DNA of 64,000 nt from Candidatus Aenigmatarchaeota archaeon (GCA_043824495.1 JBDRSV010000015.1:1-64000); one strand, 5' to 3'; positions 1 through 64,000 are shown, counted from the first letter of the stretch. Numbers and translations: made by a program. Notes: a model not told the origin generated them from the letters alone.

Positions 1-1143
1 GTAAAAACAACTACAGATTCCAATGGTTTGACCAGCTGGATATGGTTAAAGGAATACAACCAAACAGGCAACGGGACTTATGTAACAGGGTGTACAGGAT
101 CTACAGGACGCATAAATTGCACAACTCCTCACAACGTGACAACCACATTCTCAACTTCTTATAATTCAACAAACTTCACGGTGAACGTGAGCCAGACACA
201 AACAATTAATTTAGGAAGCTGTTCTATTGCCGTTGGTATATCAGAAACTCTTAGTACTGGGGTAAATTTCTCTGTCGTGACTATACCCGGTAATGATCTT
301 GAAGCTGACGGAAATGATAACGGCTCCAGTGTTACTATGTATAATATATCTGTTGCAGAAGCAACTGGTTGCACGGTGGATTTGTATATAAAAGCTAATG
401 CAGATCTGTGGTCCGGAGTGGATGTTATTGGGTTAGCAAATGAGACATACTGTAACAGTACAACAGATAATACAGTTCCAGGTACAGCTTGCAGATATCT
501 TAACACAAGCTATGCGGGAAACAAGATAGGAGACGCATTGGGAACAGGATCTAATGTTTTCCTTAAATTCTATTTAGATATTCCAAGTGGTCAAGCAGCA
601 GGAACATATAATAATTCTCTGAATATACATGCTTTATCATCTGGGTCAAGTCCAGATGATGCAATACCAACATTAGTAGATTTCGTTTCTCCTACTCCTG
701 CTAAGGACGCTACAGACGGACCTACTCCACCAATAGTAAATGTTACATATAGCGAAGACAATTTCAATTTCTGTGTTTTACAGTGGTATAATGTTACAGG
801 AGCTCCGGGAGGACAGAATTTCACCAATTCTACAGAAGTGAGTAGCTCATGCCTATTCAATGATATTGGTTCCCAATCATCTGGAGACATCAATACAACT
901 GTATTTGTTTATGATACTCAAAACAACATAAATCAGACAATAAATAGAAATTGGTCAATTTCTGGTCAAACGTGTGGAAATGGTGCAGTGGAAGGAACAG
1001 AAGTTTGTGATACTGACTTCACAAACGCGTGCCCAAATCCTAGTTGGTATCAGGGAAATTATGTGGAAGATGGTGTCACCTGCATTGGAAAAAGTAACTG
1101 TAAAAACGATTGTACAGCATGTAATTTATTCTGTCCAATATAA
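1..1143 (+). CDS. Secreted surface protein, 5'-partial: pilin/WxL-like domain, one Ig-like repeat and a Cys-rich C-terminus
   Basis: Frame is open from base 1 (GTA AAA ACA...). 'FLKFYLDIPSGQAAGTYNNS' matches the next gene. 655-960 matches the repeat unit of the 29682 protein. C-terminal CGNG..EGTEVCD Cys-rich repeat; many NxS/T sequons. Confidence 0.75.
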   Translation, partial: VKTTTDSNGLTSWIWLKEYNQTGNGTYVTGCTGSTGRINCTTPHNVTTTFSTSYNSTNFTVNVSQTQTINLGSCSIAVGISETLSTGVNFSVVTIPGNDLEADGNDNGSSVTMYNISVAEATGCTVDLYIKANADLWSGVDVIGLANETYCNSTTDNTVPGTACRYLNTSYAGNKIGDALGTGSNVFLKFYLDIPSGQAAGTYNNSLNIHALSSGSSPDDAIPTLVDFVSPTPAKDATDGPTPPIVNVTYSEDNFNFCVLQWYNVTGAPGGQNFTNSTEVSSSCLFNDIGSQSSGDINTTVFVYDTQNNINQTINRNWSISGQTCGNGAVEGTEVCDTDFTNACPNPSWYQGNYVEDGVTCIGKSNCKNDCTACNLFCPI

Positions 1144-1144
1144 T

Positions 1145-1214
1145 CCTAATAAACATTTATTAACCAAAAATCCTTTATTCACTCTAATCCCTAATAAACA
1201 TTTATTAACCAAAA
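1145..1214. repeat. Two exact 25-bp direct repeats (CCTAATAAACATTTATTAACCAAAA), each containing the palindrome TAATAAA-CA-TTTATTA
   Basis: Copies at 1145-1169 and 1190-1214, period 45 bp, read directly from the sequence. Confidence 0.9.
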
Positions 1215-1236
1215 GGCTAACTATATAATAGATAAA

Positions 1237-1830
1237 ATGAATGTCAAGATTTTAGTTGTTGGGTTGCTCGTAGTATTTCTATGGGCATCAATGTCTATTT
1301 CTACTTACACGAATGCAGCAGAGACATCAACATCAACTACATCAACCAATGCAAGCGTAAGTAAGAATGTTGCAATGTCTTTATCTACAAACCTATCTGG
1401 TGGTATTGACTTTGGTGCTGTAAACATGAATACAGGAAACAACAATGCTACAGGAAATGATGACGCTGGACCAGAAGGTGATAGCGGAAATGGTTTAAGA
1501 AATTCGTCTTATTTCATCACAATAGATACAGATTCTAATATAAATGTGGATCTTTGTATAAAAGATGAGACCGCTTTGAACACGTCTGGTGGAGACTGGC
1601 TAAACAATGGAAATTATACATGGAATGACAACACAACAGCAAATTCAACTGAAGACAATGAAACAGAATATGTATTTGAGACTACTTATGTCAAACTTAA
1701 TACAACAAACTTGGGTAGCGGTGGAAGAACATATTTAAGATTCTGGTTAGATGTTCCAAATCTACAACCAGCAGGTACATATAATAACACTGTTTACTTC
1801 AAAGGCGTCGAGAACGGTGTCGCTTGCTGA
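1237..1830 (+). CDS. Secreted filament/surface subunit-like protein
   Basis: Signal peptide; Ser/Thr-rich N-terminal strand; 'GIDFGAV' and 'YLRFWLDVPNLQPAGTYNNTV'; paralogous to a domain of the upstream gene. Confidence 0.7.
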   Translation: MNVKILVVGLLVVFLWASMSISTYTNAAETSTSTTSTNASVSKNVAMSLSTNLSGGIDFGAVNMNTGNNNATGNDDAGPEGDSGNGLRNSSYFITIDTDSNINVDLCIKDETALNTSGGDWLNNGNYTWNDNTTANSTEDNETEYVFETTYVKLNTTNLGSGGRTYLRFWLDVPNLQPAGTYNNTVYFKGVENGVAC

Positions 1831-1868
1831 CACTAATGCGTGAAGCTTATAAATCTATATTCTAATAC

Positions 1869-2549
1869 TTGAACATGTTGAGGTATGCAGTAATATTCGT
1901 TATTTCATTGTTATTAATGCCTGCGCTAGTTTTAGCTGATGTTGGGATCGGTATTGGATGGACAACAGAATCAGAATCAGTACACGAAGAATCCACCAAA
2001 TGTGTTACATATAATTTATATAATCCTTTTGATCAAGATGTTAATGGCCGTATAGAAGCTCTAGGCCAGATAAAAGATATGTCAGAAGCAGAAGAACCTA
2101 AAATTATACCAGCTGGAACGTCCTCTAAAGAAGCTTTGCCTACAGAAATTTGTTTCACTCCCCCTAAAGTCTACCAAGATGATTGTATTCTAGGCCCTTT
2201 ACTCTGCTCAAGAACATGTGACGAGAATCAAGAGTTGATAGAGGGTGACTACGAGGTAATTCGTAGTGGAGATCTTATTACTCATGTTCTTTATAGAGGA
2301 GAAGTTCAAGCAGCTTATGATTTGAAACATAGAGGAGGAACAGGATCTGCAACAGGTTCCTCTATATCAGCAACAATGAAAATTATAGTACCTTGTGAAA
2401 TATTAGAAAAAGACGCATTAACAGGCTTGATATTACACCCAGCCTCTGTTTATGTGGGAGTAATTGTAATAGTAATTATAATTGGACTAGTATTTTTCCG
2501 AAGAAGAAGAGACTCCGGCTTTGAGCCACATAAAAACCCTTGGAACTAA
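1869..2549 (+). CDS. Membrane-anchored secreted protein, unknown function
   Basis: Signal peptide, C-terminal TM helix followed by RRRR. Confidence 0.7.
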   Translation: MNMLRYAVIFVISLLLMPALVLADVGIGIGWTTESESVHEESTKCVTYNLYNPFDQDVNGRIEALGQIKDMSEAEEPKIIPAGTSSKEALPTEICFTPPKVYQDDCILGPLLCSRTCDENQELIEGDYEVIRSGDLITHVLYRGEVQAAYDLKHRGGTGSATGSSISATMKIIVPCEILEKDALTGLILHPASVYVGVIVIVIIIGLVFFRRRRDSGFEPHKNPWN

Positions 2550-2557
2550 TATCTAAT

Positions 2558-4186
2558 ATGAAAAGATTGGTTTTTGTCGCTATTTTGCTCTTAATTATAC
2601 CAATAGCTAGCGGACAAGAATCAGCAACACTTTCCAGTACTAGCATTAACCCAAGCGCAGGTTTTGTTTACATTGTACCAAATCTTTCTGAGATAACAAT
2701 ACCATCTGAGACATACTATTATCAAAACATTACAATTGCTCAAACAGGTAATTATCCTGTTACAATTCATACAAATAAAACAGGCACTGTCTCTATATGG
2801 ACTAATTTTACTGACGGTGTAAGTTATTATGATCACATGAATGTAACTCTATCTGTTGCTAAATCAAATGATACAAGAATAAGGATATATGTTCCTTATG
2901 GAAATGAAGGACAGTGGAATCTTACGTTAGAAGGTTACTCTCTAAATGATAGTAAGTCTAACACAACTAACATAACAGTCATTGTTAATGACACAAGTCC
3001 AATAGATGATGTTACTGTATCTGTGCTAAGCCCTTTGATATATCAGGGTAATAATTTAGAACTCAATGTGAGCATACTTAAGGTATCACCACCTTATCCT
3101 ATTGATTTCACAATAGGTTATTGTATTACTCTAGCTTCTGCTAATGCACAATGTACAATGGCTACAGCATTAGAAACAGAAACAAGAGCAATAGAAACAT
3201 ATCTAACATTTTTGAAAACCATATCCAATGTAAATGAAGTGCCTGGAAATTATCTGGTTAAAGTTGTAATTGAGTATAAATTCAACGAAGACATACCTGA
3301 TAGAGCTAAGGCGTCAGACACATTTAGCATAGTAACCACGGGGGGAGGTAGTGGCGGAGGCGACACTGGTAGCGGTGGTGGAGGATCTCCAATAACACCA
3401 ATAACTAGAACCTATGAGCTTGAGATACTAGATTTACCAGATGAATATGAGATTTCTCCTCTAATCAAAGAAACTCTTATTGTCAGGGTCAAGAACAAGA
3501 AAGCTCAAGTAACCAACATGACTCTTAAAATTAGAGGTATACAGGAAGAGTGGTTTACAATATCTCCACGTATTGTGAGTAAGCTCGATGAAGGAGATGT
3601 TTCTACATTCCTTGTCACATTAGAAGTTCCTCAGTATTTATCGCAGAATAATTATACTCTTACGTTTATTGCAGACGCAAATCAAGTAGATGCGGTAGCT
3701 GAAATGAAATTAATCATATTAGGAGAATTAAAACCGCCTATAACTGAGAAGAATAAATGTCTACAGGAAATAAGCAATCTGAAAACAATTGCTGATATAT
3801 TGTTCTCAGAAATTGTGCAGCTTGGTCTAGAAGGTAAAGTTACAACAGAAGCTTTGGCTACAATCACAAATGCTAGAAGTATTCTAGATACTGTGGAATC
3901 TAGAGTATTGTCTGATCAAACAGAACAATGTTCAGTTGAGATAGAAAAGGCAAGAGAGAAGATGGAGAAAGTGACTAATATAATAAATGAATTAAAACAA
4001 GAAGAAGCTAAAGAGAATTTCTATATTCCTCTGGTTCTTGTAACAGCTGTTCTGCTCGCTGCTCTTGTAATAGTTGGATTCAGTTGGGGTAAGCTCAAGC
4101 TAAGATTAAAACATCATAAAAAGAGAAGATCAGATCTAAAGAGAATCAAGAAACATATTAAGAAACACAATTATGTACATCATTAA
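2558..4186 (+). CDS. Membrane-anchored surface protein (Ig-like domains, Gly linker, helical bundle, C-terminal TM)
   Basis: ATG at 2558 gives a clean signal peptide (MKRLVFVAILLL); GGGSGGG linker; TM plus basic tail. Confidence 0.75.
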   Translation: MKRLVFVAILLLIIPIASGQESATLSSTSINPSAGFVYIVPNLSEITIPSETYYYQNITIAQTGNYPVTIHTNKTGTVSIWTNFTDGVSYYDHMNVTLSVAKSNDTRIRIYVPYGNEGQWNLTLEGYSLNDSKSNTTNITVIVNDTSPIDDVTVSVLSPLIYQGNNLELNVSILKVSPPYPIDFTIGYCITLASANAQCTMATALETETRAIETYLTFLKTISNVNEVPGNYLVKVVIEYKFNEDIPDRAKASDTFSIVTTGGGSGGGDTGSGGGGSPITPITRTYELEILDLPDEYEISPLIKETLIVRVKNKKAQVTNMTLKIRGIQEEWFTISPRIVSKLDEGDVSTFLVTLEVPQYLSQNNYTLTFIADANQVDAVAEMKLIILGELKPPITEKNKCLQEISNLKTIADILFSEIVQLGLEGKVTTEALATITNARSILDTVESRVLSDQTEQCSVEIEKAREKMEKVTNIINELKQEEAKENFYIPLVLVTAVLLAALVIVGFSWGKLKLRLKHHKKRRSDLKRIKKHIKKHNYVHH

Positions 4187-4220
4187 TAATGAAGTAAAAT
4201 AATATTATAGTAGGGTTGAA

Positions 4221-4970
4221 ATGAGACGAATTATATCCATAGTTTCTGGTAAAGGTGGAGTAGGAAAAACTGTTTTTGCGTCTAATCTTGGTCTTGCACT
4301 AACAGAACTGGTGGGTGATGTAACACCAGTAACGCTAGTTGACTGTGATATGTCAACAGCTAACCTGGGATTACATCTAGGTTATTATGAGATAGCAACT
4401 GGATTGCATGACGTTATAGAGAGAAAAATGGATATCGAGGATGCAGTTCATTTTCATCCTTCTGGTCTGCGATTCATACCAACGTCACTTGATTATGAAA
4501 GAACAATAGCATTCAATCCTTACACACTAAAGAATAGACTTAGACAGCTAGAAGGAATAATTATAATAGATTCTCCTCCTGGTTTACATGAAGATGTATT
4601 TTCTGTGCTAAAAGCGTCAACAGAAGCTATAGTTGTAACACAACCAGAAACCACAGCTGTGACGGATGCACTCAAAACAATAAATTATGCTCATCAAATG
4701 AAGAAGAAAGTGACAGGAATCGTTGTGAATAGAATGAGAGATTCCTATGAAATTAGCCCAAAAGACATTGAAGAGATGTGTGACGTTGCAGTCATAGGAG
4801 AAATACCAGATGACAAACATCTCAAGAGAAGTGTTTTTGAAAAAACACCTGTAATTAATTATAGACCACATTCTAAATCAGCAATAGAAATTAGAAGAAT
4901 AGCTGCGTATCTCACTGGTAAAGAATACAATCCACCCAAATTCTTAAGACTGAGAAGAGCTTTCAGTTAG
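4221..4970 (+). CDS. minD: MinD/ParA-family ATPase
   Basis: Deviant Walker A SGKGGVGKT, DCD, DSPPG, C-terminal amphipathic tail. Confidence 0.85.
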   Translation: MRRIISIVSGKGGVGKTVFASNLGLALTELVGDVTPVTLVDCDMSTANLGLHLGYYEIATGLHDVIERKMDIEDAVHFHPSGLRFIPTSLDYERTIAFNPYTLKNRLRQLEGIIIIDSPPGLHEDVFSVLKASTEAIVVTQPETTAVTDALKTINYAHQMKKKVTGIVVNRMRDSYEISPKDIEEMCDVAVIGEIPDDKHLKRSVFEKTPVINYRPHSKSAIEIRRIAAYLTGKEYNPPKFLRLRRAFS

Positions 4971-5848
4971 ACTTCAGGATATGTAATGTGAATGAATAGG
5001 ATGAATAAGACATTTAGAACAGGTAAGATTATCCACGTCATTAACCAAATTAACTCATTCACTGTTAGTCCTAGAATCTCCCCTCCAATAATGTTCATAA
5101 TCCCAAGAACTGAAAGCATCATAAGAGGGGCTGCTACAAGTAGAGCTGTGTATATGTCTGCATAAAGAGACAACATTTTCATATAATTATCTCTTCTGAT
5201 TCTATATTCGAATAATGCTTTCTCAGACATCTGATTTAGATAGCTTACTATGTTTCCTCCTTTCTCTATCGTGGAAACTATTCCCTCTAGAATTTGTTTG
5301 AACATTGGTGATGGAGTTTTGTCAGCTACATTGCTAATAGCAACAGGTGAGCTCATACCAAAAGTTTCTATGTTTCTTACAATTGTTGTTGCATCTTTTG
5401 CTATGTATCTATATTCCTTGAAATTTGTGAGTAATCTAAACATTGCTTCAGGAGGAACCCCTGATGATGCTATTGCGCTCATATGAGCTAAAGCAAATGG
5501 TAAATCCGTATCCATAGAGCTTTTAATAGAGCTTGATTTTTGTATAGGATAAATATAGAAGAACACAAATGTGAGAGAAGCAACTAGTATAGGGATGAAT
5601 GCTATGAAGTAAATGGTCATAACCAATTCTAGCTGAAAGAAGAAAACAAACGCGCTAACGAACGCTAAAGATATTACGTAAGCCAATAAACTTGAAAACA
5701 AAATCATGCTTATCCACGTCTTAAGCATGACACCTAATCTAGCTCCGGCTATGTATGGTTTAAGCTGTTTGAATGTATCTGAATACTTGTCTGCTATTCC
5801 GCCAAAAATAACAACCGAGAGTTTCTTGTATCCATCCTCAAGACTCAT
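4967..5848 (-). CDS. Type II secretion system F / TadC / FlaJ-like pilus platform membrane protein
   Basis: 'DLPFALAHMSAIASSGVPP' T2SSF motif, multiple TM helices. Confidence 0.85.
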   Translation of the reverse strand: MSLEDGYKKLSVVIFGGIADKYSDTFKQLKPYIAGARLGVMLKTWISMILFSSLLAYVISLAFVSAFVFFFQLELVMTIYFIAFIPILVASLTFVFFYIYPIQKSSSIKSSMDTDLPFALAHMSAIASSGVPPEAMFRLLTNFKEYRYIAKDATTIVRNIETFGMSSPVAISNVADKTPSPMFKQILEGIVSTIEKGGNIVSYLNQMSEKALFEYRIRRDNYMKMLSLYADIYTALLVAAPLMMLSVLGIMNIIGGEILGLTVNELIWLMTWIILPVLNVLFILFIHITYPEV

Positions 5849-5877
5849 ATATAGATATTGTTTCGGTTAATTAAAAA

Positions 5878-6156
5878 TTAGGTCTTTTTATTGAAGTCTT
5901 TTTTTACTATTTTTCTATGTCTTGCACAAGCTGGACAAGCAAATGACATGCTTCCACCAGAGTATCCTCTTCCACCCAGTTCTTGTCTTATCAGAGGGTC
6001 TGTAATTCTGAATCCTTTAAAAACTGAGAAGGTTTTGTATTTTGGAACCTGTCTCCCACAGAAATCACATGATATAGTACCTTCCCTGCCTCTTCCTTTT
6101 GTATGTTGCCAACCTCTTTTGTAAAAACCTTTTTTACCGCCTGTCATGATCATCAC
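5878..6156 (-). CDS. rps26e: Ribosomal protein S26e (eS26)
   Basis: KGRG..ISCDFCGRQVPKYK ... CPACARH zinc-finger pattern. Confidence 0.8.
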   Translation of the reverse strand: MMIMTGGKKGFYKRGWQHTKGRGREGTISCDFCGRQVPKYKTFSVFKGFRITDPLIRQELGGRGYSGGSMSFACPACARHRKIVKKDFNKKT

Positions 6157-6329
6157 ACTTTACGTTCTTTGTGAATCTGTCTTAATTCTTTGGATTTGCA
6201 TTTTCTACAACCAACTTTGCCTGCTCTTACTTTGAGTAAATCTCCTTTTATCTTTGCTCCACACTTCATACAGATAAATACCCTAAAAAATAGTCTATTT
6301 TCTGTCTCCGGGAATTTTGCTTTAGACAT
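6153..6329 (-). CDS. rpl40e: Ribosomal protein L40e (eL40)
   Basis: 'ICMKCGA....CRKCKSKELR'; start placed at MSKAKF. Confidence 0.85.
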   Translation of the reverse strand: MSKAKFPETENRLFFRVFICMKCGAKIKGDLLKVRAGKVGCRKCKSKELRQIHKERKV

Positions 6330-6831
6330 ACATGTCACCCTTCTTCTTTACTTTAGAATCATCTTTGGCATCTTCAGTTTTTTTAGGTTCAATTGCCTTT
6401 GTTTCTTTAGGATTTTCAGCAGTCTCTACGTTTTCAACTGGTTTCTCTTCTTTTGACTTCTCAACCGATTTTTCAGTTTTCTTTTCTGCTATTTTTTCTT
6501 CGGCCTTTTCCTTTAAGCTCTTTTTCTCGTTTTTCTTTTGTTTCTTTTCAACTTCTTTTAATACAACTTCTTCAGGAAGTCTCGCAGTAACTACGCCTTT
6601 ATCGGTCACTGAGATCTTAACTTTAACTTTTCCAGGTGGTTTTTCTATACCACGTGTCCAAATAAATTCATTAAGCTGTTGAGAAACTTTAATTTCGGAA
6701 GCATCAAAATGTTTTTCTAAGTAAGATTTTATAGCTGTGACTGCTCTTTTGCTTCTCTTACCTCTAGGAGCTTTTAACCATTCCTTTCTCAAAGGAATTG
6801 TACGTAAACTCTCTCCTGCTTTCTGAGTCAT
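6322..6831 (-). CDS. rpl31e: Ribosomal protein L31e with a long charged C-terminal extension
   Basis: 'TIPLR...KRSKRAV...LNEFIWTRGIEKPPGKVKV'. Confidence 0.92.
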   Translation of the reverse strand: MTQKAGESLRTIPLRKEWLKAPRGKRSKRAVTAIKSYLEKHFDASEIKVSQQLNEFIWTRGIEKPPGKVKVKISVTDKGVVTARLPEEVVLKEVEKKQKKNEKKSLKEKAEEKIAEKKTEKSVEKSKEEKPVENVETAENPKETKAIEPKKTEDAKDDSKVKKKGDMYV

Positions 6832-6832
6832 A

Positions 6833-7000
6833 TTAAATCTTTAATCTACTTCTTCTCCAATTTCTTGTTCTGACACGAATTCTTCTACTTCTAGCTCTTT
6901 TTAGACCGAATTTCTTAATATCGGCCCACCTAGGAGCTGATCTCTTTTTAGCCTTGGCTATGAGTTTCAACTTCTTTCCCAGGTCTTTATTTCGTGACAT
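6833..7000 (-). CDS. rpl39e: Ribosomal protein L39e (absent from the ORF track)
   Basis: Manual translation: MSRNKDLGKKLKLIAKAKKRSAPRWADIKKFGLKRARSRRIRVRTRNWRRSRLKI; canonical position before L31e. Confidence 0.92.
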   Translation of the reverse strand: MSRNKDLGKKLKLIAKAKKRSAPRWADIKKFGLKRARSRRIRVRTRNWRRSRLKI

Positions 7001-7013
7001 ATACACCTCAATG

Positions 7014-7289
7014 TTATCGTCTCTTTATATTAATGCTTTTCTTTGCACTTAATGTCTTTAATACTTCTTTCATATTTATATCAGTTACCCTTTCTTTGAC
7101 ATTGTGTGTCTCGTATATATTTATTAAGTACAGTTCAGCTTGGTTTGCAAGAGCAGGATTCACCAATCTCACTCTTGAAAGTCTCTCATTTGCTTCTGGT
7201 GTAAGTATCTTATTTAGCATTTGTTTCTTAAGAGCTTCTATTTGCTGTATTTGAGCTAATTTGTTCGCATCAAACTGATTTTGATTCAT
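7014..7289 (-). CDS. PDCD5-like dsDNA-binding protein
   Basis: 'ILTPEANERLSRVRLVNPALANQAELYLI..ITD..KEVL'. Confidence 0.9.
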   Translation of the reverse strand: MNQNQFDANKLAQIQQIEALKKQMLNKILTPEANERLSRVRLVNPALANQAELYLINIYETHNVKERVTDINMKEVLKTLSAKKSINIKRR

Positions 7290-7299
7290 ATGAATGCGC

Positions 7300-8574
7300 C
7301 TAAGTGCCTTCTTCCCATGATTCCATGTATTTCTCTTGTTCTGGTGTCATGTTATCTATTTTGATACCCATTGCTTCTAATTGAAGTCTTGAGATTTCAG
7401 TATCTATTTCTCCAGGAAGTTGGTGTACTCCTGGTTTTAAATTATCCTTGTTCTTGATTCCGTATTCTACAGCTAAAACTTGACCACAGAATGAAGTAGC
7501 CATCACAGATGATGGATGCCCTTCTGCTGCAGCAAGATTGATTAGTCTTCCTTCTGCGCCGACAAGTATTCTCTTACCGTCAACTACATATTCATCAAGG
7601 AAAGGTCTTAGCTTTCTATGACTACTTGAAATCTCAGCTAAACCTTTAAGGTCAATTTCTATATCAAAATGTCCAGAGTTTGCGAGAATTGCTCCGTCCT
7701 TCATTGCTTTCATGTGTTCTGGCCTAATTATGTGCTTGTTTCCTGTTACTGTGATGAACAATTCTCCTATCTTAACTGCTTCAGACATTGGCATTACTCT
7801 ATATCCATCTAGAGCAGCTTGTAGAGCTCTGAAAGGTTCTACTTCAGTTACTATTACGTTTGCGTCCATGCCTCTAGCTCTTCTTGCTACGCCTCTTCCA
7901 CAATCTCCATATCCACATATAACCACATTCTGTCCTGCAAGCAATATGTTAGATGCTCTTAGGATCCCATCAATTGTTGATTGTCCGCTTCCATAGTAAT
8001 TGTCTATAAGATGTTTGGTTTTGTTGTCATTTACAGCTATTATTGGATATTTCAGAGCATTGTCCTTCTCCATTGCCTTTAATCTGATTATTCCTGTTGT
8101 TGTTTCTTCACAACCAACAATTAAGTTTTCAAGCAATTCTGGGTGTTTTGTGTGTATTTCTGAAATTAGATCACAACCGTCATCAATTGTAACATTTGGT
8201 TTGAATTCAATGACTTTGGTTATGTATCTATAATAATCGTCGTTATTTTCTCCTTTGTATGCCCATATATGAATGCCTTCTTCTGCAAGAGCAGCACATA
8301 TATCGTCTTGAGCAGACAATGGATTGCAACCTGTTATTGCTACTTCTGCTCCTCCTGCCTTTAAGACTCTGACTAATACGCCAGTTTCTTTGGTTACGTG
8401 AAGAGCTAATCCTATTCTGATACCATTAAAAGGTTTCTCTTTTTCTAGCCGTTCCTTTATCTTTAACAAGGATCCCATCTGGGACTCTGCCCATTCTAAG
8501 TTCTTTCTTCCTTGTTCTGCTAACTTAATGTCTTTTACCTCATAATTTTCTCCTACGTCCATACAATTCACCAT
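7300..8574 (-). CDS. ahcY: Adenosylhomocysteinase (SAH hydrolase)
   Basis: LHVTKET, IDDGCDL, EETTTG, GYGDCGRG, NLAAAEGHP motifs. Confidence 0.97.
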   Translation of the reverse strand: MVNCMDVGENYEVKDIKLAEQGRKNLEWAESQMGSLLKIKERLEKEKPFNGIRIGLALHVTKETGVLVRVLKAGGAEVAITGCNPLSAQDDICAALAEEGIHIWAYKGENNDDYYRYITKVIEFKPNVTIDDGCDLISEIHTKHPELLENLIVGCEETTTGIIRLKAMEKDNALKYPIIAVNDNKTKHLIDNYYGSGQSTIDGILRASNILLAGQNVVICGYGDCGRGVARRARGMDANVIVTEVEPFRALQAALDGYRVMPMSEAVKIGELFITVTGNKHIIRPEHMKAMKDGAILANSGHFDIEIDLKGLAEISSSHRKLRPFLDEYVVDGKRILVGAEGRLINLAAAEGHPSSVMATSFCGQVLAVEYGIKNKDNLKPGVHQLPGEIDTEISRLQLEAMGIKIDNMTPEQEKYMESWEEGT

Positions 8575-8591
8575 CTCCTTATTAATAAATA

Positions 8592-9500
8592 TCAGAAGTG
8601 CGTCATGCGCACGAATTCGTTATACCTGTTTTGTATATCTTCTATATTAATCTTTTTAAGCATGTCTGGACCCATATTTTGGGTGTTAAATGATGCTAAC
8701 ACAGATCCGTAGACCATGGCTTTCCTCAAATTCTGCTCAGAAATATCACCGGTTTTGGCTATCCATCCCATAAATCCACCTGCAAAGGCATCTCCTGCGC
8801 CTGTAGGATCTCTCACGCTCTCTAGAGGGTATCCTGGTATTGAGAAGTGAGTATCTCTCCCATATAGGATAGCACCATGCTCTCCCTTCTTAACTACTAT
8901 ATACTTAGGTCCCATATCCAAGCACTTCATAGCCGCTTTCTTCAGATTTGTCTCCTGGAATATTTGTCTGACTTCAAATTCATTCAAGAAGACGATATCT
9001 ACTCTCTTAATGGCTTCCATAACTTTATCTAGCTTTATATCAATCCAGAGTTTGATTGTATCTAAAGCCGTAAGTTTAGGATTTGTTACCTGATCTAATA
9101 CACTTAAATGTTGTTCAGGATCTGTGTTTCCTAAGAAAACATATTCTGCAGACTTGTATGATTCGGGTAATTTAGGATTGAAATCTCCTAAAACATTAAC
9201 TTCAGTTGAAATATCGTTTCTCTCGTCCATGTTTCCTATATATTCAGTCTCAAATCTGAAGTTCTTACCTTCTTTTATTTCTACTCCATCAAGGTTTGCT
9301 CCCCTTGTTTTTAGTAAATCTCTGTAATTCTGAGGGAAATCTGTTCCTATTATAGAAATTAGTCCAGTGTTTGTGAAGAAAGATGCAGCTAAAGAGAAAT
9401 ATGCTGCAGTTCCACCCATTACATCTACTCTTCTTTCGAATGGAGTCTTAATTGTATCCAATCCTATGGATCCAACTACGATCAAATTACTCATACACAT
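8592..9500 (-). CDS. PfkB-family sugar/nucleoside kinase
   Basis: 'VVGSIGLD', 'DPTGAGDAFAGG' signature. Confidence 0.92.
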   Translation of the reverse strand: MCMSNLIVVGSIGLDTIKTPFERRVDVMGGTAAYFSLAASFFTNTGLISIIGTDFPQNYRDLLKTRGANLDGVEIKEGKNFRFETEYIGNMDERNDISTEVNVLGDFNPKLPESYKSAEYVFLGNTDPEQHLSVLDQVTNPKLTALDTIKLWIDIKLDKVMEAIKRVDIVFLNEFEVRQIFQETNLKKAAMKCLDMGPKYIVVKKGEHGAILYGRDTHFSIPGYPLESVRDPTGAGDAFAGGFMGWIAKTGDISEQNLRKAMVYGSVLASFNTQNMGPDMLKKINIEDIQNRYNEFVRMTHF

Positions 9501-9597
9501 GTATTTTTATGGAAATATAAAAAGTTAAGCCTGATTGGGCTTTCATATTGTCAATAATTAGGCAAAATAATTTAAATTCTCCCTGAGTTCCATTTAC

Positions 9598-9831
9598 ATG
9601 ATAGAACAAATTGATTATATGGCATTCCCATTCGCCGATTCCATGTATCTGCCTATTGATGGATGTGCACAATATGTAGGCGATCCATTCGGTAAAGTAA
9701 TGACCGCATTAAAGGAAAGAGGTGTGTCACCACAAGAGTATCTAAAGCGCTTAGGCTCTATGTGGAAAGGCAGAGTTGAACATGTTGCAGACAATCCAGA
9801 CTCGATGCTTTATGCTAGATGTATTCTTTAG
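9598..9831 (+). CDS. Hypothetical protein, possibly the N-terminal half of a frameshifted gene
   Basis: 77-aa ORF overlapping a +1-frame ORF; ends CTT TAG. Confidence 0.5.
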   Translation: MIEQIDYMAFPFADSMYLPIDGCAQYVGDPFGKVMTALKERGVSPQEYLKRLGSMWKGRVEHVADNPDSMLYARCIL

Positions 9832-10147
9832 TAGAACAAGACCAGGTGATTTAGTGGATTTAAGAGAATATGCATTGGAAAGACTTGGTGACCGATTCGC
9901 TTCTGCGAGTTGTGGTCAAATAGTGGCAGAATATTTACACAATCAAAAACTTGTAGGTGAAAGGCTGCATGTCCATGCATACGGTGAGATATCAGATAGG
10001 TGTGCAGAAATCGAGACTACAAATCTTAATAAAAAATTAGCAGAACTAGGTATTAGTGCGGATGTTAATTTTGATTATTCTCTATGTCCAGACACCTTGG
10101 AGTGTTTAGAAAGAATAGTTCCAGAAAAGAATACTGAAAACGATTAG
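9812..10147 (+). CDS. Hypothetical protein, possibly the C-terminal half of a frameshifted gene
   Basis: Frame open from 9776; first ATG at 9812. Confidence 0.5.
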   Translation: MLDVFFSRTRPGDLVDLREYALERLGDRFASASCGQIVAEYLHNQKLVGERLHVHAYGEISDRCAEIETTNLNKKLAELGISADVNFDYSLCPDTLECLERIVPEKNTEND

Positions 10148-10554
10148 GCCTGTTTTGCTGCTGTGTTGAGTAAAGATTGTCCTTTTGGTGTGATTACTCT
10201 ACCTTTCTTTTTCTCTGTCTTTACAAAACCAGCCGCTTCTAGCTGTTGTAACCCTTTTCTTATGATAGAACCAGATGCAAGTCTCTTATGCTCAGGCTTA
10301 TGTCCATTGTTCTTTCTTCCGCCATATAGTTTTCTAAGTTTGGACAAACCGATGTTTGGATTTAAGCTTACTTTTCTCAAAAGAGCTGCTGTTCTTATGT
10401 GCCACCAATTCTCCTGTGTAGGAGGTCTTTCCTTGTGTACACCTGTTTTAACATAAACGGTCCATACAGGAGGCTTGAATTCTTCCATTCTCTGGAGATC
10501 TTCAGCTACCTTTAGGATTAGCTTCTCTGGATCTACATCTTGTACTGATGGCAT
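10144..10554 (-). CDS. rps19e: Ribosomal protein S19e
   Basis: 'PPVWTVYVKTGVHKERPP..WWHIRTAALLRK...GR.ITPKG'. Confidence 0.96.
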   Translation of the reverse strand: MPSVQDVDPEKLILKVAEDLQRMEEFKPPVWTVYVKTGVHKERPPTQENWWHIRTAALLRKVSLNPNIGLSKLRKLYGGRKNNGHKPEHKRLASGSIIRKGLQQLEAAGFVKTEKKKGRVITPKGQSLLNTAAKQA

Positions 10555-10610
10555 AATATCACTTGATTGTATTATCTATTATCAGAAGCATTTATAAGCG
10601 TTTTTCGTGT

Positions 10611-10847
10611 TTATTTTCTTCCCTGGCCTATATCAGCTGTTATCAAGGTTTTAGTTACTATATACACAGCAACTATACTCAATAGAAGAAAACCAACTAC
10701 AGCGGATATTCCCATCAGCATTGTTGGTAGATCTGTACCACATACTTCTTCAACGCATGGTGGGAATATGAGTGTATTGAATACGAATAACATGAAAAAG
10801 GCAGATATGAATACTATGATCATCGTCAATACGATCAGAATTTTCAT
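10611..10847 (-). CDS. Small two-TM membrane protein
   Basis: Two hydrophobic helices with a CxxxxC loop; co-oriented in the operon. Confidence 0.6.
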   Translation of the reverse strand: MKILIVLTMIIVFISAFFMLFVFNTLIFPPCVEEVCGTDLPTMLMGISAVVGFLLLSIVAVYIVTKTLITADIGQGRK

Positions 10848-10853
10848 ATTATA

Positions 10854-11186
10854 CTATTCCTTTCTCTTCCTTTTAAGTTCCTTTCTATAAGGGTGTCTTG
10901 ATATGAACCCACATTTTTTGCATGTGATTATAACAGCTTTTTGTACACTATTGGTTCTAATAGTACAATTATCTCCAGAAACTAGATAAGAATAGCATTT
11001 CTTGCAAAATCTCTTTTTGTAGATTGGTTGTATTCTGATATTGTACCTCATGGCTATCTTTCTTGCTAGAGCTACGTATCGATCAGCTCTTTTTGGACTT
11101 TTTCCATACTCTTTCTCAGCAAGTTCGAACAATTTAATTATTCTCTCCTTGCTTATTGGTTTAACCAAAGGGTTTTTTATTGCCAT
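10854..11186 (-). CDS. rnp4: Ribonuclease P protein component 4 (Rpp21)
   Basis: 'ERIIKLF...ARKIAMRY...FCKKC...CKKCG'. Confidence 0.93.
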   Translation of the reverse strand: MAIKNPLVKPISKERIIKLFELAEKEYGKSPKRADRYVALARKIAMRYNIRIQPIYKKRFCKKCYSYLVSGDNCTIRTNSVQKAVIITCKKCGFISRHPYRKELKRKRKE

Positions 11187-11266
11187 GGTATAATCTTAGA
11201 TTACTACTCAAATATATAGGATAGAAACGTGAAATGTTTATATTTCTAAGTAAGTAAGACTAATTT

Positions 11267-12976
11267 ATGCCAGAGACCAAAAGCGAAAAAATCCTAAAAG
11301 ATATATCGGATAAAACGTTTGAACATGAATTCTACAACAACCTACCTTCTGGCTACAAAAAAGGAAAGACCAAGTACATTGTGGTTACAGGTTCTGTGAT
11401 TTCAGGAATAGGAAAAGGAACCTTCACTGCTTGTTTAGGCAATATTCTTAAATTGCATCATGGATTTAAAGTAGCTCCAATCAAGTTTGATGGTTATTTG
11501 AATTATGATGCAGGAACTCTTAATCCATTTAGACATGGAGAAGTTTTTGTGTTAAATGATGGAACAGAGTGTGATTTAGATCTAGGTTCATACGAAAGAA
11601 TGATTAGCACAAATCTAACAAAGTCTAATTACTTGACTGCAGGAAAAATCTTCAAAGATTTGATAGATAAAGAGAGAGCAGGCAAATATTTGGGAAGAGA
11701 TGTTCAATTCATTCCACATGTGACAGGAGAGATCAAGAGTTTTGTAAGAAACCTAGCTGTTGAATCTGATGCTGACGTAGTGTTGATAGAAGTTGGTGGA
11801 ACTGTAGGTGATCTAGAAAATGGATATTTCATAGAAGCTATGAGAGAACTGGCTTACGAAGATGGAAAAGAAAACGTCTGTTTTGTGAATGTGGTTTATA
11901 TCCTAGAACCAGGATACATGGGAGAACAAAAAAGTAAAGCGGCTCAACTTGGTTTGAAATCTCTGATGAGTATGGGGATACAACCAAATATTATTGTTTG
12001 TAGGAGTGAGAATCCTATCACTACCACAATAAAAGAGAAAATAAGTGTGTATTCAAATGTCCCTGTTGATCAAATAGTCAATGCAATGGATGCTAATAAC
12101 ATTTACAAAATCCCAATAGTCCTTAAAGATATGGGAGTTGATGAAACAGTTATTCGACTTCTAAATTTGAAAAAGAAAAATAATGGGTCTGATTTTGCGA
12201 AATGGCAGAAATTTGCAGACAAGATGACAGAGAAGAATAAAGAGGTTACAATTGGTATTACAGGAAAATATACAAATGTGCATGATTCTTATATATCCAT
12301 AATCAAAGCTCTGGAACATAGTGCACCTTATGTTGGAGCTAAAGTTAAGATGAAATGGATAGAAACAACAGATGTAACTAAAGATAATGTTGCTTCCAAA
12401 CTTGATAATGTTGATGGAATAATAGTCCCCGGTGGATTTGGAACAAGGGGAGCAGAGGGTAAGATAGAATGCATAAGATATGCTCGTGAAAACAAACTTC
12501 CTTATTTCGGTTTATGTTACGGATTTCAAATGGCTTTAGTTGAATACGCAAGAAATGTTTGTAAACTTGAAGGAGCAAACTCAACTGAAATTGATGATAA
12601 AGCCAAATATCCTGTAATAGATATTCTACCAGAACAAAAAGAGATACAAAATCTTGGTGGAACCATGAGACTGGGAGGACATGACGTGGTGATTAAAAAG
12701 GGTACAAGAACTCATAAACTTCTAGGATCAGATACAGTTGTTAGAAGATTTAGACACAGATTTGAATGTAATCCAGAATATATAGAAACATTTGAAAAGA
12801 ATGGCATTGTGTTCTCAGGACGTGCAAAAGATAAGAGAATAATGCAGATTCTAGAATTGCCAGGACATCCATTTTTCTTTGGGGTTCAATTCCATCCAGA
12901 ATTCACATCAAGACCACTAGATCCAGACCCAATGTACGTTGAATTCATAAAAGTTGCAATGGAAAAATCCGCTTAA
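11267..12976 (+). CDS. pyrG: CTP synthase
   Basis: SGIGKG, HGEVFV, DLDLG, GLCYGFQ (catalytic Cys), QFHPEF. Confidence 0.98.
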   Translation: MPETKSEKILKDISDKTFEHEFYNNLPSGYKKGKTKYIVVTGSVISGIGKGTFTACLGNILKLHHGFKVAPIKFDGYLNYDAGTLNPFRHGEVFVLNDGTECDLDLGSYERMISTNLTKSNYLTAGKIFKDLIDKERAGKYLGRDVQFIPHVTGEIKSFVRNLAVESDADVVLIEVGGTVGDLENGYFIEAMRELAYEDGKENVCFVNVVYILEPGYMGEQKSKAAQLGLKSLMSMGIQPNIIVCRSENPITTTIKEKISVYSNVPVDQIVNAMDANNIYKIPIVLKDMGVDETVIRLLNLKKKNNGSDFAKWQKFADKMTEKNKEVTIGITGKYTNVHDSYISIIKALEHSAPYVGAKVKMKWIETTDVTKDNVASKLDNVDGIIVPGGFGTRGAEGKIECIRYARENKLPYFGLCYGFQMALVEYARNVCKLEGANSTEIDDKAKYPVIDILPEQKEIQNLGGTMRLGGHDVVIKKGTRTHKLLGSDTVVRRFRHRFECNPEYIETFEKNGIVFSGRAKDKRIMQILELPGHPFFFGVQFHPEFTSRPLDPDPMYVEFIKVAMEKSA

Positions 12977-13006
12977 CTTGATAAATCTCCGAACTAATTA
13001 TAAATC

Positions 13007-13642
13007 ATGGAAAAACCTGTAATATACGTGGACACACGAGAGAGATCTACTGTTCTAGGCTATTTAGAGGAAAAAGCTGAAGTGAAAAAAATAAAACTAG
13101 ATACAGGAGACTTCCTTTGTTCTGACAGAGTTGTTTGTGAAAGAAAGACCACTGCGGATTTCTTGAGTTCTATATCAGACCAAAGAATATTCAAACAATT
13201 AGAAAAATTAGTTGAATATCAAAAACCTGTTATAATACTGGAAGGTAATCAGGATGTACTCTTCTCAAATGGAATGCACCCAAACACAATACGTGGTGTG
13301 TTATCTTCCATAGCTATAGATTATTCTATACCTATTATCTGGACAAGGTCTGCAAAAGAGACAGCTGAACAAGTGTATTGGATGGCTAATAGAGAACAAT
13401 TGATAGAGAAGAGAGAGATTCAGATAAGACCAAACAGAAAGACCACTAGCCTAACACAGGAACAAGAGTTCCTAGTAGCTGGTTTACCAGGAATATCAAA
13501 CACTATGAGTAAGAGATTACTCACGCATTTCAAAACACCTAAGAAATTGTTTTCTGCTAAGATTGATGATTTGATAAAAGTGGATAAGATAGGCAAGAAA
13601 AAAGCAGAGAAGATCAAAGAAGTAATAGATTCTAAATACTAG
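13007..13642 (+). CDS. ERCC4/XPF-family nuclease with HhH domain
   Basis: VDTRE, GDF, ERKT, LPGIS HhH. Confidence 0.93.
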   Translation: MEKPVIYVDTRERSTVLGYLEEKAEVKKIKLDTGDFLCSDRVVCERKTTADFLSSISDQRIFKQLEKLVEYQKPVIILEGNQDVLFSNGMHPNTIRGVLSSIAIDYSIPIIWTRSAKETAEQVYWMANREQLIEKREIQIRPNRKTTSLTQEQEFLVAGLPGISNTMSKRLLTHFKTPKKLFSAKIDDLIKVDKIGKKKAEKIKEVIDSKY

Positions 13643-13685
13643 AGTCCAAAGAACTATTTATTAGACCGCAAGACAATTATTATAT

Positions 13686-15539
13686 ATGAAATTGTTCACA
13701 GTCATGCTTTTAGCAACTGTTTTCATGTTGCTTATACAGCCAAGCGTGCAAGCTGTAGCTACTCCTGGTTCACCTACTTTCATACCAGGAAAAGAGTTTA
13801 TAGCGCCTGGATCAGCATTCCTTTTAGCTGTTGGTCATCCTGGTCCTGGATCAGTGAGAATTGGTTGGGATATCAAATATAATCCTCTATGTAATTTCGG
13901 TAGATCAGGATCAATACCGAAAATAGGAAGTAATTGGTTATGTTACTTCTCGAATACTGATAGTTCAGCTACTTGTGGTCCTTCGCCATTCACAGGATGT
14001 GCAGAAGGACAATCATATACGATGGGATTGTCAGCTACTGATGCTTCAGGAGACTCAGCAAACACCACTAATGACATGAGTATAGGACACGTAACTCTTG
14101 ATACTCAAGTAATTCATGATAATGGTACAATTACAATAAGAACATGTGGAATAGGTGCTACATTATCAAGTGCATTCTACACAATTCATAGACAATCAGA
14201 TTTGTATCAAACAAAATCTAGTACTCCATTAAATTTCGAATCATCCACATCATGTTACACAGGAACAACTGCTCTCGATCCTGATGAGTATTATGTTGCA
14301 ATAGAAGCTGTAGGTAATCAAGGTAAAGGAGGAGATCTCAAAACACTTTCAGTTCCTGATTTAAGTGATCCAGACCCAGATCCTGGTACATGTCCTGAGC
14401 TTAGTTGTGAAGAGGATTGTCCGTGTGATACCCCAGGACCTGGTCCAACTGGGAATGCAATTTCATCTATTTTCACTCCACAATCACCTACACTTGGTGA
14501 AGGAGTTACTACATGGACTTACACAAATGGTAGAATAACAAATATAGACACAACTTCTTACACAAATTTATCAGCTGTTGTCCCTGCTGGATTCTCAATA
14601 CCAACAAACAAAATGATAATCACTCTTAGTAGAACCAATTTCGCACCAAATGAAACAATATTCTTTACAGTTAGATTGGAGAACATCCAAAGTTCAATGG
14701 ATGTAGACACACAATTTGAATTATTATCGGGTGCTACTATAATAGGGTATGTTCCTGTGGATGTCAAATTGAGCCTAATAGGAAGTGGTACTCAGACTGT
14801 TTACATCACAAGTGATACCATGGGTCTTGATCCAGAAATAATAACAGGAAATTACTTAGCTGGCGAAGAAACAGAAAAAGAAATCACAATCAAAAATAAT
14901 GGAGACTCAGTTATGACAGACTTTACAAAAACTACTACAGGAGACTTATTTGGATTCGACGTTGAATTCCCTGTGTCCATACCATCTGGTTCAACTAATA
15001 CTTTAACTGTGAAAATGAATCCAACATCACCAAAAAATTACAATGGAAAAATCATAATAAACAGTAGTGTAGGACCAGGAACAGTATACGTAAATGCAAA
15101 TTTCTATGGTGACATAACAAGCTCTGTTAATTCAAAGAGAGCAGATTATGCTGATGTACTTACGCTGATGCCGGAAGCAAAACAATTGATACTAAAAGAT
15201 GTTCTAGAAGACATAAACAGAACTCTAGATACTGCTATTACATATCATGGAAACGGAGATTATGCAGGAGCACAGAGAAAATATGATGAAGCAGTAGGAC
15301 AAATAGATGTTCTAGAAGCAACATTCGCTCAAGCTACTACACCACCTCCAGGACCTCCTCCACCAGTTATACCAGATGATGATCCAACAGGACTTATAGT
15401 AATGATTGGAGTACTAGTATTAGTAATTCTAATTGGTGTTGGTGTCTGGTTCTTCCTAAAGAAGAAGAATATGTTTAAAGGGAAGGATGGAGAGTATGAT
15501 ACCGAACTGGATGAAGAGTTTGAACCTCCTCCAAAGTAA
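13686..15539 (+). CDS. Membrane-anchored surface protein
   Basis: Signal peptide, Cys-rich N-terminal part, Pro-rich linkers, helical bundle, TM plus KKK. Confidence 0.75.
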   Translation: MKLFTVMLLATVFMLLIQPSVQAVATPGSPTFIPGKEFIAPGSAFLLAVGHPGPGSVRIGWDIKYNPLCNFGRSGSIPKIGSNWLCYFSNTDSSATCGPSPFTGCAEGQSYTMGLSATDASGDSANTTNDMSIGHVTLDTQVIHDNGTITIRTCGIGATLSSAFYTIHRQSDLYQTKSSTPLNFESSTSCYTGTTALDPDEYYVAIEAVGNQGKGGDLKTLSVPDLSDPDPDPGTCPELSCEEDCPCDTPGPGPTGNAISSIFTPQSPTLGEGVTTWTYTNGRITNIDTTSYTNLSAVVPAGFSIPTNKMIITLSRTNFAPNETIFFTVRLENIQSSMDVDTQFELLSGATIIGYVPVDVKLSLIGSGTQTVYITSDTMGLDPEIITGNYLAGEETEKEITIKNNGDSVMTDFTKTTTGDLFGFDVEFPVSIPSGSTNTLTVKMNPTSPKNYNGKIIINSSVGPGTVYVNANFYGDITSSVNSKRADYADVLTLMPEAKQLILKDVLEDINRTLDTAITYHGNGDYAGAQRKYDEAVGQIDVLEATFAQATTPPPGPPPPVIPDDDPTGLIVMIGVLVLVILIGVGVWFFLKKKNMFKGKDGEYDTELDEEFEPPPK

Positions 15540-16959
15540 GTTCTCTTCCACCTCTAGATTTCTCATATAAAATTACTAAAATAACCAGAATTATGACTAT
15601 CACAATTGGGATAATAATCCACATGTAATCAATTTGTTCTGGGTCAGGTGGTGTTGGAGGAGTGTGTCCTGGATCAATTCCTGGATCGGGTTTTGCTGAA
15701 TTAAATATATCCTGAAGATCTTGATATTCCTCTAAATCATTTCCATACTCAGAATTTTGATACTCTGATGACCAGTCATCATATTGATTGCTGATTTCAT
15801 CAAAGTCTTCGTCACTGACATAACCATCAAGTTCTTCTAATCTTCTTTGTGCATCTGTAGCCATTTCATTCACAGATAACTGGGAAAATGCCTGCTTAAC
15901 AACCTGGTTTGATGTTACTGTTATCTTGATTTCATAAGATGTTTCAGCTTGACCAGGTTTGATTACAAAAGGAATTGTTTTCTCCTCTCCAGCTTTTAGA
16001 GGGAATGTGGCATCATTGAGCGTGCTTGTTAGGCCTTCAGGTAAAAATATTCTTGTTGAGAAATTAGAATCTTCTCCATTATTATTTACTTTAATTCTGT
16101 ATAGAACAGAGTTCAAGTTCTTTACATTAAGCGTCTCAGGGAAAATAGATACAGAGAATTTTGGTTCTGTTTGTTGTTTTTCCTCTTTCTCCTCCTCAGT
16201 TGCTGTTACTATTAATGTAGCTGTTGCTGATTTACTACATAGTGTGTCACAACCTCTTACCTCGCCTTTCATAACAATTTCATATTCTCCAGGAGTTTGA
16301 GCTCTCACACTGAAATTAACTACGTGAAATGGGTTAGTAGATGAAGTAACAACAGTATTATCTGCTGGATTGATTGTTGCATCAGTTTCTGATTTCAAAT
16401 CTACTATGAATCTACCATAAGATTCTACGAGAACAGAGAGCGTTACTGTTTCTCCTGTAGTTGCAAATAATCTAGAATCTTCGAATCCAATATCAAAGAA
16501 ATCCACATTATTGTTTATTACATCAGCTACAGTCTCTCCTGATGCTTCATCCCGTTTTTCTATATCGAAATCACTTGTTCCTGATATACAAACTCCTCCA
16601 TGGAAGTCTTTTGATACGCCTAAATCAGGAGCTGAGAGTGTTATAATGAAAGGATCAGAACATTCCCCTTCCCTATGACCTGCTGAGAAGAAACAGAAAG
16701 GGAATATCACAGTATTGTTAGCATCTGTTCTGATTATGCTATCCTGAGAGAGATCAGACCATACTCTATCAGCTGTGCTTGTGATTATGTAATCAATCTT
16801 ATCTCGGCTTGTTATACCAAGATCATCAGGTATCATAGCTTCAATACATTTAGTTGTATTTGGTTGTAATGTGAAGTGCATACCATCTCTTAATTGAAGA
16901 GCTTGTACACTACTGATAATCAAGAAGAAAACCAACACGAAAGCTAATACAGTCTTCAT
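15475..16959 (-). CDS. Membrane-anchored surface protein
   Basis: Signal peptide, Ig-like segments, Pro linker, C-terminal TM. Confidence 0.75.
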   Translation of the reverse strand: MKTVLAFVLVFFLIISSVQALQLRDGMHFTLQPNTTKCIEAMIPDDLGITSRDKIDYIITSTADRVWSDLSQDSIIRTDANNTVIFPFCFFSAGHREGECSDPFIITLSAPDLGVSKDFHGGVCISGTSDFDIEKRDEASGETVADVINNNVDFFDIGFEDSRLFATTGETVTLSVLVESYGRFIVDLKSETDATINPADNTVVTSSTNPFHVVNFSVRAQTPGEYEIVMKGEVRGCDTLCSKSATATLIVTATEEEKEEKQQTEPKFSVSIFPETLNVKNLNSVLYRIKVNNNGEDSNFSTRIFLPEGLTSTLNDATFPLKAGEEKTIPFVIKPGQAETSYEIKITVTSNQVVKQAFSQLSVNEMATDAQRRLEELDGYVSDEDFDEISNQYDDWSSEYQNSEYGNDLEEYQDLQDIFNSAKPDPGIDPGHTPPTPPDPEQIDYMWIIIPIVIVIILVILVILYEKSRGGRELTLEEVQTLHPVRYHTLHPSL

Positions 16960-17007
16960 GTATATTATTTGATTTCAGAAGGTAAAAAGTTTTCGAGCCT
17001 ATACAAA

Positions 17008-20000
17008 CTAACAACGACTCTCCAATGGGTTTCCGTCTTTGTTAAGATTCTGGACATAACTAAATATAGAGTAATCAAAATCGTTTGGAATGCAGTTATA
17101 ACTAATATCAAGCGAATCAAGATTCTTAAGACTCGCTAGAATAGTAGGATCCTTAATCAGATTATAACTAATATCAAGTGTAACAAGATTCTCAAGATTT
17201 GAGAGAGGATCGGGATCATCGAACCAGCCGAGTTGTAGAGTAAGCGTCTTAAGAGTGTCCAACTTTTTAAAATCAGATACATCTACTGTACACCATTCTA
17301 AATGAATCCTTGTAGGTTTAGCTAATTTAGATAAATATGAGGTGTCCGTGTTTCTATTGGAACAAAATGCAGATAGCTCATTGACATATCCATCAGGAGA
17401 AGTATCAATATTACTAATCCCATCTGGTTTTTCGCAAATAAAATCCTCGAGAGGAGCGGTAGTAAATGAAGCAACGAAATCACTGACAGCCTTTCTCTCA
17501 AATGCAAGAATTTCTTGATCACACAAAGTTGTTATAGTGTCTTCAAAGCAGGTTCCTCCAGGAATAATGGATTCATCTTTGAAAATGCAATTTTTATCTA
17601 GAAATGCTCCAATTGCACGACACTCTTCTTTGATACAGTTTGTACCCCAATCGCTGCTACCGCAACTTGAACAGCTGTTCTTATTTTCCACGTAATAACA
17701 GAAAACATCTTCACTCAAACCACTAGTCCTCATATAACTCTGAAGAGCGCTATACTCGGAAGTGGAGAGTGTTTGTCCGCATAATTCTGTAGTATCTACA
17801 ACTTCAAATGTATATTCACCTACATTATTGTCTTCTCTAAGTTCATCTAATTTGTTCTCAGGATCAATAGTAACTATTACTTTGTAAGTTCCTGTTTTTG
17901 GAGGAGTGATATACACTGAATGGAATATTCCACTTCCCGGCACCATTTCAGTATTACCGCCACCGCAGCTAGCACCATTAAAAATGTCCAGAATAGGAAT
18001 CTCGTGTTTGAAACAGTCAAATGTGTTTGCTGGGATATTAGATTTTCCAACATTATTAAAAGCGAATGATAATATAACAGGAGTTCCTACAGTTATAGTT
18101 GTTGTCGAAGGAGACGATATATGAGCTCGCTCAAACTCTAGGTCAGGTTTTTCTGCTCCGCCACTTGAACTGGAAGAATCAGCAAATGTGAAACTACCTT
18201 GCACATTTGTTGTCAAGCCTTTAGGAGGTATAGTACTCTGTGATCCTGGGGGACCTCCTACACGAAGAGCAGCTGCGATTGGTTGAATTGTTTCTCCTGC
18301 ACACCCGGCAAGTTCAGGCATATTAATTTCTGGAACGGTCCATGTGCAACTTACTTCAGTATCTGTTGCAGAGGGGTTTACATCACAATTCATGCCGTCA
18401 ACAACATTACCTGTGTACTCTCCTCCTGTGTAACTAATCTCGCAAGTAGAACCGTATCCATCTATCTGGAAATTGTCAACATTAGAACTATCTCCTGTGA
18501 TTGTTCCTCTTAATGTGACTGTTTCTCCCTGAGAGCATCCATCCGATCCACAGTTAGGAGTTATGGAGGCTGATGTTAATTCGCAGGAATCTGAGGTTCC
18601 TCCCTGGTTTTGTGATTCACAATCCCCGCCGTCAAAATTACATGCAACATTATTACATTCGTCATCACATTCATCATCTCCTATCCAATCGGGTTCACAA
18701 CCTGGTGCACATTCTTGACCCGATCCTGTAGGATTATTTACTGTTACTGTGACACTGGTTTCTACAACAGGATTTACACCGTCATTAACTTTAATTATTA
18801 TTTGATGATCTCCGTTAGCATCTTGTGTCGTGTCCCACGTTTTACTCATACTAGACTCTGAATCTGTTCCTCCGTTAATTCTTCTACTGTCTATAAATAT
18901 TAGATATTGAACACTTGTTATGTCATCATCGCTTATGGTAAATTCAATATTTTCAGTTCCTGAAACATCGTCGCCGTCTGAGGGAGAAGTTATGCTTACA
19001 GTGGGTGGTTCATTTTGACCTGATGGTTGTTGCGTTGATCCTGTGCCCTCTTTACAACAAACAGTATCTCCAGGACATTTGTTGTTTTCTGTGTTAGCAG
19101 GATCACAACTTGACGATGAACGACAGAACCATTTATCAGAAGTACTACTGTAATCTCCTAGATGAGCTATTTCACAATCATTTCTATGCTCTGCACAGCA
19201 TACGAAATATTCATTATCATTGCGACAACCTAGATTTTCATCATTTTCATCTTTAAATCCCCCATATATAAAACAGTCTTCTGCTCCCCAACCATCGCGT
19301 GTGTCGATGCAGTTCTCAGCAGGGCATGTTCCTGATTGTGTGTTAGATGTTTGACTTGTGCCTTCTGTTATAAAAGTGAATGTGTATGAGAAATCCATTT
19401 TCTTTCCACCTACACTCTTAATATCATTATCTACTCTAACTGTGTATTCCGTGCCTTGTTCGAATTCTTCTCCAGAATCCAAGCTTAATATAAGAAGTGT
19501 ATCTTCAGAACGCCAGTCACGTGTTACAGAAACACTAGGAGAAATTGTTACACGATTTTCTGTGCTCGTATCCATAGGCACGTTGAATTCTATTAATATA
19601 TCTTTTTCGTCAAGTGAAACATCCCTTTCGTTTTTTTCAGGGGACGTGCTCACAACTCTTGGTGTTTCTCCTGTCCCTTCATCTTGACTGGATTGGGCTA
19701 AATCGCCTTCAACTACTGTAACTTCAACGGATTCTGCCCAGATCTTTTCTCCATGTACTTTACAATATAATTTAACTTCTTGTTTTCCTCCATTTCTCTT
19801 GATCTTTTCCATTTGTTGATCTGTATATTCGTATTCAAGTGTTTTTGTCGAAGATAGATCAATATCGTCTTTTGGATCAGGCCACCAATCAGCTTCATAC
19901 CATATTATTTTACACTCGCTTGCTGCTACATGTGTTTTTACAGTGGCTCTGACTTCATTGTTACCAAGTGGTTCAACATTTATTATTCTGACTTCAGTTG

Positions 20001-23000
20001 ATTGTCCTGGTGTTGTTTCAGTGTTAGTAACTCCAGCACCCCCACCACGACAATATGTTCTAGTGTCATCTGGGTTGGTTGTTTGAGCAGGCGAATATTG
20101 TATTGTCTTGACAGAGTCGTCCATTCTCTCGTTTTCTTGTCCCTTTCCATCAGAGTTTCTGTCACAATATATTTCAAATCTATGATAAAGATTGTCTGGG
20201 TCTCCCCATAATTCCAGAAGTTCAACTCCATTAATTCTTCCACCTAAATATGGCGAATCTACTTGTCTATCCATAACTATCATTGGATTTTCACAGTTCA
20301 CAGGATTAGCTACGTATGCATTCAATCTGGTTCGCTTACAATCTAAATTTACATCTGCATTCACTTTTGTTTCCCTGCCCTCTACAACTATAACTGTGTT
20401 GTATTGGCGTGTTGTCCTTCCATTGTAATCATAACAAATGTTTCTATTAGCTCCGCATTCAACTATTAGATTTGCTCTGCCATTGCTTCCAATATCAATT
20501 TCTTCTAAGTTGTGTATGATCAATTCATTTGTGCTTTGGAAACTCTTTCCTAACTTGTTTAGATCTCCCTGTATTTGAGTTAATCCGGATTCCATGTTGT
20601 TCAAGTAATTCATGCAACTTTGGATCTGGTTGAAACAATTAATTTCCTGTCCTCTACATCTATCTGAATCTATATCATGTTGGTAAGTTTCCATGCATGT
20701 GTTCATTTGGATTTCCTGTATTTCCATTTCTTTCTGTTCAAATGCTACTTTTGTTAGTGTTGTAAGAGCATCACATATACTGTCAACAATGCCTTGAACT
20801 ATTCCACCAATTAGAGCTCCATCTTTAGCTCCTTGAACCATACTTATGCTATCAGTACTGCTTGCAGCGCCTCCAATACCTCCAATTACTATAGCTCCTA
20901 GAGTTGCAATTGCAGTGTAAATTTTAGCGTCTATACAAGCCTTTGTGTAATCAACAGAGTCTTCTAGTATTCCTTTAAGATCATCGAATTTAGTTGTTAG
21001 TTTGTTTCTAGAATCTTCCATGATGTCAAACATTGTTCTAAATCCTTGTGTAATTGTGACTGTAGGTAAATCCATTGAGAGTTCTTGAAGGTTTCTTCCA
21101 CTGAAACCATCACTATAACTTACTAAGAATGTCAAAGAGTTTGGTTCGTATCTGTATGTCGTATCTTGACTGCAATCATATATTCTATCAATCGTTACCA
21201 CACATCTGTATGTGAAGTTTGTTGATAATCCGACTGCTTGTTCTTGAAGACAAGAAACATATCTAGCATTAGTTCCATTAAAAACTGCATAATAATTTTC
21301 TACTCTAAATCCTGTTGGTGGGTTTTGTATTGTTGCTTTTATTTCAACTTCATTATTTGTTTCACAATTATCAAAGCTGCTTACAACACTATTTATTGAA
21401 AGACTGACATCTCTTTCATCTTTACATACACCACCTAGGTCGTCTCCACCATCATAATCACAATAAAAACTATCTTGACAACCACAATCTATACAACATT
21501 CAGCTGCAGTTTCTCCAAGATCGGATTCACAAACATCATTTCCGCATATTGATATTGGGGTTATTCTAAGATCGCTAAATGTTGCGCTCAAATCTTTTGT
21601 TATGAAACTTGAACCATTTGGGAATCTAATTGAAACATCAAGTTTGTTGCCTGTTATTATTTTGTGTGGTAATGAGCATTCAGATATAATAGGTATGTTT
21701 ATATCACAAGAGAAAGCACCACTAGCTGAATTTGGAGAATTACAATTTGTATTCCAAGCTGTGGATTCATCAGATGAATATAAGAAATATGTCATCTGTG
21801 CATCATTAGGTAGATTGTTTATTTTTGCATTTACTGTTGTTTTATGGAAAAGATTACAGTCTGTGAAATCAGTATCAGTTACACCTGTTATTTCAAGAGT
21901 TATATCATTTGTTAGTTGACAACCTTTCTCAAGTGTACAAAACTCTCCCGCAAATTCACATCCACGATCAACACAACAATTCTCATATGTTTCTCCTGGG
22001 TTAGTTACTCCATCACCGCAAGTAAATGAAGGAACTATGATGTCAACGAAACTTCCTACTAGAGTCTTGTCTATAGTTGTTGTTCCGTCATTGAATGTGA
22101 CTGTAAATTCTACTGTATTGCCGGTTACCACGTATCTCTTCTCGTGATCATAGCCTGATAAAGATAAATCAAAAGTGCATACATAAGGACCTGTTCCTGT
22201 ACATGACATAGGACCTGAAGGTCCTGGTATTGTAACACCATCAGCTGATATTGTTCCTAAGGTGAATGTGGAAGATTGAATCTGCATTCCGTAAGGTGGA
22301 TTGTTTATAGGAATTGTAAGTGTTATAGGTTCTTTTCCATCACCATCAAGATCAAAATTCTCTATGTATGGTGTCTGAAGAGTTGGTCTGCCTAGAGTAA
22401 CTAATATTTGTTTACATTCTTTTACAGATGTGTCACAGTACTGTCCTGTTCCACATGAACATTCATAATTGAGTGATATGTCACTGAAGCTGCTAGTGAA
22501 GCCTTTGCTTAGTTGATTTGGTCCGTCCATGTAAGTTAAAGTGAATTCAATTTTGTTTCCTGTTAATGTGAATTGACCTTGTCCGCATGTTGTTGTTGGG
22601 ACTACGCTGACAGGACATGTGTAGAAACCAGAGTTTCCGGCACAAGTAACAAACTTCTTCTCTCCATCAATTGTTATAACTGAACTAATAGTGCTTGGTA
22701 ATTCAGAAGGAGGGTTAGTTACCCTGAAATTAACATCAAAATCAATTGTATTTCCACATACATCTACTTGAGGAACAACCACAGGAATGAATTCAATAGC
22801 TACATTAGTCAATCCTTTACAAACACCCGTTGATGGATCAGATCCAGAAGATACATCACAATATTCTTCTGCACCTGGACATCCTGCATCAAAACAACAG
22901 TTGGCTGAAGTCTCTCCTAACAGAGTTTCCTGTACACCGTTTCCACAAGTGAATGATGGATTTTTGTTAAGTGTTATAGGTGAGATTAAATCATTTCCAG

Positions 23001-23754
23001 ACCTTGGGAATACGAATGTAAATTCATCCCCTATTGCGTCTATTGTGTTTCCTGGTATATCTGCAGGTTGGAAAACTAGAGGAGGACTATCAAGAGCTTC
23101 CCGAGATCCACCAGTTACGTATAGATTGGATGCGGACTTGAAAACAACTTTAGATGCCCATGTGAATGGTATCATATGGAAATTATCAATGAATGTTTTT
23201 ACAGGTTGAACAAGATCAAGAGAATCTACATGAAATTCCATTACTCCTAAATCTTGTGAGACAGCTGAACTGAATTGATTATAATTAGTTCTTTGTAGTG
23301 TGTCCACCGAACCAACCCATATTATATTACCATCGGAGTCTTCTGTTTTAACCAGCGTAAGTAGATTAGCTGTTTCAGGCCATGGGTTTCCAGTTGATTC
23401 TGCAACGAATGACCATGAAAGTTCTGTATCAACGAATGTTTCAAAATCTATTGGTGTTGTTTTAAGACAATCTTGTGGTGATAAACTCTTACATTTGTAG
23501 ATGTACACTTTTTTGATGCTGTGAAGTAAGCTAGATCTACTGATTCTTATTTGAGCTTTCACATCAGTCCAAGTTGTGTCTGCGGGACTGTGTGAAATTG
23601 TAACTTGCTTGTTTATTATATCATCAAAATCTAAGCTAACAGTTGATTTTATCTGACCAGAATGTATGATATTGATTGTTGTAGCATAAGCTATTGGAGT
23701 TGTTAACATTAAGCTTGACATGAATACTGCAATTAAGGTTAGTATATGTTTCAT
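17008..23754 (-). CDS. Giant secreted mosaic adhesin (~2250 aa): Cys-rich repeats, Ig-like/SbsA, CARDB, LNR-like and LRR modules
   Basis: Signal peptide from MKHILTL. Three CG(N/D)..GET..CC.D.GC repeats; 'CAPGCEPDWIGDDECDDECNNVACNFDGGDC'; C-terminal LxxLxLxxN repeats. Confidence 0.85.
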   Translation of the reverse strand: MKHILTLIAVFMSSLMLTTPIAYATTINIIHSGQIKSTVSLDFDDIINKQVTISHSPADTTWTDVKAQIRISRSSLLHSIKKVYIYKCKSLSPQDCLKTTPIDFETFVDTELSWSFVAESTGNPWPETANLLTLVKTEDSDGNIIWVGSVDTLQRTNYNQFSSAVSQDLGVMEFHVDSLDLVQPVKTFIDNFHMIPFTWASKVVFKSASNLYVTGGSREALDSPPLVFQPADIPGNTIDAIGDEFTFVFPRSGNDLISPITLNKNPSFTCGNGVQETLLGETSANCCFDAGCPGAEEYCDVSSGSDPSTGVCKGLTNVAIEFIPVVVPQVDVCGNTIDFDVNFRVTNPPSELPSTISSVITIDGEKKFVTCAGNSGFYTCPVSVVPTTTCGQGQFTLTGNKIEFTLTYMDGPNQLSKGFTSSFSDISLNYECSCGTGQYCDTSVKECKQILVTLGRPTLQTPYIENFDLDGDGKEPITLTIPINNPPYGMQIQSSTFTLGTISADGVTIPGPSGPMSCTGTGPYVCTFDLSLSGYDHEKRYVVTGNTVEFTVTFNDGTTTIDKTLVGSFVDIIVPSFTCGDGVTNPGETYENCCVDRGCEFAGEFCTLEKGCQLTNDITLEITGVTDTDFTDCNLFHKTTVNAKINNLPNDAQMTYFLYSSDESTAWNTNCNSPNSASGAFSCDINIPIISECSLPHKIITGNKLDVSIRFPNGSSFITKDLSATFSDLRITPISICGNDVCESDLGETAAECCIDCGCQDSFYCDYDGGDDLGGVCKDERDVSLSINSVVSSFDNCETNNEVEIKATIQNPPTGFRVENYYAVFNGTNARYVSCLQEQAVGLSTNFTYRCVVTIDRIYDCSQDTTYRYEPNSLTFLVSYSDGFSGRNLQELSMDLPTVTITQGFRTMFDIMEDSRNKLTTKFDDLKGILEDSVDYTKACIDAKIYTAIATLGAIVIGGIGGAASSTDSISMVQGAKDGALIGGIVQGIVDSICDALTTLTKVAFEQKEMEIQEIQMNTCMETYQHDIDSDRCRGQEINCFNQIQSCMNYLNNMESGLTQIQGDLNKLGKSFQSTNELIIHNLEEIDIGSNGRANLIVECGANRNICYDYNGRTTRQYNTVIVVEGRETKVNADVNLDCKRTRLNAYVANPVNCENPMIVMDRQVDSPYLGGRINGVELLELWGDPDNLYHRFEIYCDRNSDGKGQENERMDDSVKTIQYSPAQTTNPDDTRTYCRGGGAGVTNTETTPGQSTEVRIINVEPLGNNEVRATVKTHVAASECKIIWYEADWWPDPKDDIDLSSTKTLEYEYTDQQMEKIKRNGGKQEVKLYCKVHGEKIWAESVEVTVVEGDLAQSSQDEGTGETPRVVSTSPEKNERDVSLDEKDILIEFNVPMDTSTENRVTISPSVSVTRDWRSEDTLLILSLDSGEEFEQGTEYTVRVDNDIKSVGGKKMDFSYTFTFITEGTSQTSNTQSGTCPAENCIDTRDGWGAEDCFIYGGFKDENDENLGCRNDNEYFVCCAEHRNDCEIAHLGDYSSTSDKWFCRSSSSCDPANTENNKCPGDTVCCKEGTGSTQQPSGQNEPPTVSITSPSDGDDVSGTENIEFTISDDDITSVQYLIFIDSRRINGGTDSESSMSKTWDTTQDANGDHQIIIKVNDGVNPVVETSVTVTVNNPTGSGQECAPGCEPDWIGDDECDDECNNVACNFDGGDCESQNQGGTSDSCELTSASITPNCGSDGCSQGETVTLRGTITGDSSNVDNFQIDGYGSTCEISYTGGEYTGNVVDGMNCDVNPSATDTEVSCTWTVPEINMPELAGCAGETIQPIAAALRVGGPPGSQSTIPPKGLTTNVQGSFTFADSSSSSGGAEKPDLEFERAHISSPSTTTITVGTPVILSFAFNNVGKSNIPANTFDCFKHEIPILDIFNGASCGGGNTEMVPGSGIFHSVYITPPKTGTYKVIVTIDPENKLDELREDNNVGEYTFEVVDTTELCGQTLSTSEYSALQSYMRTSGLSEDVFCYYVENKNSCSSCGSSDWGTNCIKEECRAIGAFLDKNCIFKDESIIPGGTCFEDTITTLCDQEILAFERKAVSDFVASFTTAPLEDFICEKPDGISNIDTSPDGYVNELSAFCSNRNTDTSYLSKLAKPTRIHLEWCTVDVSDFKKLDTLKTLTLQLGWFDDPDPLSNLENLVTLDISYNLIKDPTILASLKNLDSLDISYNCIPNDFDYSIFSYVQNLNKDGNPLESRC

Positions 23755-23755
23755 A

Positions 23756-25594
23756 TTATACTCCAACATTTGCTACGCAGCCCTCTGTTTGTATGAACTT
23801 TGAATTTCTTACAGGGCCTATTCCACATTGTCTCAATATACTAGACATTATGAATGCAGAAAGTGCTTTACCTTCTTCGTCCAATGAATCTATACCCACC
23901 ATAATAGGAATATAGATGTAAAGATTCTTATCACTTGCTGTAAGTGTGTACTCATCTCCAAATCCTCCAAGCATTCTTGTTGAATCACTTTCTGTTAATA
24001 CACCTGCGACTAGGTAATTATCTTCAACCAAATGTGAAACAGTTGCGGATGGACCAGTCGCTACAATAGGACTATAAGTTCTTGATGTTGTTCTTGGTGA
24101 GAAATCCAATCTTAGATCACCATCTATTTCTTCTATTCCACCATTTGGAATTGCATATTGTCCTCCAGTCCAGTTTTGGACGACAACTTGATAGAATTTC
24201 ATGTTTATTACTGGAACAGCATTCATCTCTACTGTTCCTACAAGTTCATTTTCTTGATTTTCATTGCTCGTAGATTTCATTTCTTCGTGTGATGCGTATC
24301 CATTACTATCAAATCTTAGAACACCAACACCACATGGTGCTTGTCCTTGTATCAAACCACTAGAATCTGTTTGGCCTAGAACACAGCCCATAAAGCTTAC
24401 GTGAGCTCCTGTGAGTGGTTCTCCTAAGCTGTTTCGAGCATTCATGTTGATTGAACATTGAGCATTTGCACATGTTCTTTCTTGGTCACCGAAATCAAAT
24501 CCAGTATCATATGATACTGGTCTGTTGTCCTTTATGTATGCTTGAGTTACAAACTGGAACGTGTTTCCTGTTAGATCATCTTTTGCTCTGACTATTATAG
24601 GATATGTTAAGAAATATTTGACAATAATAGGATCTGATACACAAACAGTTGTCAAAGGAATTGGTTTTGCAACAGATATTATTGGATTTGGTTCAATTTG
24701 TAATGTTGATGGGTTTAATTCAAAGTCATCTGGTGTATGGAATGTGACATCCAAATCTGAATAATCATTATTGTCTAAAGGAGGTAGTGAGTATTTAGGA
24801 CCGGAAGAAGTTCTTAGAGTATTTATTGGGTATTCTCCAGGTAGATATGTACGAGCAAGAGTTGCTTCTATTGCTGCCTCTACTTCTGGTTTTATGTCAT
24901 ACCAACTTTTGTATACACTTTCTCCACACTCAGTTAGTTGTATAAGTATTGGTATTGTTCTTGTATTTTCTTCAAAAGGTGAAAGCATCATTGTTGATAA
25001 AGTGAATGTTTCTATGGGTGCGTTTGATCCTTGTTCTGTTAAGAAACTCTTTGAGAATGCAGAAATCTTTCCTAATCTAGTTGGAATCTCTACAACATAT
25101 GGTTGTTGTATTGGATGTGGTTTTTCATCAAACCAAAAAGTGGTAGGCATTGTCACTGTAACTATTGCTTTATCATTTTGTAGATTCACAGAAACAAGAG
25201 CATCATCTATTGTTACACTTTTGCCTTCTATTATGTATTTTTTGTTCTGGTTTAGATATTCTGTTATACCATCAACTAGATTTCTTTTGATATCAGGAAT
25301 TTCTGTTTCATCACCTGTATGCCAATAAGGAACTGGCTTTCCATTTAGATTAACAGAACCTAGAGGGAAATTAGGATTGACATAACCACCAAAGCTGGTT
25401 ACATTGTCTATACTCTTGAGAGTTGCTTCTGTGATAAAGTCTAACACAGAATTTTCTATAACTCTTTTCTGATTATCAATTCCTGTTATAGGTATGTCTG
25501 TTGGTAGCAATCCCTGAACAGCTAAAAATACAACTGCACCGACGACTACAACTAAACCAACAATAATAATTATTTCTGTTTGTCCAGACCTCAT
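23756..25594 (-). CDS. Large protein with a class III (pilin-like) signal peptide
   Basis: MRSG|QTEIIIIVGLVVVV. Confidence 0.75.
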   Translation of the reverse strand: MRSGQTEIIIIVGLVVVVGAVVFLAVQGLLPTDIPITGIDNQKRVIENSVLDFITEATLKSIDNVTSFGGYVNPNFPLGSVNLNGKPVPYWHTGDETEIPDIKRNLVDGITEYLNQNKKYIIEGKSVTIDDALVSVNLQNDKAIVTVTMPTTFWFDEKPHPIQQPYVVEIPTRLGKISAFSKSFLTEQGSNAPIETFTLSTMMLSPFEENTRTIPILIQLTECGESVYKSWYDIKPEVEAAIEATLARTYLPGEYPINTLRTSSGPKYSLPPLDNNDYSDLDVTFHTPDDFELNPSTLQIEPNPIISVAKPIPLTTVCVSDPIIVKYFLTYPIIVRAKDDLTGNTFQFVTQAYIKDNRPVSYDTGFDFGDQERTCANAQCSINMNARNSLGEPLTGAHVSFMGCVLGQTDSSGLIQGQAPCGVGVLRFDSNGYASHEEMKSTSNENQENELVGTVEMNAVPVINMKFYQVVVQNWTGGQYAIPNGGIEEIDGDLRLDFSPRTTSRTYSPIVATGPSATVSHLVEDNYLVAGVLTESDSTRMLGGFGDEYTLTASDKNLYIYIPIMVGIDSLDEEGKALSAFIMSSILRQCGIGPVRNSKFIQTEGCVANVGV

Positions 25595-25683
25595 GAAATT
25601 ACCCAGGAATTTAATCAAAACAGTGCAGCTAAGTAATAATTAATTGTATTTTATCTTTTATAAGCTCAAGGTGATCCAAAAAA

Positions 25684-26169
25684 TTATCTTTCTACAACAA
25701 TCAATCTGACATCAGTTGTGTAGAAACTCCCCCCGAGGGCTACTGATAAACGTTCGCTTATCACAGTCTTCTTTACTTTGAGAATTTCAATTCCCAAATC
25801 TCCTGCCTTGAATTCATTACCAGAAGTTTCTGCCACAATCATATGCGAGAGAGCTTTATTCGTAACACCACTGGAATTGCTGAGATAACTTTTTATGAAG
25901 CCTTCTACACGAACATCGCAACTCATACCACCGCATTGGTAATTAGAGTTTGTTGTAGCGCAAGTGAGGAGCTTCTTGATAGTTCCACAAGTCTGATATG
26001 GGGTGTCTCCAGTCTCTGTATTAACTATTGATAACAAGAGATTTGTTGTGTAGAGTTGTGTGTATTCTGAATCTCCTGGACTCTTTGTAAATGTAAGTAA
26101 GAATAGGAACATCATTCCAAATATCAAGATTATGATGAATAATATTACAACACTAGATTGTCCTCTCAT
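25684..26169 (-). CDS. Pilin-like protein
   Basis: MRG|QSSVVILFIIILIF. Confidence 0.75.
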   Translation of the reverse strand: MRGQSSVVILFIIILIFGMMFLFLLTFTKSPGDSEYTQLYTTNLLLSIVNTETGDTPYQTCGTIKKLLTCATTNSNYQCGGMSCDVRVEGFIKSYLSNSSGVTNKALSHMIVAETSGNEFKAGDLGIEILKVKKTVISERLSVALGGSFYTTDVRLIVVER

Positions 26170-26654
26170 GTGTAAACACCTGCCCTTATTGTTCCTAAAA
26201 ACGTGTCATACCTTTCTGGTTGCGAACTTACGTAAATATTAACAGGAACCTCATACGCTGTTACTTTCTTTGATCTATTCTTATCACATATATTCCATAT
26301 ATCACATGAATCCCAATTACTATATTCACATGGTACGGGGTTGCCGGTTTCTTTCCACTTTTCAACTACTACAAACCAATTTCTACCAAATAAAATGTTT
26401 AGCTCTTCACAAGTTGTTTGATTGGCTGCAGTTAATTTGCTTGCATCAAGAACATACTTATCCTGTGTGAAATGTGGACTTGATGAGAAATACTTGAGCA
26501 TGTTCAAAGCTCTGTCATTGATGATTGTTTGTTTATCACCACTTGATTGTAAGATTTGCCAACCAGTCAAAAACAATACTAAAACAATCACAGCTATGAC
26601 TATGAAAAGAACCAAGAATACCTGTTCCATTATAGCTGCTTGTCCTTTTCTCAT
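26166..26654 (-). CDS. Pilin-like protein
   Basis: MRKG|QAAIMEQVFLVLF. Confidence 0.78.
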   Translation of the reverse strand: MRKGQAAIMEQVFLVLFIVIAVIVLVLFLTGWQILQSSGDKQTIINDRALNMLKYFSSSPHFTQDKYVLDASKLTAANQTTCEELNILFGRNWFVVVEKWKETGNPVPCEYSNWDSCDIWNICDKNRSKKVTAYEVPVNIYVSSQPERYDTFLGTIRAGVYT

Positions 26655-27739
26655 GTGTAATCACATCCATCGAGATACATAGCCAAATGAATTTGTGCAG
26701 ATTGTTCAAGTTGGTTGCCCATTAATATTGGATCTTCTACTGTAGTGTCTTGTGATAGATCAGATAATATAGTAATCAGGTTATCGTAATGTGCTGTACA
26801 AGAAGGGCTTGGTGATCTTGTTTTTAGAAGATCATACCTAATCTTTCCCATCTTTGCTGCTAACTGAACATTTTCTTTGAACACATCTCTTTTGTAATGA
26901 TATAATTTCTCAGCTTCTCTCACACCGAATTCATCTTCAGTAGCTCCACCAAGAGAAAGCACAAAAACTTCTAGAGCGTCTCTATAATCAAAACCAGTTG
27001 AATTCCCTTCAATGTAAACTTTTTCTGTGGTTGGGTTTACACAAATACCTTGTGCTGGAGCAGATGTACAAGTTCCTATTCTGATAAGTCTGTTCATTTC
27101 ATTTTGTGGAACACTAGAACATTGAGCCATTCCAGGCCGTGGGTTACTAATCTTATTTACAAATCTTCCCCTATGGCATTGTAAATTACCTGTGGACCCA
27201 CAATCTTTTAGAGTTGTTTTTTGTCCGCCATTACAAAATCCAAACAATATCGGTGTTGTATCAAATGATAGAGAGTCTGGGAACATTTCAATTGTTTCTC
27301 TAGCTATTACAATTGCTTTGGGGTCAGTTGGATTTTCTATGGATACGTAAACATTCATTGCGGGAACTGCTCTTACAAAATAGAAGTCCCACCAACCATA
27401 CTCCATTTCAGTCCTCTCAATTACATGAGAATCTCCGGGGTATGTAAATAATGGAGTAAATACTACAAGATTTCCTGCATCATGTCTTAATGAAAGAGGA
27501 AGAGTAGTTGTATCTAAACTAAATCTAAATTCTAGATCTTCAAAGCCGTCAAAGTAATACGGATTTCCAGTTGTGTACACATCACTTACAGTTTGCAAAA
27601 ATGAAACCATTGTTTTAGCTTTTAGAGTGTTTGATTGTACTGTTGAATAACTTCCTGCATAATTTATCAAGAAGAAAAATATTATGCCAGCTGCTATTAA
27701 ACCAAATATGAGCTTGAAGACTTGAAGCACACTTAGCAT
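26651..27739 (-). CDS. Minor pilin-like protein
   Basis: N-terminal hydrophobic helix, Cys-rich ectodomain, overlapping start/stop with its neighbour. Confidence 0.65.
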   Translation of the reverse strand: MLSVLQVFKLIFGLIAAGIIFFFLINYAGSYSTVQSNTLKAKTMVSFLQTVSDVYTTGNPYYFDGFEDLEFRFSLDTTTLPLSLRHDAGNLVVFTPLFTYPGDSHVIERTEMEYGWWDFYFVRAVPAMNVYVSIENPTDPKAIVIARETIEMFPDSLSFDTTPILFGFCNGGQKTTLKDCGSTGNLQCHRGRFVNKISNPRPGMAQCSSVPQNEMNRLIRIGTCTSAPAQGICVNPTTEKVYIEGNSTGFDYRDALEVFVLSLGGATEDEFGVREAEKLYHYKRDVFKENVQLAAKMGKIRYDLLKTRSPSPSCTAHYDNLITILSDLSQDTTVEDPILMGNQLEQSAQIHLAMYLDGCDYT

Positions 27740-27769
27740 ATTTTATATTTGGTCAAGCATGTAAATTAA

Positions 27770-28261
27770 TTAAGTACTGTTAAGTACTGGCTCAATTGAA
27801 ACAGAAAACCCATCTACATTCTCTATATATAATTTTCTGCTCTTTGTGCAGAAGTTCATTCTTTGGCTTAGATCTGATATCATGTAACCGTCATAAGCAT
27901 TTGGACACTTCTTATACCAGATATTATATCTGTTTTGTGGATCTTCTATTAGAGCTCTGTGTACAGGATCTAAAGTTGCTGGATCCCATCCAGGTCCTGC
28001 AAATGCAGGATCGTCTAGAGCTATAGGATTAATAAAACAAAATTCCGAATCAGATGGAATTCTCAGTTGAAAGACATTACTTGAATCTTCGGCCTGTAAT
28101 ACAGTATCATCAACTAATATTTCTATATCTGTTATAGCTTTTATTATTTGTGCATTACTTCCCAAACAAGTAAGATTGGTTATTTGTCCTAACCCAACCA
28201 CAAGAAACAAAGCAATAACTATGACAGCGAATATCAACGCAAAAACCATGCTTGTATCCAT
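27770..28261 (-). CDS. Pilin-like protein lacking an obvious charged leader
   Basis: MDTSMVFALIFAVIVIA; in-frame stop two codons upstream. Confidence 0.65.
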   Translation of the reverse strand: MDTSMVFALIFAVIVIALFLVVGLGQITNLTCLGSNAQIIKAITDIEILVDDTVLQAEDSSNVFQLRIPSDSEFCFINPIALDDPAFAGPGWDPATLDPVHRALIEDPQNRYNIWYKKCPNAYDGYMISDLSQRMNFCTKSRKLYIENVDGFSVSIEPVLNST

Positions 28262-28328
28262 ATACTATACTATTATTCTCTATACAATATATAATTGCTC
28301 ATTGTTCTCAGAGAAAGCTAAAAATAGT

Positions 28329-28910
28329 TTAAACAATTTCTATTGCGAATGTGAGTGAACCGTATGTGGATGGCACATCGTCTATAACCAAAACTTTGAA
28401 AAGATATATTCCTGGTGGTGCATTTGTTGGAGGTTTGATAATTATTGGAACTGCTTTTCTTTCATCTGGTTGAAGGAACTCGTCATGAGAATATGTAAGC
28501 CATGTTGCAACAAATTCGGTATATGTCTGACCGGTGGCACCGAATGGGTCACTTGGGACAATGGGTGGAGTTTGTTGTGCTAGAGCTCCACCAAGTTGTG
28601 TTAAAGATATATCGACTGTAAAATCCTCACCCCACACTAAATTATCATTACGTATTATCAGAGAATATGATCCTGTTTGTCCTCTTCCCCAAGATGTGAC
28701 ATCAGGAGCTGCTAAACCAACGCTTACTGCGCCCGCTTCAATCTGCTTCATCACTTCTTGCTGAGCTTGTTCTGTAACTTTATGTGTGATGTCTGTTACT
28801 CTACCCATCAAATCAGTTATGAAACCAATTGATAAACTAAGAAGTATTACAGCAAAGACAACTATTACAACTAATCCAAGACTAAGTTGAAAAGCTCCTT
28901 TATTGTTCAT
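28329..28910 (-). CDS. Pilin-like protein
   Basis: MNNKG|AFQLSLGLVVIVVFAVILL. Confidence 0.75.
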   Translation of the reverse strand: MNNKGAFQLSLGLVVIVVFAVILLSLSIGFITDLMGRVTDITHKVTEQAQQEVMKQIEAGAVSVGLAAPDVTSWGRGQTGSYSLIIRNDNLVWGEDFTVDISLTQLGGALAQQTPPIVPSDPFGATGQTYTEFVATWLTYSHDEFLQPDERKAVPIIIKPPTNAPPGIYLFKVLVIDDVPSTYGSLTFAIEIV

Positions 28911-28997
28911 TGAATCACTACAATATAATAATTGTTTCAGCACTCTTATATACTTTAAAATTCCATTCGGTTGACTGTTTCAATGGAAAACAATTTA

Positions 28998-29561
28998 TTA
29001 ATTTAATTGTATTGCGAAGCTTGTTGTACTATATATGTGAGATCCTGCTCCTAGTGTGCAGTCTTCTGGTGCTTCAGGTGATGCTATTCCATCTGTTCTG
29101 CATACAACAATTCTAAATATATATGCTCCAGAATCTGATGATAAAGAAGGTTTAGTAATCATATTAACAGTTTTTATTTCATCTGCTTTTAATTGAAGTC
29201 TCTTATTAAATGTGAACCATCCGGATGTAGAAGTCTTGTATTTATCTATATCTTCTATTCCATTACCAACATTTTCTAGGAACACATTTACAAAGAAATC
29301 TTTATCGTTTCCCTTATCTGTGTTGTGAACTAATAGAGCAAATTCTCCAGAATCTCCATTATCCCATTTCAATACATTAGGCGTTACTAAACTAATATCT
29401 TTTAATCCTGCCATAACTTCTTGTTCAGCATTTTTTATAGATTCATCTGATACAGTGTGAGTTGCTGCTGAAACAGGGATGATGCCATCTAGTGGGACAA
29501 ATAACCAAATAGCTATTAGAACTATTATAACAATGACAACACCAATTATCTTAGTATTCAT
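28998..29561 (-). CDS. Membrane-anchored protein paralogous to the 28329 pilin-like ectodomain
   Basis: Shared 'W..G.SG.(Y/F).L...N' and 'G.Y.F...V' motifs. Confidence 0.7.
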   Translation of the reverse strand: MNTKIIGVVIVIIVLIAIWLFVPLDGIIPVSAATHTVSDESIKNAEQEVMAGLKDISLVTPNVLKWDNGDSGEFALLVHNTDKGNDKDFFVNVFLENVGNGIEDIDKYKTSTSGWFTFNKRLQLKADEIKTVNMITKPSLSSDSGAYIFRIVVCRTDGIASPEAPEDCTLGAGSHIYSTTSFAIQLN

Positions 29562-29681
29562 TTAATCACTATACTATATATTATACCTCCAGGATTATAA
29601 ATTTTCGCCTCTTTTTGATTTTCTCTGAAATAATTTCTGAAATACTTATATTCTTGTGGAAACAATAGTAAATTGGGTTGC

Positions 29682-32600
29682 ATGAGAACGGGTACTAGTA
29701 AAATTCTGATAATTTTGTTTTTCGCATTGGCATTAACCTTATTTACTAGTTATGTTCTTGCAGGAAATTTTGAGAGTAGTTCTTCACCGTCTACAGTTGA
29801 ATCTGGTGCAACAGAAGTTCTTCTAAACTTCACTATTAACAACAATGCTACTGGATTTAATTTAACAAATGTTACTTTACAACTACCTTCTAATTTCACA
29901 TTTATCACAGATACAAACTCTACAACAGGAATAAGCACACACTTTACTAACACATCATCTAACATTACTTGGGGTAACATCTCTACTTGGATAATCGGTA
30001 ATGGAACAGGTAGCCCAAGTTCGGAATTCTTTGTATTCAATGTTAGCGTATCATCAGGTGCTCAGACAGAAGATGTTCTTGTATTTACAGTTCATGAAGA
30101 CATGACAAGTAACTCAACAACAGTTCAAGTAGTAGTTAATGATAGTACACGACCATCTAGCATAGACTATATGACACCAACACCGGCAGCAAGTTCTTTC
30201 CAGAGTTCAAATACCGTTTCAGTTAATGTAACATTTGTTGATATCAATCCAGGAAGTTGTATTTTCGAATTCAGTAATGGAACAGCAGTAAATTACACAA
30301 ACAGCATACCTCTTTCTTATGCATGTTCATTTAATTTCGGAGCTCAGCCAAGCGTTCCAATCAATGTAACAGTTTTCGTAAATGACAGCTCAGGGAATAT
30401 AAATAGTTCTGCCTTCTTAAATTTCACAATTGATGCAACTCAACCTTCAGCAATTGATTTCTTAGCACCAACTCCAACTGAAAGTGTATTCAGTACAGAT
30501 ACAACTCCATCAGTAAATGTAACTTTCACAGAAACCAATTTCGCAAACTGTACAATTGTTTGGTACAACACAACAGGTGCAGCAGCAGGACAAAATCTAA
30601 CAAACACAGCAAGCAATACTAGTTCATGTTCACTTACTATACCAACTCAAGCATCAGGAGAGGTAAACACAACAGTATTTGTATACGATGCAGCAGGAAA
30701 TGCAAACACAACAGTAAACAGAAATTGGACAATTGATGCAACTCAACCATCAGCAATTGACTTCTCAACACTAACACCAGCAGCCGGCGCATTTGACACT
30801 GACACAACACCAATTGTAAATGTAACTTTCACAGAGACAAATGTTGTAAGCTGTGTGATGACATGGTACAATGTAGCAACACCTGCAGGTTCAAACACCA
30901 CCAACACAACAATAGTTGGTAATTCATGTATGTTTAATAATATCAGTGCGCAATCAGAAGGAGAAGTAAATGTGACTGTTTTCGTAAATGACGCTGCTGG
31001 TAATTCAAATTTAACAACAAACAGAAACTGGACAGTTGACTCCACAGGTCCTTCAGCAATTTCATTCTCAGTACCAACTGATGGTTCATTCCAATTAACA
31101 AGTGCTGTAACATTATATGGTGCATTCGCAGAAACAAATGCAGAAAGATGTATATTCGAAGTATCTAACACAACAAGTAACAATATAAACTATACAAACT
31201 CAACACCTGGATCCTCTACATGTACAATTACACTTACATTTGCATCAGGAAATGTTAATGCAACTCTTTATGTAAATGATAGTGCTGCTGTTCTCAATAG
31301 TTCTACTCTTCTTAATTTCACAGTAGATGCAACACTTCCATCTGCAATTGATTTCTTAGCACCAACACCAGCTGAGGGAGCATTTAGCACAGATACAACA
31401 CCATCAGTGAATGTAACTTTCACAGAAACCAATTTCGCAAACTGTACAATTACATGGTACAACACAACAGGAGCTGCAGGTGGTCAAAACTTCACAAACA
31501 CAGCAAGTAATACTAGTGCATGTTCACTTACTTTACCAACACAATCAAGCGGAGAAGTTAATACAACAGTATTTGTTTATGATGCAGCAGGAAATGCAAA
31601 TGCAACTGAGAATAGAAACTGGACAGTTGACTCTGCGGGTCCTTCAGCAGTTGACTTCTCAACACTAACACCAGCTGAGGGAGCATTCGATACTGACACA
31701 ACACCAATTGTGAATGTAACTTTCACAGAAACTAATGCAATAAATTGTACAATGGTGTTATATAACACGACAACCGCAGCAGGCGCAAACGTCACAAACT
31801 CAACATTACTTGGCAATTCATGTATGTTTAATAATATCGGTGCACAACCACAAGGGGAATTGAATGTAACAGTGTTTGTTTATGATGCTGTAGGTAATGT
31901 AAATACAACAGTAAACAGAAACTGGACAATTGATTCAACACTTCCAACAGCAGCGGACTTCGTATCACCAACACCAGCTGAGGGAGCATTCAGTACTAGC
32001 GCAAATCCAATAGTCACTGTGGTGTTCACAGAAATAAACCCAGTGAATTGTACAATTACATGGTACAACACAACAGGTGCAGCAGCAGGACAGAACTTTA
32101 CAAACACGTCAGAAGGTACTAATTCATGTTCATTTAATGCAACAACTCAATCAAGCGGAGAAGTTAATGTAACAATATTCACTCACGATGCCGCAGGTAA
32201 TGTTAACGCAACAGTAAACAGAAACTGGACAGTTGATACAGTATTACCTGCAGCAATTGACTTTGTATCACCAATGTCAGCAGCTAACGCTAATGTGACA
32301 GTTCCTTATGTATACGTAAACGCAACATTCACTGAAACCTTTGCAAACTCATGTACAGTTCAAATTGCAAATGCTTCTGTTACAAACTTTACGGGAACAA
32401 TATCAGGAAACTATTGTTTCTTCAATGCTTCACAATCAACTGATGGTCCTTGGAACTTCACAGTATATTTAGTAGATGCAGCTGGAAATACAAATTCTAC
32501 AATAACAAGAACAGTTAATCTGAACTTGAACTCACCAGAAGTTGTTATAAACTCACCTTCTTCAAACAATTCATGGTATAATGCAAGCTTTGTGTTAAAC

Positions 32601-33896
32601 ACAACAGCAGCAAATCTAGTGTGGATTACGCAGTACAGATATGAAAATGTGTCTGTAAATTCAAGTTGGGTAGCAATGACAGATTCTAATATATCCAATG
32701 AATACTGGAATGCAACATTCAACATATCAACAGTAGTTGAAGGTAATTACACATTCAGAATAAATGCAACAGATTCTGATTTCAATTCAAATACAACTGA
32801 GACCATGGTAATATGGATTGACACAACAAACCCAACAATATCAGCATTCTCATTATCATCTGCAACACCTACGGTTGGTGCTACAGTTACAGGAACATGC
32901 ACAGCTACAGACAACTTAGACACATCTGTAACAACTGTAATAACTGGTATAGATACCACATCAACAGGATCTAAGACGGCAACATGTACAGCTGTGGACA
33001 ATGTAGGAAACGTGGTCACATCTACAGCTAGTTACACTGTGTCAGCTGCGGCAGGTGGTGGCGGAGGCGGCGGAGCAGCCGGAGGTAATGCATACGATAA
33101 CAAGAGTAAGAAGCATGATTTAATACCAGGTAAGGGTTTGCAAGGTAACACCAAATTACAAACAGCACTAGAAAAAGTTCTTGGTAAAGGAAAGATGAAT
33201 GAAAACGCCATACAAAACTTGATGAGATTATCAGAATCCATAGTTCAAGAAGTTGATGCTAACAGAGTAATGAGTAGAGAGACAGGTAAAACAAGATTTG
33301 ATCTAACATTGAAATACAAAGGACAGAAGAAAATTAAGAACTTGGTAGTCTGGGACAAGTTACCAAAGGCATTTGCAGCACATACAGACAATATTAGTGT
33401 GAATGTAACTGGAGCAACAATAGAAATTGTTGAAACAGATCCAGAATACTTATTCGTGTTTGATGAAGTCGCACCACAACAAGAGATTGTCATTTCTTAT
33501 GAAGTGGCAAGATTAGCTGCAGCAACTACAGTAGACGATGCAGAAGTAGAGATATATGCAGAAGGGTTAGAAGAAGTCGGTGATGTGTGTGGTAACGGTG
33601 TTTGTGAAACAGGCGAGAACTCTGATAATTGTTTAGTTGATTGTCCTCTTATAGCAGATACGTGTAATGCAGGTGAAAAGAGATGCTCGGGAAATAGCAT
33701 ACAAGAATGTATAGAAGATGGGACAGATTGGAGAACAATTGACACATGCCAACATGGATGTGCAAATAATGTTTGTGTTGAAAGACCAGCTGCGGATGTA
33801 GTTGATTACATGCTATTATATGCGGGTGTTTTGGTAGTAATCATAATCATCATTATAATTGTCTTAGTTGTCCTGCATCAGAAGAGAAAATTCTAA
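29682..33896 (+). CDS. Large repeat-containing cell-surface glycoprotein
   Basis: Signal peptide; about 8 tandem ~100-aa Ig-like repeats ('D.T.PSA.DF..PTP...NRNWT'); Gly linker; Cys-rich repeats; C-terminal TM. Confidence 0.88.
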   Translation: MRTGTSKILIILFFALALTLFTSYVLAGNFESSSSPSTVESGATEVLLNFTINNNATGFNLTNVTLQLPSNFTFITDTNSTTGISTHFTNTSSNITWGNISTWIIGNGTGSPSSEFFVFNVSVSSGAQTEDVLVFTVHEDMTSNSTTVQVVVNDSTRPSSIDYMTPTPAASSFQSSNTVSVNVTFVDINPGSCIFEFSNGTAVNYTNSIPLSYACSFNFGAQPSVPINVTVFVNDSSGNINSSAFLNFTIDATQPSAIDFLAPTPTESVFSTDTTPSVNVTFTETNFANCTIVWYNTTGAAAGQNLTNTASNTSSCSLTIPTQASGEVNTTVFVYDAAGNANTTVNRNWTIDATQPSAIDFSTLTPAAGAFDTDTTPIVNVTFTETNVVSCVMTWYNVATPAGSNTTNTTIVGNSCMFNNISAQSEGEVNVTVFVNDAAGNSNLTTNRNWTVDSTGPSAISFSVPTDGSFQLTSAVTLYGAFAETNAERCIFEVSNTTSNNINYTNSTPGSSTCTITLTFASGNVNATLYVNDSAAVLNSSTLLNFTVDATLPSAIDFLAPTPAEGAFSTDTTPSVNVTFTETNFANCTITWYNTTGAAGGQNFTNTASNTSACSLTLPTQSSGEVNTTVFVYDAAGNANATENRNWTVDSAGPSAVDFSTLTPAEGAFDTDTTPIVNVTFTETNAINCTMVLYNTTTAAGANVTNSTLLGNSCMFNNIGAQPQGELNVTVFVYDAVGNVNTTVNRNWTIDSTLPTAADFVSPTPAEGAFSTSANPIVTVVFTEINPVNCTITWYNTTGAAAGQNFTNTSEGTNSCSFNATTQSSGEVNVTIFTHDAAGNVNATVNRNWTVDTVLPAAIDFVSPMSAANANVTVPYVYVNATFTETFANSCTVQIANASVTNFTGTISGNYCFFNASQSTDGPWNFTVYLVDAAGNTNSTITRTVNLNLNSPEVVINSPSSNNSWYNASFVLNTTAANLVWITQYRYENVSVNSSWVAMTDSNISNEYWNATFNISTVVEGNYTFRINATDSDFNSNTTETMVIWIDTTNPTISAFSLSSATPTVGATVTGTCTATDNLDTSVTTVITGIDTTSTGSKTATCTAVDNVGNVVTSTASYTVSAAAGGGGGGGAAGGNAYDNKSKKHDLIPGKGLQGNTKLQTALEKVLGKGKMNENAIQNLMRLSESIVQEVDANRVMSRETGKTRFDLTLKYKGQKKIKNLVVWDKLPKAFAAHTDNISVNVTGATIEIVETDPEYLFVFDEVAPQQEIVISYEVARLAAATTVDDAEVEIYAEGLEEVGDVCGNGVCETGENSDNCLVDCPLIADTCNAGEKRCSGNSIQECIEDGTDWRTIDTCQHGCANNVCVERPAADVVDYMLLYAGVLVVIIIIIIIVLVVLHQKRKF
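30140..32520 (+). repeat. Intragenic tandem repeats (~300 bp) with an 894-bp higher-order period
   Basis: GCAATTGATTTCTTAGCACCAAC at 30450 and 31344; GCA(A/G)TTGACTTCTCAACACTAACACCAGC at 30753 and 31647. Confidence 0.85.
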
Positions 33897-34297
33897 GCTT
33901 CGAGCCTATAGAAAGCATTTGTTTCTGATCGAACCCCTCTCCTCAGTCGAATATCTAGATCTAGTGTAGCATTAACTCCAGGTATGGGTGATGGACAATC
34001 TAGACTATTCTTCGAATTCCCGAAATCAACTGCATAACCATTTCTAAAGTTATGATTCTCCAAATAACTAAATAACGCAGCAACATTAGAACTTTCTTCA
34101 CCACAATCTTCCCAGCTCACATGCATAGTGTCATTAACTAGATCCTTCAAATCTTCTATAAGATACTTGTCATTTACATCGAATGTGGACACAGTGTCAA
34201 TTGATGTGTACTGGAAGAAACTTTGTTGTACAGCAAATATGAGAGATACGAGAAATACCATTGTTACAATAAACATCTGTGCTTTCTTCACAGCCAT
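33893..34297 (-). CDS. Pilin-like protein
   Basis: MAVKKA|QMFIVTMVFLVSLIF. Confidence 0.7.
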   Translation of the reverse strand: MAVKKAQMFIVTMVFLVSLIFAVQQSFFQYTSIDTVSTFDVNDKYLIEDLKDLVNDTMHVSWEDCGEESSNVAALFSYLENHNFRNGYAVDFGNSKNSLDCPSPIPGVNATLDLDIRLRRGVRSETNAFYRLEA

Positions 34298-34413
34298 GAT
34301 TAGAATTTGTTTTCTTGCTAATTAAATGTGAGCTTAGAAGCCGGACCTAAAAAATTGCGCCTATTGGCATACTGGCACGGTCCTACCCTTCGGTTTATAT
34401 CAAGAACCATCAA

Positions 34414-35409
34414 TTGTTAATAGTGATAACCATTAACAAGAAGCTAACATCTGATGATTCAAAGAGAATTAAAAGACTTTATTTATCAGGAGAATCAATA
34501 TTTACTATATCTGAGAGTCTCCATGTAAATCCGTCAACAATTTGCGATCATTTAGAAAAGAGTGGAATTAAGAGACGTTCTGCTAGAGAAGCTGGAATTC
34601 TAGCTTCCAAAAGAGGCAGATTGAAAAAACATGAGATACCCAAGTCTTCAAGAAAAATGACAGAAGAAAAAGCATATATTTTAGGTGTTATAGTTGGAGA
34701 CGGTTGGTTACATAAAACAAAAAATGATTCTTATCAAATAGGACTGCAGGCAATTGATATGGATTTTGTCTATGAATTTATACGATGTTTTGAGAAGGTT
34801 TATGAATTAAAACCAAAGGTAACGTTGATTGAAGAGAAAACACCAAATTGGAATGATAAGTTACAAGCTCGAATTTGTAGCAAAAATATATTTAATGACA
34901 TCATGAGTTATGGGAATGTGGGAAAGTATGAGTGGACTGTACCTAAAATTGTCTTCAATTCACCAGAAAACATTAAATGTGCTTTTCTTAAAGGATTTTT
35001 TGACTCTGAAGGGTGTGTAGACAAAAGTAAGAAAATTATTACCAATTCTGTGAGTCTTGGTCTTTATGATATAAAAAGTCTATTAGTTTCTATGGACATC
35101 AGATCCAATATTATAAAGATTACTAAAGTGAAAGGAAATCGCAAAATGCGTTACGATCTCAATATTACAGGAAGAAGTTATATTGAATTGTACGCCCAGA
35201 GAATCGGATTTTCTATAAAAAGAAAAGAGAGAAAATTAGAAATTTTACTTAATAATTATAAATTGAGAACAACTCCGCATCAAGATGTCATTAAACTTAA
35301 AGACGATATACTAGAAATGAGGAATAAAGGATTCTCTTATCAAAAAATAGCAGACAGATTGAATATAGGAATAACTACAGCATGGAATTATGTAAATAAA
35401 TCCAGTTAA
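34414..35409 (+). CDS. Free-standing double-motif LAGLIDADG endonuclease-like protein with N- and C-terminal HTH
   Basis: 'AYILGVIVGDG' and 'AFLKGFFDSEG'; HTH-like helices at both ends; start uncertain (TTG 34414 or GTG 34423). Confidence 0.88.
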   Translation: MLIVITINKKLTSDDSKRIKRLYLSGESIFTISESLHVNPSTICDHLEKSGIKRRSAREAGILASKRGRLKKHEIPKSSRKMTEEKAYILGVIVGDGWLHKTKNDSYQIGLQAIDMDFVYEFIRCFEKVYELKPKVTLIEEKTPNWNDKLQARICSKNIFNDIMSYGNVGKYEWTVPKIVFNSPENIKCAFLKGFFDSEGCVDKSKKIITNSVSLGLYDIKSLLVSMDIRSNIIKITKVKGNRKMRYDLNITGRSYIELYAQRIGFSIKRKERKLEILLNNYKLRTTPHQDVIKLKDDILEMRNKGFSYQKIADRLNIGITTAWNYVNKSS

Positions 35410-36704
35410 GGGACTAGTCTTTCTGGAGTACGTGGAAATAATATGGCTTCCTTTATATTCTCTAAATGTAACATTTGCTGTACCATACGTTCAATACCGA
35501 AGCCACATCCTCCATGGGTAGCAACTCCATATCTAAAGGCATCTACATAGAATTTGAAATCCTTTGGGTCTAATCCTTTCTGTTTCATTACTTTCATGAG
35601 TTCTTCAGATCTGTGCTCTCTCTGTCCACCCGAAGCCATTTCCATGCTTCTGTATATACAATCATAACTATGGCTCTCTTTGCCGTCCATCATAACGTAG
35701 AAAGGTTTGAGTTTAGAAGGGAATCTTGTGACAAAATACCATTCATGTCCTTGTTTAGTCATGTATTCTCCTATCACCTTCTCTTCCGGGTCCATCATAT
35801 CTTCTCCCCACTCAAATTTAACATTCTGCTTCTCAAGTATCTTAATCCCATCAGTATAAGTGATCCTCTTGAAAGGTGTGTTCGGAACAGTCAAGTCCTT
35901 AATGCTCAATATATCTAATTCTTGTTTACAATTCTTCAAAACCCCTTTGATTATATGAACAACCATATTTTCTACAGTCTTCAATACATCTTCCATAGAA
36001 TCTATCCATGCTTGCTCAAAATCAAGAGATAAGAACTCAGAAACATGCCTTCTTGTGTGGAACTTCTCAGCTCTGAACGCTGGACCTATCTCATACACAC
36101 GATCTAAGCCAGAAGCCATTAAGATTTGCTTGTAAAGTTGTGGTGACTGTCTCAAGAATGCCTTGTTTTTGTAATAATCAACACTAAATAGGGTAGCTCC
36201 ACCCTCTGCTCCTGCTGCTTGTATAACTGGAGTGTGAGTCTCTATGAATCCATCACTTTCCAAGAAGTTCCTTGCAGCTGTCAAAGCTGCATCTTTGATC
36301 TTGAAAACAGCTTGTATTTTAGGGTTTCGTATGTCTATGAACCTATAATCAAATCGTGTATCCTTACCAGATTCTATCTTATCTGTTGTTTCTAATGGTA
36401 AAGGAGTTTCTGCTTTATTCACAATTTCTATACTATCCGGAATAATTTCTTTTCCTCCAGGTGCTGCTGGAGCTTGTTTTACCTTACCCTTAACTATGAC
36501 ACAGTCTTCTCTATGTAATTCATCTACTAAAGAGAATAACTTTTCAGAAACATCCGTCTTCTTAGCTGTTATTTGTATGAAGCCTGTTCTATCTTTTAGC
36601 TTGAAAAACTTAAGTCCACCTAGACTTCTTACCTTGTCGACCCATCCCTTCACGATTACTTCTTGGCCAACATCCGCATCCCGAGAAAACACCCTCTGAC
36701 TCAT
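35406..36704 (-). CDS. aspS: Aspartyl-tRNA synthetase, archaeal type
   Basis: OB-fold, AEGGATLF, LRQSPQLYKQ, FRAE, GFGIER, FPRTPERL. Confidence 0.96.
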   Translation of the reverse strand: MSQRVFSRDADVGQEVIVKGWVDKVRSLGGLKFFKLKDRTGFIQITAKKTDVSEKLFSLVDELHREDCVIVKGKVKQAPAAPGGKEIIPDSIEIVNKAETPLPLETTDKIESGKDTRFDYRFIDIRNPKIQAVFKIKDAALTAARNFLESDGFIETHTPVIQAAGAEGGATLFSVDYYKNKAFLRQSPQLYKQILMASGLDRVYEIGPAFRAEKFHTRRHVSEFLSLDFEQAWIDSMEDVLKTVENMVVHIIKGVLKNCKQELDILSIKDLTVPNTPFKRITYTDGIKILEKQNVKFEWGEDMMDPEEKVIGEYMTKQGHEWYFVTRFPSKLKPFYVMMDGKESHSYDCIYRSMEMASGGQREHRSEELMKVMKQKGLDPKDFKFYVDAFRYGVATHGGCGFGIERMVQQMLHLENIKEAILFPRTPERLVP

Positions 36705-36802
36705 AATATCCTTTGTAAATCAATAACTTAAGAACTTATATATTTTCTAGTTTTATTCTGTTGGTTTAGCAAAGGAAATACAGGCTTCTCTGACATGGTG
36801 TA

Positions 36803-37045
36803 TCATGATGTGTCGTCTCTTATACGAAGACCAGGAGAAATATGTGGACCCTTATCAAAACTTAAATTCCCATCAGGACCTACATCATAAAACCATAACC
36901 CACCGTCTCTAACAACTAGACACATGCCTGGAGCTACTTGATTACCTGAAAATGCTGTCTGATACGCCTTTAAACCGGTCCCGCTGGTCGTGTTTGATAC
37001 TATATAGAAATATTTAAAAACACTATTTGAAGCGTCAAAACACAA
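36803..37045 (-). CDS. Hypothetical protein
   Basis: Only ORF in the intergenic gap; weak start. Confidence 0.3.
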   Translation of the reverse strand: MCFDASNSVFKYFYIVSNTTSGTGLKAYQTAFSGNQVAPGMCLVVRDGGLWFYDVGPDGNLSFDKGPHISPGLRIRDDTS

Positions 37046-37079
37046 AAGACTTTTTAAATTATAACATTATATACTCTTT

Positions 37080-37391
37080 ATGGCAGAACAAGACAATTTC
37101 AAGAGATTACCTTCTGTATTTAGACGGATTTCTGAAATAAAACAAGAAGATATAAGAATCAGCCTCATAGGAACTGTTCTAGATAAAAGTGAGACAACAA
37201 TAGCAGTGGATGACGGATCAGGCAAAATAGAGATAACATTTGAGGAGCCTGTGAAGACAGAAGTGAATAAACTTGTGCGAGTTTTTGGAACTGTTGTTCC
37301 AATGGATCAAGGATTTCAACTACGCGGAGAAATATTACAGGACATGAGCAAGCTGGATTTGGGTTTATATAAAAAAGCGATGAGTATTTAA
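37080..37391 (+). CDS. Small OB-fold protein (RPA small subunit-like)
   Basis: 'ISLIGTV....DDGSG...VRVFG' OB pattern, upstream of PCNA. Confidence 0.75.
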   Translation: MAEQDNFKRLPSVFRRISEIKQEDIRISLIGTVLDKSETTIAVDDGSGKIEITFEEPVKTEVNKLVRVFGTVVPMDQGFQLRGEILQDMSKLDLGLYKKAMSI

Positions 37392-37423
37392 AATATGGGG
37401 ATATAATATCACTAAGAGGTTGC

Positions 37424-38170
37424 ATGTTCAAATTAAAACTAGCTGATACGGATCTACTCAGAAATTCTATGCCTATTATCGCAGAGATTATAGATGAAGG
37501 CACATTCAAGATAGATAAAAATGGTATGAGCTTACTTTCTCCTGACAGAACAATGGTTTCTGTTGTAGATTTCAAGATTCTTTCTTCTGCATTTGAAGAT
37601 TTCAAAATTGATGGAGAAGAATCAATTGGATTGAACATGTCTAGTTTTGTTTCTGTTCTCAAAAGATTGAAGACAGGAGACAAACTAACACTGGAATCGT
37701 CCGAGAATAAACTCAGAATGATTATAGAAGGTAGTGGTATGAGAACATTCACATTGCCTATAATAGATGTACAATCTGAAAAACCGCCTCTTGATCAATT
37801 AGATTTTGGTGGAAAAGTAGAATTGGATTCAAGTATTGTTGAAGAGGGAATAGCTGATGCTGATATAATTGGTGATTCCGTAATTTTTGAAGCTGGTCCA
37901 AATATGTTCAAAATGCACTCCAAAGGTGATGTTTCTTCAACTGAATTGAGTATGGGTAAAGATAACCAAGGTATTACAGGCATAACAGCAGAAAACAACA
38001 TCAAAGCACAATACCCATTAGAATACTTGAAGAAAATGATTAAGGCAACTAAATTATCTAAACAAACAACAATAGAGTTCGGAAATGATTATCCTATGAG
38101 ACTCACATTCAAAGCAATAGACAAGATGTCTCTTAATTTTATTTTAGCACCAAGAGTAATAGAAGATTGA
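37424..38170 (+). CDS. pcn: DNA polymerase sliding clamp PCNA
   Basis: 'DRTMVSVVD', 'FGNDYPM', 'FILAPR'. Confidence 0.96.
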   Translation: MFKLKLADTDLLRNSMPIIAEIIDEGTFKIDKNGMSLLSPDRTMVSVVDFKILSSAFEDFKIDGEESIGLNMSSFVSVLKRLKTGDKLTLESSENKLRMIIEGSGMRTFTLPIIDVQSEKPPLDQLDFGGKVELDSSIVEEGIADADIIGDSVIFEAGPNMFKMHSKGDVSSTELSMGKDNQGITGITAENNIKAQYPLEYLKKMIKATKLSKQTTIEFGNDYPMRLTFKAIDKMSLNFILAPRVIED

Positions 38171-38171
38171 T

Positions 38172-38612
38172 ATGGATTATTCTGGCAGACCCGGAGTCGG
38201 AGTTTGTGTTCTTATTTACAAAGAAGGAAAAATACTTCTAGGCAAAAGACATGACGATCCTGTGAAAGCTGATTCTGAGCTACAAGGAGCAGGTAAATGG
38301 ACAGTGCCTGGAGGCAAACTAGACTTTGGTGAAGATATAATAGAAGGGGCAAAGAGAGAAGCCAAAGAAGAATGTGATATAGATGTTCATGATACTGAAT
38401 TAGTCAGCTTAACCAATGATATCAAAGGAGAAAGGCATTTCATTACAGTGGGTTTCTTAGCAAAAGAGTTCTCAGGAGAACCAAAAACAATGGAACCAGA
38501 TGAAATAACTGAATGGAGATGGTTCCCAGTAGATCAGTTACCACAACCAATATTTTTCCCAGCAGAAAAAGCAATCAAGAATTTCTTAGCTGGAGAACAA
38601 ATGAAATACTAA
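38172..38612 (+). CDS. NUDIX hydrolase
   Basis: Nudix box PGGKLDFGE..REAKEE. Confidence 0.92.
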   Translation: MDYSGRPGVGVCVLIYKEGKILLGKRHDDPVKADSELQGAGKWTVPGGKLDFGEDIIEGAKREAKEECDIDVHDTELVSLTNDIKGERHFITVGFLAKEFSGEPKTMEPDEITEWRWFPVDQLPQPIFFPAEKAIKNFLAGEQMKY

Positions 38613-39391
38613 TCTGTCATAGATAATATACCATGAAAATATAATTCTGTTGGATCAAGTCCATTTTTACCCCTTCGAGATTTACTGGCAACAACAACTG
38701 ATGTACTTATTTCATGTGCAAGAATACCTCTAGATTTTAATTCTATCGCATTGGCCATTGTCATGTGCCATCTCAAATCTTTTAGATAAGATGCATATGA
38801 TTCAGGACTAAGTAATGAAATATGACCAAGATAGTAATGATAATCCTCTAAACGAGAACCCAATTCTCCAAGCATTTTGTCTTTATCGTCATCTGGGTTT
38901 ACATTGGGTGGATGTTCTATTCTTTTTTTGATATACTCCAATTCTATTTTTCTGTGTTCTCTTGCAAGATGTTGTACTGGTGGCGCTTCTACTGGTTTGC
39001 CATCAACCCATCCCAGTTCTATTTTATCAATATCTATGTCATTATATAGGCTAGCTATTCCAGTTTCAATTTCTGGATCAAGATCAAAAACTGATATTGC
39101 TGCAAGGTCTGCAACACCATCTCTTATTAGAGCAGCATAAAAAGCGTTTTGTGTGTATTCACCGTTTCCTGCCGGCTGAAAAAGTCTATGTCTGCGTAGA
39201 ACACGTTTTACACTATATCTTAATAAATCACCTGGGTGTGCTTGTTGAGGGAAACCTACCGGACTGACGTTATATATTCCATGGGGTAAAGCAAGAAGTT
39301 TTTCTGCTTGGTTCACAAATCTTTCTCTTGTTGTTTTAGTGACAGTTATAAGAGTTTTGTCACTAAACTGTCGTTTTGGTAGGTCGCCCAT
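38609..39391 (-). CDS. Hypothetical protein
   Basis: 260-aa ORF, no recognised motif. Confidence 0.6.
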   Translation of the reverse strand: MGDLPKRQFSDKTLITVTKTTRERFVNQAEKLLALPHGIYNVSPVGFPQQAHPGDLLRYSVKRVLRRHRLFQPAGNGEYTQNAFYAALIRDGVADLAAISVFDLDPEIETGIASLYNDIDIDKIELGWVDGKPVEAPPVQHLAREHRKIELEYIKKRIEHPPNVNPDDDKDKMLGELGSRLEDYHYYLGHISLLSPESYASYLKDLRWHMTMANAIELKSRGILAHEISTSVVVASKSRRGKNGLDPTELYFHGILSMTD

Positions 39392-39492
39392 AAAATATAT
39401 ACGGGAAAAAATTTTATAAAAACAATGTGATCAGATACGATAATAGATAACATTATGACTAACAATCATAATATATTCCTACATTGTGACTT

Positions 39493-39885
39493 TCATACAC
39501 AATTTCCAGACACAAACAATCCCACTCTATCTGTTAATGTTGATTCACCTTCTGTTACGCCAACAATTATTTCTACTTTCTCACCCTCAAATCCATTGAG
39601 GTTGATATCTGTACTACAATACATTCCAATCATTGAATTTCCATCTGAAGAACTGTAAATACAGTTATCTAATGGAAAAGATGTAGCTAATTGCTCTCCT
39701 GATACAATTACTTTTGGGTTAAGAAGCTCATATCCTTTAGCTTCGACTACTAAAGGTGTAGTATCACCTACAGTAGTGCCATCAATTGGTTTAACTATTT
39801 CTATGTATGGGATTGCGTCTTCACTGGCTGCGTATGAAGGCCATATTAACAACAGTAAGATTGTTACTGCAATTATTCTTTTCAT
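39493..39885 (-). CDS. Small secreted Ig-like protein
   Basis: Signal peptide; 'IEIVKPIDGTTV' Ig-like start. Confidence 0.65.
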   Translation of the reverse strand: MKRIIAVTILLLLIWPSYAASEDAIPYIEIVKPIDGTTVGDTTPLVVEAKGYELLNPKVIVSGEQLATSFPLDNCIYSSSDGNSMIGMYCSTDINLNGFEGEKVEIIVGVTEGESTLTDRVGLFVSGNCV

Positions 39886-39926
39886 AATTCAAAGAAGGAG
39901 AACTTATTTACCTTGCTTTCGATTAT

Positions 39927-40637
39927 GTGCGGTTTTCACCGAACAAAAGCATTAAAATCAGCAAAACAATCTCTATCATGGCTTCACAGAAAGAAATGAT
40001 TTCTACGATCAAGATACTCAAGAAAAACCTAAAAAAGTTTGTAGATACCGCTTTGACTAAAGTCTCTGATGAAACAAGAAATCCCTTTCAAGTTCTTATT
40101 TCATGTATACTTAGTCTGAGAACTAGAGACGCTACTACTTCAGCTGCATCTGAGAGAATATTCAAGCTTGCGAGAACTCCAGAAGCTATGCTTAAGCTGT
40201 CTATAAAGCAGATAGAGAAGGCAATATATCCTGTGGGATTCTACAAAACAAAAGCCATTCGCATCAAGGAGATATGCACAGATCTGATAGAGAAGTTTGA
40301 TAGTAAAGTTCCAGATAATATGGACGATCTACTAAGCTTGAAGGGTGTTGGTAGAAAAACAGCCAACATCACACTAGTTTTCGGTTTTAAGAGAAAATAT
40401 CATATACCTGTGGACACTCACGTACATAAAATTCCTAATAGAATGGGATGGATCAACACAAAAACACCAGAAGAAACAGAACAAGAGCTTATGCGCTTGA
40501 TTCCTAAATCATATTGGATGGATTTGAATGATTTATTAGTAACATTCGGACAGAATATATGTCTTCCTGTGGGACCAAAATGCTTTTTATGTCCTGTTGA
40601 GAAATTATGTAAATACGAGAAAAAGAAATTTAAGTGA
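39927..40637 (+). CDS. nth: Endonuclease III
   Basis: HhH 'LLSLKGVGRKTA', PVDTHV, CxxxxPxCxxCPxxxxC 4Fe-4S motif; true start probably ATG 39978. Confidence 0.95.
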   Translation: MRFSPNKSIKISKTISIMASQKEMISTIKILKKNLKKFVDTALTKVSDETRNPFQVLISCILSLRTRDATTSAASERIFKLARTPEAMLKLSIKQIEKAIYPVGFYKTKAIRIKEICTDLIEKFDSKVPDNMDDLLSLKGVGRKTANITLVFGFKRKYHIPVDTHVHKIPNRMGWINTKTPEETEQELMRLIPKSYWMDLNDLLVTFGQNICLPVGPKCFLCPVEKLCKYEKKKFK

Positions 40638-40641
40638 TCTT

Positions 40642-40986
40642 ATGAAAGAGCTTCACTGCGCTGTTTTTATTGTGAGTAGAAAAAAAGGAATTCCTATTGG
40701 GAATAAGAAAGAATATTTCCAGGATGGTTACTTATTTCATATAGGAGAAAAGGAAGCAATTGATAAACTTGCCAAATCAACAACAATAATTTTCAGAAGA
40801 CCTTACAAGACCAGATCAAATGTAAAATGTACAATAAACAAGAGAATAGAAAAATTTGCAGATAAACATATAGAGGGATTCGAACCAAAGGATTGCGACT
40901 GTAAAAGTCATCTACATTTCTCTAGAGAAAATCCATTGGAAGAACCAGAATTCCATGACAATATCTACCTTAGAGAGGAAGATTAA
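40642..40986 (+). CDS. Hypothetical protein
   Basis: ORF downstream of nth; first ATG at 40642. Confidence 0.5.
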   Translation: MKELHCAVFIVSRKKGIPIGNKKEYFQDGYLFHIGEKEAIDKLAKSTTIIFRRPYKTRSNVKCTINKRIEKFADKHIEGFEPKDCDCKSHLHFSRENPLEEPEFHDNIYLREED

Positions 40987-41740
40987 ACGCCTTGATAGCG
41001 TTTTCTGTGGTTTGTTTTAGAACTTCCTCAGCTGTGATATCTTTTATCTTAGCTATTTTCTCAGCAGATAACTTGATATTCCAAGGAGTGTTTTGCTTTC
41101 TTTCTCTATCAGGATCTAAAAAAGGAGCATCAGTTTCCAAGAACATTTGTTCTAGAGGAACAACTTTAGCTATTTTCTTAATATTCTTTGAGAAGCAAAC
41201 TTGAGTAGAAACAGATACCCAGAAGCCTGCTTCCACAATCCTTTTAGCAAGATCTGAAGATCCAGAAAAACAATGAAATATAGCTTGCACTCCAGCATCT
41301 TTTACAGCTTCAAAGCATTCTACTTCAGCATCCCAGGAATGTATTACTATAGGCTTGTTTATTTCTTTGGCTAGTTGAATAAATTCTTCGAATTCTTTTC
41401 TTTGGATCTCTCTTTTGCTAGGTTCTTCTACCCAGTGGAAATCCATACCAACCTCACCAATTCCAACAATTAGATTCTTATTCTCTTTTATCAGTTTGAT
41501 TATTCCATCCTTGTTATTACCTTCAACAGGATGATAACCAAGGGTAGGAAATACAAAACCAGGATGTTTCTTAGAAAGTTCTAGAACAGCTAGTCCTTCT
41601 TCATACCTAGCAGAAGAAGCTACTATAGCTTTCATTTCTTTCTTAGCTTGTTCTACTATTTTGTCTACATCTTCGTAGCCTTTTACTCCATCGCCATCAG
41701 ATGGAAAGCACATGTGTGCATGAATATCTATCCCTAACAT
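40970..41740 (-). CDS. tatD: TatD-family hydrolase
   Basis: DIHAH, GIGEVG, IHSW, HCFSG, LETDAPF. Confidence 0.94.
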   Translation of the reverse strand: MLGIDIHAHMCFPSDGDGVKGYEDVDKIVEQAKKEMKAIVASSARYEEGLAVLELSKKHPGFVFPTLGYHPVEGNNKDGIIKLIKENKNLIVGIGEVGMDFHWVEEPSKREIQRKEFEEFIQLAKEINKPIVIHSWDAEVECFEAVKDAGVQAIFHCFSGSSDLAKRIVEAGFWVSVSTQVCFSKNIKKIAKVVPLEQMFLETDAPFLDPDRERKQNTPWNIKLSAEKIAKIKDITAEEVLKQTTENAIKAFNLPL

Positions 41741-41769
41741 ATTACATACTTAGTAAAAACAGTTATTAA

Positions 41770-42189
41770 TTATTCTGATTCTTCGTCACTCCGGAACAAA
41801 TTACCTGCATATTCAAGACCATGTCCTGCAATGCAGATTCCTGCAGGAAGTAATATGCCTGTAAAGAAGTCGCCGTCAGTTGCACTAGATAAAAAGGGAG
41901 CCGCAATAGGTGCAAGTCTAGCAATTCTGCCTGTGTGCTCAAGAAAATTTGGATCGTCTCCAACTTCTCTGTATTGTCTCACAGTGTTGAGAACCTCACC
42001 AGCGCCATATATGGCAAACATGTCATCTATAGAAGCTGTTAAATCTCTTCCTATATCACCTATTACTTCATATAAAACATGATCTCTAACACCATGATAC
42101 CACTCAATAGCACTAACAGTTACTCCTAGTGCTCCCCCCACTCTAACTAAGTTTCCAGTATTTTCCCATAATTTTTTACCAAAAGACAT
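41770..42189 (-). CDS. Hypothetical Gly/Ala-rich, probably membrane-associated protein
   Basis: 139-aa ORF with hydrophobic stretches. Confidence 0.55.
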   Translation of the reverse strand: MSFGKKLWENTGNLVRVGGALGVTVSAIEWYHGVRDHVLYEVIGDIGRDLTASIDDMFAIYGAGEVLNTVRQYREVGDDPNFLEHTGRIARLAPIAAPFLSSATDGDFFTGILLPAGICIAGHGLEYAGNLFRSDEESE

Positions 42190-42371
42190 AAGATCACATA
42201 AGAAGACTGTACTGACTGTTTATATAGTTTATCCATGTTTATTCTTCTAAACTTAAAAGATGATGATCTCCGGCCTGAGATCAAAACAGCGTGCATGAAA
42301 CCCTATAAAAAGGAGAAATTAAATATAAACAAGTCTTTTTAAACAGCAAACCAATTCTAAATGGGTTGTGC

Positions 42372-45300
42372 ATGAAAAAGAGAATAAAAATGAGTTTTTT
42401 AAATAACTCTTTATTCGTACTTGTTGCACTAACAGTCACGATCCTACTAATTACACAGCATAGCCTAGCTCTCTCTTACCAGAAAGTAAACATAGGAGAT
42501 AATAAAATCCAAATACAGAATAATCTAGGAGCTCCAGTACTTGATATTCAATTAATAGAAAATACAGATCAATGTATCGTGAATTGCCATGCAACACTGA
42601 AAATACATCCGTACCAGACTTATAACATTCCAGACTACTCTTCTCCAAGCGAGAAATGGGATTTTGTAAAGGCCGATTCGAATGTCATGGGTTTGAAGTC
42701 CTACACATTACAATTATTGAAAAATATTACTTATAACATCACAGTTCCGACAATCTCCAATACAAGTTACAGTTGCTTTAATAACATAACGCAACAAAAC
42801 GAAACCTGCCAGATTCTGGAACAGATAGGAGTACAAACAGAGACACGGACAAGAGAAGAATGGGTACCATTTAACTGGTTCGGGGAAACCCTTGAGCAAG
42901 GCAGGGACTACTACATAAAACTAAGTGCACAGAAATCTCCATCTTTAGGCGAAAACAACATAGACTGGGTTCCTACAATAAAAGGCGTGACCCTAGACGA
43001 CTGGGCCTGGTGGAATTCTAGCTGGTTTAACAGGAGGAATATAACCATATCAGAAAACAACATATCTACAAGAACAGCTGAACCAGTAACGCTGAATGTA
43101 ACAGGATTGACAATAAATACAACATGCGAAAATGAGATACGAATAACAAACGAAACAGACGATGAAATTCCTGTCCAGATAGTTAATTCAACTGGAGAAT
43201 CAGAACCAGCAGGACGTCAATGGTGTGAAATTATTTTTGAGGCCACAGTAGATAAAAATAAATCTGTTGATTATTTTGTTTACTATAATAACCCTTCAGC
43301 TGCGCTTTCAACACTAACGTACATATCATTTAATTTCACTGAAAACAGATTCACAGGAAGAGATTATGAAGTAATTCTAAGTAAACCAACAAACAGCCTA
43401 CAAGTTCTAAGGGATAAAAACAATATAAACTGGAGTAGTAACAACAATACAATATATCTTGTGGGTGAGAGTACAGTTCAATATGCTGCAGGAGATTCTA
43501 TAACAGACGGTAATGCTACGTGGACAGACTGTGGTAATGTAAGGTGCATGATAAACTGGACAAAACTGAGTACAGAGGGAGAATATACACTTTACTCACA
43601 AAAGATAGTCACAAACATCACTTCCAACATAACCTTCATGTATGGCCCATACACATCAAGTACGTCCAGCCATCCACTAGGAAACGACGATTACGTCTGC
43701 TCCTCGGTAATAGACTGTGTTCAGTATGTTGGCTCACCTCCTCGACATACATATGTTTCTGACTGGAAGTCATGGTTTTGGAAAGACAATACAGATATAA
43801 AATACGTGGTTGCCTGTGATACTGGTCCCCATCTAACTAGAATATCCTCCAATCCCGCAGAATTTACTGTCATTCGAGGTGGCTGGACAACGGATTATCA
43901 CCTAAGTCCAGGATCATACAGAATGATCCACGAATTTATTAATGGAACCCCGCAGAACGCAGAAGACAAGATTGGCGAACTGGAAGCAATGTTTGCCAAT
44001 CCTCTATCTGTCCAATTAGGCCCAGAACAAACAGGCAACGGAACCCTGTTCATCACGGATCTTATTCCAATCCAGGTAGTGGAAGACGTGGATATGGTGA
44101 AAGGGAAGACAACCATGATAAGATCAACAATCAGTTTCTATCACCCAAATCCTAACCTGACGGCCAATATAACGGTAAAAACACACTGGAACGGCAGCCT
44201 GGTTAATACAACAAACATAACACTTACCGACGGTCAATCAAAAAATATAAACCACTGGTACACTCCAGGTCAGTCAGGCACAGACATAGAGGTGAAATCA
44301 ACAGCAGAAACTACAATATCATACACTTTCATCAATGACACAAGAACAACCAGCGTTGATGTTGTGGAGACGAGGAAGTTTACAGTTGATTTCATTCCAG
44401 TTGATGATCCCGAATATTTTGATTTCACAGTTGACGAATCTATACTTTTCATGAATAAAACATATCCTTTAGCAGATGATGCCATTAAAAATTTAACAGT
44501 GAAATCAAACCCTGTTAATACGTCTGACATGGACAAAACAGATCCCTTGTTATTCAAGACAGAACTGTTATTAAAAGTTCGCATGAATAGTCTATTAACA
44601 GGAAATTATACAGAAAGGACTGTTGGTATTCTTCCACAATCTTGGTTTTCCGACAATTTAGATGACACAAAAACTCTAGGCTATGCTATTATTCAAAACT
44701 TTCCTCCTATATTTGGCTATCCACCCTTCAAAATAACATTTAATTCGGTTGTTATTGAAGATGCACTTAGATCAGGAGCTGCACACGAGCTCGGTCATAC
44801 ATTTGGTTTATGCGATGAATATAACTCTTCATTATGGGAAGAACAGGATTCGCTTTTTGGATTATTTAATAATTATTGTCCTAATGGTGATGTGGATGAC
44901 GACAACTCTTTGGACGATAGATGCTTGGCGGTAATTCCAGGATGTAATGACACAACTTTAGGCGAATTGATACCTTGGAATTCTAATACTGACACAATAA
45001 GCGTTTATAACTTTATGGGAAGCCTCAATTTTCAAGAATCTAGGTGGATAACAAAAGAAAGTTATAACCATCTATTAAGCTACTTCTCACACTCGACTCC
45101 AGAGACCGCATCATCACGACTTCTTGTAAGCGGTTTCTACAATAAAATTGACGGATCCGTAGACTTCAGAAATTTTTACCAGTTGGGGGAGGGACTAATA
45201 GAAAATGAGAGTGAATTTGCAACTGGCAATTTCTCCATAGAATCCTTGGACGCAAATGCTACAGCTTTATTTAACATAAGTTTCAACCTGTCCTTTATAC

Positions 45301-46016
45301 TAAGCTCAGCCAATGGCACTGTTGAAAATATAAACGTTACTCCATTCGCTTTTGTTGTCCCGTTTTCGGATAATGTGAGCAGCCTGACATTCAAAGAAAA
45401 CGCTACAATAAAAGAAGAAAGGGACAGGACACAAAACACACCTAATGTGACACTAATCGAGCCTACTGGAGGAGAATTCTATTCAAATGTAGAAATAAAC
45501 ATTTCTTGGACTTCTTCTGACGCTGACGGTGATAACATGAGCTATGCTATTTTATTCAGTCCAGACAATGGAACCTCTTGGGACACTATAACTTTTGATC
45601 ACAACGAAACAAACTACACTATAAATTCTGGTGACCTACAAGACTGCACAGAATGCCTCATTAAAATACTAGCAACTGACGGAATGAATACAGGAAATGA
45701 TACAAGCGATTCCGTATTTCAAATAGACAATGATTTGAGCATTACCGAGTTTTCTCTCGTATACTCAAACAACACAGAGCGTGTTTTCAGAATATCTGTA
45801 AACAATACTCTTGACCTTGACATTACAAACATTTCTTGGATTTTAGATACAGGAGACGAGGCTATTAATTCTCAATACTTGACTAACTTAGAGGTGGGAG
45901 AAGACATTTTCATTTTCGTGCATTATAATTATACAGTTATTGGAAATTATACAGTCATTTTCACAGCTTACACAAACGAGCACATAGAAAAGGAGGAGAT
46001 CGAGGTTATAATTTAA
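42372..46016 (+). CDS. Large secreted zinc metalloprotease-like protein (DUF2341-like region, HExxH, Ig-like C-terminus)
   Basis: Signal peptide; 'WWNSSWFNRRNITI'; 'AAHELGHTFGLCDEY' at 44784. Confidence 0.85.
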   Translation: MKKRIKMSFLNNSLFVLVALTVTILLITQHSLALSYQKVNIGDNKIQIQNNLGAPVLDIQLIENTDQCIVNCHATLKIHPYQTYNIPDYSSPSEKWDFVKADSNVMGLKSYTLQLLKNITYNITVPTISNTSYSCFNNITQQNETCQILEQIGVQTETRTREEWVPFNWFGETLEQGRDYYIKLSAQKSPSLGENNIDWVPTIKGVTLDDWAWWNSSWFNRRNITISENNISTRTAEPVTLNVTGLTINTTCENEIRITNETDDEIPVQIVNSTGESEPAGRQWCEIIFEATVDKNKSVDYFVYYNNPSAALSTLTYISFNFTENRFTGRDYEVILSKPTNSLQVLRDKNNINWSSNNNTIYLVGESTVQYAAGDSITDGNATWTDCGNVRCMINWTKLSTEGEYTLYSQKIVTNITSNITFMYGPYTSSTSSHPLGNDDYVCSSVIDCVQYVGSPPRHTYVSDWKSWFWKDNTDIKYVVACDTGPHLTRISSNPAEFTVIRGGWTTDYHLSPGSYRMIHEFINGTPQNAEDKIGELEAMFANPLSVQLGPEQTGNGTLFITDLIPIQVVEDVDMVKGKTTMIRSTISFYHPNPNLTANITVKTHWNGSLVNTTNITLTDGQSKNINHWYTPGQSGTDIEVKSTAETTISYTFINDTRTTSVDVVETRKFTVDFIPVDDPEYFDFTVDESILFMNKTYPLADDAIKNLTVKSNPVNTSDMDKTDPLLFKTELLLKVRMNSLLTGNYTERTVGILPQSWFSDNLDDTKTLGYAIIQNFPPIFGYPPFKITFNSVVIEDALRSGAAHELGHTFGLCDEYNSSLWEEQDSLFGLFNNYCPNGDVDDDNSLDDRCLAVIPGCNDTTLGELIPWNSNTDTISVYNFMGSLNFQESRWITKESYNHLLSYFSHSTPETASSRLLVSGFYNKIDGSVDFRNFYQLGEGLIENESEFATGNFSIESLDANATALFNISFNLSFILSSANGTVENINVTPFAFVVPFSDNVSSLTFKENATIKEERDRTQNTPNVTLIEPTGGEFYSNVEINISWTSSDADGDNMSYAILFSPDNGTSWDTITFDHNETNYTINSGDLQDCTECLIKILATDGMNTGNDTSDSVFQIDNDLSITEFSLVYSNNTERVFRISVNNTLDLDITNISWILDTGDEAINSQYLTNLEVGEDIFIFVHYNYTVIGNYTVIFTAYTNEHIEKEEIEVII

Positions 46017-46033
46017 GGTAAAGGTGATATGAC

Positions 46034-46405
46034 ATGAAAAATTTATTAGTTGTTATAGGGATATTGGCAATTGTTGTCACGTCCGGTTGCACAACAATCC
46101 CACCAGAGTGCCCTGATATGGGCTATAGTGAGTATGGAAAAACAGGAATAAGCATCTCTACTAACATACAAGCCCTGAATGTTATGAAGGAGTATATGAA
46201 TTCCACAAATATAGCATTCTATGGGAGCATTAAAAATCATGTTCCGGAGGACATGAAATATAAAGAGATAAGAACAGTATATGGAATTTACGATGACGGC
46301 GGCCTGGTTGACTCACTAGAAACTGAAATCTATGCGTGGGTATTGAACAATAAGTTTGCAATAGATCAAAATGGAACCGTGCATGAACATGTAGGTTGTG
46401 CTTAA
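46034..46405 (+). CDS. Small lipoprotein-like partner, copy 1
   Basis: Lipobox-like 'VTSGC'; paralogous to 48359 and 49151. Confidence 0.7.
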   Translation: MKNLLVVIGILAIVVTSGCTTIPPECPDMGYSEYGKTGISISTNIQALNVMKEYMNSTNIAFYGSIKNHVPEDMKYKEIRTVYGIYDDGGLVDSLETEIYAWVLNNKFAIDQNGTVHEHVGCA

Positions 46406-46445
46406 CTGATAAAATTAGAACTGTAGTTGGTAAAGAAGGTGTAAA

Positions 46446-48359
46446 ATGGAAAAATCAAAAGTCCAAGTAGTGGAAAACGTGGACATGGTTAAAGGAAAAA
46501 CCACTCTCATTAGAGTTATTGTTTCCTTTGTTGCAAATGACACAAACGCAACTATCATACCCAATGTAACCATCCACTGGAATGATACACTGATTAGATA
46601 TAACGACACTCAAAACATGTCACATGGAGAAGAATTATCATTTGATTTCTGGCACATACCACAGGATGTAGGAGACGTTGAAGTAATGGCAGAAGTTGAA
46701 GGGACGTATGAAGGGGAATATCTGAGTGATAGTAGAGATCATAATGTTGATGTTGTGGAGACACACAAATTGAATATAGGTTTCGTACCAGTGGACTGGG
46801 AGCCTCAACTAAATTTTAATGCTTATAAGAAAGATGTTTTACAATTTATGAATAGTACATATCCATTATCAGACGATGGTTTTAATATAACTGACCATGC
46901 TGAAATTGCCACTGCACCAGTGGTTGGTGTGCCATTTGTTCCTGCTCTTCTTTTGCAAATTAGAGGAGCAACACAACTGTCCTCTAATGAATACCCAGAC
47001 AGATCTGTCGGTATTGTTCCCCCAAGCTGGTTTTTCCAACATGGTCTTGGGAACTCAAAAGGGTTTGCAATTTCTTCAAGATTGTTGCAATATGCATTTC
47101 CTGCAGTTGTATTAGAAGCAGGACGTCAGGAATTACTTGCACATGAAATTGGTCATACATATTTCTTGTGTGACGAAAATGTATCAGAGTGGAATGACCA
47201 GAATACAGAAACATTATCTGATAATCTTTGCCCGAACGGTGATTCAAATCCAGACGATGAAATTTTGGATTTGGAATGTCAAACAAATAAAGGTTGTCCA
47301 ACAGAAACAATAAAGGAGCTGATTCCTTGGCCAGGTTCAAACGGCTCAGAAATGAAAAATTTCATGGGTTATCATGAAAACCAGTTTACAAAATGGGTCT
47401 CAAGCAATACATATAATCATCTTATTAATATGCTAAAGAACTCAACACCTGATTTTTCTACTTCAAGAATTTTAGTAAGCGGATTCTACAATAAAAGTTC
47501 AGAAAAAGCTGATTTCCAGAATTTCTACATTTTAGGGGATGGTTTTGTTGAAAACAAAAGCCAAATATCTGGAAATTTCTCAATAGAAATGCTTGATAAT
47601 CAAAGTAATATGATTTATAATATAACCTTCCCTCTCGCTTTCTTCATTACTTTATATAATGGAAGTAGTATAGAGACCAATGTAACACCATTTATTTTTG
47701 CACTACCGTTGGAATCCAATATTTCTCAAATAAATTTTGTGGAAAACGATACTATAAAAGATCAGGTTAATAAATCTTTTAATCCACCATCTATCAACAT
47801 CACTTTCCCAAATGGTGGTGAATTATTCAATAACCAAGAAATAAACATATCTTGGGAAGCAAACGATTCTGATGGTGATAATTTGACTTTTTCGGTTTTG
47901 ATAAGTAATGATGGTATTAATTATAATACAATTGCCTATGATACAAACCAAACATTCTTTATATACAATTCAACAAGCTTAGCAGATGGCAAGGAGTATC
48001 TAGTAAAGGTATTAGTATCAGATGGCTTTAATACAAACAATGATACAAGTGATAATGTATTCGAAATAGACAATGACTTAAACATAACAGAACTTTCTGT
48101 TATATATGAAAACAGTACAGAAAGGATGTTCAGATTTGTCATAAACAATACTCTAGGTTCTAATATAAGTAATATTTCATTTAGTTTAGATACTGGAGAA
48201 ATCACAGAATATTCACAGTATAGTATAACTCTCCGAGGAGGAGAGGACATATTTGTTTATGTTTATTACAACTATACTGTTACTGGTATTTATACTGTTA
48301 TAGCTACTGCCAGAAGCGGCGAATTTGTTGAAGTTGAAAGTATGAATATTGGAGTTTAA
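46446..48359 (+). CDS. N-terminally truncated paralogue of the metalloprotease (no signal peptide)
   Basis: Begins at the shared 'VQVVE(N/D)VDMVKGKTT'; 'LAHEIGHTYFLCDE' at 47142; same C-terminal domain. Confidence 0.8.
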   Translation: MEKSKVQVVENVDMVKGKTTLIRVIVSFVANDTNATIIPNVTIHWNDTLIRYNDTQNMSHGEELSFDFWHIPQDVGDVEVMAEVEGTYEGEYLSDSRDHNVDVVETHKLNIGFVPVDWEPQLNFNAYKKDVLQFMNSTYPLSDDGFNITDHAEIATAPVVGVPFVPALLLQIRGATQLSSNEYPDRSVGIVPPSWFFQHGLGNSKGFAISSRLLQYAFPAVVLEAGRQELLAHEIGHTYFLCDENVSEWNDQNTETLSDNLCPNGDSNPDDEILDLECQTNKGCPTETIKELIPWPGSNGSEMKNFMGYHENQFTKWVSSNTYNHLINMLKNSTPDFSTSRILVSGFYNKSSEKADFQNFYILGDGFVENKSQISGNFSIEMLDNQSNMIYNITFPLAFFITLYNGSSIETNVTPFIFALPLESNISQINFVENDTIKDQVNKSFNPPSINITFPNGGELFNNQEINISWEANDSDGDNLTFSVLISNDGINYNTIAYDTNQTFFIYNSTSLADGKEYLVKVLVSDGFNTNNDTSDNVFEIDNDLNITELSVIYENSTERMFRFVINNTLGSNISNISFSLDTGEITEYSQYSITLRGGEDIFVYVYYNYTVTGIYTVIATARSGEFVEVESMNIGV

Positions 48360-48724
48360 TGAGAGGAGGCGAGAAGATGGAAAAGTATGCTAAAATTGCT
48401 ATAATAATAGTTGCTGCTTTAGTATTAATCATAAGCGCTATCTTTTATGGCAATTTTCCTAAATGTGCTGGAGACCTTCGTTTTACTGAAATTGTAGATT
48501 TAAACAGATCTATAAACAATTCAGAAGAAGCGTACAATGCTTTTAATGAGTTCTATAAAACACATAAAGGAAGATATGCACATGAATACGGTTTACAAAA
48601 AGAAGACATAGAGTTTAAAGAAATAACAGTTGAAAATGGTTCTCAGGTCTCTGCTTGGGTACTAATAACAGATGAAGCCGTGGATAATTTAGGAAAAATA
48701 TATGTACAAGAATATTGTGCTTAA
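48359..48724 (+). CDS. Small membrane-anchored partner, copy 2
   Basis: N-terminal TM; 'EDIEFKEI..AWV...AVD..G....CA'. Confidence 0.7.
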   Translation: MRGGEKMEKYAKIAIIIVAALVLIISAIFYGNFPKCAGDLRFTEIVDLNRSINNSEEAYNAFNEFYKTHKGRYAHEYGLQKEDIEFKEITVENGSQVSAWVLITDEAVDNLGKIYVQEYCA

Positions 48725-49134
48725 ATATGAAAATTTTAACAATTAATAGCTTGGAAGGAGAAGGCAAATCTTATATGGGTAGAATATTAGCAACAGACGG
48801 GATGAATACAGGCAATGATACGAGCAATACTATATTTGAAATAGACAACGATTTGAATATAACAGAATTCTCTGATGTATATTCAAATAACACAGAACGT
48901 GTTTTTAGGGTATTTGTGAACAATACACTCGATATCAACATTACAAACATTTCCTGGTCTTTGGACACAGGAGAGGACATGAAAAGTTCAGAATATCTAG
49001 GTAATCTAAAACCAAGTGAACAGGTCTTCATTTACGTGTATAATAATTATACATTAACGGGTAACTATACAGTAATTATGTCCGTGTATACGGACGAATA
49101 TTTAGAAAAGGATGAAATTGAGATTATAGTTTAA
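48715..49134 (+). pseudogene. Orphan C-terminal fragment of the metalloprotease family
   Basis: 'ILATDGMNTGNDTS..FEIDNDL.ITEFS' closely matches the C-terminus of 42372-46016; the N-terminal ~20 aa are unrelated. Confidence 0.7.
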
Positions 49135-49150
49135 AGAGAGGCAGTGTAAG

Positions 49151-49531
49151 ATGGAGAACATAAAATTTGGAAGTTTAGTAATGATTGTTATTGGAATAGT
49201 AATAGTAGCGGGTATTTATGTAAGCCAATATATACCGCTCCCTAAAGAACCTGAAATACCCGGATTAATACTACCTGGTGACTGCAATTATTTTGGTATA
49301 ATACACGAAACAGAGATAAACAAAACACTAAAAACAAGAGAAGATGCCTTAGAAGCGTTAGAATTTGTATATAGAAAGTTTAATACTACCTCTAATTTAA
49401 CTGCTGATGATCTGGAATTTAAAAACATCATAGTAGAAGGCAAAGAAATCAGTGGATGGAGAATAATACCCTTAGATCCAGCGTTTATAGATAAGGATGG
49501 TAATGCTTGGGGAAACTACACATGTTTATAA
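49151..49531 (+). CDS. Small membrane-anchored partner, copy 3
   Basis: N-terminal TM; 'DDLEFKNI..GW....FIDKDG....CL'. Confidence 0.7.
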   Translation: MENIKFGSLVMIVIGIVIVAGIYVSQYIPLPKEPEIPGLILPGDCNYFGIIHETEINKTLKTREDALEALEFVYRKFNTTSNLTADDLEFKNIIVEGKEISGWRIIPLDPAFIDKDGNAWGNYTCL

Positions 49532-49532
49532 A

Positions 49533-49959
49533 TATGAAATCATCAACAAAAACCACAATCGGAATCATTGGAATTTTGTTACTTTTGTTTAGTCTGCAGG
49601 TTATTGCGGACCCGATAGACTTGGGTAGAGAAGAAATCAAGGATTATTATTGGATGACTGTTTGTGGAGATAATCAGGAAATAAACCTAGATACAGAAAG
49701 TGCAGAAGAATATTGTTTGGCAGAAGAGGATGGAGTTCCAACAAACTGCACTAAAATTCAAGAGATTTATGTAGAATCTTTAGAGACAAATCAGTCTCGT
49801 CCAGAATGCATAAATGAAATTACAGGAGATGATGGAAACACTTCTATAGAGTATGATGTTGACTGCATAATGGAAACATGTAGTGAGTTAATAGAATTCA
49901 ATCAATTGACAGGAGAGACTAGATCAGTATGGACAAAAAAATATGGTTGGTCATTATAG
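49533..49959 (+). CDS. Small acidic Cys-containing secreted protein
   Basis: Signal peptide from MKSSTK; 6 Cys. Confidence 0.6.
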
Positions 49960-51335
49960 TAATTATCAGCCTAATGGTAGTTGCAAGCATACAAGAATCA
50001 ACATCAACAGGAGAATCATCAGGCATGATTCTATTCTGGGACGGAATTGAAGCTACAGTGCCATCAGAATGGAGTGTTGTGAGCAAAGACATATGCCCAA
50101 TGGGCCAGGGATGGTGTAATGACTTCTACAACAGGACCATAAACATATCATCAGCATACGGAACTGAAGGCGGTTCGGATACATATACAGGAACAGTTTC
50201 ACATGTTATATCACAACCTAGTGTTACAAGAAAAATAGATCCCGGAACACCTAACGGGTTTAATGTGGCTTCTGCAACTCATACAGGAACGCTGACATCT
50301 GAAATACCTGCAAATACAAGTATACCTCCTGTAAGGAACCTTATCATAATAAGGTATGACAATGGAATGCCAGACATGATACCAGCAGGTGCTATAGCGT
50401 TCTTCAATGATACCATACCTCCAGAAAACTGGACGCTGTATACAGAAGGTGATGGTTATTTCTTAAGAGGATCTGATGCTCCAAACACAACTCTGGGATC
50501 ATTAACACATACTCACATAAATGCCAATTTCACTCTTATCGGCGGTGGAGCAGCTGTAGGTACAAGTACAGGAACTACAGTCCCTACACCATCACATTCT
50601 CATGGAACCATAGGAGATCAGAATCTAAGCGAAGAGAATCATATACCTCCTTATGTTGACATGCCCATGATAAAAGCCACTGAAGATACTCCTATTCCAA
50701 TCGGCATGATAGCTGTGTTTAACTCAACTCCTCCAAGTTATTCTTGGGATAATTTAAGCGAGGATCCAAACTTCAACAATCATCTAATAAGAATAAACTC
50801 TTCTTCTTTCAACACAACAGGAGGATCAGCATATCACCAACACGAAGAGATTAACATAACGTTTGGACAAACCTCGGATACCACAAGCAAGAAATATACA
50901 AAACTTGGAGGATTTCACATTACAGTGGCAGGAAGAACTCATGGTCATACTGTAAATATAAGCGTGTCCTCACTTAATCAACCGGCATATGTAACTGCTA
51001 TTTTAGGAATATATACAGGCATCATAATAGCCAACGAGTCAGAAGGAAGAGATGCAATAGAAGAAGGCATAAATAATACTATACCTAATTCCACTAGATA
51101 TGAGGATCAGCAGATATATATAATAAACGAGACGGGTGATCACTCTACTGGATTGTTTGACATAGTTACTATAGAAGGAAACCAGACATGGGCATTCAAT
51201 TATGTTACAGGAAACGAATCGTTCACGAATGTGAATCCTATACTTACTATTGTTAACATATGGGAATCAGCATCCCTTGCTTATAGCCAAATAGTTAGCC
51301 AGGTAGAAGATCTTATAAATGAGACGAAAGAGTAG
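49929..51335 (+). CDS. Secreted protein with three phage tail-collar/fibre-like modules
   Basis: G(M/A)I..(W/F)...P..W repeats, HxH motifs, PP(Y/V) module ends. Confidence 0.7.
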   Translation: MDKKIWLVIIVIISLMVVASIQESTSTGESSGMILFWDGIEATVPSEWSVVSKDICPMGQGWCNDFYNRTINISSAYGTEGGSDTYTGTVSHVISQPSVTRKIDPGTPNGFNVASATHTGTLTSEIPANTSIPPVRNLIIIRYDNGMPDMIPAGAIAFFNDTIPPENWTLYTEGDGYFLRGSDAPNTTLGSLTHTHINANFTLIGGGAAVGTSTGTTVPTPSHSHGTIGDQNLSEENHIPPYVDMPMIKATEDTPIPIGMIAVFNSTPPSYSWDNLSEDPNFNNHLIRINSSSFNTTGGSAYHQHEEINITFGQTSDTTSKKYTKLGGFHITVAGRTHGHTVNISVSSLNQPAYVTAILGIYTGIIIANESEGRDAIEEGINNTIPNSTRYEDQQIYIINETGDHSTGLFDIVTIEGNQTWAFNYVTGNESFTNVNPILTIVNIWESASLAYSQIVSQVEDLINETKE

Positions 51336-51413
51336 ATATCCTTTTCCTCGTGTATATCCAGTTTAAGTGTGACCAAACATCACATCCTCAGAAATCAACA
51401 CAATGTGGCATGT

Positions 51414-52178
51414 TTATTCTTCTAAGAAATAGAATAAAGCCTCTTGTACTGTTGCTATCTCTTTCACTGCAAGTCCAGCTTCTTCAGCAACATTTACTCT
51501 ATATGGAACTGTTTCTGTGGTGCAAATCTCTCTTTCACCAATCTTTCTGCATGTTTCTTGTGATCTCTGCTTAATCTCAGTGGATTGTTGTAGTGGGACT
51601 AAAAACAAAATAATACCGTGTTCTTTAGCTACTTTAGCCTTTGCTGTTACTTCACCAATAGGACCAATTGAACCATCACTTCTGATAGTTCCAGTCATCA
51701 TCACGCTTGTGTTTGGAGTTTTATTTGTCAAAGCAGCTACTGTGGCTACAGTTAAAGCAGCTCCAGCTGAACCACCCTCAATAACAGAAGCATCTGCTTC
51801 TATTGTGTATATCATATCATAATTGGATAGATCAGAACCTGTGACCCCACCTGCTATTTGTCTAGAAGTTCTGATAGATGTCTGAGTGTCAACCCAGAAT
51901 AGAATATTATCTATATTTACTAATGGCCTTCCAAAACCAGGAACAATATCCACATTAATTGTGCTTAGTACACCTTCTTTATTTGAATTAACTGCAGGAA
52001 CATACATTGTTACAGATGTGTTAGAACCAGTATCATTTGTTGCTATGAAACTCTCAATTGGAGTATCAAAATCAAGAGTGCCTCCTCTAGGACCGAACAA
52101 TACATCTGATAGATAAAAAGTTCCTATAAAGTAAATGGCGACAAATGATAGTATAGCTACCACACTTATTACTCTCAT
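51414..52178 (-). CDS. Membrane-anchored Lon-like (S16) serine protease domain
   Basis: 'GGSAGAALT', 'MTGTI..DG.IGPIG...KA' Ser-Lys dyad. Confidence 0.9.
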   Translation of the reverse strand: MRVISVVAILSFVAIYFIGTFYLSDVLFGPRGGTLDFDTPIESFIATNDTGSNTSVTMYVPAVNSNKEGVLSTINVDIVPGFGRPLVNIDNILFWVDTQTSIRTSRQIAGGVTGSDLSNYDMIYTIEADASVIEGGSAGAALTVATVAALTNKTPNTSVMMTGTIRSDGSIGPIGEVTAKAKVAKEHGIILFLVPLQQSTEIKQRSQETCRKIGEREICTTETVPYRVNVAEEAGLAVKEIATVQEALFYFLEE

Positions 52179-52228
52179 ATATTATATTGGTGTGAATTCT
52201 TTTAAATCCTGTATGTTTAATGTGTTCT

Positions 52229-53017
52229 ATGGACGATGTACAAATCGCTATAATTGGCGGAACTGGGGTTTATGATCCAGATATTCTAGAGGATAAGAAA
52301 GAGATAAACGTAGAAACACCTTTCGGTTCTATATCAGCTCCTATAATAGTAGGAAATTATGAAAACAGGAAAATAGCTATACTCCTTAGACATGGTCCTG
52401 GACATAAGATAGCTCCTCACAATATCAATTATAGGGCAAACATTTATGCGCTCAAGCAACTAGGAGTCACACACATAATTTCACCATCGGCTGTAGGTTC
52501 TCTCCAAGAAGATTATCATCCTGGAGAACTAGTATTCGTAGATCAGTTTATAGATAGAACCCATTCAAGACATTCCACTTTCTATGATAAAGACAAAGTA
52601 TGTCACATCTCGGTAGCTGATCCGGTTTGTCCTGATATGAGAAATATAGGAATAGAATCAGCCGAAGAACTAGGATTGAAACACCACAAAACAGGTACAT
52701 ATGTGTGTATACAAGGTCCTAGATTTTCTACAAGAGCTGAATCCTTGCTTTTCAAGAGCTGGAATGGGCATGTGATAGGCATGACAATGGTTCCTGAAGC
52801 GGTTCTAGCTAGAGAAGCTGAAATCTGCTATATGAATATAGCCACAGTAACCGACTATGATAGTTTCAAAGAGGAAGCAGTAAGTTTATCTGATGTATTA
52901 GAAATCATGAAGGAAAACACAGAGAATGTGAAGAATCTAATCAAAAATCTAATACCAAAACTCTCAGAAGAAAGAAGCTGTGCCTGTAGCAAAGCTTTGA
53001 ATAATGCTTTAATATGA
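52229..53017 (+). CDS. mtnP: S-methyl-5'-thioadenosine phosphorylase
   Basis: IIGGTG, RHG, NYRANIYAL, GPRFSTRAES, GMT, VTDYD. Confidence 0.95.
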   Translation: MDDVQIAIIGGTGVYDPDILEDKKEINVETPFGSISAPIIVGNYENRKIAILLRHGPGHKIAPHNINYRANIYALKQLGVTHIISPSAVGSLQEDYHPGELVFVDQFIDRTHSRHSTFYDKDKVCHISVADPVCPDMRNIGIESAEELGLKHHKTGTYVCIQGPRFSTRAESLLFKSWNGHVIGMTMVPEAVLAREAEICYMNIATVTDYDSFKEEAVSLSDVLEIMKENTENVKNLIKNLIPKLSEERSCACSKALNNALI

Positions 53018-53020
53018 AAT

Positions 53021-53297
53021 AGCAGAGACACGCCTTCAGTGGAAGGTAACCAAATAGAACAGTTAACCAAATTCTATCCTCCACTCTGCGGACCCCATAA
53101 ACATTATTTCCACAACTTAGAGCTGCTCCCGTCAAGGTCTGACTCGATTCATTACGTAAACAATCCTATGGGACAGAGCTTCGCAGTCAAGAACCCGGGC
53201 CATTCTATCCAATTACAATCGCCTTCGGGCTTCGACTCCACCATAATGGCGATTTGTGGTAACAGGGAACGCCAAACTCCCCAGCCTAGTCTCTGCT
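53021..53297 (-). ncRNA. ffs: Archaeal signal recognition particle 7S RNA
   Basis: Terminal stem AGCAGAGAC/GTCTCTGCT; Alu-domain start CTAGGCTGGGGAGTTTGGCGTTCCCTGTTACC; helix 8 CAGACCTTGACGGGAGCAG; TTTTAAATA TATA-like box about 25 nt upstream. Confidence 0.92.
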
Positions 53298-53429
53298 GGT
53301 TTTATTATCATTTGGGTATTTAAAAGTATAATTTATGCTCGAATAAGAACTATAGAGATAAGTTATGCAAAATTGAAAAATAAAAGAATAAGTAAAAAAA
53401 GTGAAAAATTTAATTTCTGTCCCGTGAGC

Positions 53430-53777
53430 TTAAACTTTAGATGCTAAGTTATAAACTGCCTTCAAAGCCACTATTAAAGCTGCAGGAGCAACAAATGCTG
53501 CGATATTTTCTACGATGAATGATAGCCAGATTCCAATTGTTGGTATTACTGCAAGATTTGCAGTTCCAACTGCCATTAAGGCAATTGCTGCTATTAAGAA
53601 ACCTGACATTTCTTTATCACCGATGTTTAAGAATCCTACGATTAACCCTAGGATTACCAGTACTAATGTGATATATCCAGCTGACGTTGCGTCTAATGTC
53701 CCTGCTAATAGGCCGGCTAAAATGGCTATAACTACACCCAATATGAAAGCCCAACTTCCAATTCTTTGATTATCCAT
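53430..53777 (-). CDS. Small 4-TM membrane protein
   Basis: Almost entirely hydrophobic; GGTGA RBS upstream. Confidence 0.75.
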   Translation of the reverse strand: MDNQRIGSWAFILGVVIAILAGLLAGTLDATSAGYITLVLVILGLIVGFLNIGDKEMSGFLIAAIALMAVGTANLAVIPTIGIWLSFIVENIAAFVAPAALIVALKAVYNLASKV

Positions 53778-53832
53778 TTGACGTCACCTTGTTTTTATAT
53801 ATTATACACGCAGTCGCATATAAGTTTTCATC

Positions 53833-53863
53833 GACAATAAACGTATTTTCACCGTTTATTGTC
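53833..53863. promoter_or_regulatory. Perfect 11-bp inverted repeat GACAATAAACG-N9-CGTTTATTGTC (operator or terminator)
   Basis: Read directly in the intergenic region. Confidence 0.5.
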
Positions 53864-53940
53864 ACTATTTGTCATTACTACATAACAGTTCTATATAAAG
53901 ATTTGGGTCACCTTTATATGCCAGTGAAACAGCCATGCTG

Positions 53941-54774
53941 CTACACATAAGTCTCTATAAAGGCTCCTAGAACTATTAGTCCAATCGCGAGCATGAATAT
54001 TTTTAAACTCTCAAAAGCGACCATACGCAACACATATGGCTTATTTTTTCTAATTATGGCAGCTGAGAGTAAGCCGCCTGATAGCGATGCCGCTATGTAG
54101 CCTGCAATCTCTGGTATACCATGTGGAAGGAAGGCGAGGCCTATGATAGGTACTTCCCACAAAACTTTCGATAGTTGTCCTATGTAAACTCCTAAAACCG
54201 ACGCGTTCCACGCTATAATAAACACGGATCCAGCTCCGAATATGAATGAAAAAATGAAAGCGAATACAAGAACTTGTAGATTGTTCATTAATACTCGATT
54301 GAAGAAATTGGCTTCATTTATTGCATACCCTTCCAAAGTAGAAGGTCCTATCTCCAAACCAGTTATAGCTCCTCTCACATCACTTATCTTTAGTGATTGG
54401 ATCTGGAAGAAATTCTCAGGGAGAACCATTGACCATAGAGCAAAGGCAAGAGTTAGTCCAGCAAAGAATAACAATAATATGTATATATTCTGTTCATGTC
54501 TATGCCAGAATGATTTCTTGTATTTCTTTTCTATCTCCTTCTCCTCGAAAGCTTCTTCTCTCTTAATCATGAGAGTTATGAAGTAAACAGAAGGTATTAT
54601 AGTAAATAATACAGCAAAGAATCCACCTAAACTGAAGCTAGTCCCAGCAACATCTACTGAATAAGCAACTTGTGTGCTCACTAGTATGGCAATACTACAC
54701 ACAACAATAGACCATATGAACATTATGTATGGTTTTCGATGTATTTCATCAAAATTGATGAGTGATTCGAGCAT
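53941..54774 (-). CDS. SpoIIM (DUF95)-family membrane protein
   Basis: 'NNLQV....FSFIFGAG', 'LPHGIPEI' motif. Confidence 0.85.
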   Translation of the reverse strand: MLESLINFDEIHRKPYIMFIWSIVVCSIAILVSTQVAYSVDVAGTSFSLGGFFAVLFTIIPSVYFITLMIKREEAFEEKEIEKKYKKSFWHRHEQNIYILLLFFAGLTLAFALWSMVLPENFFQIQSLKISDVRGAITGLEIGPSTLEGYAINEANFFNRVLMNNLQVLVFAFIFSFIFGAGSVFIIAWNASVLGVYIGQLSKVLWEVPIIGLAFLPHGIPEIAGYIAASLSGGLLSAAIIRKNKPYVLRMVAFESLKIFMLAIGLIVLGAFIETYV

Positions 54775-54841
54775 AATATAGTATTGTTTCAGCCTGGTTA
54801 AATAGAATTATGAATATAAAATATGAAATCAAGTCTTTACA

Positions 54842-55423
54842 ATGACAAGAGTTTTTATAATTCATGGGTGGGGAGGACACCCAGAAAAAGAATGGTTTTT
54901 CTGGCTTAAGCAAAAACTAGAACCTAAAGGAATTGAGGTTCATGTCCTAAAAATGCCGAATACAGACGAACCTACTATAGAGGAATGGGTTTCTTTTCTA
55001 AGAGAACAGGTAGGAGAACCAGATAAAAACACATACTTTGTGGGCCATTCCATAGGATGTCAAACAATTATTAGATACTTAGAAGCACTCCCAGAAGATG
55101 CAAAAGTTGGAGGGGCTGTTTTTGTTAGTGGATGGTTCACTCTCAAACCAATAATAAAGGAGGAAGAAGGCGCAGAAGAAATTGCAGAACCTTGGATAAA
55201 AACTCCTATTTCATGGAACAAAGTCAGAATACATACAAAAAACTTTACAGCTTTTTTCTCAGACAATGATTATTATGTCCCTGTAGAAAATTCAGAAATC
55301 TTCAAAGAAAATCTCGGAGCAAAAATAATTGTAGAAAAAAACAAAGGACATTTCTCAGAAGAGGATGGCATCAAGCAAGTTCCATATGTTTTAGATGAGT
55401 TATTAAAAATAATAAAAAAATAA
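54842..55423 (+). CDS. RBBP9/YdeN-family alpha/beta hydrolase
   Basis: HGWGG, GHSIG, SDND, GHF. Confidence 0.92.
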   Translation: MTRVFIIHGWGGHPEKEWFFWLKQKLEPKGIEVHVLKMPNTDEPTIEEWVSFLREQVGEPDKNTYFVGHSIGCQTIIRYLEALPEDAKVGGAVFVSGWFTLKPIIKEEEGAEEIAEPWIKTPISWNKVRIHTKNFTAFFSDNDYYVPVENSEIFKENLGAKIIVEKNKGHFSEEDGIKQVPYVLDELLKIIKK

Positions 55424-55500
55424 TTTTTTTCAAAACAAAATATTACACATGTATTTAAGAGCGTGTTAAACTATATATTACTAAAGTGACGGTTGGTCCT

Positions 55501-57972
55501 ATGGTAAAAATAGAAAAAATTGTTATTCAAGGATTCAAGTCTTTCAAGAGAAAGACATCCATACCTTTTTCTGATGGCTTTTCTGTTGTAACTGGTCCAA
55601 ATGGTTCAGGAAAGACAAATGTGAGCGATGCTATCTGCTTTGTTATTGGTAAATCCTCATCTAGAGCTCTTAGAGCAAAGAAAACTCATAATTTAATTTT
55701 CCATGGAAGTAAGAAAAAAGAAGGGTCTGATCATGCAAGTGTTACTATTTACTTTGATAATTCTGATAAGACTGTCCCAATAAATGAAAAAACCGTATCT
55801 ATTGGGAGAAGGATAAACAAGAATGGTGTAAGCACATACAGATTGAATGGAAAAGTTGTAACAAGACAGCAAATAATTGATGTGTTCTCCCAAGCTGGTG
55901 TACATCCTGATGGACAAAATATAATTCAACAAGGTGATGTTACACAAGTTGTGGAGATGGATTCACAACAAAGAAGAAGTATAATAGATGATATTGCAGG
56001 TATCACAGAATATGATGACAAGAAAAATAAAGCAGAAAAAGAGCTAAATAAAATAGGAGAAAAAGTAAAAGAAGCTGAAATTGTTCTTCATGAAAGAGAA
56101 ACAATATTAGAGAGATTACAAAGAGATAGAGACTCAGCTGTGCAATATAAGAATCTGGAAACAGAACTAAACAACCTAAGAGCAGCCTTGTTATGGAAGA
56201 GTTATTCTGACACTGAAAGCGGATTGAAGAAAATAGAAAATGATATACAAGAAAAAACAAAAGAATCTGATCTCTTGGAAAAAGAAATCAAAGATCATGA
56301 CTCTAAACTCGAGCTAGAGGAAAAGGCTTTAGAAGAACTTACAAAGGATGTTATTCAAGCATCAGGTCAGATAGAAGTCACGAAGAGTATAGCTAGATTA
56401 CAAGGTGAAATTGATTCCAAAAAATCAAGAATAGAATCATCCAAAAGAGAAATAGAAAGACTCGGTATGATGGTTGACAAGCTAAAAAGTATGGACAGAA
56501 GAGTACATCCTGAGTTTAAACAGCTACTAAGTTTTGATGGTGTTAAAGGATTCTTGTCTGATTTACTGGACATTCCAAGTAAATATAATACAGCTGTGGA
56601 TGTAGCAGCTGGTTCTCATATGAGAGATGTGGTTGTTGATAGTACAACAACTGCTGTGAAGTGTGTAAAATATTTGAAGGAAAATAGAATAGGAAGATCT
56701 AGATTCTTACCAATGGACAAGATTAGACCATATCCAAAGAAACCATTACCAACAGGATCTTTGGGATGGTTATCAGAATTAGTTCATCACGAACCTGCTT
56801 ATAATGAAATAGTAGAATATGTTCTTGGATCAACTGCTTGCGTGAAAGACATAGATAAAGCAAAAGATATAGCAAGAAAAACAAGAGTGAGAATGGTCAC
56901 TTTAGATGGAGATTTAATGGAAGCTTCCGGTGCAATTACTGGTGGATTCCTCAGAAAGAAAAACAGCGGACCAGATGCAGATTTAACCAAATACATGAGT
57001 GATAGAAAATCTTTAGCTTCAAATATAGGACAACTAGAAGCAGAAGTATTACAATTAAATAGACAACTAAATATCTATGCATCAAAGGAGAAAAAGACAG
57101 ACACAGCAAGCATAGAAAGAAGCAGAGTGAAATTCGATGAGAATGTAAAAAAGGTAAGAGAAGCAAGGAAAGATGCTTACGAAAGAAGATTAGTTTTACA
57201 GCAAGAAATTGGCAAATTAAACATAAAGAGAGCAAGATTGGAAGCCGATTTTGATAATTACAAAGTTCAAATAAATCCTGATGACGAACAAAAAGTTGCA
57301 GAAGAACTAGAAAAAATGAGCGTTCATGTAATCAAAGGAAAACAAAGAGAAGTAATAGAACAAATAGAAGCTCTAGGTCCTGTCAACATGAAAGCTATAA
57401 GCGAATTTGATTTGATCAGAAATGAGTTTGTCGAATTCAAGGAGAAAGTTGACAAGATAGTTTCTGAAAAGAATTCTATTGAAGAAACAATATCTCAGAT
57501 AGAAGGTAAGAAGAAAGTAGTCTTCGATAAAACATTGAATGAGATTTCAAAACACTTCAGAACAATTTATAAAGAATTGACACAGGGTGAGGCTGATATT
57601 GCTTTGGAAGATCCTAATAGTTTGGATTCAGGGTTACAAATCAAGGCATCTCCTCTAGGAAAGAGTTTACTTAGCATAGATTCAATGTCTGGTGGAGAGA
57701 AAACTCTCACAGCATTTGCTTTCTTATTTGCCATACAGAATCATAAACCAAAACCATTCTATATATTAGATGAAGCTGATGCTGCTCTGGACAAGACAAA
57801 TACCAAGAGAATAGTAGAGTTAATCAAGAGACACACAAAACAAGCACAGTTCATAGTAATTTCTCACAATGATGCTCTTGTGAAAGAAGCAGATCAAGTT
57901 TATGGAGTTTCAATGGATGATGGAGAATCCAAGGTTATGGGTTTGAAACTCCCAGAAATTCCAACTAATTAA
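55501..57972 (+). CDS. smc: Chromosome segregation protein SMC, short-armed (823 aa)
   Basis: Walker A GPNGSGKT, Q-loop QQGD, hinge 'VTLDGD..SGAITGG', signature MSGGEK, Walker B ILDEADAALD. Confidence 0.93.
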   Translation: MVKIEKIVIQGFKSFKRKTSIPFSDGFSVVTGPNGSGKTNVSDAICFVIGKSSSRALRAKKTHNLIFHGSKKKEGSDHASVTIYFDNSDKTVPINEKTVSIGRRINKNGVSTYRLNGKVVTRQQIIDVFSQAGVHPDGQNIIQQGDVTQVVEMDSQQRRSIIDDIAGITEYDDKKNKAEKELNKIGEKVKEAEIVLHERETILERLQRDRDSAVQYKNLETELNNLRAALLWKSYSDTESGLKKIENDIQEKTKESDLLEKEIKDHDSKLELEEKALEELTKDVIQASGQIEVTKSIARLQGEIDSKKSRIESSKREIERLGMMVDKLKSMDRRVHPEFKQLLSFDGVKGFLSDLLDIPSKYNTAVDVAAGSHMRDVVVDSTTTAVKCVKYLKENRIGRSRFLPMDKIRPYPKKPLPTGSLGWLSELVHHEPAYNEIVEYVLGSTACVKDIDKAKDIARKTRVRMVTLDGDLMEASGAITGGFLRKKNSGPDADLTKYMSDRKSLASNIGQLEAEVLQLNRQLNIYASKEKKTDTASIERSRVKFDENVKKVREARKDAYERRLVLQQEIGKLNIKRARLEADFDNYKVQINPDDEQKVAEELEKMSVHVIKGKQREVIEQIEALGPVNMKAISEFDLIRNEFVEFKEKVDKIVSEKNSIEETISQIEGKKKVVFDKTLNEISKHFRTIYKELTQGEADIALEDPNSLDSGLQIKASPLGKSLLSIDSMSGGEKTLTAFAFLFAIQNHKPKPFYILDEADAALDKTNTKRIVELIKRHTKQAQFIVISHNDALVKEADQVYGVSMDDGESKVMGLKLPEIPTN

Positions 57973-58077
57973 AAATCTTTTTATTAATAAAAAAACTTTA
58001 AATAGTGTTCAGAACAATAGGCTCTAGTAAGGTGAGACTGATGGAAGATTATCCGCCCCCGGAATTGGAGAACAGGT

Positions 58078-58542
58078 ATGTTCTTGTCACGCAGAAGTTC
58101 AGAGAGTGGAACAAGGTCCTCTTTAGTCTCAAGAATATCAAACAGTAAACCAGATAGATTTTCTTTAGATGATGTTGCACAACAAATAGTTGGTGCTTTC
58201 TTGTTTGCAGCTCCTTTCTCAGTCACAGAAGAAGTTTGGAACCTAGCTAATTCCTTAGATCCTCTGAGACTAGGAGTAATAATTTTCGCCATGATTTTCG
58301 TCTCTACCCTTATCATCTTCTATACAAAGTTCCAAAGAATAGCTAGAGAGAATATAGGACACACTAGCGTTCCAAAAAGACTAGTTTCAGTCATTCTAGT
58401 TGCATATATTGTAGTTACTTCGCTTCTCTGGATGTTTGGAGTTATAGGACAAATAACTGATCCAGTGTGGATAATAAAATTAGTTATATTCATATCGTTC
58501 TTCTCATCTATAGGAGCATCAGCAGCTGATATAATCAAGTAA
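58078..58542 (+). CDS. DUF2391-family membrane protein
   Basis: 'DDVAQQIVGAFLFAAPFSVTEEVWNLA'. Confidence 0.8.
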   Translation: MFLSRRSSESGTRSSLVSRISNSKPDRFSLDDVAQQIVGAFLFAAPFSVTEEVWNLANSLDPLRLGVIIFAMIFVSTLIIFYTKFQRIARENIGHTSVPKRLVSVILVAYIVVTSLLWMFGVIGQITDPVWIIKLVIFISFFSSIGASAADIIK

Positions 58543-58585
58543 ATTGGGATATCTTTTAAAAACATATAACTTATTATCTTATCAG

Positions 58586-60070
58586 ATGAATATGGACAAA
58601 TTCGAGCCTTTGTATACAGCTAGATCAACCTCAAGTAACAAAATGCTTCTAGGAACACACAAAAATATAGGAATTGTTACTCTGTGGACCAAGGTAGCTG
58701 ATGTAGCAAAGAAAGTTGACCCATCAAAATATGCTATAATGGGCCAATTCTTCTCAGCTGAGCGAGGCTTAGATTTAATTGTTAGAAACCTTCTTGCAAA
58801 TCCTGATATCACAAATCTAGTAATTACAGGAACAGATTTCTCTAATTCAGGTCAAGTCATGAAAGACTTCTTTGAAAATGGTTTCGTAGAAGGGAAGACA
58901 GATCTAACAGAAAAAACTGTTTGGAGAGTTAAGAGTGAATATCCTGGATATATAGAAAAGGATATACCTGAAATAGTGTTGAATCATATAAGAGATACAA
59001 TTGTTGTCACAAGAATAGATGACATGACTAATTTTGACCCTGAGAAGCTAGAAAAACCAGATAAGAAAAGAGAGAAGCAAATCTTCCTAAAGAAAGAAGA
59101 ACTAGAAGAAAATACATTCGTAGGTGAAGATGTTGGTTATGTTGTAAGAGGAAAGAGGGTCGCAGATACATGGTTAAAAACATTAGATACTATCATGAAA
59201 TTTGGTCATAAAGACGAGAAGGACAAAAAAGAAGTGATTGACTTAATTTCTATAATCTCAGAAGAAGATCCTGAGGATTTTCATATTCCTGAATATCTCC
59301 CACTAAATAGGAAACAGGTAACGGATTATATACCACAAATAACAGAAAATGAGAGGATAAGAAGTAAATTCGGAAAGGATCAGATAAAAGAAGTTGTGGA
59401 TAAGCTGACAAAAGACACAACATCAAAATCAGCTGTAATCAGCTTGTGGGATGTTGCTGATTCAGATGGTCCTGGAATAAATCATATTTGGCTAAGAATA
59501 AGAGACAATAAACTCTACATGACAGCAACCATAAGAAGTTCTGACATGTTTGAAGAATATCCGGGTAATGCTTTTGCTCTACGTGCTTTACAGAATATCA
59601 TAAGAAAAGAAATTCAAGAAAAAATAAGTAAAGAAATACAACTAGGAGAACTTGTAATAAACTCACAGTCTGCACATATCTACAAAGATTGCTGGCAAGC
59701 TTCTCAAGATTTGACTATAAGATATCTACCAAGACATATAGCAGGTCAATCAAATGCAGCTCTTTACCAGGATCCTAGGGGAAGTTTCATAGTTAAAATA
59801 AAAGATGGAGAACTACACGTAGATCACCTATCAACAGGAAATGAATTAATAGGACAATACAAAGCTAAAACACCAGGAAAGCTTATAGAAAGACTAGCTC
59901 AAGCTGGTGTATTCTCTATTCCAGGGCATGCTCTAGATATAGGACATGAAATTGCAAAAGCAGAAATAGCTATGCAGTTAGGTATAGATTTTGTCCAAGA
60001 AGTTCCTCTCGATCTCACACAAATAAATGAAAAAACATTAGAAAGAGTGAGAGACAAAAAAGACATTTAA
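58586..60070 (+). CDS. MtrA-like / thymidylate-synthase-like / DUF4346 fusion protein
   Basis: 'IGIVTLWT..RNLLANP' (MtrA-like); 'IRDNKLYMTATIRSSDM...N' (ThyA-like); 'DPRGSF...HALDIGHEIAKAE' (DUF4346-like). Confidence 0.8.
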   Translation: MNMDKFEPLYTARSTSSNKMLLGTHKNIGIVTLWTKVADVAKKVDPSKYAIMGQFFSAERGLDLIVRNLLANPDITNLVITGTDFSNSGQVMKDFFENGFVEGKTDLTEKTVWRVKSEYPGYIEKDIPEIVLNHIRDTIVVTRIDDMTNFDPEKLEKPDKKREKQIFLKKEELEENTFVGEDVGYVVRGKRVADTWLKTLDTIMKFGHKDEKDKKEVIDLISIISEEDPEDFHIPEYLPLNRKQVTDYIPQITENERIRSKFGKDQIKEVVDKLTKDTTSKSAVISLWDVADSDGPGINHIWLRIRDNKLYMTATIRSSDMFEEYPGNAFALRALQNIIRKEIQEKISKEIQLGELVINSQSAHIYKDCWQASQDLTIRYLPRHIAGQSNAALYQDPRGSFIVKIKDGELHVDHLSTGNELIGQYKAKTPGKLIERLAQAGVFSIPGHALDIGHEIAKAEIAMQLGIDFVQEVPLDLTQINEKTLERVRDKKDI

Positions 60071-60095
60071 ATCTTAAATCAAAACGTCTTCTAAT

Positions 60096-60659
60096 ATGAT
60101 TTTACCTGACCACGAGATAAGAGAGTACATAAAACAAGGAAAAATAGTTGTTGATCCTTTAGAAAATCCAGATTTACAGATACAACCAGCTGGAGTTGAC
60201 TTAAGACTAGGAAATGAATTTAGAGTCTTCAAGACAGGTTCTATTCCTTTCATAGACACAAGAAAGAAGACAGAAAACTACACAGATATTGTGAAAATAG
60301 AGAATGACAGACCATTTATTGTTCATCCAGGAGAATTTATTCTAGGAACTGTGAAAGAATACATCAAGATATCAAATGATCTTGTAGGTTCTTTGGATGG
60401 AAGATCTAGCCTGGGAAGACTAGGAATAGCTGTTCATACAACATCTGCATCCATAAACCCAGGGTGGGAAGGTATTCTTGTTCTAGAGATATCAAATGTG
60501 GGTAGAATGCCTGTTGCTATTTACCCTGGCATGAGAATAGCCAAATTAACCTTCAATAAACTCTCTTCTCCTGCAGAAAGAGACTATAGTATGAGAGAAG
60601 GCACCAAATACCAGAAACAAGACGGCGTAACAGAGACTAAAGTCTACGAAGAGGAATAA
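60096..60659 (+). CDS. dcd: dCTP deaminase
   Basis: QPAGVDLRLG, GRSSLGRLG, PGWEG..VLE, PGMRIA. Confidence 0.95.
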   Translation: MILPDHEIREYIKQGKIVVDPLENPDLQIQPAGVDLRLGNEFRVFKTGSIPFIDTRKKTENYTDIVKIENDRPFIVHPGEFILGTVKEYIKISNDLVGSLDGRSSLGRLGIAVHTTSASINPGWEGILVLEISNVGRMPVAIYPGMRIAKLTFNKLSSPAERDYSMREGTKYQKQDGVTETKVYEEE

Positions 60660-60720
60660 TTATATATTTAAATACTCTAAATCAACTAATAGTTCATAAC
60701 GTAAACACTTAGGTGATTAT

Positions 60721-61242
60721 ATGGGAGGACTCAGACCAGCAAGATGTTATAGAAAATTGGAAAGACCTAATACTAGGACTAGCATGAGAAAACCTAGAAA
60801 AAGCTATGTAAAGGGTGTTCCAGATCCTAAAATTCACAGGTTTGAATCAGGAAACAGAACAAGAAAATTCACGAAAAAAATGTACTTAGCTGTGAATAAT
60901 GGAGTTCAAATAAGAAATAATGCTTTAGAAGCTATGAGAGTAGCTGCTAACAAAGTCTTAAATGAAGCTTTCGGAACAGAAAACTACTTCATGAAGATTC
61001 TTATTTATCCTCATCACGTAATGAGAGAAAACCCACTGGCTACAGGTGCTGGTGCAGACAGGTTCCAGACAGGCATGAGAAAATCATTTGGTAAGCCAAT
61101 AGGCTTAGCAGCAAGAGTAAAGCCTTCTCAGAATGTTCTTTTAGTAAAATACGACGATGTTACAAAAGAAACAGCAATTAAGAGAGCTTTGAAGCTTGCA
61201 AGCACTAAGTTGCCATCAAGCTGCAAAATAGTTGCTGGTTAA
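60721..61242 (+). CDS. rpl10e: Ribosomal protein L10e (uL16)
   Basis: RPARCYR, QIRNNALEA, YPHHVMREN, GMRKSFGKP. Confidence 0.97.
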   Translation: MGGLRPARCYRKLERPNTRTSMRKPRKSYVKGVPDPKIHRFESGNRTRKFTKKMYLAVNNGVQIRNNALEAMRVAANKVLNEAFGTENYFMKILIYPHHVMRENPLATGAGADRFQTGMRKSFGKPIGLAARVKPSQNVLLVKYDDVTKETAIKRALKLASTKLPSSCKIVAG

Positions 61243-61257
61243 ATCCCTCCCGGGGCG
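61237..61257 (+). mobile_element. tRNA 3'-end-like fragment, candidate attL of an integrated element
   Basis: GGTT-AAAT-CCCTC-CCGGGGC-G fits tRNA positions 57-73 (T-loop end, T-stem, acceptor strand, discriminator); no 5' tRNA half upstream. Confidence 0.55.
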
Positions 61258-61314
61258 TTATTCAATTTGAGCAAAAGCGTAGACTTATAAATACTCAGGG
61301 CAATTACTAATTAT

Positions 61315-62571
61315 ATGGCATCTTTCTCAGGTATTCACGACTACGACAAGAAGCTAATCAGTATCATGCAAAGGCTTGAAAATTCTTCAATTTCTAATAG
61401 AAACAAGAAACTGATAAAAGATTTTGATCGAGCTTGTATTCTAGAGAAGTTAACCGTTGCTAGAAGAGTTAAGTTGATCTCGACCCTTGTTCTGATTGGT
61501 GAAAGATACATAAAGAAAGACTTTGACAAAGCCAAGACTGAGGATATGAAAAAAGCTTATGTTAAAATAGAGAGCAACAAAGACTTCTCGGTATGGACAA
61601 AACACGACTATGCATCTGTTATGAAAAAATTCTGGAAATGGATAGCGTACGGTGATGATTATTTCATGGCATCCAAAAACGATGTTCCTGAAACAGTTCG
61701 TTGGATTAGAGTACACATAAAGAAAAAAGATCAGCCAAAGATAGAAGCTTCTGATATTCTCACAGAAGAAGAAGTTTTCACTCTTATAGAAGCTGCAGCT
61801 ACACCGAGAGATAAAGCTTTCATTTCTACACTATATGAGACGGGTGCAAGAATAAGCGAGATAGGGAACATGAAAATTGGAGATGTAACAAAACAAAAAT
61901 ATGGTTATCTTCTTGATGTAAAAGGAAAAACGGGTGCAAGAACACCCATAATAATAAATGCGGCTCCTTATCTTAGATCATGGATAAATATGCATCCGCT
62001 TAGAGATAATCCAAAGTCGGCTTTGTGGATAAATACGGATAAGGGAAAGAACAACGCACTGGGTTACAGCTCTCTTAGAACAATTGTAAACAGGCTCAAA
62101 GAGAAAGCTAAGATAAAGAAACGTATACATCCTCATCTTTTTCGTCATTCTCGAGTGACCCATGTCCTAGTTAGAGGATTATTAACATCATCTCAAGCAG
62201 AGATTTATTTCGGATGGGTTCCAGGAACAAGTATGTTGGAGCAATACAGTCATCTTGTAAGCAAGAACGCCAATGATGCTATGCTTGAATCTCTTGGATT
62301 GAAATCAAAAGAAGAATCAAAAATAACATCTCATAAATGTGCTTTTTGTGAGACCATAAATAACAATTCTGCAAGATTCTGTGAAAGCTGCGGAAACCCT
62401 CTAAACATAACATCAGCAGTTGAGCTGAGGGAAAGCCAAGATCTGGAGAAGCTGAAAGTGATAGGTGACATCCTTGATATCATGATCCAGAATGTAAACC
62501 AGACAAATAATATCACACCACAGAAGAAAAAGCAGTTGATAGAGGCTGTTGAGAAGATTAGAAGTAACTGA
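61315..62571 (+). CDS. Tyrosine recombinase/integrase with a C-terminal zinc ribbon
   Basis: YETGARISE (R), KGKTG (K), HPHLFRH, GW, QYSHL (Y); CxxC..CxxC. Confidence 0.93.
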   Translation: MASFSGIHDYDKKLISIMQRLENSSISNRNKKLIKDFDRACILEKLTVARRVKLISTLVLIGERYIKKDFDKAKTEDMKKAYVKIESNKDFSVWTKHDYASVMKKFWKWIAYGDDYFMASKNDVPETVRWIRVHIKKKDQPKIEASDILTEEEVFTLIEAAATPRDKAFISTLYETGARISEIGNMKIGDVTKQKYGYLLDVKGKTGARTPIIINAAPYLRSWINMHPLRDNPKSALWINTDKGKNNALGYSSLRTIVNRLKEKAKIKKRIHPHLFRHSRVTHVLVRGLLTSSQAEIYFGWVPGTSMLEQYSHLVSKNANDAMLESLGLKSKEESKITSHKCAFCETINNNSARFCESCGNPLNITSAVELRESQDLEKLKVIGDILDIMIQNVNQTNNITPQKKKQLIEAVEKIRSN

Positions 62572-62588
62572 TTGAAATGAAATCATCA

Positions 62589-63395
62589 TCAGATTTTATT
62601 TTTTTCATTCTTGTTCCATATACTTTTAAAAAATTTTATTGCCTCTCCGACGATGACAGGATTTTCTGAAAGTACTCCGGCTTCAAGATTATTGTGCATA
62701 CTATGAGTATCTAGATTGCCCGAACCTATAATAACTTTTGACTCGTCAATTATTATAATCCTTGCATGTATTGTTTTATCAAATTTTAAGTTTGCCCTAA
62801 AAGCATTTTTTAGATCACGAATTACATCTTCATGATATTTTTCATTGCCCTTTGGTCTGGTTATTATTCTAACAGTGCACACACCTTCCAGTGATAGAAC
62901 ATCCCTTGAAAAAATGTGGTCCCAAAATGCATTACAAATATAAAGAGATTTTTTTGCATTTTTTATTTGGCTTCTCACTTCTTTTTCGTAGATTTTATCG
63001 TCAGGAGTTGTTTTTAAGAAAGAACAAATATCCTTTTCATTCATAGCGTTCTTATAATTTTGTATTACATCATTCTGAGTCTTCTTTTCCTTTTCTAGTT
63101 TCTTTATTTTTTTCTTCATTTTGTCAATTATGTTTTCTTGTTCCCAGTTACTTTTTATTAGAAGAGCATCCCTTTTGGATCCAGGTGAACTAGAATGTCT
63201 CATAAACAAGAAGGCTGAAGTTGTCATAAGAAAAGCAAATGTAATTATAGACAATATTGCATAGAATGTCAAGTTGTTGTCAAAAAAGCTGAAGTTTGTA
63301 TAGCTCCTAAAAGATAAGGAAAGGAAAAAGAATATATAGACAACGATTATTAGAGGTATCAATCTTATTGTAGAATTTAAGGCATTCTCTTTCAT
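62589..63395 (-). CDS. Membrane-anchored PLD-superfamily (PLDc_2-like) protein
   Basis: Two TM helices, coiled coil, 'IHARIIIIDESKVIIGSGNL' (HxKxxxxD...GSxN with K to R). Confidence 0.8.
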   Translation of the reverse strand: MKENALNSTIRLIPLIIVVYIFFFLSLSFRSYTNFSFFDNNLTFYAILSIITFAFLMTTSAFLFMRHSSSPGSKRDALLIKSNWEQENIIDKMKKKIKKLEKEKKTQNDVIQNYKNAMNEKDICSFLKTTPDDKIYEKEVRSQIKNAKKSLYICNAFWDHIFSRDVLSLEGVCTVRIITRPKGNEKYHEDVIRDLKNAFRANLKFDKTIHARIIIIDESKVIIGSGNLDTHSMHNNLEAGVLSENPVIVGEAIKFFKSIWNKNEKNKI

Positions 63396-63545
63396 CTATT
63401 TCCCCCCATAACCTACAAGAAAGAGGATAAGACCTAGAGTAAAAATGATCGAGCCTAGAATGGCATCACCTAAAACTGCAATAAAGCCTAGCGTCAAGAA
63501 CATTCCAGAAATTGTCAGAATAGCAGAGTGTATTGCCCATTTCAT
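63396..63545 (-). CDS. Small two-TM membrane protein (49 aa, absent from the ORF track)
   Basis: MKWAIHSAILTISGMFLTLGFIAVLGDAILGSIIFTLGLILFLVGYGGK; its TAG abuts the next ATG. Confidence 0.6.
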   Translation of the reverse strand: MKWAIHSAILTISGMFLTLGFIAVLGDAILGSIIFTLGLILFLVGYGGK

Positions 63546-63708
63546 AATTATAAAAGTATATAATCCTTAAAAAGTTGTTTCTCTCACTCTTCTTATATTA
63601 TATATAAATCTAATGAAGAAATATCTCTTCTCTCTCTCATTTCTAATAGAGAGAGAAAAATAAAACAAAAGAAAGAAAGTTGTATGTACACTCAAGAGAG
63701 TGTGAGTA

Positions 63709-63948
63709 TTACTTCTTTCTTTTTATAATTCTCTTCTTTATTTCTATAAAATCTGCATCCTCAAAAACCTGTATATACCCCAATGCAGTTTTATAAGTCA
63801 CTCCGTACTGTCTTATTATTATTGAAATAACACTACGTAACTGTACCTCACTATCCTTTTCTGTCAACGATTCTAGGAGTTTTTCTACAAATTTTAATCT
63901 TTTTTTTCTCTCTTCTAAAAAAGGATTATCCTTTTCCATATTCTTCAC
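63709..63948 (-). CDS. Small basic winged-helix-like protein
   Basis: 'YGVTYKTALGYIQVFEDADFIEI' HTH-wing-like pattern. Confidence 0.55.
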   Translation of the reverse strand: MKNMEKDNPFLEERKKRLKFVEKLLESLTEKDSEVQLRSVISIIIRQYGVTYKTALGYIQVFEDADFIEIKKRIIKRKK

Positions 63949-64000
63949 CTCTTAATAAATCAATTATGCGGAGAACCTTCTCCCAATTCTCCTTAAATTG

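Follow-up and report, generated by a model that had tools for sequence, protein, structure and literature searches.

A 9.2-kb island in the genome of a DPANN archaeon carries three nested copies of a gene for a predicted metzincin-type metalloprotease, one full-length and secreted (U1), one truncated at the 5' end (U2) and one reduced to a C-terminal fragment (U3), each followed by the gene of a small membrane-anchored partner protein (Table 1). The best explanation overall, which we hold tentatively, is a protease/inhibitor island in which the truncated copies constitute a reservoir of swappable cassettes. The three copies are the only ones in the whole genome, and U2 is found on a single contig.

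DPANN archaea live on other cells and, to our knowledge, their attachment, feeding and competition around hosts are largely unknown. A family of secreted metzincins with dedicated membrane-anchored, inhibitor-like partners, transfer between DPANN phyla on small islands and recombination between stored cassettes in at least one lineage would be a concrete extracellular effector for the study of DPANN. If swapping does occur, the logic of polymorphic effectors and their immunity proteins would extend to proteases and to archaea; if it does not, the puzzle is that signal-less copies with all the marks of secreted glycoproteins have been kept for so long.

Organization of the island

The island (42251-51408, ~9.2 kb) lies between perfect 17-bp direct repeats, which occur as two exact copies in the window (the whole 64-kb stretch of DNA analysed here), with 0 expected from 100 shuffles. 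The left copy repeats the 3'-terminal sequence of the Lon_C-like gene. The orthologous site is empty in two relatives, one from the same genus (G001) and one from the same family (G013), and the island was probably gained horizontally by this Aenigmatarchaeota-like genome. Within the array, all genes are on a single strand and tightly spaced, and the U2 stop codon overlaps the first ATG of the partner 2 gene. The initial annotation described three units, each a protease-family gene with a ~120-aa membrane partner, and all six ORFs are found where it placed them; its account of a secreted protein of ~1200 aa, a 637-aa protein without a signal peptide and a C-terminal part of only ~115 aa is borne out as well.

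Table 1. Features of the island and its boundaries
Feature	Position	Strand	Description
Left 17-bp direct repeat	42234..42250	+	CATGTTTATTCTTCTAA; perfect; island boundary
U1	42372..46016	+	full-length secreted multidomain metzincin (predicted), 1214-1216 aa
U1 anchor motif	44070..44114	+	IQVVEDVDMVKGKTT; first strand of CARDB-like domain
Partner 1	46034..46405	+	123 aa; lipobox/TM-anchored, putative PepSY-like ectodomain; SD-like motif upstream
U2	46446..48359	+	637-aa 5'-truncated paralogue, no signal peptide
Partner 2	48359..48724	+	TM-anchored, putative PepSY-like ectodomain; model pLDDT 84
U3	48715..49134	+	C-terminal fragment (last two FN3 strands and PKD-like domain)
Partner 3	49151..49531	+	126 aa; TM-anchored member of the partner family
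Cys-rich protein	49534..49959	+	~140 aa, signal peptide; inside island
Sequon-rich protein	49929..51335	+	468 aa, secreted; inside island
Right 17-bp direct repeat	51409..51425	+	overlaps stop codon of Lon_C-like gene
Lon_C-like gene	51414-52178	-	

The protease copies

The U1 protein consists of an N-terminal signal peptide, a region of ~560 aa, a CARDB-like anchor domain that starts at aa 569, the catalytic domain (motif HELGHTFGLCDEY), a beta-sandwich, an FN3-like domain and a PKD-like domain, a plan taken from the structure model of the paralogue U2. The latter protein, which carries HEIGHTYFLCDEN, starts 5 aa ahead of the anchor motif and aligns with U1 residues 569-1216 (43% identity, E 8e-163). 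A stop lies 5 codons upstream of its ATG (open frame of 641 aa), so that no signal peptide is possible. In U3, only residues 23-139 (117 aa) are homologous to the other copies, with 68% identity to U1 1100-1216 and 54% to U2; the homology begins at 48781, and the ATG at 48775, accompanied by an SD-like motif, is a candidate start.

A structure search started with the U2 model (pLDDT 89) identifies atrolysin as the best fold match (1dth, Z 12.9, rmsd 3.0, 170 aligned residues), along with 3k7n (Z 12.6), 2x7m (12.4) and 6o38_A (CpaA, 12.3); ADAMTS5, ADAM8 and fragilysin match with Z of 11-12, and archaemetzincin is likewise within the range of 11-12.6. On the basis of this model, the catalytic domain is predicted to adopt the metzincin (adamalysin-like) fold, an assignment that is new compared with the initial annotation. 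The zinc motif HExxHxxGxx(H/D) is matched exactly by HELGHTFGLCD in U1; the U2 counterpart, HEIGHTYFLCD, lacks the Gly and keeps the His, Glu, His and Asp. HEIGH itself, the acidic residue (Asp/Glu) that follows the Cys, and the NFMG segment of the putative Met-turn have all been preserved in U2. Across 46 relatives, H233, E234, H237 and Cys242 never vary, and the two acidic residues that follow this Cys hardly do; the putative Met-turn segment N305-F-M307-G308, situated at the end of the structural alignment with adamalysins, is likewise invariant or almost so.

The comparison of U1 with U3 yields dN 0.19, dS 1.75 and dN/dS 0.11; between U1 and U2, dS is saturated, and the 637-codon ORF of U2 is still open in a genome with 35% G+C. 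Judging by the sequences, the truncated copies are ancient and evolve under purifying selection. Relaxed selection on U2, which the initial annotation had named as an observation against its own reading, is not seen: synonymous change has reached saturation with the frame and the sequons retained. Sequon density is 4.6 per 100 aa in U1 and 5.3 per 100 aa in U2, the latter with an observed/expected ratio of 3.24, the maximum in the window; 20/34 of the U2 sequons are in the same column as in U1, and elsewhere in the window sequon excess is confined to signal-bearing surface proteins. The truncated copies apparently keep the sequon density of extracellular glycoproteins. SD-like motifs precede U2 and U3 as they do other internal cistrons (6/11 of the SD-positive genes of the window are inside the island; background 10%), which suggests translation, so that both copies may be translated rather than silent.

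The initial annotation proposed that U1 and U2 share a conserved anchor that is similar at the DNA level, beyond which the proteases diverge clearly. The peptide is indeed conserved; at the DNA level, 43 nt align with an identity of no more than about 84%, and several of the differences are synonymous third-position ones, so that the similarity is no greater than that expected from a conserved peptide, and third-position identity is at the background level. This motif is conserved at the protein level across the whole protease family, and the window anchor is best described as a family-wide protein motif rather than a DNA recombination substrate. There is no sharp step after the anchor either, as the amino-acid identity between U1 and U2 ranges from roughly 20% to 70% along the length, with the peak at the C-terminus. 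Neither the anchor comparison nor the identity profile of U1 and U2 points to gene conversion in this genome, and the divergence of the anchor appears too great for present-day swapping. Sisterhood of U1 and U2 is not rejected (p-AU 0.44), so a plain old duplication in situ also fits. A diversity-generating retroelement was considered and rejected: the three 3' copies do not differ preferentially at adenines, and the only RT of the genome is encoded on another contig.

The partner proteins

The three partners are homologous to each other (24-28% identity), with a TM helix or lipobox at the N-terminus, conserved Cys, Trp and Gly positions, and an ectodomain that is apparently stapled by an N-to-C disulfide-like Cys pair. 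Translation of partner 2 probably begins at the ATG at 48377, which is preceded by GGAGG. In six further loci (L021, L024, L025, L145, L146 and L201), a member of this family is encoded immediately after the protease; the partner gene in L146 contains an in-frame stop.

Complex modelling, which covered a single pair, the U2 catalytic domain with partner 2, gave an ipSAE of 0.74 (0.00 for the best control), a mark attained by 58/80 solved complexes and 2/110 mismatched pairs; the runs share at least 60% of the contacts, with a partner pLDDT of at least 83. On the U2 side, the predicted interface takes in the loop that leads into the HEIGH helix (residues 225-228) and the stretch that follows the Met-turn (309-314); the C-terminal residues 116-120 of partner 2 are positioned within this interface, beside the S1' wall. 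In this model, the partner spans the active-site cleft of the protease, and the suggestion of the initial annotation that the partners are cognate gains the backing of a model for this pair. U1 and U2 share 13% identity at the predicted interface residues, compared with 40% in the rest of the catalytic domain, a hint of co-diversification. Such a comparison carries a bias, since the interface is made up of surface residues.

In two structure libraries, the top matches to the partner are, weakly, PepSY proteins: the top VIA matches include 2gu3 (Z 4.9), 5boi (4.3) and the fungalysin prodomain 4k90_B (4.2), and the top Atlas cluster is PepSY/FTP (TM 0.40), scores that are below the level often attained by chance arrangements. 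None of the three partners is hit by the Pfam PepSY profile (PF03413) with an E cutoff of 0.1, a profile built from 7 partners detects no solved PepSY structure by sequence, and a Foldseek search of the partner against PDB returned no matches. The possible likeness to PepSY domains and M4/M36 propeptides consists in a small domain, predicted to be a helix plus antiparallel sheet, that accompanies a secreted zinc protease and is its presumed inhibitor. In contrast to those systems, the protease here is a predicted metzincin rather than a thermolysin-type enzyme, the partner is a separate membrane-anchored protein with its N-to-C Cys pair, and the structural scores stay low (Z under 5). For a PepSY-like family specific to DPANN, a role as inhibitors of unidentified proteases has been predicted (PMC6393860), and the present partners would tie such inhibitors to a candidate target class.

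In Acinetobacter, the secreted adamalysin-like protease CpaA is paired with CpaB, a membrane-anchored chaperone encoded next to it (PDB 6o38; PMC7542363). The archaeal module shares with it the predicted metzincin fold, the adjacency of the two genes, and a partner with an N-terminal TM anchor and an extracytoplasmic domain. No sequence or fold match connects the archaeal partner with CpaB, which is absent from the best 50 structure matches; the module also differs from CpaA/CpaB in belonging to an archaeon, without the T2SS periplasmic step, and in the multiplication of the pair into nested truncated copies. The C-terminal tail of CpaB blocks the catalytic site of CpaA (PMC7542363), and the partner tail would be similarly placed in the predicted interface.

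Related loci

Truncated signal-less copies accompanied by partners recur in other DPANN loci. The combination of a full gene with truncated copies is found also in L004, L199 and L025, and arrays of fragments and small proteins in L199, L025, L018 and L032; C-terminal fragments persist as intact ORFs in four lineages. Such arrays are rare, with two or more copies in 2/80 loci (mostly distant metagenomic ones). In L004, an anchor block of ~400 nt (350-460 nt) is 86-90% identical among the copies, with third-position identity of 0.77-0.90 that drops to background after the block, and the cassette bodies belong to different clades (monophyly of the three bodies rejected, p-AU 4e-62). A homogenised anchor ahead of polyphyletic bodies is the signature expected of recombination at the anchor, as far as sequence comparison can tell. 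Accordingly, the recombination anchor of the initial annotation finds its counterpart in this related array and not in the window, where usable DNA identity is missing. The alternative cassette orders that it anticipated are not observed: the L004 array, the only one available in three samples, is collinear at 99.9% identity with one SNP inside, and no recombinants were seen. Type IV filament genes (T2SSE, T2SSF, pilins) adjoin some of the related loci, suggesting that the context is an apparatus of the cell surface.

Proposed cassette reservoir and alternative explanations

Under the preferred interpretation, the core module would consist of a secreted, probably N-glycosylated multidomain metzincin and the membrane-anchored, PepSY-like ectodomain protein encoded directly downstream, which would sit over the active-site cleft as a cognate inhibitor or chaperone, in the manner of CpaA/CpaB or of a propeptide supplied in trans. 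Nested copying of the 3' part of the protease together with the partner could have produced the full gene, the 5'-truncated copy and the 3' fragment. Because the truncated copies are without export signals yet ancient, intact and selected as extracellular glycoproteins, we read them as a reservoir of cassettes: by recombination, a cassette with its partner would replace the catalytic and C-terminal part of the expressed gene, and the extra partners might form a repertoire of surface inhibitors. The gene anatomy, the predicted fold, the insertion, the signs of selection and, in one related array, signatures of recombination are what the analysis shows; we infer inhibition by the partner, swapping of cassettes and a possible role in conflict or host interaction. 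A more far-reaching version, which we consider rather unlikely, is a mobile DPANN system, spread on the 9-kb island, in which an export-competent metzincin swaps its body and surface inhibitor via the anchor and stored inhibitors protect from the proteases of neighbours, an archaeal counterpart of polymorphic toxin-immunity systems used on hosts or competitors.

Polymorphic toxin loci with orphan toxin-immunity cassettes are exemplified by CdiA-CT/CdiI, Rhs and MafB (Zhang et al. 2012, PMC3482391). Like these, the array comprises a full secreted gene followed by 5'-truncated copies without the export part, with a small, fast-evolving partner gene after each copy, and is located on an island; in L004, the bodies that follow a conserved DNA block differ in their phylogenetic origin. 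The analogy drawn in the initial annotation holds for this recurring layout and stops at the cassettes, which are all homologous metzincins of 37-48% identity with the same domain order. Further unlike polymorphic toxin loci, the window anchor lacks conservation in its DNA, the truncated copies come with translation signals, and some fragments are only Ig-like C-terminal domains without a catalytic part. Searches for known trafficking or pre-toxin domains gave no Pfam or NCBIfam match.

A substantial minority of our confidence goes to a static array of paralogues, in which old partial tandem duplicates of a protease-inhibitor operon are each expressed alone and never swapped, with U2 and U3 as separate proteins that are exported by an unknown route or function as adaptor or decoy domains. 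The SD-like motifs and ATG starts ahead of U2 and U3, the tight same-strand spacing, the compatibility of U1 and U2 with a single clade, the lack of homogenisation at the window anchor, the fusion of the L025 fragment to a neighbour's domain (see below) and the survival of C-terminal fragments in four lineages, compatible with a function of their own, all agree with it. However, U2 has neither a signal peptide nor room for one and yet retains conserved cysteines and sequon excess; given that the partners are extracellular, a cytoplasmic U2 would have no access to its predicted partner; and the L004 pattern needs recombination between copies. Decay, by which U2 and U3 would be functionless pseudogene remnants of a tandem duplication, fits the 5' truncation, the missing export signals and the in-frame stop in the related partner gene, but is disfavoured to the point of being hardly credible by the long open frame of U2 at saturated dS, the low dN/dS of U3, the conserved sequons and the intact similar fragments in independent lineages; the positions invariant in the 46 family members are also present in U2, by construction.

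Antigenic variation from silent cassettes is known for Neisseria pilE/pilS and Borrelia vlsE. Surface variation of this kind without conflict, with the full gene as the expression site, the truncated copies as silent donors and the small proteins as folding chaperones, would alter a protease or adhesin exposed on the surface, as a defence against viruses or recognition by the host. This explanation and the reservoir interpretation share one layout, with a signal peptide on one expression copy and promoter-distal partial copies that share conserved flanks and have no 5' export part; the homogenised L004 anchor and the proximity of related loci to type IV filament genes also agree. We nevertheless consider this improbable: classical silent cassettes are numerous and without a partner gene of their own, whereas here there are two donors only, each retaining a fast-evolving partner, predicted to lie on the catalytic cleft; the SD-like motifs speak against silence, no variants occur in the three L004 samples, and this genome has no sign of conversion.

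Other genes of the island

Family searches gave no match for the ~140-aa Cys-rich protein. The C-terminal ~95 aa of the 468-aa protein correspond to a conserved neighbour domain that is found beside the protease family in at least 10 other loci. In L025, a C-terminal protease fragment is fused to the C-terminal domain of a conserved ~500-aa neighbour.

Nested protease genes and their membrane-anchored partners

The array consists of six tightly spaced genes on one strand, namely the full-length protease-family gene U1, the 5'-truncated copy U2 and the C-terminal fragment U3, each followed directly by a gene for a membrane-anchored protein of about 120 aa (partners 1, 2 and 3). The ORF map, translations and alignments bear out the initial annotation, which had described three protease-family units, each with a small membrane partner. 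U2 is matched from end to end by U1 residues 569-1216 (43% identity, E 8e-163), and U3, correctly recognized as the C-terminal part only, is 68% identical to U1 residues 1100-1216 and 54% identical to U2. A stop codon located 5 codons 5' of the U2 ATG closes the frame, so that a signal peptide is impossible for U2, in agreement with the earlier description. The partners are mutually homologous (24-28% identity), and each contains an N-terminal TM helix or lipobox with a cysteine right after it, a conserved tryptophan, a D-x-x-G motif and a penultimate cysteine.

A search of the whole 1.01-Mb genome detects no additional protease copy. Pfam and NCBIfam yield no match for the proteases, the partners, or the products of the 150-aa and 468-aa genes located 3' of partner 3, apart from sub-threshold matches around HExxH and weak matches of the Ig/FN3/PKD type in the C-terminal domains of the proteases. 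Fusion of partner 1 to U2 by read-through or frameshift is ruled out by the different frames and by the stop codon before the U2 ATG, and an assembly artefact by the fact that the copies are just 43-68% identical. Mutagenesis by a diversity-generating retroelement (DGR) is excluded as well: the three 3' copies show no adenine bias, and the sole reverse transcriptase of the genome (RVT_1, 90 bits), possibly part of a DGR or a group II intron, is encoded on a different contig, unlinked to the array.

Positions of the array, the island and associated features (L, related loci; G000, genome of the window)
Feature	Location	Remarks
U1	window 42372-46016	typical signal peptide; motif HELGHTFGLCDEY
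Anchor in U1	window 44070-44114	conserved motif, also at start of U2
U2	window 46446-48359	637 aa; start ATG
U3	window 48715-49134	homology to U1/U2 begins at residue 23
150-aa gene	window from ~49534
468-aa gene	window 49929-51335
17-bp direct repeat	window 42234-42250, 51409-51425	perfect; 0 expected by chance
139-aa gene	window 41770-42189	minus strand
LAGLIDADG-like ORF	window 34657-35409	free-standing
Class II aminoacyl-tRNA synthetase	window 35406-36704	minus strand
Big_13 surface protein	window 29682-33896	1404 aa; signal-bearing
T2SSF gene nearest to array	window 5114-5491
Reverse transcriptase	G000 contig C10, 73179-73823	RVT_1
U2 anchor domain	residues 1-104	beta-sandwich (model)
U2 catalytic domain	residues 109-330	alpha/beta (model)
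U2 third domain	residues 336-442	beta-sandwich (model)
U2 fourth domain	residues 449-541	FN3-like (model)
U2 fifth domain	residues 545-636	PKD-like (model)
Secreted neighbour, ~500 aa	L004 4634-6274; L018 2552-4081; L019 1081-2592; L020 7041-8558; L199 4308-5834
Neighbour domain-protease fusion	L025 5093-5761
Multi-TM neighbour	L004 9720-10004, 16129-16461; L018 7484-7753; L020 11899-12174; L199 9583-9987, 10583-10867; L022 9544-9915; L028 9607-9936; L030 10264-10596
Cys-rich neighbour	L004 12169-12417; L024 12367-12690; L032 1404-1772	small
Anchor fragment	L004 16522-16794	90 aa
Filament genes	L199 10952-14951; L201 537-4455; L007 15626-17800, 21090-21953
Partner 1 homologue	L146 870-1136	in-frame stop

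A metzincin with a putative inhibitor or chaperone

The model of U2, built from a 46-sequence alignment, is confident (pLDDT 89). In an exhaustive structural comparison of residues 102-335, metzincins rank top (atrolysin 1dth, Z 12.9; snake-venom metalloprotease, 12.6; archaemetzincin, 12.4; Acinetobacter CpaA, 12.3), with ADAMTS, ADAM and fragilysin at Z 11-12; a Foldseek search of the PDB with the whole model retrieves merely Ig-array look-alikes. Throughout the family, His233, Glu234, His237, Cys242 and Gly308 are invariant, and Asn305 and Met307, in a Met-turn-like NFMG segment, are nearly so. The family is large (574 representatives at E < 1e-30), and its members, whose N-terminal domains are very different, come from Woese-, Nano- and Micrarchaeota, Methanosarcinales and some bacteria. 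The genome of the window, judged by ribosomal protein L10e, is that of an Aenigmatarchaeota-like DPANN archaeon; none of its 60 sampled relatives contains a full-length family member, the relatives matching the protease by Ig-like domains only, and a single-protein scan of genome contigs for relatives gave no match. L146 was rejected as a close relative of U1, being just 67% identical at the DNA level and cut by a contig end; the partner 1 homologue on this JGI metagenome contig is interrupted after about 29 codons, possibly as a pseudogene or through a sequencing error.

The partner family search returned at least four members, and such genes lie directly 3' of the protease also in L021, L024, L025, L145, L146 and L201; a protein atlas search with partner 1 provided no usable lead. 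In the partner model (pLDDT 84), the TM helix leads into a strand, then a helix and finally a four-stranded sheet. Foldseek finds no match to it in the PDB; an exhaustive aligner places PepSY proteins first (YpmB, Z 4.9; YpeB, 4.3; fungalysin prodomain, 4.2; CD1622, 4.2), and the ESM Atlas search a PepSY/FTP cluster (TM 0.40). Because these fold scores are weak and no partner matches a PepSY HMM, "PepSY-like" is a lead rather than a family assignment. The array follows the same logic as PepSY propeptides, without demonstrable homology. For a PepSY-like family specific to DPANN, inhibition of unidentified proteases has been predicted (PMC6393860).

When the catalytic domain of U2 is modeled together with the ectodomain of partner 2, the ipSAE is 0.74, versus 0.00 for the best of three controls; of 80 solved complexes 58 attain this mark, and of 110 mismatched pairs 2 do. 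At least 60% of the contacts agree between runs, with a partner pLDDT of at least 83. The model supports binding of partner 2 to U2, short of demonstration. The predicted contacts involve U2 residues 225-228 (just before the HEIGH helix in the chain), 309-314 (directly following the Met-turn), 193-194 and 121-130, and include the C-terminal residues 116-120 of partner 2; the model accordingly places the partner across the cleft. This placement resembles that of CpaB, a membrane-anchored chaperone whose gene adjoins that of CpaA and whose C-terminal tail obstructs the active site (PMC7542363); the logic is common, but homology is not demonstrable. The partners diverge fast (dN 0.75-0.83), and U1 and U2 agree in 13% of the predicted interface residues versus 40% of the other catalytic-domain residues (P about 0.007 by resampling), in a test that is biased because interface residues are surface residues. 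What is best supported as the core of the system is a metzincin that is secreted and has its own dedicated partner, a membrane-anchored inhibitor or chaperone, the module being multiplied as nested truncated copies on a transferable island.

Anchor, age and mobility of the array

The anchor proposed to be shared by U1 and U2 is conserved in the window as a peptide; across 43 nt its DNA is about 84% identical, and several third positions differ synonymously. A sliding codon comparison of U1 and U2 shows amino-acid identity of roughly 20%-70% over the whole length, peaking near the C-terminus, and third-position identity near background; the divergence reported after the anchor is not seen as a step. 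The peptide P[IV]QV[VI]x[DN]VD[LM]VxGKxT[LM][IV]R is common to about twenty family representatives, including members with bodies (the protease part after the anchor) from different tree clades; in the U2 model it supplies the opening strands of a beta-sandwich of the CARDB/MG-like type (3idu, Z 10.5). Thus, the window anchor is a domain start constrained at the protein level and no recombination substrate.

L004, a locus seen in three samples, differs in this respect. Besides a 1145-aa full-length protein, it encodes two copies without a signal peptide (701 and 693 aa), whose starts precede the anchor by about 50 aa, as well as two C-terminal fragments (177 and 183 aa) and an anchor fragment; small membrane or Cys-rich proteins are interspersed among them. 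An anchor block of 350-460 nt is 86-90% identical among four copies, with third-position identity of 0.77-0.90 that drops to background beyond the block. In a quick tree, the bodies fall into different well-supported clades (the full copy with L018 and L019, SH-aLRT 99; the 701-aa copy in a separate clade, support 100), and a tree constrained to keep the three together, a group chosen after the quick tree was seen, is worse by 384 log-likelihood units (p-AU 4e-62). Such a mosaic can have arisen only if copies recombined or if foreign bodies were captured behind the resident anchor. Recombination at the anchor, as initially suggested, accordingly fits L004, with its homogenised anchor and polyphyletic bodies, but not the window. 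Gene order is the same in the three samples, which are 99.9% identical and differ within the array by one SNP, revealing none of the alternative cassette orders envisaged, so switching is not frequent in L004. Elsewhere, L199 encodes a full-length protein, a TM protein, a 188-aa fragment and a second TM protein; L025, a full-length protein, a partner and a 222-aa fragment with the same start position as U3; L018 retains an anchor fragment, and L032 a 384-aa truncated copy. In a metagenome scan of 80 loci, mostly distant relatives, two contain more than one protease copy.

Between the 17-bp repeats lie precisely the genes from U1 to the 468-aa gene, and the right repeat overlaps the stop codon of a Lon_C-like gene. 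The flanking genes (265-aa gene, Lon_C-like, TatD) are contiguous in G001 (same genus), together with endonuclease III as far as that contig extends, and in G013 (same family), with about 78 and 55 bp, respectively, between Lon_C-like and TatD. Therefore, the array arrived as a 9.2-kb insertion, and its assembly probably predates the transfer, given that the age of U1 and U2 far exceeds that of the still-perfect repeat. The 139-aa gene between the left repeat and TatD, without family matches, is missing from this site in G001 and G013 too. Farther away, the LAGLIDADG homing-endonuclease-like ORF adjoins the aminoacyl-tRNA synthetase gene.

Readings of the truncated copies

Synonymous divergence is saturated between U1 and U2, and U1 versus U3 yields dN 0.19 and dS 1.75 (ratio 0.11). 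U2 contains 5.3 N-x-S/T sequons per 100 aa, 3.2x the compositional expectation and the highest such ratio in the window, approached only by signal-bearing surface proteins, versus 0-1.2 per 100 aa in cytoplasmic-type ORFs; 20 of its 34 sequons share an alignment column with those of U1. The top sequon density of the window (6.2 per 100 aa) belongs to the Big_13 surface protein. By these sequence features, the truncated copies are old and intact and have been under selection as the sequence of extracellular glycoproteins, which makes decay under relaxed selection, raised initially as a possible objection, highly improbable.

The absence of an export signal, the extracellular-type selection signals and the L004 mosaic favour regarding the truncated copies as a reservoir of swap-in cassettes, a reading that we adopt tentatively. 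A static array of separately expressed paralogues is a possible, more doubtful explanation: it is favoured by the SD-like motifs before the truncated copies, the lack of homogenisation of the window anchor, the lack of any observed sequence variant, and a sister relation of U1 and U2 that stays unrejected (p-AU 0.44), although U1 groups with L023 and P0015 in the tree (SH-aLRT 95). Surface variation without conflict is unlikely. The idea that the copies are silent donors is opposed by SD-like motifs 5' of U2, a possible U3 start at 48775 and four further internal island genes (of the 48 genes in the window, only 11 are preceded by one, against a 10% background). The array recalls polymorphic toxin loci (PMC3482391), and the proposed effector/immunity-like system indeed has their layout; however, their defining DNA-conserved anchor is absent in the window, and the variable domains, unrelated in those loci, are related here. 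The literature searched contains no description of archaeal protease/partner arrays of this kind, in line with the initial annotation, which had recognized none.

Neighbours of the protease family

In the 468-aa island protein, the last ~95 aa correspond to a conserved domain of a secreted protein of ~500 aa that adjoins the protease family in at least ten loci, often with overlapping stop and start codons, and is probably a third component of the system; in L025, this domain forms a fusion with a C-terminal fragment of the protease. The small protease-adjacent protein of many related loci is not PepSY-like but a multi-TM protein of 90-135 aa with the N-terminal motif F-[FIL]-[KR]-P-[TN]-K-x-K, and a small Cys-rich protein is the third recurring neighbour. 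It seems that fragments take over the start of whichever gene type usually comes next. The anchor fragment of L004 begins with MNFKKFFKPTKGKTT, a small-TM-protein start fused to the anchor; the U3 start region (48722-48742) and the start of the 150-aa gene (49529-49549) are 81% identical over 21 nt. Genes for archaeal type IV filaments (T2SSE ATPase, T2SSF platform and pilin-like proteins) neighbour the protease-partner pair in three related loci; in the genome of the window, filament genes are located away from the array.
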